Origin: Ionaspis alba
Lineage: Eukaryota
Length of the DNA: 38,955 nucleotides
Assembly: GCA_964255285.1 (NCBI GenBank)
Contig: CAXUUL010000001.1
Span: 124,001-162,955 of the forward strand
Direction of reading: 5' to 3'
The notes beneath the pieces were generated by a model. That model did no database searches. It was not told where the DNA came from and saw only the letters and a program-made list of their open reading frames with translations. Both the position numbers and the translations under genes were made by a program. Shown piece after piece: positions 1-38,955 of the stretch; positions within the stretch are counted from its first letter, which is position 1, and every line of letters begins with the position of its first letter.

Positions 1-3000
1 TGAGCAATCCAAAGACTACAGGAAATCTCAAGATTCAATTGCGCTCGAGATTCACCGTTGGTACTCGCTAGAAGGGACCGTCTTGAGACGTGGTCTTAGC
101 AAAAACATTGAACATCTGTTCGACGATACGGCGATAACAGAACTGAGAGCTGCAATTGACATTCTGAAGAACCGAAACGGAAAGCCATACAGTGCTGCAT
201 CCGTTCTCGATAGTGCAATTCATTTTCTTCCAGAGGCAACGCTGTTTCAAGAACGTACGAAGGGCATTCTCTTAGACTTTTGTCATAGAGATCTTCCACA
301 TCTACTTCTTTCTCCGTCATCTAGTTACATTGTAAGGTTCTTGAGTGGACTTTCAACATTCTCAGATACTCAGGAGATTTACGAAGACAGCGTCAAGATT
401 CTTGTTCAAGCGCCTAATTCCGACACGAAACATGAGGTTCTCCGAAATCTCATATCGTTGCCCTTGTTTGGCAAACCCTCGATCTCCACCAAACTCCTCA
501 ACGTCGTCCAAGAAAGTTTGCAGCACATCTTAGAAGGTCGTCAGGATGACTGGACGTTGGTGGAAGAGGCAATTGACAATCCGACTGCACCAGACGAACT
601 GAAGAACAACCTATTAGTCATGATGACCAAAAGCCTTTCGATTGAGCGCCAGGCAGAGGCTGGGCTTCGTGGCCTAGAGGTTGTACTGAAAAGAAACAGG
701 AGAACAATGCAGTCATTCAATGCCACCTCTAAGGGTGCGGATCTTCTGTCAAAGCTCTTGTTTCTAACCGAGTCATCGAATGGACGCGTTGAAAAGCATG
801 CGCTCAGCCTCTATACCGCTCTCCAGGCAATCTCCTCGCAAGATGATGTGAGCCAGACGAGGAAATCGTTGGTTAAGATTCTCAAGAGGGGTCTTGATAC
901 AGCAGACTCGACCTCTTTATCGTATGTAAAAGCTTCCATGCATCTCTTTGCGCAAATTTCTGATATTCCCTCTCACTAGCATATCCTCCCTTACACAGCA
1001 AGCTGAGCGTCTTGCGAATGATGCCACAGATGAGGAGCGAACTGACCTTGCAGTTGAGCTCTTCCCAGACTCCGGACGCTGGCGAAAGGCCATGGAACCT
1101 TTCTTGGCACAAGCCCCTACAACGACTCTAGCAATCACCAATCTCTTGGGAGGGGCGATTTACTTGGTCGACCAGCCGCAGCTAAATGTCGATACCACCT
1201 GGCTTACAATAGAACGGGATCTTGATGGCTTCTCCTCAGCACTTCGAATGGCATGGTTTGTCACCAAGCTAATTCGCTCCATCCCTTTATTTGAGGAACT
1301 TCCTGAAGACCTCCGTTCAGTGACCATCCGATTCCTCGCAATCTTTAGCCAACTTGCCAGTGATAATCTCAGCGTACCTCAAATGAATGGCCTTTGGATA
1401 TTCACGGAATCCGGCATTGAACCAGAAATGGTAGATCTCGTTGCAGATGTTCAGAAATTGATCGCATCATGGTTACACGACCCATCGGCAGTTACCGGGT
1501 TTGTCTTTTTAGCTCAACAAACACTGTTGGAGCAATCGACAGGTAGATCTCCGGCAGCTTATCATCATGCTCGAGCTTACGCTGCCATGTCTCTTGAGAT
1601 GAAGGAACTTCACAGTGTGACGCCCTCTAGTATTGACGAGGATCGGATCAAGAGAGTCAACAAAAGCCCAAATATTATAGCAGAGATTGCATTCTTGTTC
1701 GGCGTTCGAAACTCGAAGAACATAGTGGCGATTTGCAATAAGCTCATTGCAGATCTGACTGCTGTGAATTTCCCAGATCGTGAGGCAGAAGGTATGCCCA
1801 TCTCCCCTTTTGGTCGACATTGTTGCTGAACTGTTCAGGTTTTCGCTGCTTGCTGCTGTTAAATTGCATCCTTGAAAGTCAAAATGGTCTTCTAACACAT
1901 ATACCTCAGCAGCGGATTGTTCTCTACGTCAGGCACATCATTGCCCAGCTACTTTCATCTTCCTTAGCTCCCAGTCTCGTTGCCGAGGTCTATAAGACGT
2001 TGGCACCGATGCTACCTTTAATCAAACAAATATACGGATCTCTTTGGGGGGAGTGCGTTGACGTACTCGTTGCTCAATGGGCTCAAGCCAAATATAGGGA
2101 CGATATCCCCTATACACATTCAAGTTTGAGGCTTTACGCAGTCCTCCGATCGCTGGCTACCCATGATGCGAACGAGGATTTGCAAGAATCGTTGATAAAG
2201 GAGAAATCACAGCTGATCGACACCTTGTTAATGCTCCTACGAAATCAATCAAGTCAGTGAACTTTCTTATCTGTGCTCATGCATTCTACTAAACCTGCTC
2301 GCAGAAATGCCCGACGAAGCTCATCAGCCTCGTCTGATGGTGAACGAGCTACTTGCTAGGGAGATATCCTATCTGCAGATAGAATATGCTACGAATGCCG
2401 AGCATATTTACCCTATTGTCGCTTCCAATTCCATACCTCTGCAAAATTGTGCGTACGAGTTACTTCATAGGATTGTACCGAAAAGGCAGGAGCAAACATC
2501 TTTAGACGCAGCGTTATCAAAAGACTACCTTGCGAAGCTGCCAGAAGAGATACTTTCGCTCATAATTGCCGCGCCTGTCCCGAGGAGACTTGTCGGTGGA
2601 ACTCTTGATCATACATTTATGATGCCATTACGGGGCTACCTCTTAAGCTGGAAGTTGGTTTTCGATCATTGGACTAACACATCCTATAAAGTGCAAGGTG
2701 ACTATGCTGCAAGCCTAAAGGAGGGCATGTACTTGAAGAATTTACTTGACTTTGCCTTCGAATTTCTGATTCGTAGCATCGCTCGGCCAGTCGACGCGTC
2801 CAAATACAATGTTGAGTCCTATACTCAGGACGAAGAACGTTCTCGAGAGGAGGACCTCCAATGGTTGACGATCCACCTTTACTACCTCTCCCTCAAATAT
2901 CTCCCCAGTCTGTCCAGGAGATGGTGGCGAGATGACTGCTCTCGCGACTTGCAGAGACCAGTAGAAGCATGGACCGAGAAATATGTAGGACATCCAGCTA

Positions 3001-3567
3001 CAGTGACCTCTGCTATTTTCACGCCCATCACTAACAAACCTTCTCCAGATCTCTAACCTAGTTATTCGATCCGAGCTTGCCGCTGTTACTGCCTGGCTTC
3101 CAGCCCAAGACACCGACGACCAAGAAGTCCAAGTCAGAGTCTCGCCCCGCGCCCACGAATTGACAGCTTCCTATCCCATCGACGACCAAACAATGTCCAT
3201 TCGTGTCAGCCTTCCCCCAACTTATCCACTCTCGCCCGTTACTGTCGACTCTGTTCATCGTGTAGGAGTGGATGAGAAGAAGTGGCGCAGCTGGCTCATC
3301 ACGACTCAGGGCGTAATCAACTTCTCCTCCACCAGCGGCGCCCTCGTCGATGGTTTGGTGGCATGGCGGAAGAACGTCACCGGTGCGCTCAAGGGCCAGA
3401 GTGAGTGTGCGATTTGTTACAGTGTTGTTAGTGCGGACAAGCAATTGCCGAATAAGCGGTGCAATACATGTAAGAATCTGTTTCATGGAAGTTGCCTGTT
3501 CAGGTGGTTTCGGAGTAGCGGGAGCAGCAGCTGCCCGCTGTGTCGGAATGCTTTCAATTACGGCTGA
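1..3567 (+). CDS. LTN1: E3 ubiquitin ligase listerin (ribosome quality control), 5'-truncated at window edge
   Basis: Frame is open from position 2. Introns 922-979, 1792-1838, 2253-2304 and 2985-3048 (all GT..AG) join the ORFs in frame. Helical region with GYLLSWKLVFDHW and HLYYLSLKYLPSL, RWD-like LPPTYPL, then C-terminal RING ECAICY..CNTCKNLFHGSCLFRWF..SSSCPLCR. Stop TGA 3565-3567. Also called RKR1. Confidence 0.96.
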
Positions 3568-3938
3568 GCAGTATGCTGAACAGGCTTGTGGATTCGGAAA
3601 CCCCGACTGACGAGCATTTGGCGTCTGACGATACCGTGCATGGGTTGGATTACGATATTCTAGTCGTTGCTTGCATCGAGGTTCGAAACCTCAATGCAGT
3701 AAAATTACTCGGTCAACGAACTGGCTCCACGACTGGCGCTGCAACGTCAGGATCATGTACAGAGCTAGGATTTTAGTATGTACCACGAATGAAGGATTGA
3801 AATCGGACCTCAACTAGTACCGTTGCAAGCCCAATTTGAACTCTAGATGAGAAGTTCGGACTTTTTACTCATAATTCATGCGTAAATCTCAAGCGCCTTG
3901 CCGTGCCTCCAATCCAATCCAGCTGGAAATGCTCACAA

Positions 3939-6900
3939 TCAACTAATAGGTGACAAGATGTCGAAGGCTCCCGTCCCAACCTTTCCCACTTTGCCAATAA
4001 CGATCCTTGCGCTGGGACCCTCGAGGTCATCCCAGTCGCCATCAAGTACTGCGTCCCGCAGGTAATTTACCGTCGTCTCGAAACTCATCTTGGCGAAAGG
4101 ACTGACCGCACTTTTCATTCCTGTCCGACTGAAGGCACTGAAGCCTCCGCCACGAGTCATCATATCGGCGATAATATTTAAGTGACGGTTGTCGACGGAA
4201 ATACTGTGACCTTTAAAGACTGCATCCATTTCCCGAATGATGGTTGCTCGACAAGCCTCGACACCATAGAGCTTGAGCATTGCACCGATATCATTCGTAA
4301 AGATCATGTGCGGGTTGAGAACAGACTGGTAGTTATGCATGGCTTGGAGATTGACTCCCTCGGTTAGAACCACCGGGACAGATTTCATGTCCTTCGTAAC
4401 TGGATCTCGTGTCTTTTCTTCGCTGAGGACACATCCCCCAATTCCAGGAATGAATTGAATGACAGCCGAGCGACAAGCCGACTCCACGAGGTTGAGCATT
4501 AGAATCTTGGCTGTAGACATGTCATACTCGAGTTGCAATTCACACAACGCTCCGCTTTTGTCGTCAAAGTAGAAGCGAGTGATGTCCTGATTCCTTGCCA
4601 TAATTCTGTCCTCTCGATCTTTGGCTGTTTGTTTGGCCGCCCTCGTCTCTTCTACCTCACCGTTGTTATCACTATCATCAAGTTCCTCAACGTCATCACC
4701 GCGGTCTCCCTTCATGCTACCAGCATACCCTTCATGCTCCAATTCGTCATTCTGAAGATCCTCTATTCCGGCGGTGGCAGCGACCTCATCATCATCGGCG
4801 TCTTCATACGAGATTGCCCCTCTATTCTGCTTCTGCTTGTTTGACGTGGCCCTGTCCTCCTCTTCATCTTCGTCGTCTTGTCCTCCTTCCTGTTCAGCCT
4901 CCCGCTCATCCTCTCTCTTTCTTTCAAGTGCGGCAGCATTCTCCGCTGTCTCTTGCGTGTCGTCGTACGACCCGCCATGCTTCTGCTCTTCCAAAGTCTT
5001 CAATGACGTCCCAACTTCTGGCTGTGAGGAGCTGGTCTTGAGCATCTTGGCGTCACCTTTATTCTTGAGCTCTTTCCGGATTGCCTTGGTCAGTTGAGGA
5101 ATAAACTTGTGCTCAATCGTGCGTAGTATATCAGGGACTTCGATCGCATAGATTTCGCAGTATTCAACAGAAGGAAACAAATTAAGCTGAACATCATAAG
5201 TCTTGGCTGTGTGATGACCAACGCCTCTGCCAATTTTCTCACTAACACTCGCACTCTCGACCACCTCAGCCAAAGTGAGCTTTGTGATACCTTTGGCAAA
5301 TTTTCGACCGCCTTCCTCCGTGATCTCTGGATTGAGATGGAGCGTCATGGAAGGAGTAGATATGTGATCGCTGGCTGTCATGACGATTTCTCGGAGTCGT
5401 GGAATACCTAGTGTAACATTTTTCGCAGAATGACCTGCAAGATGGAAGGTATTGAGAGTCATCTGCGTGGATGGCTCCCCGATAGATTGCCCGGCAATGA
5501 TACCTACTGCCTCGCCGGGATCCACGACAGATTTCATGTATTTCATTTCCAATAGAGTCGCGAATGTCTTTTTGGCAAGTGGAGCGTCTGGAGTGGTTCT
5601 TTTGTCTCTCAACAGCTTCTCCGGATTGTTGTCGCTGTACTAGATGTTTCCGTCAATTGATAAGGGTATATCTGGGAAATCAAGACAACTCACGGTCTTC
5701 AATGCAGTTGCGAAACTCTCTGAGGTGCTGCCCATAGCACTACCAGGGTTATACATTGCGAGCACAGGGTCCATAGCATCAATCATTCTTGTCTTCCTGA
5801 CCTTTTTCATCGCAGCTTTGTGCCATGAACCCGCCTCGTCGTTGAATATCTTTTGGTACTCTGTTGACACGTTAAGTTGAGCCACAAGAGACAGGTAATT
5901 TTCGGCCAGGAATTTGAAGTCCGTTAGATGCCTCTGTTTTGTCACGTCTAGCCCATCTTCACCGTAGAGGAACTGCACCATACTGCCGTCTGCATCTCTG
6001 ACAGAAGTGTCGTATTCTACTTTCAAGCCTTCCATACCTTTGATCAAGCATCTCTGAAGATAGCCTGAGCGAGATGTTTTGACAGCAGTGTCGATCAGTC
6101 CCTCGCGACCAGCCATGGCATGGAAAAAGTATTCTTGAGGTTTCACTCCCGTCAAGAATCGGTCCGTAATGTATCCGCCTGCTCTAACCTTGGTCTCATA
6201 AGACTTGAAAGATGGCAAGGTCTTGCCGCTGATCATCACGGGAACTCTTCTCCCTTCCAAAACCTGTTGACCCAGGTTGCAAGAGATCAGGTTGGCGTTA
6301 ACCACGGATCCCTTGGCCCCTGACGAAGTCATGGTTTGCATTTGGTTCGATGGGAACTCTTTGCGTAGTCCGGCTGGAAGACAAGCCGAAGTGATATCCC
6401 CCGATAGTTTCGAAGTACCTGAATTATAAACATTGTCAAGCCCCGCATGCTTTTCCTCATCATGTAAAACGTCTTCTAACCTTGTGCGGAGCTCAGGGTC
6501 ATCACTACTCCGGTCGTTCTCCAAAATTACATACTTAGTCGCAATGTCGAGACCGATAGTCTCAGCTTCTTCGAGCTTTTTCCTCCGGGTCTCATTTCCT
6601 TCCCTTGTAAGCACAATATCTTCCATGCCGCAAGAGAACGCTCGCATGTGGAGCAGTTTGGTAAGCAGTCTCCCCATAACACTTAGCAGCTTCCCAGCCG
6701 TTGTAGGACCATAAGTTTCGTAAATCGCATGAACGAATCCGCCACCACTCGGTCCGAGATGCGCCTTATCGAGAATGCCGCAAAGCAGCTCGCCGGATTG
6801 GAAAACAACGGCTCCTTCTTCCGATTTTGCACCCCATCGAGCTCCGTCAGTCTGAGATTTGCCAAATAGCGTTAATCCAGGATGGCTTGTAGGCGTAATG

Positions 6901-9326
6901 TTTTTCAGCACTGTGGTGATGATCTGTTTGCCCGTCCACATCGGTCGTGGCTTAAGTATCGCAGGCGTGACAGACTCTACTCGATCCGTAGTGGTGTGAC
7001 TGTTCTCCGGTCGCAAGGAACTATAGAGGAGTTGCTGATACTCTCCTCGGTCAAACATTGTATCTCTATTTGTCAACCAAACGCCCATAGAAATATGATC
7101 CTGGATCAATCCACGAAGCGGTTTTCCCGATGTAGCTACAAGATATTGGTGGTCAGTATCGGCAATCTGTAAAGCTTCGGCCCTGGCAATTTCGTTCTGG
7201 GGAAAGTGCATGTTCATCTCGTCACCGTCGAAGTCCGCATTATAGGTATTACAGTTTGCGTAGTGCATGCGGATAGTCTTCTCCCCAGGAAGGATGCGAG
7301 CACGATGTCCCATGATTGACGGTTTATGCAAGGTGGGTTGACGATTCATGAGCACGATATCTCCGTTGTTGAGATGACGGTGAACTTTCTTGTTCTTGGC
7401 GCCTGTGACACTGGTACTCGATGGGGCCAAAAGCTGGTTTGCGAGAGCCTGTCGTTCCTCAAAGTTCTTCGTCTTTAGGCTGATTACCTGCCCGTTCTCA
7501 TTCTCAATCGCTGCCGCACCAGGCCATTTCTCCACGCCGTTAAGGACAGCTTCTTTAAGATCGTAGAAGTTATGGTTTGTTACAGGCTCTGGATAGGTTA
7601 ATTTCTTAGCAAAGACAGGGGGAACACCAATCTCGTTGGTTTCGATGTTGGGATCTGGTGAAATAACGCTTCTCGCAGCAAAGTTGACTCGTTTGCCCAT
7701 CATATTCTTCCGAAAAAGACCTTCTTTCTTTTCCAGCTTTTGCTTGATCCCCTCTTCAACCGGTTGGTTTCCCCTCATCTGTACCGGATTACGATCACTG
7801 TCGATCAAGGAATTGACTGCATCTTGGAGGCCCACCCAGGCATTCTGCAGATCATGGAAATCTCTCTGCCGCAACGATGAGCTTGGTTGAGCTCCGTTTA
7901 TTTCGTTACGTATTTGGTTTATAATCATACACTGCGTCAAAACTCTCTTATAGAGTGTGTTCTGCTGATCTTCAGCAACCTGGCCTTCTCCTGTCCTTGC
8001 CTCCGGGCGGTACCTGTTCGGCGGCACCAGAAGATCTCGAACAAAGAAAATGCCCGCACTTATGGGTTTGTCATCTCCTCTCAAAGCATGCGGATCGTAG
8101 ACCAGCTTCATGATCTCCTGTTCCCTCTCAAAAAGCTGTGAAAGGGCATCATGAACCTCATGGGCACTGACATATTCTTGTACCCGCTTCTCCTTGCTCT
8201 TCATTTGCTTGCCTTTCGCTGTGGCAGCAGCAGTATGAAGAATAGCTTTGCTGTCGATTGGTGGCCCTTCTTCCAACATTTGAAGGTCGTCCTCTTCGTC
8301 CTCAAGTGCAGAAATATCTTCCAAATCCGCCATATTCACCCCGGCTACAGCTCGATCCTTGCGCTCCTCTATCAAGATGGCCTGCTTCTGTCGTGGATGC
8401 GCGATTGAGGGGTTTCGCGCTTTCAATCCCTTCTGCACATTCTTTGCGTGATCTCGCTCACCCGGTAGCTTGCGGAAGATCTTGTTGTACTTGTCTTTGC
8501 GAAAAGATGCGGAGATACTGTTGATTTATCAGATAAGGCTCCGATCAAGAGGGCCATACGGACTCTCTTACAAGCCACAAGACTTGCAATCTTTTGGAAG
8601 TACGATATTGACGAGGAATTGTTTGACGATTGCCCGTCGCTCGTTTAATATAGCTTCTATCTTATAACCATCGCCTGTGGACGATGATTGTTGACGAGCT
8701 TTTCGAATTGCTCGCTTGACTAAGTTGTTCCGCAGTTCCATGACGTGATCGGGATCTGTGTCGTCGTCGCTACTCAGGCAGCCATCGACCTCCGCAGCTG
8801 TCGGATCTGTCTGAGACGAACTTGGCCCTTTAGCTTTGACTTTGATGTTCTCGAGCTCCTGGGCTTCCGCCAGCAGACCATGCTGTATTAGTTGCAGCTT
8901 GCAAACAAAAAAGTTGATGTCGAGCCGGCGGAGCTTCAAACGACTGCAATGTTCACATCTGGCTCGTAAAAGCCGTAGAAGCTGATCCATGAATGTGACA
9001 TGGTAAACGGGCACAGGCAGCTCGATATGACCGATATGACCAGAGCAAGAGTAAGTATTTAAATGGCAGGTCGAGCACCTAAGAAAATAGATCAGTGTTG
9101 TGAGACTAAGATGCAAGGGATAGGTAAAAAACTTGAGTGCCTACGGGTTGTCACCATAGGCGCCCAGCGCCAGATCATACAGGCCTCCTGGTGAAGGTTG
9201 AAGCAATGTATCGAATGTGTCTCCATTCTGTATTTTCTTCACTGAGAGTGTTTTGATGTCCTTCGACGTCAAGAAGCCAAAGTCTACGCTTCCTATGTAG
9301 GAGGCGACTGGCTGAGAGATGTTCAT
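3939..9326 (-). CDS. RPA190: DNA-directed RNA polymerase I largest subunit (about 1737 aa)
   Basis: Exons 9326-9145, 9078-8572, 8517-5694, 5639-3939 (5214 nt). Zn motif [48 protein letters not shown], catalytic [13 protein letters not shown], bridge helix [20 protein letters not shown], trigger loop [13 protein letters not shown]. Pol I-type acidic insertion present and no CTD heptads. Confidence 0.98.
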
Positions 9327-9615
9327 ACTGGCTTAGATATTCCATAGCATCAACTAACTCCTGACAGTAAGGCTGTTTGCATGGCAGCCACAGACTCTTT
9401 AGCAGGGTGGTAGTGAATATTGATGGCGGAATTATTTTTGATCTCTAGGCGGTCAGCCTGAACCTTGGCGTTTGACCTGACTCTCCAACATACATTCTAC
9501 CCAACTTCCGCCGCCTCTACAAAGCTCTATCTTCAACGAAGATGCACTGCTATCTGCTCCACGGCTGAAGATCGATGGTATAGATTACAGTGGTGGTCAT
9601 AGTCATTCAATTAAG
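9327..9615. promoter_or_regulatory. Short divergent (bidirectional) promoter region shared by RPA190 and PRP3
   Basis: Only 289 bp separate the two head-to-head ATGs (9326 on -, 9616 on +). Confidence 0.65.
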
Positions 9616-11406
9616 ATGGCCGAAGTTACTTTGAATGGTCTAAAGAGACGTCACCCAGAAGACGACATCCACAACGTAAAGAAGTCACGCTCCAATAATG
9701 GCTCACCAGCGCCTCAGGTCAACGGTAGCACCATGACGGGCCATCCGGATACCAGCCAGATTATGGCTGAGGCGAGAGCTAAAGCCGCAGCGATCGCTGC
9801 GAGACTACAAGGCCCGCGAGGGGGAGCCAACGGTGCTTCTCCGTCGCCATCGTCGTATTCGCCAACACCCGTACAAGCACCAGTATCTACAGCAAGTGGA
9901 AACGTTTTATCGAGAATAGAGCAAATGAAAGCGAGAGTTGCTGCCGCGACCAGGGCAAGCACAGGAGTTCTGCAACGTACTGCTTCTCCCATCATCTCGG
10001 GTTACCAGGTTCCCACGTTCGATGATGGCATGTCACGAGCGCGAGGCGGTCTTGATGTGGGTTTACATCCTGCCCTCATGGGTGAATCTGGTCAAGATTC
10101 TCGAGCTGCAAAAGGCCGTCAAGCAATGCAGCCCAAATTTGCAACCACCATGGCTAATCGACGCACCGAGTCTCCTCTACCAACTCCCAAACCTGCAAAG
10201 GGCAAGAAACAACTTGACTTATCTGGCCCGTCTGCAGAGGAGACACGCAGCAATCCTTACTTCGATCCTTCCCTAGGCGCCAAAACAGCCACACTCAAAG
10301 CTCGTATTCCCCGTCAACTAGTGTTCAATCAGAAAGGCAAATACATCCAGCAGGCAACAGCGCTTCGCCGCATAGCTGCGATTGAAGCAATGAAGAAGCG
10401 AATCGCCGAATCATCCCGCAAGGCTGGCTTAGAAGAAGACCTTGATACCGAGAAGGCCTTTCTCGTTCCCGTTCCCCCTGAAATTGAATGGTGGGATGAA
10501 GGGCTTGTTGCAGGTCCGGACTACTCCAAGATTGAATCTGACGATGGCCTCAAGATCGACACCCCCGATTCTATCGTCACCGTCTACATTCAACATCCCG
10601 TGGCTTTAGAACCACCGCAGGAGAAGAACATGCCTGCACCAAAGCCAATGTTTCTCACTCCCACGGAACAAGCCAAGATCCGCCGCCAGCGCCGCATGGC
10701 CGACCTCAAAGAACAGCAAGCGAAAGTTCGTCTCGGTCTCGAGCCTGCGCCGCCCCCAAAGGTGAAGAAATCCAACCTCATGCGAGTTCTTGGCGAGGAA
10801 GCCGTCAAAGATCCGACCGCCGTCGAAGCCCGTGTGAACCGTGAGATTGCCGAGCGCGCCCAGGCCCATCTTGACATGAACGAAGAACGCAAGCTCACCA
10901 AAGAGCAACGCCACGACAAGCTAGCCGAGAATCAAGCCGGAGATGCATCACGAGGCATCTATACGAGCGTCTACAAGATAGATTCGCTGGCTAATGGTAG
11001 GCACCGTTTCAAAATCTCCAAGAATGCGGAGCAGATGGCTCTCACAGGCATTTGCATCCTGCATCCGAAGTTCAATCTCGTGGTTGTGGAAGGCGGCCTT
11101 CATAGTATCAGGTTCTACAAGAAGCTGATGCTCAACCGGATCGATTGGACGGAAAACAGTGCGCCGAACAGTGTGCGGGAAGGCAATAAAGAAGCTCTCG
11201 CAAGCTGGCTGCAAGCTGAAGACGAGAAAGGCGAATTGAAAGATCTTGGATTGAATAAGTGTACATTAGTATGGGAAGGAGAGGAGAAGGCGAGAGCGTT
11301 TCGAAAATGGGGGAGTCGGGTGTGCGAGACCGATGCTGCGGCCAGGGAGGTGCTGGGAAGGGCGAAGATGGAGACCTTCTGGACATTGGCGAAGAGCCTG
11401 AAGTGA
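9616..11406 (+). CDS. PRP3: U4/U6 snRNP protein Prp3 (596 aa, intronless)
   Basis: Single ORF with NPYFDP, FNQKGKYI, PEIEWWD, YIQHPV, MFLTPTEQAKIRRQRR, LGLEPAPPPKVKKSNLMRVLG, DPTAVEARV, and C-terminal HRFKISKNAEQ..VVVEGG..YKKLMLNRIDW. Confidence 0.97.
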   Translation: MAEVTLNGLKRRHPEDDIHNVKKSRSNNGSPAPQVNGSTMTGHPDTSQIMAEARAKAAAIAARLQGPRGGANGASPSPSSYSPTPVQAPVSTASGNVLSRIEQMKARVAAATRASTGVLQRTASPIISGYQVPTFDDGMSRARGGLDVGLHPALMGESGQDSRAAKGRQAMQPKFATTMANRRTESPLPTPKPAKGKKQLDLSGPSAEETRSNPYFDPSLGAKTATLKARIPRQLVFNQKGKYIQQATALRRIAAIEAMKKRIAESSRKAGLEEDLDTEKAFLVPVPPEIEWWDEGLVAGPDYSKIESDDGLKIDTPDSIVTVYIQHPVALEPPQEKNMPAPKPMFLTPTEQAKIRRQRRMADLKEQQAKVRLGLEPAPPPKVKKSNLMRVLGEEAVKDPTAVEARVNREIAERAQAHLDMNEERKLTKEQRHDKLAENQAGDASRGIYTSVYKIDSLANGRHRFKISKNAEQMALTGICILHPKFNLVVVEGGLHSIRFYKKLMLNRIDWTENSAPNSVREGNKEALASWLQAEDEKGELKDLGLNKCTLVWEGEEKARAFRKWGSRVCETDAAAREVLGRAKMETFWTLAKSLK

Positions 11407-11792
11407 GGCTGCTGGTTGTTTGCGGGCGAAAGTGTACAGTGATTGTTCTATTTACAATGTATCATATCTTGACCCCATGTATACCAGATCATCAGGCAGT
11501 TGCCGCCACTATCAAGGCATGGAATGAAATGGCAGAGATGGCTTGAATCCTGGATCGAACCGCGATGATTGTGAAGTCGCATTGGTAAGGCATGAGTTAT
11601 TTTCTCGACTAGAGTAGTCTTGATCTCCACGTCAAGGGAGTATACATGACGAATCATACGACACGAACATCAACGCCACCTAAAAGTACAAGCTGGAGGT
11701 CTCGAACGACGATGACTATCCGACCCGAAGACATGCCATGAAAAGCCGACCAGTGTCTTGCAATACCGTCTCCTGATTCCCGTGCACCCCAA

Positions 11793-14174
11793 TCACATCT
11801 TCTGCGCCCTCGTAGTCCTCTCATAGAATTCCAATGTCATGGCCGCTAACAACGCTGGTATCTCCTTCCTCTCATCCACCCAAAACCGGATCAACCCCCT
11901 GATCTCCGCGGCAAACTCGCTTTGCGGGCCGCCCCCGATCTTCATGGAGCCGGAGTCGCCATCGAAAATCAGCGAGTTCTCCCCCCCGCCTCCATCGTCT
12001 CCCGGATAGAAAATGGAAGTCATGCGAAATCTCCCGGCCGGCATGAATTCCATCTTCCATCCCAACAGCGACGCGACTGCTTCGCGGAACTCGGTCGTCT
12101 TGAGCGCCCAGATCTGCTTCAGGCGGAGCATGCGCTTCTCCTTCTCGGCGACTTCTTTCTGCAGTTCGGAGATCTCGAGGCGAGCGTTATGCAGGGCGCT
12201 GATGGGGACGACTTTGGTGGGGGAGGATCCGCTCGCTAGTTGAGCGCGGAGTGCGGTGTTTTCTTCCCGTAAGGAGGCGATGGTGCCGCGTTTGTGGGCG
12301 GCGTGATCGTCGGTTGGATTGGAGCGGAGGGCAAGAATACGGATGCGGGAACGGGCTTCGAGAGCGGACAATTGGGATTTGGCCGCTGCGAGGTCGGAGG
12401 AGAGGAGAGTAACGGATTGTTGGAGAGCGGTCAGTTCGGTGTGAAGTTTGCGATTCTTGCGAGACAGCTCACCGAGACGCTCATCAGAGTCTTCTTCTCG
12501 AGGTCTTTTGAGGGTTTGGGTATCCGGCAGTGGATGGACGTCTTCGCGTGTGGATAAGTCATTGGATAGGACTTGAACCTCGGTTCGATATTGGGAGAGG
12601 AGCGATTCGAGCTCCTGGATCCTTTTCCGAGCTTGCTCTTCCGGTTCGTTGCGAATTTCGTCTGTAACGTCTCCGTTCTCGAAAGTTTGCAGCTGCTCTC
12701 TCAAGTAGTCGACCTCCTTAACGGCCAGAGCTTTCTGCCTCTCCAGACGACTCTTCGCTCGACTGTCGCTCGCTCCTCCGCCAGCCTTGAGCCTCTCCAT
12801 ATCGGCCAGTAGTCTGTTCCTTTCTGCCGCCAGGTTCGCGATGATGGCTTCCTTCTCCGAGACCTCCGGCCGTACCGCTCCTAGTCGTTCGAAGAGGGAA
12901 GCTCTTTCCAATCGTTCCCGGGCAAGCGCTCTAGCCACAGCTTGCGGGGAGTCGAACTCAACAGCACTTTCACCCTCGAGGTAAGAAGCCCAAGATTTCC
13001 TCTCGTCCTCGAGCATCTGCCTTTGAAGCTGTGCCTCGCCCAGCTCTCGTCGCAACTCATCTATCGATCGAACCTTGTTCTCCAGAGTCCTCTTCTCCTC
13101 CTCGACAATCTCCACGGCTTTGTGGACTTGTCGAAGATGTCGCAACTCTGCGGTCTGCTCACGATTGGTCTTCTCCAGCTTGCGCATATGAGAGATTTGT
13201 TTGGATAGTTCCCGTTTCACTGTTGCCAGATCATCGGAGTCAAGAGCTTGTGCTTTTAACTGCAGTACCTCACTCTCCAATCGGCCCACCTCGGCCTCTC
13301 GGTGCTTAAGTCTGTCCTGGGTGGACTGTAGCAGCAAAGATCTGATTGTCAGTGCGTCGCGTGTGTCCGTAATGGTCTGTTGCAAGGCTGCCTGCTGAGA
13401 CTCGAAGTCCTGCAGCTGGTATTTGTGTTGACGATGAAGCGTCGATAGCTCCGTCTGTACATCGTCGACATTTTCTTGTAAAATCCTGTTCTGGTCCTTC
13501 GATGCCCTGAGCTTTTTCTCCAACTCGTGCTGTTGGCTGGCAGATCGATCCCGGAGTTGCTCGAGCTCAATGACCAACTCGTCGTTCTTGTTGCTAGTGA
13601 TGTGTTTGCTGGTCTCGGAAGCCTTGAACTCGTCCGGTTAGTCCTGCCAATCCTCGCACGTTCTTCAGATTACATACCAACGCCCGTCTGAAGTCCGTCT
13701 CGGCCTTTGCCTGTGCGTCTCGTAGCTCCTTGCTGTGCCGCAATTGCGCGAAGTCTCGTTCTTGCTTCAACGACTCGACCTCATATTGTAGGGTCTTAAT
13801 TTGGGCCCGTAGGTCCTCGTTCCCAATATCTAGATGCCCATTAGCTCTCCTGATTCGCTGTCACAATACAGCGCCCAGCTCGTACCGGGCTTGACTGCCT
13901 GAGACTGCTGCAACGTTTGTCGCAGAGCGGCTGATTGCGGCGATCCAGAAGCGCAAGAGAGATTATCATAAATAGGCTGGGTGGTCGTGTGCCTGCTCGC
14001 GGTATGCTGTCACTCGGTCAGAACAGGTGCCGTTCGAGGGCCAGCGAGGGAAGTCCGCACTCTAGACCCTGGCACGGGGATGCCTGATGGCGCATTGCTG
14101 CTCACGCTTCGACGACGGGAAGGGGGACCAGGATCTCGGCTCCATTGGCGAGTCTGGCGCATTGGGGATGCCAT
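11793..14174 (-). CDS. MAD1: Spindle assembly checkpoint protein Mad1 (about 738 aa)
   Basis: Long coiled coil, Mad2-binding-like RILALRSNP, RLK motif in KRMLRLKQIW..EFREAV..LLGW, C-terminal IPALLAAMTLEFY. Introns 13623-13677, 13830-13885 and 14007-14060 (or 14007-14105) restore the N-terminus. Start uncertain: in-frame ATGs at 14174, 14162 and 14318. Confidence 0.93.
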
Positions 14175-14842
14175 GCTGATACTCGCGATGGGGAGGGAAT
14201 TCGCGCCCTCAGGAACAAACAGTTGAGGTGACGTGACGAACCAAACAGATCCTTGCCAAGCCTCCTGTCCTTGGACACCCGCTTGACCGTTCAAACCTAC
14301 ACTCCTACAGGTGGGCATGGCCTCGATACAGGACCTTTCACGTCACACGATGTAATAGCTTTGAGCCGAAGCGATCTACAGACAAAGGAGGTCTTTGTCT
14401 CTCCCAGTATTTGCTGATTATGTTCTTTCACATGACACGCAGAGATTGTCAACTTATGGAGTCTCTTGCCATAACGTGAACAGTTGCCTAAACTCTCTGC
14501 CGTCCTCTGTGTAGGTAGAGGACCCTAATCTAAATACAAGAAAATGGACAATGGGACGAATCTCGTCTAAGCTCTTCTCAGAGTGCCTAGGGTTTCCCAG
14601 TAAAGGATCAAAGTGTTGTTGGAGGCCATAGGTACTATGCCAGATTGTGAAAGCTAGAAGACGGACCTTGCCATTTCTCCGAGTAGAAGTGTAGTATCAG
14701 ATAAAGACCACATTCGGTCCATCCTCATGTGACATATCACAACATAAAGAGACATGAAGCAATTGGTAGAGCCCTTCCTCCAGTTAGATCGCTGATCTGG
14801 TCGTCCGTTTGGGTGGTGAGCTTAGAATGGGCACAGAAACAT

Positions 14843-16753
14843 CTAGGTAGCCTTGACCGGAACAGGCTTTCTCTGGACGCCGCTGGAGGTTTGTGGACGC
14901 GAGGTGGTCGTCGGAGAAGTGGCAGTCGGACGGGTAGATGTCGGCTTCTGCGCGCTCGCGAACCCTTGAGCGATACTCGATGCATTTGGATTCATGGGAC
15001 TTGGGCCGGGTGGGCTGTTGCATCGTGCACGAACATCGCCGGCGGAGTTGCTACGTCTCTTTCCACCTAGAGGAGGCATCGATTGTTGAGGTCCTCCACC
15101 GTAGGGTCCAGGCGACATCGATCTCTGCGGCGATGCACCCAAGGGGGCGGGCGACATTGACCGGGGAGCGCGACCTGGAGGTCCGGGCGAAGCGGCACGA
15201 TTCGGTGGCCCCATTGCAGTTTGGATGGGAAGGCGAGGAACGGGCATTGGAGGACCGCGTGGCGGGGGCTTGGAACGAGGCTTGACCGGTCGAGTGGATA
15301 GGCATGTACGCGGAGCGACACCTTGCTGGGAGCGGTCCAAACGAATGCAGAGAGCCTGTACCTCCCATTAGTCCTGTCCGTGGAAGATTGTGACCGCGGA
15401 GAGAGTGCTTACCCATCCATCGTCGTACTCGTGTAAAAGTCGGATCAGCTGGCCTGCTTTCAACTCGATCTCGTCCGCCATAGAAGGCTTGAAGTCGAGT
15501 TGGATGCGGTGAACATTGGTTGGTGGAGCTCCGTGCGTCATCGTGCTCGTCGATACGGAAGTCATGCTAAACTCAGTACCAGTGGGACTCGGCATGGCGC
15601 CTTCGATGGGTTGTGGAGTTGGAGACACAGTGCGCTTGATGTCGAGAGGTTTGGGCGCGTTGTGGCGTTGAGCTAGGTTCGCCGTGGCAGCTCCAGCAAG
15701 AGCAGTGACTCCGACTCCAAGTGCGGCTCCAGCGATTGGCCCTGTGGATTCCGACGTGGGGGTGCCAACTCTGAGAGGAGCAGGGATCTCCGAGCCATTT
15801 TGAGCCAGTTCAGCATTGTGCCCGAACGGATTCTCGACCTGCGGCTGTGCCTTTTCGAGATCTCGAGCCTGGGTGGTAGCACCGGCAGTGAGCCCTGTGC
15901 TGGTGGGGGGTTTCTGGCCCATGAACTCGGGCTCAAATTGTGTGACTGGACGAAGGCTAAGTTGAGGTGGGGTTGTCGCACGCGGAGGTGCCGGTGCAGC
16001 GGCTGCTGCGTTGTCGCCGAAGGGATTTTTCTCATCCTCGGGACGCTCATACGCTTCGTTCTGCTGCTGCCTCCTGCGGTGGTGACAAAAGGCGAGCAGG
16101 CCGAGTAAGGCCGCAAGACCAAGGATGACACCGATGGCCACACCTGCCTTCGCCCCACCCGACATACCGTTGGACGACTTTGATACGGTGGCGGGGTCAG
16201 CGTTGGAGGATGAATGACTTGCCGAGGCAGCATCGACCGGTAGTGCCGACGAAGAGACACCAGAGGTTGCGGTAGTCAGCCCGGCGGCAGAAGGAGAGGC
16301 TGTGAGAATGGATTGGAGGAGCGAAGTCGCAGTCGATCGCGGAAGAGGACTCGACGTTGTATCGGCCGCGGTGTTGCTGGATCCTGTGTCAGTCGGCAGA
16401 GACCCCACGAGCGCACTTGAAATGGCGGCCGCTGACGAGTCGGCCGCATTACTCGTCGGAGCAGCGGCAGGCGTGTCTGACGTGACTGGTAGAGGAGCAG
16501 GAGTGTCCGAGGTAACGGACTGCGCTGCCGGCGCGTCGGCGGAGGTGACACCCAGAGTCATGTAGCTTCCCACCGAGCCCTCGAAGGTTTGAGCTGCAGT
16601 CACGTATACGACGGACACGAGTGTGGCCACCTGGTTGTCGACTTGTGGCACGGGGGCATTGGCGTTCTTCCCCTTGCCGTCGCCGCGCTTGGGATGACGG
16701 CGTGGATGGATATGGTGGTGGTGGTGGTGGTAGTGTTGTTGTTGTTGAGCCAT
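14843..16753 (-). CDS. Single-pass membrane protein with Ser/Thr-rich N-terminal region and cytoplasmic SH3 domain (Fus1-like architecture, about 617 aa)
   Basis: ATG 16753; intron 15356-15412 (GTAAGC..CTAAT..CAG) joins YDDGW to ALCIRLDRSQQGVAPRTCL, completing the SH3 (HRIQLDFKPSMADEIELKAGQLIRLLHEYDDGW). TM helix AGVAIGVILGLAALLGLLAFC followed by HHRRRQ. Pro/Arg-rich tail with RSMSP repeats. Confidence 0.88.
16713..16747. repeat. Compound coding trinucleotide microsatellite (TGG)6-TAG-(TGT)4
   Basis: Directly visible; encodes QQQQHYHHHHHH at the N-terminus of the SH3 membrane protein. Confidence 0.85.
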
Positions 16754-17965
16754 GACTGATTGGGTGAGAAGCGACTGACCATGAACTTCTCCCAGGCAAT
16801 TCGAATGATATCTTGCGGTGTTGGAATAACGGCACGATGAAATGCTGAAGTGAGGACTGAGAGTTGACCCCTTGATCGCCAAACCAGGGCGGGTGAGAGA
16901 ACACAGACAAGCAGACGCACAATCGCGTAACCGAATGAATGGAACGTGAATCGGGGCAACTGCTGGTCGGAAAAGAGTGACGACACAACAGTTGTTCAGA
17001 AGCACGGATGGTGTCGAATGGTAAAAGAATGGAACGCTCTACAAGGAGAGCAAGACAGCAACAGTAGTGAGTGTGGGATCGAGGAGAGTTGAAGGTTGTG
17101 GGATGGAGAGCAGAGGGCGACTGGACAGGATTAGTGACGGCGGAAGCGCGAAAAGAAAAGCGGGCGAAACAAAGGCGCGAGAGAGGCCAGGTCGATGTCT
17201 GAAATTACACAACTAAACTACAAGAGGTAAGGTGCCAGGGGTCAGTCAGACGATCAGGCCAATGAGAACAGTCGAGGCAAGGAACTCCCAATTAGCGGGG
17301 GTCAGAAGGGTCAGACGGACCATGGGGACATGCAAGCCATTCATCGTCAGACGTTTCGGACAGTCAGGAGTCATTAACTGTAATCTACGTGTACGGTACA
17401 TGATATTACGCAGAGCACAAGTACATGATAGAGTGATGTTAACCGTGGGAAAGGGGAACGACCAGCACGTGGACCACCAGTGCGACCAGTTCGCAGTAGT
17501 CCCATTGTCCGTATACTGTGGGTTCTTCACACCAGCGAGGCGGAGCGACTCCATTCAAGGAGGGTAGCCGGGCGCGATCAGCACTCATCAAACGCCACTG
17601 GGAACACCCCCGTCATTGCTGCTGTTGTTAATTGATGTTACGGTTGTGGTGGCGCATTCAAATGCTTAGATTAAAGGATGCCTTGACGTCAAATCTCCCG
17701 GTAGATTCTCATCCCCGGTCTGAATGAATGCAAGCTCGGAGTGGAAATCGAGGCAGAGTGACAGGTAGACTTGAACTTCGAGTAGCGAATTATCTTCAGA
17801 ACATCAACATTATGCGGCCCCTCGGTCACGAATGCACGAATAATAGGCCGACTGCAGATTCGACCCTGCCGACTACCAGCATATAACCAATGCAATGAGA
17901 TCTGTTCCCCGATCTCATGCATAGACGGTGCAGAGATACTGTCGTTGACCCACATGAACTGCATC

Positions 17966-20900
17966 TTACTCTTTTCCATTGGCAACGTACTTCCCGCTCA
18001 CCAACTTCCGAATCGTCGGTACTGCTTTGTACACACCGTTCGTCGGGCCCGCCGCACCCTCATCCGCGAAGGGATCGGTCCCCTCGTCTCGAAGTCCACC
18101 GATCGAGCTCACCCCAAGCCCGCTACCCAAGCCCGCTGCATGCTCACCACCGATCTCCCATCGAGCTTCCACATTCCCGGGTTTGGCCTCCGCCTCCGTC
18201 GAGAATCGAGCAAGCAGCTTCGGGGAGGCTTCCGCATAACTGTCCAACGTCACGTCCCCGAGCCTCCAGTAGATCAGATTCTTGTCCCTGGAGAAGTGGC
18301 CCATTGGCTTGGACATGCACGACACCGCTTTGGTCTGCTCGATATTGATCATCACCACCACATTCTGCATTGACACGCTTCTACGGGCGGGAGAGACGAA
18401 GGACGGGTTGAACGCATAGGTGAGGATCACCGAGATCTGCCTGGGCTCGACCTTCCATACCGGGGTCAGAAGGATGGGAGCATGGGCTGCCAAGGTCGTG
18501 TCTTCCAGATGCACCTGATACTTGAACGCGACCGACGTACGAGCAATGTGGGCGAGGTCGACCGCGTATTCTCCCGACTTGGAAGGTACCTGGGTGATGA
18601 AAGTAGGATTCGGCGCAACTTTCTCGAGGACCGGAAAATTTTCCAGGCGGATCGTTTCCGATGCTTTATGTTGAGACTCACGCGCTTCTGTGTAAGCAAG
18701 GGCAACTTCACCAGTAACCACAGCCTTCGTCACGTGACCTTCGGTAAGCCAGGCGCTAACAGTCTCAACAATAGATGCATGGAGACCAGGTTGGTGCATC
18801 TCCGGGTGCTTCACAATGGCTTGCGAGATGCTACTCAGAGAGTGCGAAGATCTTATGGACTGCGTATCGGCACCTCTGGGGTCTTCCAGATTCAACTTGC
18901 CACCTCGAGCCGCGCTGCCACCCGGCGACAGCGGAGCCAGCCCTGCGTCTGGGAACGGTTGACTTTCAGGAGTCGACGGATTCGGTACAAACACGGTATT
19001 GCGAACATCTCTGCGGCCACGTAAGGTTCCGGGTTTGCGTTGCGGAGGGATGGCTTGTGCTTGCTAGATGCAATCAGTCAATGGCTCCATTGCAATGCCC
19101 CTATCTAGAAGTCTTACAGCGCGTAGAGTATTGGCAACATTTGACAGCGCAGTTTGCGCATCCCGATCTTCTTCGTGAATTGGCTCGTTGCGTATGTCAA
19201 GTTTGAACTGAGGTACTTCATTGTCACTGGCATTGTCAGCTCAGAGTATTTCCGGCCAACAGGCTCATAGGTAGCTTACGCAGTTGCTTCTTGCTGCGCA
19301 CGGGATATCTCGTCGACGGTAGATGACGGTACGTTGAAGCCGTCGGCATCTCGCTCGGCCTGTATCACGTGAGCGGTGACCAGCTGTTGCATTCAAGACT
19401 GCCCACCTCTTCGGGAATGGTCGACGATGGACGCGGCTTGTACGCTTTTGTAGGCTCTGAACTGAGTAGAGTCCCATTAGTCAACAACGGAGGTTCCTGA
19501 GCATTTCCGGGCTGGTTAGCATCTCTGTCCAGATCAGGCTCGGTATTCTTGTTCTTCGAGATGGAAGGGCTTGCTTGTGAATCACGACTCTCGGATGGCT
19601 CGCCCTGTTCACGGATCTGCCTTTTGGCCGATGATGCGGGTAAGTCCGTTGAGGAAGCATCTGGCGAGGGCAACTGCTGCATGTTCTTGGAGCTGGGACC
19701 TCTCCTGAGTGGGTTCCTACTTGGCTTGGAACGCTTCTCCGGAGACGGCAGTCGCTCAGTTGGTTTTGCATCCGTTTTTCGCCTGCCGATGACTGTGCCC
19801 AAGCGCTTCAGACCACTCATCCCTCCTTTCTTGTGTTCTTTTGGGGCTGCTGACGTTAGCAGTCGCCTTACTTCCCACATATTCTTCAGACATACTTGCG
19901 GGTGGCTTAGGCACATCTCCAGCTTGGGCTGATCTGTCACTCTGCCTGTCAACTGACGGTCTCGAAGGTGTCATGGCGCGGGGAGCAAGGGCAGAAGCGG
20001 CGGTCGAGGGACGGGCCCTTGCTGATTGTGCAGGGCTAGTGGGCAACGGAGAAAAGGATCCAAGGTTTGATGACGCTCTGCTTTGTTTACGAGGAGATAT
20101 GGTGGGTGTGCCGCCGGTGTTTCTGGCGACAAATGTAGATACCTCGTCTGCTGTGTTCACGTTCAACAAGACGTTGAGGCAACTTTCAGCACTCAGACGA
20201 CTTCGCTCTAGCTGATCCACCTCGTGTGTCTGAAGCTGCGTCAAAACGTCCCGTAAGTGATTGACACGGCTTTCGTCCAACGCCTGAAGCTGTTCAAAGA
20301 CAAAGGGAGCTTGGGATTGCCATTGTTGTAAGGCATCCTGAACATTGGAAGCTGCAAAGGAAACTTTGTTTGTGTCCGCCTTTGCTCCCTTAGCCAGCAG
20401 CTTTTCCGACCTCTTTTGGGCCTCTTCCAGCTCCTTAGCAATGGACTGTAAATTGCCCTGGATTGTAGTTATTCCTTGCATTTCCCGGTTCATGGTCTGG
20501 AACTCCCGCAAAGGCCGTTCTACATCGATCTCAATCTTTTGCGCAAGCATATCGTGGGATTCGGCGAGAGATTCGGTAGAAGCAACGATGCTCTGCCACG
20601 GTGTATGGAAGACACTAAGACAGGTCAGTTGTAGTAGCCAGAAGGAAACTAAAGGCTTTGCGTACCCTAGAGCAGCAGCGCCATCCTGCTGGCGTCGGGC
20701 AGCAAGCTTCTTCAGGCCCTGCACGTAGAGCTCTTCCACCTTTCGCCGTTCCTATTCACTGGTATGAGTAAGGTTATCTCACTTCAGGATAACCGGGGTA
20801 CACACAAGCAGCCAATCCGCAATATCTGCATTGATTTTGCCTATTTGTCTTACCCTCTCGTTCACAAGAGATACAGCTTGATTGGGTAGCAGAGAGGTCT

Positions 20901-20998
20901 GCAGGTGCACATTAGCCTGCGGATTCACACATGGCAGCCACGTTGGAGGTACCGGCACTCACCAACAAAGCAGGGTATTCTTGACGTGACAACTCCAT
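17966..20998 (-). CDS. SYP1: Muniscin / Syp1-FCHo endocytic adaptor (F-BAR, disordered linker, mu-homology domain; about 887 aa)
   Basis: Eight exons; introns 20899-20962, 20752-20805, 20615-20665, 19850-19895, 19360-19406, 19227-19279, 19064-19117 (2664 nt spliced). N-terminus MELSRQEYPALL..IADWLLERRKVEELYVQGL, W.SQAPFVFEQLQALDESRVNHLRDVL, GRRDVRNT, and muHD GLHASIVETVSAW..GEVAL..AFKY..RKLVSGKY. Confidence 0.92.
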
Positions 20999-21312
20999 CT
21001 TCCTGACAAACCCAGTGCGACATCAACAGCGTCGAACATTCAGCGCATTCTACAGCATACCGTGTTCGCTGAGGCGCATATAGGCAGTCCGTGCCGTCGC
21101 AATGAAGCTTGATCGCACACTTGGGCTGAATCCATTCTAGCTTACTACTTCTCTCGTCTCGCGCCAATTATCTACCCTGGAGGGGGATGTCCTCCCACCA
21201 TTGCCTCTCCTAAAGGGAGCGTCTATGTGAATGAATCCATATTGATGACGATGCTGCTCAACTCCGGTCAAAGATTAGCAAATTCATAGAGTAGAGTCTA
21301 CCCAGGAGGACC
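20999..21312. promoter_or_regulatory. Divergent promoter region between SYP1 and the CAK-like kinase
   Basis: 314 bp between head-to-head ATGs (20998 on -, 21313 on +); depends on the inferred kinase exon 1. Confidence 0.55.
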
Positions 21313-22730
21313 ATGTCCCAGAAAGGATGGCAGGCCAATATGAGCATGAGTGACAGGTTGGCTGCTGGGATGAAATTGTCAGTTCTTGATGTCCCAATGT
21401 TCTTCCTCGTTGCCTGCCATACTCATGTAAATGTCTTTGTCTTCATAGAATGTCAGCTTGCAAACGGGCATCACCGAATGCCGATCGGTCTCTGGTACAC
21501 ACCGAAGCAAAAGCCATCGAAGAGAATGCTTTCCAAATTGCAGTATCCCAAGTGTGTATCCCTGGAGCAGGACGGTATATAATGTTCATGATCGATTGAC
21601 CATTTCAAGGAACACTACCATGAATTATTGCAGTCCGCTCTCAAGCAATTGGCCGCTACTACTAGCGAGACAGAAGCACCCATACCAAGTGTCCCTGCTA
21701 AGATATACTCCACCTCCTCCGTTACGACTCGCCCTATAGGCCCTTATTCGGCGAGTTACCACGCATCCGGCCTCTTTTCCACCGTCTATGTTGCCTCCTC
21801 CACACAGTCCTCCAGCCTTATCGCCCTCAAGCTCACAACCCCATCGCAGATGTTTCCACCCCACAACTCCGTTCGCGAAGCCCGCATCCTAGCCCTCACA
21901 GCTCATTCCTCAATTATTCCCTTACTTTCCACCTTCCAACAACCAGGTGGTCACCTCGTGCTAGTTTTCCCCTTCGTGCCCCACGACTTCGCTGCGCTCC
22001 TTGACCAAGGTGCTCTCACCCCTTCCCAGTTCCGCTCCCATCTTCGAGATCTGTTCAGCGCTCTCGTGCACATCCATTCCTTGGGGGTTATCCATCGGGA
22101 CATCAAACCCTCGAACATACTCCTCATGTCTCCTTCTGGACCAGCTTACCTCGCAGATTTCGGCATTGCCTGGATGGAAGGGGATCCGGAATCAGAACCT
22201 AGCGAGGCGAAGATTACCGACGTGGGCACAACGTGCTATCGGCCGCCGGAACTACTCTTTGGGAACACTGCTTATGATAGCTCGCTAGATATGTGGGCGG
22301 CAGGGTGTACCGTTGCGGAAGCGCTTCTTGGTCCGAGGAAGACACTCTTTGATGCCGGTCCATTAGGCAGCGAATTGGCTTTGATAGCATCGATATTCAA
22401 GACACTAGGGACACCAACTACCACCACCTGGTCGGTATGCTGTAAACTCTACATCATCTGGCTTGGACATGCTCCGTTGACTCGGATTGTAGGAAGCCAA
22501 AAGATTTCCTGATTGGGGCAAGATTCAATTTCATCACTATCCTCGGAAGGAGTGGCGTGATATTCTGCCAGACGTTGGAGATGATGCAAGAGATATGGTG
22601 AGCGAGCTCGTGATCTACCAAAGTACTGATCGACTTTCTGCTAGTGAAGTGAGCCACGTCACCTAGGGTGAAACGGTTTTGGGCTGACCAATCTTAGGCC
22701 TTGGATCATCCTTTCTTCTCGAAAGTGTGA
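21313..22730 (+). CDS. CMGC kinase of the monomeric CDK-activating kinase (Csk1/Cak1-like) type with N-terminal KIX-like domain (about 393 aa)
   Basis: Exons 21313-21377, 21449-21551, 21610-22434, 22493-22648, 22698-22730 (1182 nt). Degenerate Gly loop HASGLFSTVY, IALK, PPHNSVREARIL instead of PSTAIRE, HRDIKPSN, DFG, DVGTTCYRPPELLFG, DMWAAG, FPDWGKI, ALDHPFF. The ORF-track ORF 21628-22512 has no in-frame ATG ahead of the kinase domain, so upstream exons are required. Confidence 0.85.
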
Positions 22731-23058
22731 ACTTGATCGTGGCAATTTCAGTGGAAGTCTCGATTTTTTCAGACCTGACATCTGAGTTGGGAGCGGCAAG
22801 GAGAAAGCCTTTCTGTTCAAAGTGGAAAATAAGAGTGAGTCACTCACCAAGCGCTTCCATTGATAGCGTTCCAGAAGCGGATGACTGAACAGAAATGGTC
22901 TGCTCGGAATACTTATTGAATGTAAATCTAGCTGACGTATGTTTCAAGCTGATATGCGAACCTATGGCTCTTAATGTCAAACATCCACATGTCTTTCGGT
23001 CGCTTCAAGTCTCAGGGCTCTATGACCGGCCGAGTCATGGCTCCGGCTCGTTCTGCCC

Positions 23059-24436
23059 TCAAAACGGATAGCTCCTTGCCTCTTCTTCCACACTCAAATC
23101 CAGACCGCCAGCAACCTGCTCCTCGTGCTTTTTATCGAGGTACTCGAGTAACACTTCTTGATATTTCTCCTTGCCTTTGTACCGGCTCACGTCATCTCCC
23201 CAACTACGAATTGCACTTGCCAACCTCCCTGGCACATAAGGCTCAGCTGCCACTTCGGTGATCGGATGGAAATATGTCCTGATGGTGAAGACCACACCAC
23301 CAGACCTAGGCAAGCGTCGCAGACTCTGCCGCTCACTTCGAAACATGTGATGCTGGACGGCCTTGTTCTTTTCGGCCGTAAACCAGCCATGAGCCATACC
23401 TGTAGAATCCTCCGTGTCTTCTGGACCAATGCTGTCACTCCAGCCCAGATTATCGTCGACCTGGATGAAATAGTTGTTCCGTAGGACCGGGCCGTTAGGC
23501 TGCACGCGTCGAAAGAAGTTCATCATACCCTTTTCGAGCTTTTGCTTGAATCCAGGCACATTACCCGATGTATGGATCTCGGATAACGGCATACCAAACT
23601 TGTCATCGAGACGCCAAAATCCTGCGAGAAGAATGGAGCCAGCCAGCAGGTAATATTGGCCATCGTCCTTTCCAAACATAATCGCTAAATCGTCTTGAAC
23701 CATTCGACCTGCCATCTGCATAGGATCTTCAACCAGAGGTCGCTCAATAATGTTGAAGGATTCGCTTGTCAGGAGGTTGTCCATTCCCACCGACGTCTTA
23801 CGATAGAGGGAGGGATAGCGCAGAGGCAGGTAATCACAGCTTCGTTCGTGCCTACGTTAGTGACGTAATGGATGTGAACGGATGGGAGACTCACAACTCC
23901 TCGAGCAGTTCTACAGCGCCATCGAAGGCCTCCGGTGCAGTTCTGCAACAATTTTTACCGCGCTCTTCAATGCGGCGAGCCTTGTCAGCATGGAAGCGAG
24001 GATAGTGGTTGTCTAACTCGATCCATTCGTCCCACTTCATGGTTCTTAGTCCCATTGTGATGTGGTATTGCCCATACTTGAAAGGTCGATAGGGTAGAGG
24101 TTTGGTTGTTTGAACATCCCAGTCGGGGTATGGCTCCGGAGCAGGGCGTTGGAAATCAACCGGTATCCAACGACCAGGTGGCCGTTCGGCAGCTTTGGAC
24201 TTGCCCGGGATTGTTGTCGAAGGTTTCTCAAGGTCCGGAGAACCGACTCGGGTCTTTGCCGGTCTTTGGAACTTCTTCAACGCTCGAGGCACAAGCCATA
24301 TGAATAGCAAAGGCATCAGAGCCCCGTAGAGCAGGTAACTAGGATGTGCGGCCAACCACGATGCAAACTGCGTAACATATACATGTGCGCAGCGACCAGC
24401 GCGAGACAGAGTGTCCAAAGAGATTGTTGTGGCCAT
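23059..24436 (-). CDS. DUF3445 / heme-dependent oxidative N-demethylase alpha-subunit-like protein with N-terminal TM helix (about 440 aa)
   Basis: Motifs PYRPFKYG.YHITMGL, WIELDNHY, YLPLRYPSLY, VQDDLAIM, GFWRL.DKFGM.L.EIH..VP, RNNYFIQ, FRSERQSLRRLPRSG.VVFTIRTY. Intron 23840-23894 (alternative in-frame acceptor at 23852). Start ATG 24436 or 24490. Confidence 0.85.
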
Positions 24437-24873
24437 GCTGAGTAGGTGTCTCTGATCATCGACGATGGAGTGAAGGAGCAGATTGAGCATGTCAAAAGAG
24501 GAGAACAGTCAACGTATAGGTGATAGTAGCGACCAAAGCGTTTCCGCACTTATCAAGACCGTGGCAATTCCGCCCCGCCAAAGGTCCGCGAATGACATCC
24601 CACTCGAGGGTCGGCAAGCGCCAACAACAAACACGTGGGGAAAAGCGAGGGACCCTTTTGGGCTTCTGCTCTGCAGCTCTTATCGTTTCCCGGAGATCCT
24701 TGCCCGTTCATTGGTTGGGATTTCCAGGTGATATCGGGTTAGGCACCCACGTGACGGCCGGGTGCAGCCGCCCGGCGAGGTGATGCCAATTCCAAGGGAG
24801 GGGCAAAAAACTGCCGAAGTGTCGAGGTCGTGGTGAAGGGCGATGCGAGGCTACAAGGCCCTGGCGGGTAGGA

Positions 24874-26852
24874 CTACGATGCTTTGCGTCGCCGTAACAA
24901 GCAATACTGTCCCCACCGTCTCCGGTGCTGCTGTGGCATCCACGATAATTCCGGAAGCCACAGGATTCTGCCCAACGTACCTGAATGCGCTGCATCGAGG
25001 AACTGATTGCATTGGAGCTTCTCCCACGTCTTGCTGTCGGCCGTGTAGTCAGGCTCGAGCGAAGATCGAGCAGTGTGCGGGAACTGCGAGTCCACCATAA
25101 AAGAACAATGGGCCACATCGATCTGCCAGTCATCAGAAAAGGCCGTTGGACAACCGAGCCGGACCAGACTTACATATTTGCCAGGATCGGCAATGTTCCG
25201 GTCGTTCATACCCGGCGGGATGAGCCACGTACCGGAAAAGAAGCCAAAGCCTACATTGGACTCGTGAAATTCTCCGGGTAGTAAACCGTCAAAGGCGCTT
25301 TTGACGAATTTGGCACGGGTGCCATTTGGCAGATGATACGATGATGGGAAGCGATACCACTCCCTACCGAGACACACCGTATCTCCAGGTCTAGCGACTC
25401 CGGGCTGTTGCAGCGCAGAGTATATTTGCAATGGAGCTCGGTAAGCTGTGATCATGCCCAGGGTCCGCAAAAACCCGATGTCTATGGCGAGGATGACGGG
25501 AATGCCAACTAGTGCAAGCTTTACCTTCGGAGGGACTTGGCCCACCAGTCGGCCGGGATCAGATGTACCAATGAATGCAAGTATGGCATGCAGTGCAATC
25601 GCGGCATTCAGAGCAAGAAATGGGTAAGCCGGAAACATGAATCTCTCCTCCTTGTGTGGCTGTGCGGAGAATATGGCGAGCCACATGTAGAACGGAATGG
25701 CGGAGAAGGCATTGCGCATGAGGGTCAATCTGGTAACTGTCTGGCTCCTGGCAAAATATTGCAGGACGATAACAGGACCGGCAGACAGTGCCAGGACAAA
25801 CCAGATATTGAAATTGAGAAGGAGATTACGAAAATAGAAATCGAATGGCTCGGTCCCGAAAATATCTGGACCACGTCCAGAACCACTGAATATGTTATAG
25901 AAGACAAGTTGCCACGGTACAACAACGACCTTGTGGTAGAAGAAAGCATCAATGGCAATTTGGAGTGCCTGAAGATGTCAGCATGTTCCTTTCCCCAAGG
26001 TCAAGAGAATTTCTGTGTTACCAGGGCAATCGCACATCGAACAGTGCCGTCGAGGAATCTTCGACCGACCTCTACAAAGTCTCTCGTGATCGATGCAAAG
26101 ACAAACTCCTCAGCAATGAATGGGGCCACCAAAGCGGCTGCAAATGGCCAACCGATAATGCCAGCAATGCCAAACCACATGATACCTTCGTTGGTTTTTG
26201 ACCCACCGCGCCAATCCAAGAAGGCAGATATTCCCAACATTACCATGTACATGGAGAAGCTCGATGGAAGATATGCGGCTGAGGCATGAAACATGCCTGG
26301 GCTTGAGAGCATAATCATCATGAACATGATGGCGATTCTGGGGTTCATGGTCCTGGAAATGGTCGTGAAGAGGCGCTGTTGGCAAAAGGCACAGGTCAAG
26401 GCCAGGGCGGTCCGGATGAAATAGAACTCAAAGCTCTTTGCCGACGAGAGCAGCGATCCAAATTTGCCGACAACTGCATGGATAACAACGTAGAGCCAGC
26501 TTCGGAAAGCAAACTCGGGCGAGTATTCCCATGTCTGCAACCCATAGCCACGGTTCAGGTAGTGGGTGGGCTCCCAGTAGTTGAAGACCTCATCGCAGTC
26601 CTGGATCGGCGCATAGAGTGCAGCAAGAACGTTCACAGCAGCGAAGATGTAGAAGGCGGTTATGGGTTCGACGACGAATTGATCCTGGGGCCGTGGCTTA
26701 GGACTTTGAGCGAATTTAGCCACTTCGTCTCAACTCTTGAATCGTTCGGTCAAGAGTGTAGATTGAAATGAAACGTACGCGGGGAGAGTCTTTGACGGTG
26801 TTTGAGCGTCGGACCGAGGACGTGGGATAGGCTCTGGATACTTGGGTGCCAT
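24874..26852 (-). CDS. ALG9: Alpha-1,2-mannosyltransferase Alg9 (GT22, about 599 aa)
   Basis: PIQDCDEVFNYWEPTHYL..G.GLQTWEYSPEF, AYLPSSF, GWPF, GPDIFGTEP, QPHKEERFMFPAYP, VCLGREWYRFPSSYHLP, FDGLLPGEF. Introns 26704-26778 (least certain), 25969-26021 and 25123-25173; 1800 nt spliced. Confidence 0.96.
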
Positions 26853-27213
26853 TCCGATGCTAAAATAGAGGGTGGAGAGTTGCAAAGTCAAGAGGGAAAG
26901 CACGAAGGAGCAATGGCCGAGAAGTAGTGCAGTAGGCTTCTGGTTGATCCCAGAGTTTAGATCAATTCGGGGACGGGAAAGAAAGCATATCAATAGTGCC
27001 AGTTCTGGAGCTCGGACCACTAAACTCCTAGACCTTTTCCTTCTGCCCTGTAGGCTGAAGCCAATCCCCGGCATATTCTCCACCACGAAATTATCAATCG
27101 CGTCAAGCAGTCCCGTCAGCAGCTGCTTCTCACCGTGTACAGGATGAGAAGCGGGCTTCTTAGATTCGAGGAAGATCGCTTTCCTTGAGATTCAATCCCA
27201 GTAACGCGGCGAG
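26853..27213. promoter_or_regulatory. Divergent promoter region between ALG9 and NAF1
   Basis: 361 bp between head-to-head ATGs (26852 on -, 27214 on +). Confidence 0.55.
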
Positions 27214-29907
27214 ATGGACTGGGAGCATGACTTTGAAATACCTGCAGCAAAGAAACCTCGCTGTGAACCTTCGTCTTCGATAGACTTGATAGCTGCTCAA
27301 GATATGATGGAGGATGAAGATGACCTTTACGACACGCCACCGGGAACTTCGGATCTCCCAGGAAACGGTCAAGAGGAAGAAGCCTTTCGCGCTACCCAAC
27401 CTTCCGAGCAAATTGATATTCCGAAGCCTTCTTACACCTTGCCAGGCCTTGGACTCTTCGGCTTGGTCTCAGAGATCTCAGATCATACGAGAAAGCCGTC
27501 GATCGCTATGATGGAGGTCGCGCACATTAAGGGTCCGTGTGACGGTACTGGTGCTGCCTGGATAGAAGAGCCAGCATCGGATGAGGAGAAATCTGCGCCA
27601 ATTCTTGAAGGAAGATTAATTGAGACCCGCGTTTTAGTGAATAACGAGGCGAGCGGATCGCCAATGTGTATGAGTCTAGAGACGCAGCAGCAACAGGATG
27701 TCGGAATGCCTGCCAGTTCAGGCATTAATAATCTACTTCTTAAAGAAGATCATGAATCTACTCATACGACTAGCGGTATTGGCAGTGGGATTAAGGAAGC
27801 CGGATCGAGACCAGAGAGAGAATCCAAGCACTTTGCGGGAAGAACACCTTCAACTAGTGATCCACAAGCTGGAATTTCTTACCGGGAGAATGCGGTTTGC
27901 AAAGGACTAAAGATCGGCGAGACCGACAACTCAGATGGTCCCAATGCCAGTAAAACCGGAACCTTTAGTTCGGGTAGCGCAGAGATGGCACAGCAGGAGC
28001 TTATGGGGTCTTTCGATGCCTCGGATTGGGGACCTGTGGATCAGAATGGGCAGCAGCCGGTGCTGGGACGTAGACGTGGGACGCCAGAGGCCCATTTCAC
28101 CATTAATAGGCAAGAAGACTTGTCTCGGGAGGAGCAAAGGGATCCCGATCCGCCCAGTAATATTGCCAATGGCGACCTCCCAAGAGCGGATATCGTTCGA
28201 TGCACCTCTGTGAACAGAGCCTCTGTTGAAGAAATAACGCCTGGACTAGCAGGTGTAACTCCATCCGCCATCTGCTCTCCCGGGCCACATTCAACAAGAG
28301 GTGAAGCTAGTAATGATATCCGTCAATCTCCTGGTGCTGAGCAAGATACTGACATACGAACGACGACAGCTAACGCTTCAGAGTTTGAGCTTGACTCCTC
28401 CCCATACGAGTCGTCTTCCGAGGACTCTACAGACTCGTCATCGGATGAAACTGATAACGACTACAAGATGCTTGACCCGGCAGGACAAGCTCGTCTACTC
28501 ATGCAGGAAGATGGCGGTTCCGAGGATGAGGTAGGCAAGAAGGAGCCGAGAAACGGACCTTTGAGGACTCTAAACGAAAAGCCCGATGAAAATGTCGAAA
28601 AACCAGACATCATCGTTACAACAGACACTCTGATCGAAGAGCTTGGAAACGTAGAAGCACTAATCGATAACATCGTACTAGTGAAAGCAAAGACTTCGGG
28701 GGAGTACCAGGTTTTAGAGACAGGCTCGCTGCTATGCTTGGACGACCGAACTGTCATTGGTGTAGTAGCTGAGACTTTGGGAAGAGTACAACAGCCACTT
28801 TATTCAGTCCGATTTACGGACGCAACAGCAATCACGGAAAGTGGTATATCGAAACAGACTACAGTATACTATGTTCCACAGCATTCATCATATGCCTTCA
28901 CCCAGGCCCTGAAAGCTGTTAAGGGCTCAGACGCTTCCAATATTCACGACGAAGAGGTTGGCGATGATGAGCTGGAGTTTTCCGACGACGAAGCTGAGGC
29001 AGAGTACAAGCGCATTCAGAAGCTGCAACGACAGTCCAGGCGCGATGGACGGGGAACCGCTAGCCGAGGATGTCAGCGCGGTCCACGCCAGAGAGGCGTC
29101 GAACCCAGAAGTAGAGGCGATGACATGAGATCTGGACATGACAACGCCGTAGCCATCAATTATGATGATGGGGACAACGTCGAAGAGCTATATACCCCGC
29201 TTGCCAGACCGGCAAACCTACACGAAATGATGGGCCAAGGAGAACGTTCGTTACAATTCCAGCAAGAAGGCCACCCTAGAGCGAACAATCGAACACTCGG
29301 ACGAGAAAGGTACCGTGGGCCTCGCGGCAATGGTGGAAGAGGAGGCAGGGGAGGCCAAGGTAGAGGACGTGATCGTGGACGGCGGAACGGAGACCATGGC
29401 GAGCCTTACTCACAGAGTACGACAATATCCGGACCAAATCTATCACTGCCTCCAAATCCCACGAACGGCTTCACCCTTCTAAACTCTGTTGCGTCCGGCC
29501 CAATGGCATCGCCAGATCTTCGATCTATTCACACGTCACACGCCTCTCAGCAACCTACGTGCCAGCCGATTGTCGCCGAGCAGCTGCATGAACAGCCTCG
29601 GCGCTCGTACTCCCATGATCAACATCCCTATCCCTATCAGGCATCTACTTCTTATCACCCAGCCACACCGCAGATAGCCTACCAACCAGCGCCATACAGT
29701 CACCACCAATATCCCCAAACAGCTCAACACAAACCCCAATACCCAGTGTCTTCATACACCACCCCCCCTCTTCCTCCCGGTGCGTTCGTCAATCCTGCCT
29801 TCTTTGGTAACCAATATTCGAATTTTCCTAGTTATCAACGCTCGGATAGACAAGACCCTGGTCCAAGACTGCCTTCCCATATCGACCATACGAATGAACC
29901 GACATAG
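27214..29907 (+). CDS. NAF1: H/ACA snoRNP assembly factor Naf1 (Gar1/Naf1 domain)
   Basis: Single 897-aa ORF. N-terminal PAAKKPR NLS-like motif, acidic Ser tract, core ELGNV..VLETGSLLCLDDRTVIGVVAETLGRVQQPLYSVRF, KGSDASNIHDEEV..EFSDDEAEAEYKR, RGG region and P/Q/Y-rich tail with LPPGAFVNPAFF. Confidence 0.93.
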   Translation: MDWEHDFEIPAAKKPRCEPSSSIDLIAAQDMMEDEDDLYDTPPGTSDLPGNGQEEEAFRATQPSEQIDIPKPSYTLPGLGLFGLVSEISDHTRKPSIAMMEVAHIKGPCDGTGAAWIEEPASDEEKSAPILEGRLIETRVLVNNEASGSPMCMSLETQQQQDVGMPASSGINNLLLKEDHESTHTTSGIGSGIKEAGSRPERESKHFAGRTPSTSDPQAGISYRENAVCKGLKIGETDNSDGPNASKTGTFSSGSAEMAQQELMGSFDASDWGPVDQNGQQPVLGRRRGTPEAHFTINRQEDLSREEQRDPDPPSNIANGDLPRADIVRCTSVNRASVEEITPGLAGVTPSAICSPGPHSTRGEASNDIRQSPGAEQDTDIRTTTANASEFELDSSPYESSSEDSTDSSSDETDNDYKMLDPAGQARLLMQEDGGSEDEVGKKEPRNGPLRTLNEKPDENVEKPDIIVTTDTLIEELGNVEALIDNIVLVKAKTSGEYQVLETGSLLCLDDRTVIGVVAETLGRVQQPLYSVRFTDATAITESGISKQTTVYYVPQHSSYAFTQALKAVKGSDASNIHDEEVGDDELEFSDDEAEAEYKRIQKLQRQSRRDGRGTASRGCQRGPRQRGVEPRSRGDDMRSGHDNAVAINYDDGDNVEELYTPLARPANLHEMMGQGERSLQFQQEGHPRANNRTLGRERYRGPRGNGGRGGRGGQGRGRDRGRRNGDHGEPYSQSTTISGPNLSLPPNPTNGFTLLNSVASGPMASPDLRSIHTSHASQQPTCQPIVAEQLHEQPRRSYSHDQHPYPYQASTSYHPATPQIAYQPAPYSHHQYPQTAQHKPQYPVSSYTTPPLPPGAFVNPAFFGNQYSNFPSYQRSDRQDPGPRLPSHIDHTNEPT

Positions 29908-30483
29908 TTATAGTCTGGAGCGAACCACATATGATGTAGCTGACTCGTTCTGGCTCGAGCATTTGTAGCTGTTTCAACGCCTACCCAAGCTTGCCGAGGT
30001 TCATAGCATTTTGTCCTCGATAGAACGGGGAGGCAAGAGGCATTATGTCTGTCAATTGAGAAGTTTCTGTGCTAGGCGTAATTAGAGCTTGCGTCATGAT
30101 CTGCACTCTCTCAGTGGTAAATACGTTGATGCAATCATCTAAGTAATGCGTTTCCCGCAATACTGTTTCCTATGGGATCAACCATGTGCAGAGAGACAGT
30201 TGCCTTAAATTCGTGGGGGAGCTTATAGCACGATATATGCAGGAATCAACATTCAACTTTCCTTCAAAGTTGATCATTGGAAGCCGCAATTGTTGTAACC
30301 ACAGGAGGTGGATGTGCTCACGATTATGGCAACCTTCGTAAAGCCGTATTAAGGAGTACGAGCTGGTCTATGTAGGCAGTGGACTTTTACAGATATACAT
30401 CTCGTATCTCGAATACGCCTCTCTCAAGACACTGAAGTATGACACAATCTACTACAATTCGCCACCATTATCAAAAATCCACT

Positions 30484-33097
30484 TCAAGGTGAGCGCCTTG
30501 AGTTCTTCCGCAAACCCGTCGATATTCGCGTGACGAAGGGGAACTCATTCACGTCCACCCCAGTGGCTGCACTCTCTGACTTTTGCCTTAGAATTGCTCC
30601 CGCGGACGGTGGCGAGAAGCCAGCGAAACGGTTGAAAGCAGTGTCCTCGGCCTCTTTGTCGGCAGCTTCCTTGGCTACCCTTTGTGCCTTGAGTGCTGCG
30701 GCTGTTTCCTCTTCTGCGTCCTCTTTGCTTACGTGCTCAGGAATGTCTTCTTGGCTCGCACTTGTTGCCGTTATCCCGGCGGCATGCAGCTGCACACTCG
30801 TGATCGATTCTGGTTTCTCCTCCTTGACGTAGTCAGCTCGTTTCTCTAACCTTTTCTGTTTAGCCTCATCTCTCTTGGAGGCGGCCTCCTTATCACTGAT
30901 CATGACCGTGTAGCTTGGCTTTCCCTCATCACCGAGTGCCGAACCCGTGTGGCCGGGCCGGGCTATCGGGATTTTTCGAATGGCAGCGACGAGAGCACAC
31001 ATGAATTTCGAGCTTCGTGCCGCTCTCAGGGGTTCGTTCGACCAATTCGATTTGTGTACGTAGCTACACCTAAGTTCCAGCTTGTCCATTTCGTGAATAT
31101 CGGCAATGCGTAAATTAAGAGCAGGTTGGTAATCGCGAGCGTTGGCAGGATTGGAAAGGAATGATTGGAGTTCCTCCCGAAGGTATTGTATATCCTTGAA
31201 CGTCGTGCCAAAGTCGACAAAGATCGAAAGTGCCTCTCGATTGGCATCACTCCGTGTGACGTTCTCAATCCTGATTAAGTTTAGACGGTCGTTGGACAAC
31301 TGCAGATCTTTACCATTGTCGACACGCCGGAAAACAGTATAGAGGACGGATATCCGAGTCACAGTCGCAGAAGTGGAAGAGTTGGATTGCAAGTTATAGA
31401 CTTCAACACGATCGCCTATATCGTAGGCGTGCTCGAAGAAGATGAAGATGCAGCCGGAGAGAAATTTATGGATGGTCCGACCAAGGGCGAAGGATACACC
31501 CACAGCAGTAAGGCCAGCCGTTTCTTTCAAGGCGGCAATAGTTGGAACATAGGTTACAACTGTGTACGTTCCTCACGGATTAGCAGTTCTCTACGGGTGT
31601 GTATGCGACGGGAATAAACACCTACGTATGAACAAGACCATGGCGGTTGCAATGAAAAGCAGAGCGATCCAACTGCAAGGTGTTAGCCGGCTGAATCACA
31701 TGTCTGAAGCTGGCAAGACAAACTCGAAGGTATTGATGGCGTGATTGATATCATGCATACCCTGGAAGATAGCGTGGCGCACTCTTCCTGCTTCAACAAC
31801 ACTCATCACCATTTCATTCAACAGTATGTCTTTGTTTTCGTTCTCATCGAGGGTCCGGAAACACTCTTCGGCCAGCTCCCGTGAATGTGGCCCAAGGGCT
31901 TCCGCAATATCTTCGACGGTCATAGCATCCTTTCCCTCCGCCACGAGCGAGGCCCATATGCGTGTACCGAGCGCAGCTGCTGACTTCGGATGCTCAAGAG
32001 CTCGACCGACGATAGAATACGATGCTGACGGTTTGAACCAGTGAGAGTCGCCATCCGTATTGAGAAGTCTACCAAAAGCGTCTGACACCTTGCTACCGAT
32101 CCCAAGCTTCTGTAGGAACAGCCCGGCTCCCTTACTCGGGGAGTCGTCGCCACGAGTTGAATGACTTCGGATGATGGAATCCTCAACGAGGAATGCGTCA
32201 CTGTATAATGGATAAAGATACACAGACGCCTCGTATAGAGTGCCCAGTGCTCTCTGCAATCGCTTCGATCGTTCGATCCGCTTGTTGTCTGTGCGGTAGT
32301 GGTAGTGAATGCAGATATACAGTACGATCATCTTCTCGAGCAGATAGAGAACAGCCCACAAAGTCACAATGAAGAGAATATCGGCGATCACATCATCCCA
32401 GCCCAAGCTGTTGGGTTCCTTTCCGTAATTTACAGCCAAAAGAACGTTGTCGTTGATAAACTGCTTAGGTTAGTCCAATGTAGAAACGAGGACAAGACGA
32501 GCTACTTACAATGGTGAACGAGATGAAGCCAACTATGGCACATGCGAGCAGAGTGACAGGCAGTCTCATCGTTCTAAAGACTCTCCAGTACTTCTTGTGT
32601 GCCGAGTTCACATAGCTTGCAACGAATTTAAAGATATAGGGGAATATGTGGGTGAAGATGTTTACAAAACAAGTAGACAGCCAGGTGACGAGAAGCCACA
32701 GAAAGATGTAGAACACAAGGTTTCGGTATTGCCTGTCAGCTGCTGTTTCGTCTTGAAGTTCTTGATCACCGCTGAATAGGATCACTGGAATTGCGAGTGG
32801 CAGTCCGATCAGAATGATGGCAGTGAGATATCGAATCAAAAATCCGACCTTACGAGTCCAATATCCACGAGAACCTATAGACGCGTGGCTGTCCATATGT
32901 CCACGATATTCTGCGTATGTGTTCGGTGGGACAGCCTGAAAGTTCGAAGCAGAACCTGAAGACGATGCATCCTTCTCGAGTACGACACTCTTGAGCTTCT
33001 CTACTTTTTTATTGGCGAGGCGAGACGTGCTATCTGTCGTGTCGAGACGAGGGTTGGTAAGGGGTTGTAAGTGGCGGTCCGCGAAGGTGTTGGCCAT
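30484..33097 (-). CDS. MscS-like mechanosensitive channel with EF-hand-like loop (Msy1/Msy2-related family, about 815 aa)
   Basis: Introns 32461-32509, 31673-31723, 31560-31625 (2448 nt spliced). Multiple TM helices, YLLEKMIV..I.IHYH, SAAALGTRIWASLV.EGKD, EECFRTLDENENKDI..NEM, CIFIFFEHAYDIGDRV, ISVLYTVFRR, IENVTRS, HKSNWSNE..RAARSSKFMCALV. Confidence 0.9.
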
Positions 33098-34215
33098 GAG
33101 AAACGGGTGCTTGAATAGCCAGTGCAGACAGAGAGTAGAAAACTGCAAATCCTATGTTCGCGATCCGTGACGCTTGAGGCAGCAGCACAAGGAAAAATAT
33201 GGAGCACACAGCGACGCCAAAGAAGAGGGAAAGTACATGAGAGGGAACTCGAGATATTTAGGGAGCAACGCTCCAGCTCACAAAACAGCAAGGCGTGCAT
33301 AGTGGCACGGTCGTGCTGGTCCATCATTGGCCCAGATTGCACATTACTGGCACACTGCCTCTTTCACGAGGAGTAAGACGGCCAAACTCTGAGGGGATGG
33401 TTCCAACGTTGCAAATGATGGCGCGAAGCTACAAAGATGTTGGTTCAGGAGGCTAGCACCGAACCGACACACTTGCAATAGTCAACTTATTTAGCTGTGC
33501 TTCGGAAGCGAACAGATCGTGCGGCAACACTGCGCAGGATACGCTTAGGAGTATACACAATCAAACTTAGAGCAGATCGATGGGCGGCAGTGATCAATGA
33601 GATCTGCTGTACGCCCAGCACACGAGCAACTGCGGCTTTGGGATATTATTATTGAGTCAGGGGCGGAACACCTGAGGCGCAAAGCGGAAAGGAGGACAAG
33701 GTGAGAGAGTAAGCGCGGAGGAACTATTACACCTCTACTCCAATCATGTGTCCCAATCACAACGACAGCTTGGTCCAGATAGGATTCAGTGGTCTGTCTC
33801 TATAATCGTTTGGGGTAAATGGGTATCTACTCGTAGTCTTGAAGGCAGTCGATGTTCCTTGAGATTATCAACCCTGGTTCTACTTCATAGCCTTGACTCT
33901 AACCGTCGCCTGAGCTTATCACGGAGCTATTCCAGGCGTCAAGGAATGATCAAAAGCGGCAATGATAATACCACGAATAACGGCTCATGAGCTTTACGGC
34001 CTCGTCGGTGAAGCATCTGCTGCCATCTTATACAGTGGTAGTCAGAGCGCTAGATCAGTGTCTTCATATATGTGACTGTCCATGTCGTCACGTCCAGATG
34101 AACATTATTGCAGAGATAGACATCGTTGTGAAACGTGCCAAGTCAATAGCCGGCAGGCGTGGTCTTTGAGGTCACAACCTTCCCTTTGCTTGGTCGGATC
34201 AGATATTCCACGCGG

Positions 34216-35847
34216 CTACACGACGCTTCGCGACCTCGTGCGGTGTGCTGTTGTTGCCTCTTCGATCTTTGCTATCCTCCATTCACATCCATCGGCAAAG
34301 TCGCAGCTACGGCACTTGTAGGCCTCTTCAATGTTAACCCCTCGAGCCTCTCTTTCCCCTCTCCACCAGCTCATCTCATCATTCACATAATTCTGGATAA
34401 CATTGCGGTCGTAAAGGAAAGTCTTAATACCAAAGATCGATCCGTCAGCCTGGTCACGATACTCCACCTTCAGTACCTGTCCGATACTGTCCGCTCCTGC
34501 AGGCATAGTGCGCTCAAACTCCCGCATCATTAAACCCCACAAAAGTCGGAGTGAATTGTGCTCGAGAAGGACACTCAACGACTCCTGCCTTGAGTCTGGC
34601 ATGCCCTGACTCTGAGACGGTTCCGACGGTGCATTGTGGAAAGTCTCGTGAAGAGTTCCGATTTGCGCGATCAAGCTATCGCTCAAATTTGCTGTGACAT
34701 CTAAATCGTATCGTCGAAAAAGGACGTCGGCGTCGATTTTGTTGCTGGCCATATCGGACAGCATTAACTGGTAAAGCATAAGTTGCATCAGGGTTGGTCG
34801 GAATGATGCGCCTTTGGGAACCGACTTCACGCCCCGAGTCTTAACATCGGTCAAGTAGACTTGAAATGTTTTTTTCCGCATTAAGCGAAGACTTTTGAGT
34901 AGGCCCGTCGCAAGGTACTGACTCGACTCTGGCTGCAGAAAGCTCGTGAGGGTAGATTGATCGGCGGTAGGGACCGGCTTTTTGCTATTGTCATAGCTCG
35001 ACCTTGCCGCAGCCTCCTCTTCTAGATCTTTATCCGGGCAGATATAGGAAAGCTCATCGATGACCCCGTTGACAACCTCTCCGTCTATGATGCCCCAGAC
35101 CTCCAACTCTCTCGTCATGCCCGTTTCCCGTAGGATCTTCAAACCTTGGATGATATTCCAAATGCGTAAACCCCAAGCATCTTCTCTGGTCTTGATGTCG
35201 ATAGTAACTGTCTGATGAACCTGATTTTCCAAGATTTTATGCACTGCGGATCCCTGCCTCATGGCGGGTGTTCTTCGTTTCCTGCCATGCTTCGTGAGAG
35301 TGTACCAGTACTGTAGCTCGCACCACGACGGCGATACCACATCTGTAACCGAGAGTGCTTTTTTCGGTTTTGTCCGGAAGCGTGCCAAAGGTGACCGTAA
35401 GTCCGGTCCCCGAATGTCTGTTGTGGGTTTCAACTCGGGAGAATCGGAGGGTCGTCGTGCACCCCTACTTTCGACACTTTCAACTAGGCGCTGGCCTTCA
35501 GTCAGCTGATTCCAATGCATAGAGGTTTCACAGCGTACCCTACCGTTCTGGTTTTGGCTGTCGTGGTTGAGAGTCTGCTTTGGCAGGTCACTCTCATACT
35601 CGCTGGCGAAGGTCTGTAGAATGCTTTCAGAGAGAAGGGGTATCTGGCGTCCCAGCCAGTGCGGTGTATCAGTGTGTCGAGGGCTTTCGTCATTCGTGCA
35701 GCTCTTCTTTTGCAGAGCCAAAGTTGATCGTGTGTCACTGCCTGGTCCCTGTCCAAGTAGCGAGTTCAGAATCTCCACTTCATCCGAAGTGAAGTCAGAC
35801 CCATAGTCACTAACTGGATCATCGTGGCAGATCAGATGGGCATCCAT
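34216..35847 (-). CDS. EXO5: Exonuclease V (Exo5/Dem1, Fe-S PD-(D/E)xK 5' exonuclease)
   Basis: RSPLARFR, LSVTDVVSPSWCELQYWY, GSAVHKILE, RELEVWG..GVIDEL, DVKTR, QLMLY, C-terminal KCRSCDFADGCEWR (four cluster Cys in total). First ATG 35847. Probable in-frame intron 35491-35538 or 35484-35543. Confidence 0.93.
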   Translation of the reverse strand: MDAHLICHDDPVSDYGSDFTSDEVEILNSLLGQGPGSDTRSTLALQKKSCTNDESPRHTDTPHWLGRQIPLLSESILQTFASEYESDLPKQTLNHDSQNQNGRVRCETSMHWNQLTEGQRLVESVESRGARRPSDSPELKPTTDIRGPDLRSPLARFRTKPKKALSVTDVVSPSWCELQYWYTLTKHGRKRRTPAMRQGSAVHKILENQVHQTVTIDIKTREDAWGLRIWNIIQGLKILRETGMTRELEVWGIIDGEVVNGVIDELSYICPDKDLEEEAAARSSYDNSKKPVPTADQSTLTSFLQPESSQYLATGLLKSLRLMRKKTFQVYLTDVKTRGVKSVPKGASFRPTLMQLMLYQLMLSDMASNKIDADVLFRRYDLDVTANLSDSLIAQIGTLHETFHNAPSEPSQSQGMPDSRQESLSVLLEHNSLRLLWGLMMREFERTMPAGADSIGQVLKVEYRDQADGSIFGIKTFLYDRNVIQNYVNDEMSWWRGEREARGVNIEEAYKCRSCDFADGCEWRIAKIEEATTAHRTRSRSVV

Positions 35848-38800
35848 GTCCAATATCTTATAGAGCAGGCAGCTTAGGCCACGCTACCAAGTGAAGCTGG
35901 AAAACGGAAACGTCATGACATTCTCTTGTTGGATCTAGTCGACATTACAACATCGTTGTAATTGGTAATTTTCTTTCGTTAATTCGCTCGCCTTCATCTA
36001 CTTCCATCAAAGATTCAATGCCTGCTAATTCGAAGATGCTTGATATTCAAAGCACGAGAAATGCTGCCCCGATATGAGGCAGAAAAGCCCGCCTCATCAA
36101 TTTATCGAGAAACTATGTATTTCACTTGGCAACGAAATGAAAACAGCCCGCGAATTGCAGTCATGAAGATGAAGATGGAGCTAACTACACGGTGCAAGAC
36201 ACCTCGAATGTCTCCGCGACAGGCAAAAGGCGGGACCGGGGGGAATGGGTAATTATGTGGCTGTTGGCTCTTCTATCCGGCCGTGGCAAACAAGCAACAT
36301 ATCGAGGTGTAACCCGTCTCCATCTTGAAGCTGATGTACCCCTGCCCTCGCTGCTTGGACCTGAGCCCTATGATTCGTGTTCGTCGACCTTATTAGGTCT
36401 GTCTACTTGCTCATCGCGTTGCTAGCTTGGTCGACAGGAGACATTACAAGATCCTGGTGGGACCGACATTATTCAGCTCTCTCACCATCGATAAAATCAC
36501 GAGAAAGAAACACCGAGCGAAACTACATGAATCAAGCTCCACAGTTAATCGAGAATATTGCTTTCTAGTACTACAGGCCTAAAAGTTGATGGGCAGCGGA
36601 CCTTTGAACTCCACCTACTCGTCTAGTCATCAGTCATCAGACAGCATTGTAGTCTGAAGCTCTCCAGCTATGACTCGTGCCTGTCAAACTGTGCGGACGT
36701 ATGTCAAGTATTGCCCCGCTAACCTTTGGTGAGAACATAGCCAAAGATGCTATCTATGTGCTCCTTGTCGTGTGGGCTCCAGCCTCAAGTTCCACTGGGG
36801 CCATGACCCCATTTCATCTTCAATGAGCTGCTACATCCGAGCCATCTGATATCACATTCTCTCAAGTCGTGACGGGCAAAACAGAATGTCAATGCATAGT
36901 ACAAAGTGTCTTGTCTGGGTCCTCTCCCACCAGGCTGTGCGTGTTGGATACAAAGAACGCAATTGGAACCAAACCGCACTGTCGTTTCTGGAGCGAGTGA
37001 TTTCATTCGGAGGGCATACCATTCTTGTGAAAATTATCTGCCCCACTATGTTTGATGACTATCGAAGATGTGAATCTAATTATCGTTGGTGGGACTACTT
37101 GTATATTGATGTCGGAGATATATGGCAATTGGCTCACGGCAGAAAAATCTTGTCCATTAACATAACGAAAGCCTAAACATTGCTTCGATTCTGTCTACGA
37201 CGATAAATGAAACCACCCCTGCTTCGAACCAGGTATATCTCTGACCGGATCAGAGCAATGTTCCTTATATTGTAGGGTAGAGAACACTCTTTCTTGCGAC
37301 TCGGTGATGGGACCCCAAGCTCAATTCGTTATCAATCCGTGGCTGGCGGCAGTGGCCACTAATTTCATCTCCAACAGCCTCACCAGAGATATTGCTGGAA
37401 CTGCGGCTGGCGCTGGTGGTATTTAGTAATTGTTGGGAGGATACGCGTCGTGCCATTTCAAATCCAGTCCGCCCAAATGCAGTGCTCCACCCGGCATTCT
37501 CGGTTCTGTCATTTCCCGTAATCCTTCGTTACACGTCTGGATCAGTCCATCTTCTCTCAAGCTGAAACTCGACAGGAAACCGGCCTTTGTGCAAGATTAT
37601 TCCATAGCATATGGTCTACCTTCTTACTAGCCTCGACCTTGGACACGTCTATGTATAAGATCAAGCTACCCAAACACTCCACGATCAGGCTGCCACAGGT
37701 GCCATTCCAGATCACGGCTACCCGTTTCGTTCTATCGGAGCTCCTGGCTTCAACGGAAGCGACGACATTTCCATGCATGGCGGATTTAATGCAGGCCTCA
37801 GGATCAAGCAGACGGTACTAGCAAATGACGAAGATTGGGAACCCTCTTGACTCATGGATCCACAGCAACAATATATCCGAATTTAGGGATATGCAGTGGA
37901 AGCCCGTTCGTGATAGGAGACTTGTGCAGCAAGAATGATACTTATCCTGCAAGGAATAGTCGGACAGCGGAACATTTTATTGTCATACCACCCACATCTA
38001 AGTTGAACAACACAGAGCCAGGCGGGACATCTGATGTTGAAACAGTCGCAGGTCATGTTATGGGTGCCTTGCATTCCTGACCATCATCGCCGCTATAACA
38101 GGTTGTGTTTTCCGATCACTTCGTCAACGGAGACAACAAAGTACTGATTATCGCAAGCCAGAACTCGAAGTTAATAAGCCTACGGGTTCAATGAATTGCC
38201 AGTAACCACGGATGGAAATGCATAAGCTCGATGATCAAATCAGAGCTTGAGAATAGCATGTGCCGTAGCGGATCGTGGTAGGACGTTTGACCAGGAGCTC
38301 GACGAGAGCATCGCATACGAACTACGGTGCTCAATGGCAGTGCATGAAGCAGATGCTGGGGTTGAAAAAGCGTAGGCCCCCAATGTATGCGCTGAGCTGA
38401 GAGACTTATACTCAAAGTCCCCCGATCAGCCAAAGTCTATCAATGAGTCAATTTCCTCTGCAGACGCCACGCCAATGGGAGGCACAGATCTCCTTGATGG
38501 CGGGTTCACGTCCTACTTGGATTGTACCTTACTTTCTTGCGAGTCAGATGCTCTAGTCCTGTCTAGAGTATCGCATTTGGACGCAGCCAATCAGCCACGA
38601 TCGGTAGGGTAGCCATCGAATGGCAATAAATCCCGACTTTAATCAACACCCAGAACGACCACCTCTAATCCATGTGGTTCCGTTCCACCCGCGAACAGAG
38701 CACAATTCCGCAACTCAATGTATGTAAAACTGAAGTCGGTGGCCGCAGGCTAGGGCTTGCAGCCGAAGACATAACTATTGAAACCGGGCGCGAGGGCTAC

Positions 38801-38955
38801 CTGGTTAACCAGGACCATTGCAGTCAACGAGAGAGACTCGGAAGCATAACTAAAGGACTGGCCGAGCAGGAGGAACTTGACATGACTATTCATCAGTGTC
38901 ACGACGATCTTCACGGTGCCAGGAATAACGCTAACTTCCGTAGCTTGGAATAGAA

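What the first reader, a model, noticed from the sequence alone, without database searches (positions are those of the whole stretch)
21313..21650. Hidden exons give a CDK-activating-type kinase an N-terminal Med15-like KIX domain
Seen: removing introns 21378-21448 (GTCAGT..CATAG) and 21552-21609 (GTGTGT..TTGAC..CAAG) yields MSQKGWQANMSMSDRLAAGMKLMSACKRASPNADRSLVHTEAKAIEENAFQIAVSQEHYHELLQSALKQL in frame with the kinase. This peptide appears in no single ORF of the track. Recalled knowledge: the plant Med15 KIX domain reads roughly W-x8-R-x5-K[IL]M-x3-K-x3-P...A-x2-FEE-x2-F-x2-A-x2-Q-x2-Y, and this peptide fits that spacing with one ~3-residue gap. KIX domains bind transcription activation domains. 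Yeast Cak1 and S. pombe Csk1 activate cell-cycle and transcriptional CDKs and, to my knowledge, are described as bare kinase domains. Inference: a CAK that activators could recruit directly to promoters, linking them to CDK7/CDK9-type activation. I know of no description of this fusion, but did not search.
Basis: partly seen in the sequence, partly recalled or inferred. Interest (0 to 1): 0.8.

Follow-up and report, generated by a model that had tools for sequence, protein, structure and literature searches.

The report
CDK-activating kinase with KIX domain
Two small, easily missed exons give this fungus's CDK-activating kinase a real KIX protein-docking domain, a fusion shared by the whole Pezizomycotina group of fungi, visible in databases, but apparently never studied.

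Summary
Removing 21378-21448 and 21552-21609 joins three frames into one N-terminus. With two more introns, the gene (21313-22730, +) encodes 393 aa. A profile built only from orthologues finds just these two exons in the whole window, abutting at the proposed junction.

The KIX reading is supported. Orthologues reach Pfam KIX_2 above its cut-off (7 of 20). An N-terminal profile hits only KIX domains at the top of the PDB. An AlphaFold model of the closest complete orthologue's N-terminus matches Gal11, CBP, RECQL5 and ARC105 KIX. The window keeps W6, R15, E46, F50 and Y59.

The kinase belongs to the Cak1/Csk1 family. It is 51% identical to A. nidulans An-Cak1 (AN0699), which carries the same domain.

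The domain occurs in every Pezizomycotina class sampled. It is absent from six Taphrinomycotina and Saccharomycotina members. On a kinase-only tree this fits one gain.

The fusion is not fully new. Public records carry precomputed KIX_2 hits, and KIXBASE (2017) mentions KIX with kinase domains in one clause. No paper I could search links KIX to a CAK.

What the domain binds is unknown, and promoter recruitment is untested. No RNA data were available.

The parts
21313..21377 (+). Exon 1: start codon and residues 1-22 (first two bases of codon 22). Encodes the short N-terminal helix and most of KIX helix 1, including W6 and R15.
   Evidence: The orthologue HMM matches this piece at HMM 1-22, E 1.2e-3, in the whole-window six-frame scan.
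21378..21448 (+). Intron 1 (71 nt, GTCAGT...CATAG), phase 2.
   Evidence: Hypocenomyce model P0009 carries an insertion at this position, consistent with a retained intron.
21449..21551 (+). Exon 2: residues 22-56. Encodes the end of helix 1, the loop and KIX helix 2, including A42, E46, E47, F50 and A53.
   Evidence: HMM 23-56, E 9.2e-8. Several public orthologue models start at the Met that opens this exon.
21552..21609 (+). Intron 2 (58 nt, GTGTGT...TTGAC at 21596-21600...CAAG), phase 0, with an AAG acceptor.
   Evidence: Xylographa trunciseda model P0005 has a 20-aa in-frame insertion exactly here.
21610..21663 (+). Start of exon 3: residues 57-74, KIX helix 3 with Y59.
   Evidence: The helix boundaries come from the AF2 models of orthologues.
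21664..21735 (+). S/T/P-rich linker, residues 75-98, within exon 3.
   Evidence: The equivalent stretch of orthologue P0039 has pLDDT below 50 (residues 81-98). Its length and sequence vary between orthologues.
21736..22434 (+). Rest of exon 3: kinase domain from the IGPY motif through the ALK lysine, HRDIKPSN, DFG and TCYRPPE. The glycine-rich loop is degenerate (ASGLFSTVY).
   Evidence: Pfam Pkinase E 4.2e-36. Invariant catalytic columns in A3. Sequence.
22435..22492 (+). Intron 3 (58 nt, GTATGC...TGTAG).
   Evidence: A script enumerated GT..AG pairs. This pair restores the conserved W-x-EA..FPDWGK sequence seen in orthologues.
22493..22648 (+). Exon 4: C-lobe of the kinase.
22649..22697 (+). 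Intron 4 (49 nt, GTGAGC...CTTAG).
   Evidence: It gives the conserved C-terminal ALDHPFF-type ending of orthologues.
22698..22730 (+). Exon 5 with the stop codon TGA at 22728-22730. The CDS totals 1,182 nt, or 393 aa.

Best explanation
Shown: a five-exon gene (21313-22730, + strand) encodes a 393-aa orthologue of the fungal monomeric CDK-activating kinase (S. pombe Csk1, S. cerevisiae Cak1, A. nidulans An-Cak1). Its first ~74 residues form a Med15-type KIX three-helix bundle. A ~25-residue, probably disordered S/T/P-rich linker joins this to a CDK-like kinase domain that keeps its catalytic residues but has a degenerate glycine loop. The fusion is a shared trait of Pezizomycotina and fits a single gain.

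Inferred: the KIX domain acts in trans as a flexibly tethered docking module. It would bind a short amphipathic, activation-domain-like helix in a partner. That would bring the kinase to particular substrates or complexes, where it phosphorylates CDK T-loops (Cdk1, Cdk7, Cdk9/Bur1-type, Ctk1-type). The partner is unknown. It could be a CDK or cyclin tail, a transcription factor, or a component of the Pol II machinery.
For: Gene model:
- Spliced peptide reproduced in a script.
- Orthologue-only HMM matches window residues 1-70 at E 8e-22 and finds only these two exons in the window.
- Collinear with P0018, 57% identity full length.

KIX identity:
- Pfam KIX_2 at or above its 25.6-bit cut-off in 7 of 20 orthologues. 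It is below the cut-off with E <= 1.1e-3 in 8 more and absent in 5, all of which have damaged or missing 5' ends.
- In 21 diverse representatives with the extension, KIX_2 at E <= 5e-4 in 7 and Med15_N in 1.
- A profile of 26 N-termini searched against the PDB gave 19 sequences at E <= 10. The top 12 are all KIX domains: C. glabrata Gal11/Med15 7.9e-7, Med15a 4.1e-5, CBP 1.4e-4, S. cerevisiae Gal11 1.5e-4.
- AF2 model of P0018 residues 1-80: pLDDT 84.4, helices 5-9, 12-29, 35-52, 56-74.
- Foldseek ranks 1-13 are all KIX, TM 0.58-0.77.
- VIA-align against 48,161 chains: the top 5 are all KIX, with Gal11 at Z 10.6.
- The window keeps W6, R15, E46, F50 and Y59. These align with the R/E/Y residues that the Rex3 preprint, citing Thakur 2014, describes as KIX hallmarks (passages).

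CAK identity:
- Only 158 of 1.84 billion representatives score E <= 1e-30. Of the 30 I looked up by name, this set includes proteins named csk1 (Colletotrichum, Neolecta) and CAK1 (Sugiyamaella).
- AN0699.2 (P0354) ends in the same ten residues as the An-Cak1 tag site. It is 54% identical to exon 3, E 9e-104.
- The A. nidulans kinome table lists AN0699 as the csk1 orthologue.

Tethered module: in the full-length AF2 model of P0039 (pLDDT 91.1), both domains are confident and the linker (81-98) is below 50.

Selection: W, R, E and Y are invariant or at least 90% conserved across 26 sequences from seven classes.

Docking in trans is what solved KIX domains do, judging by the titles of the PDB hits: pKID, c-Myb, MLL, HBZ, Pol II-RECQL5.
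Against: - No ligand is known. An-Cak1 with a C-terminal tag co-purified only with itself and was seen throughout the cell (PMC3944740, Table 1 and text passages). FgCak1-GFP was cytoplasmic (PMC4470668 passages). Neither result suggests a stable partner or stable chromatin residence.
- Bare Csk1/Cak1 kinases work without KIX (established knowledge for S. pombe and S. cerevisiae, recalled).
- The window's own spliced peptide could not be given to Pfam or AlphaFold. These tests rest on orthologues that are 33-44% identical in the domain. The two exon peptides alone gave no Pfam hit.
- Foldseek E-values did not reach 1e-3 (best 4.3e-3). The VIA tool warns that helical bundles can reach Z ~13 without being related.
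- The junctions lack RNA support.
- The full-length pTM of 0.85 does not exclude the KIX packing on the kinase.
Confidence: 0.55

Rival explanations
1. DNA-bound transcription activators bind the KIX, as they bind Med15/Gal11 KIX, and so recruit the CAK to promoters. There it activates Cdk7 and Cdk9-type kinases.
For: - The best PDB profile matches are fungal and plant Med15 KIX domains.
- Aspergillus Med15 itself carries a KIX_2 domain (PMC7568654 passages), so the two could share ligands.
- Csk1 activates Mcs6 and Cdk9 in fission yeast (title of Pei et al. 2006 as cited; the rest is recalled).
- An-Cak1 is not excluded from nuclei.
Against: - An-Cak1 had no co-purifying proteins and was distributed diffusely through the cell.
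- FgCak1-GFP was cytoplasmic and bound Cdc2A/B.
- KIX domains also serve other roles, such as RECQL5 binding Pol II and Rex3 in RNA processing.
- Nothing here tests activator binding.
Confidence: 0.15
2. Intramolecular role. The KIX bundle packs against the protein's own kinase domain and stabilises or gates its cyclin-independent active state. It would be a built-in regulatory subunit rather than a recruiter.
For: - Cak1/Csk1-type kinases act without a cyclin (recalled), so an added helical module could take a structural role.
- The full-length AF2 model has a high pTM of 0.85 despite a disordered linker.
Against: - The linker is long, variable and of low confidence, as expected for an independent module.
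- Bare orthologues keep the same kinase core.
- The conserved residues are the KIX core set, not an obvious new interface.
Confidence: 0.15
3. Pol II-directed KIX. Like the KIX of RECQL5 (and TFIIS domain II), the domain binds RNA polymerase II directly. This would place the CAK next to the transcriptional CDKs on elongating polymerase.
For: RECQL5 KIX in Pol II complexes is among the closest structural matches: Z 9.2 and 8.0, Foldseek ranks 9-13. TFIIS domain II also appears at Z 6.2. The Rex3 preprint proposes the same idea for another enzyme-KIX fusion (passages).
Against: - By sequence profile, Med15 and CBP KIX score far better than RECQL5 (7.9e-7 against 0.028).
- No Pol II subunits co-purified with An-Cak1.
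Confidence: 0.1
4. Artefact. The upstream exons are chance open frames and the real protein starts at or after exon 2 or 3.
For: - There is no RNA evidence.
- Several public orthologue models start at the exon-2 Met.
- Intron 2 has an AAG acceptor.
Against: - Exon 1 alone matches the orthologue HMM at positions 1-22 and carries the invariant W6 and R15.
- Complete N-termini exist in six Pezizomycotina classes, with a weaker partial match in Orbiliomycetes.
- The truncated models break off exactly at the exon boundary (HMM 23-25). That is the signature of missed exons.
Confidence: 0.03

Closest known systems
A. nidulans An-Cak1 (AN0699; N. crassa NCU04426 div-4; F. graminearum FgCak1 FGSG_04947)
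   Same: Orthologue. P0354 (AN0699.2) is 51% identical over the full length and has the same N-terminal domain, linker and kinase layout. It was studied by deletion (viable, strong growth defect) and by tagging. FgCak1 binds Cdc2A/B.
   Different: None of the three papers mentions the KIX domain. The word does not occur in PMC3944740, PMC3591445 or PMC4470668. I did not fetch the F. graminearum or N. crassa sequences, so their place in this family rests on the papers' own orthology tables.
S. pombe Csk1 / S. cerevisiae Cak1 (monomeric CDK-activating kinases)
   Same: Same kinase family. The family defined holds proteins named csk1 (Neolecta, Colletotrichum, Penicillium rolfsii) and CAK1 (Sugiyamaella). 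The kinase is CDK-like, with CDK7 the nearest solved structure at E 3.8e-32. The glycine loop is degenerate. That this is a Cak1 hallmark is recalled.
   Different: The six Taphrinomycotina and Saccharomycotina members examined are 286-330 aa and have no N-terminal domain. I could not fetch the S. pombe and S. cerevisiae proteins themselves. That they are bare is recalled.
Med15/Gal11 KIX domain (Pfam KIX_2 PF16987; PDB 4d7x, 2k0n, 9zjn)
   Same: Best sequence-profile and structural matches. Same helix order. W, R, E and Y core residues conserved.
   Different: No Med15 body. Orthologues show only KIX_2 plus Pkinase and no Med15_fungi domain, so the protein is not a Mediator subunit. Ligand binding is untested.
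Other enzyme-KIX fusions: CBP/p300 (acetyltransferase), RECQL5 (helicase), Rex3/REXO1 (exonuclease)
   Same: A KIX module attached to a catalytic domain that acts on or near the transcription machinery.
   Different: The catalytic partner here is a protein kinase. In print I found only one clause noting KIX with kinase domains (KIXBASE Discussion).

Membership tests
KIX domain (Pfam KIX_2 / CBP-Med15 KIX fold) | Match to the curated family profile at or above its gathering score | tested here: inconclusive
   The window's own spliced peptide could not be submitted, and its exon peptides alone gave no hit. Among orthologues, 7 of 20 were at or above 25.6 bits and 8 more were below it with E <= 1.1e-3. 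The window matches the orthologues' N-terminal HMM at 8e-22.
KIX domain (Pfam KIX_2 / CBP-Med15 KIX fold) | Three-helix bundle preceded by a short helix, superposable on solved KIX domains | tested here: met
   Tested on orthologue P0018 residues 1-80, which is 44% identical to the window in this stretch. AF2 pLDDT 84.4. Foldseek ranks 1-13 are all KIX. The VIA top 5 of 48,161 chains are all KIX, Z 10.6-7.7.
KIX domain (Pfam KIX_2 / CBP-Med15 KIX fold) | Conserved core Arg (helix 1), Glu (helix 2) and Tyr residues (cation-pi lock), plus the N-terminal Trp | tested here: met
   The window has W6, R15, E46, F50 and Y59. R15, A42 and Y59 are invariant, and W6 and E46 at least 90% conserved, in 26 sequences. 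They align to CBP's W, R, E, Y and Y in the HMMER alignment. The hallmark is as described in passages of the Rex3 preprint.
KIX domain (Pfam KIX_2 / CBP-Med15 KIX fold) | Binds activation-domain-like peptides | not testable with these tools
   No binding assay was possible, and the complex-prediction tool did not run.
Cak1/Csk1 monomeric CDK-activating kinases | Sequence orthology with named family members, separate from canonical CDKs | tested here: met
   158 of 1.84 billion representatives score E <= 1e-30. Named csk1 and CAK1 members lie within this set. AN0699 is identified by its C-terminus and by 54% identity. In the kinase-only tree the window sits inside the family. Solved CDK7, CDK5 and CDK2 score only about 1e-32 to 1e-28.
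Cak1/Csk1 monomeric CDK-activating kinases | Intact catalytic residues with a degenerate glycine-rich loop | tested here: met
   ALK lysine, HRDIKPSN and DFG are present, and ASGLFSTVY stands in place of GxGxxG. The catalytic columns are invariant in 33 sequences. That a missing glycine loop marks Cak1 is recalled, not tested.
Cak1/Csk1 monomeric CDK-activating kinases | Cyclin-independent phosphorylation of CDK T-loops | not testable with these tools
   This is a biochemical property. The only support is literature on relatives, namely FgCak1 binding Cdc2A/B.
Mediator subunit Med15 | C-terminal Med15 / Mediator-association domain | tested here: not met
   No Med15_fungi hit in any of 20 orthologues. 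Bona fide AfMed15 has KIX_2 plus Med15_fungi. The remainder of the window protein is a kinase domain.

The most novel reading that the evidence does not exclude
In the ancestor of Pezizomycotina the CDK-activating kinase captured a Med15-type KIX domain. Since then, transcription activators (or Pol II itself) have recruited CAK directly to genes through the same kind of surface they use on Mediator. This would couple activator binding to T-loop activation of Cdk7, Cdk9 and Ctk1-type kinases. It would be a signalling shortcut absent from yeasts and animals.
Probability: 0.15. Interest if true: 0.8.

Novelty: new variant of a known kind. Interest (0 to 1): 0.5.

Why it matters
CAKs sit at the top of both cell-cycle and transcriptional CDK control. 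In the model yeasts the monomeric CAK is a bare kinase with no known targeting module.

A KIX domain on the CAK of every Pezizomycotina class sampled implies a conserved, unidentified binding partner. This group includes Aspergillus, Neurospora, Fusarium, lichen fungi and truffles. The domain has been retained since the origin of the subphylum.

The two published tagging and localisation studies of this kinase did not consider the domain. The question is directly testable in A. nidulans or N. crassa by KIX deletion, point mutants and an interactome of the isolated domain.

There is also a practical point. Of the 120 closest public protein models, only 15 have the domain intact and 27 have it truncated or split. 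Many are cut exactly at the exon 1/2 boundary, so gene predictors routinely miss these exons.

Tried and rejected
- RNA evidence: no RNA holder was listed. The two runs laid are DNA-type contigs. One spans the whole stretch identically and may be the source. No joints were seen.
- Pfam on the exon-1 and exon-2 peptides alone: no family. They are too short.
- ESM Atlas search with P0063 residues 1-80: no usable hit and no model.
- Own-genome searches for other KIX_2 genes and kinase paralogues: no genome is held for this window. I therefore could not look for this organism's own Med15 or count its CDK paralogues.
- Search for longer proteins (689-2000 aa) related to the KIX of P0063, for example Med15, to test an origin by duplication: 234 candidates, none at E <= 10. 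This is weak evidence, because a 75-aa query faces a database of 5.8 billion proteins.
- Complex prediction, KIX against the protein's own kinase domain: the queue was full six times and the tool was then withdrawn. Nothing was folded, so intramolecular docking stays open.
- Earlier findings of this scan: nothing on this genome. A word search returned only unrelated items and two algal HAC-KIX cases.
- Literature searches that found nothing on the fusion:
  - 'KIX domain' + 'CDK-activating kinase': 3 unrelated papers.
  - KIX + kinase + Aspergillus + Med15: 10 papers, none on this.
  - KIX + Pkinase: 5 unrelated.
  - 'KIX domain' + Csk1: 0.
  - KIX_2 / PF16987 / IPR036546: 42 papers, 15 listed, none on a kinase.
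  - NCU04426: 4 papers, seen as a listing only.
  - Subscription journals and bioRxiv supplements are outside this search.
- Alternative splice choices for introns 3 and 4 were enumerated. Those that break the conserved WPEA/FPDWGK or ALDHPFF-type sequences were rejected.
Full report
**What is in the sequence**

The + strand between 21313 and 22730 carries a five-exon gene. The ATG is at 21313, and 21292-21294 is the nearest upstream in-frame stop (ORF 21295-21582).

- Exon 1 ends at 21377.
- Intron 1 is 21378-21448 (GTCAGT...CATAG).
- Exon 2 is 21449-21551.
- Intron 2 is 21552-21609 (GTGTGT, TTGAC at 21596-21600, acceptor CAAG).

The three exons sit in three different stop-to-stop frames, so the peptide is indeed in no single ORF.

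I enumerated GT..AG pairs downstream and kept those that restore sequence conserved in orthologues. This gave intron 3 at 22435-22492 and intron 4 at 22649-22697, with the stop at 22728-22730. The CDS is 1,182 nt, or 393 aa.

**Is it more than chance?**

I built a profile HMM from the N-termini of 12 orthologues, leaving the window out. It matched residues 1-70 of the spliced protein at E 8e-22, 71 bits.

I then ran the same HMM over all 1,412 six-frame pieces of the 38,955-base window. Only two pieces scored below E 0.01:
- the exon-2 piece (E 9.2e-8, HMM positions 23-56);
- the exon-1 piece (E 1.2e-3, HMM positions 1-22).

The next best piece scored 2.2. The two matches abut at HMM 22/23, which is the proposed junction.

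The closest complete orthologue, Xylographa pallens P0018, is collinear. It is 44% identical over the first 70 residues (E 1e-18) and 57% over the full length.

Two public orthologue models carry in-frame insertions exactly at the two intron positions (P0009 at intron 1, P0005 at intron 2). Three others (P0006, P0007, P0011) begin at the Met that opens exon 2.

Of the 120 closest database proteins:
- 15 have the domain complete;
- 27 have it truncated or split, many starting at HMM 23-25;
- 78 lack it. More than half of these are shorter than 310 aa, though 21 are 340-392 aa.

So 'hidden exons' is a fair description. No RNA evidence could be obtained (see Tried and rejected).

**Is the N-terminus a KIX domain?**

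Three independent lines say yes.

1. Pfam. KIX_2 (PF16987) is at or above its 25.6-bit gathering score in 7 of 20 orthologues: P0039 30.5, P0063 33.3, P0064 32.7, P0065 25.6, P0087 32.9, P0105 33.7 and P0108 30.9. It is below the cut-off with E <= 1.1e-3 in 8 more. It is absent in 5 models whose 5' ends are damaged or missing. Among 21 diverse 50%-cluster representatives with the extension, KIX_2 appears at E <= 5e-4 in 7 and Med15_N in 1. It appears in 0 of 4 bare relatives.

2. Profile against the PDB. A profile of 26 N-terminal stretches (A2) returned 19 distinct sequences at E <= 10. The first 12 are all KIX domains:
   - C. glabrata Gal11/Med15, 7.9e-7;
   - Med15a (9zjn), 4.1e-5;
   - CBP, 1.4e-4;
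   - S. cerevisiae Gal11, 1.5e-4;
   - p300, 1.1e-3;
   - MED15, RECQL5 and ARC105.

3. Structure. AlphaFold2 on P0018 residues 1-80, using that alignment, gave pLDDT 84.4. The model has a short helix at 5-9 and helices at 12-29, 35-52 and 56-74.
   - Foldseek ranks 1-13 are all KIX (CBP, p300, RECQL5), with TM 0.58-0.77 and probability 0.90-1.00. No E-value reached 1e-3; the best was 4.3e-3.
   - VIA-align against 48,161 chains put five KIX domains on top: Gal11 Z 10.6, CBP 9.3, RECQL5 9.2 and 8.0, ARC105 7.7.
   - The VIA tool warns that helical bundles can reach such Z values by chance. The structural line therefore counts mainly because it agrees with the two sequence lines.

The window itself keeps W6, R15, L16, A42, E46, E47, F50, A53, Q56 and Y59. 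R15, A42 and Y59 are invariant, and W6 and E46 at least 90% conserved, across the 26 sequences. In the HMMER alignment these columns align with the W, R, E, Y and Y of CBP KIX. They also follow the W-x8-R ... A preprint on Rex3 describes an Arg (helix 1), Tyr and Glu (helix 2) set as the KIX hallmark (passages).

One caveat applies. The Pfam and AlphaFold tests were run on orthologues, because the window's spliced peptide could not be handed to those tools.

**Is the kinase a CDK-activating kinase?**

Exon 3 is a protein kinase domain (Pkinase E 4.2e-36). It has the ALK lysine, HRDIKPSN, DFG and TCYRPPE, but ASGLFSTVY where GxGxxG would be.

Among solved structures the nearest are CDK7 (3.8e-32), CDK5, CDK2 and CDK12. 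An exhaustive search of 1.84 billion cluster representatives gave only 158 proteins at E <= 1e-30. Names were looked up for 30 of these representatives. They include:
- 'Serine/threonine-protein kinase csk1' (Colletotrichum, Neolecta);
- 'cyclin-dependent protein kinase-activating kinase CAK1' (Sugiyamaella).

A search with the A. flavus orthologue returned AN0699.2 of A. nidulans (P0354). Its last ten residues equal the C-terminal tag site given for An-Cak1 in Table 1 of PMC3944740. It is 54% identical to window exon 3 (E 9e-104) and 51% over the full length.

The A. nidulans kinome table lists AN0699 as An-Cak1. Its S. pombe orthologue is csk1 and its N. crassa counterpart is NCU04426 div-4. 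The deletion is viable with a strong growth defect (PMC3591445, table passage).

**Distribution**

The N-terminal domain is present in:
- Lecanoromycetes (Xylographa, Agyrium, the window);
- Eurotiomycetes (Aspergillus, Penicillium, Talaromyces, Emmonsia group, Ascosphaera);
- Dothideomycetes (Trichodelitschia, Phyllosticta, Westerdykella, Eremomyces);
- Sordariomycetes (Colletotrichum, Purpureocillium);
- Leotiomycetes (Pseudogymnoascus);
- Pezizomycetes (Peziza, Ascobolus, Tuber);
- weakly in Orbiliomycetes (Arthrobotrys, 17 bits).

The six family members examined from Taphrinomycotina (Neolecta, Pneumocystis, Saitoella) and Saccharomycotina (Myxozyma, Dipodascopsis, Sugiyamaella) are 286-330 aa. 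They show no match to the domain.

I built a quick maximum-likelihood tree from the kinase part only: 25 rows, including one CDK-like outgroup, and 296 columns. The 18 KIX-bearing rows form one clade (SH-aLRT 95.6), and presence of the domain changes once. The window groups with Xylographa.

This sampling is small and was chosen by me from the representatives. Basidiomycota and other phyla were not examined.

**Architecture**

A full-length AlphaFold model of orthologue P0039 (alignment of 33) has pLDDT 91.1 and pTM 0.85. The KIX helices are at 7-10, 13-30, 36-53 and 57-73. The linker is below pLDDT 50 at 81-98, and the kinase runs from 103. The linker varies in length and sequence between orthologues. 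This fits a flexibly tethered module, but it does not rule out docking on the kinase.

**What it probably does**

Three things are shown: a KIX domain, a Cak1/Csk1-type kinase, and a fusion with a strongly conserved KIX core across the subphylum.

The rest is inference. Solved KIX domains bind short helical peptides of other proteins or Pol II (titles of the hits). The most economical reading is therefore that the KIX docks the kinase onto a partner. The partner is unknown.

It draws some support from the Med15-type affinity of the domain. Aspergillus Med15 itself carries KIX_2 (PMC7568654 passages).

Against a stable promoter role, C-terminally tagged An-Cak1 was seen throughout the cell and purified alone. 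FgCak1-GFP was cytoplasmic, though it bound Cdc2A and Cdc2B.

Rivals are an intramolecular regulatory role and RECQL5-like binding to Pol II. Neither could be tested.

**Novelty**

The fusion is visible in public data. Precomputed PF16987 hits accompany orthologues, and by my count 61 of the 120 Eurotiales proteins.

The KIXBASE paper says in its Discussion that MED15-related KIX domains are accompanied by 'protein kinase/kinase-like domains' (PMC5668377, passage). I saw nothing there that names a CAK.

The three papers on An-Cak1 and FgCak1 do not contain the word KIX. Five further full-text searches found no paper linking KIX to Cak1 or Csk1. These searches cover open-access PMC and bioRxiv only.

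I therefore rate this as an undescribed variant of a known kinase family. It is already latent in databases, and this window adds one more member with a corrected gene model.

**Surroundings**

The neighbours are ordinary fungal housekeeping genes and give no functional hint.

Noticed in passing
window 21313-21551, compared with database proteins P0004-P0123: Most public gene models of the closest relatives, mainly lichen-forming fungi, mis-annotate the 5' end. Of 120, 15 have a complete domain and 27 are truncated or split, many starting exactly at the exon 1/2 boundary or with retained introns. The other 78 lack it.
   Followed up: yes
database protein P0090; window 11793-13637 (-): A 394-aa orthologue of this kinase with a complete KIX is named 'coiled-coil domain-containing protein mad1' in Chaenotheca gracillima. 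A Mad1-type gene (Pfam MAD, 1.7e-59) lies about 8 kb upstream in this window. The name may therefore be a mis-transfer between syntenic neighbours.
   Followed up: partly
alignment A2, Sordariomycete rows (Purpureocillium P0200, P0216, P0217): These versions of the domain have a loop between helices 1 and 2 that is 7-9 residues shorter. Their kinase parts form a long-branched clade with Leotiomycetes.
   Followed up: no
alignment A2 consensus, helix 3; window residue 63: Most family members have a Cys four residues after the invariant Tyr of helix 3. The window has Leu and Xylographa has Trp at that position.
   Followed up: no
window 17966-20751 (-): The upstream neighbour on the opposite strand has a muniscin mu-homology domain (muHD, 2.5e-73) in ORF 17966-19063. 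ORF 19756-20751 may be its N-terminal part, but it gave no Pfam hit at 1e-5. It looks like a Syp1/FCHo-type endocytic adaptor gene with introns.
   Followed up: partly
window 23059-24508 (-): The downstream neighbour on the opposite strand is a HODM_asu-like (haem-dependent oxidative N-demethylase alpha-like, PF11927) gene split over two ORFs (4e-76 and 7.8e-10). Its 3' end lies about 330 bases from the kinase stop codon.
   Followed up: no
window 3939-8525 (-), 9481-11406 (+), 24874-25977 (-), 27205-29907 (+), 34216-35883 (-): Other neighbours are an RNA polymerase largest subunit (Rpb1 domains 1-5), Prp3, an Alg9-like GT22 mannosyltransferase, a Gar1/Naf1-domain protein and Exonuclease V. 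ORFs 15368-17038 and 30484-31572 gave no Pfam hit at 1e-5.
   Followed up: no
bioRxiv 10.1101/2024.04.22.590624: Another enzyme-KIX fusion, Rex3/REXO1 exonucleases, was recognised only recently from AlphaFold models. Its KIX is required for function in yeast. This is a precedent for overlooked KIX modules on enzymes.
   Followed up: partly
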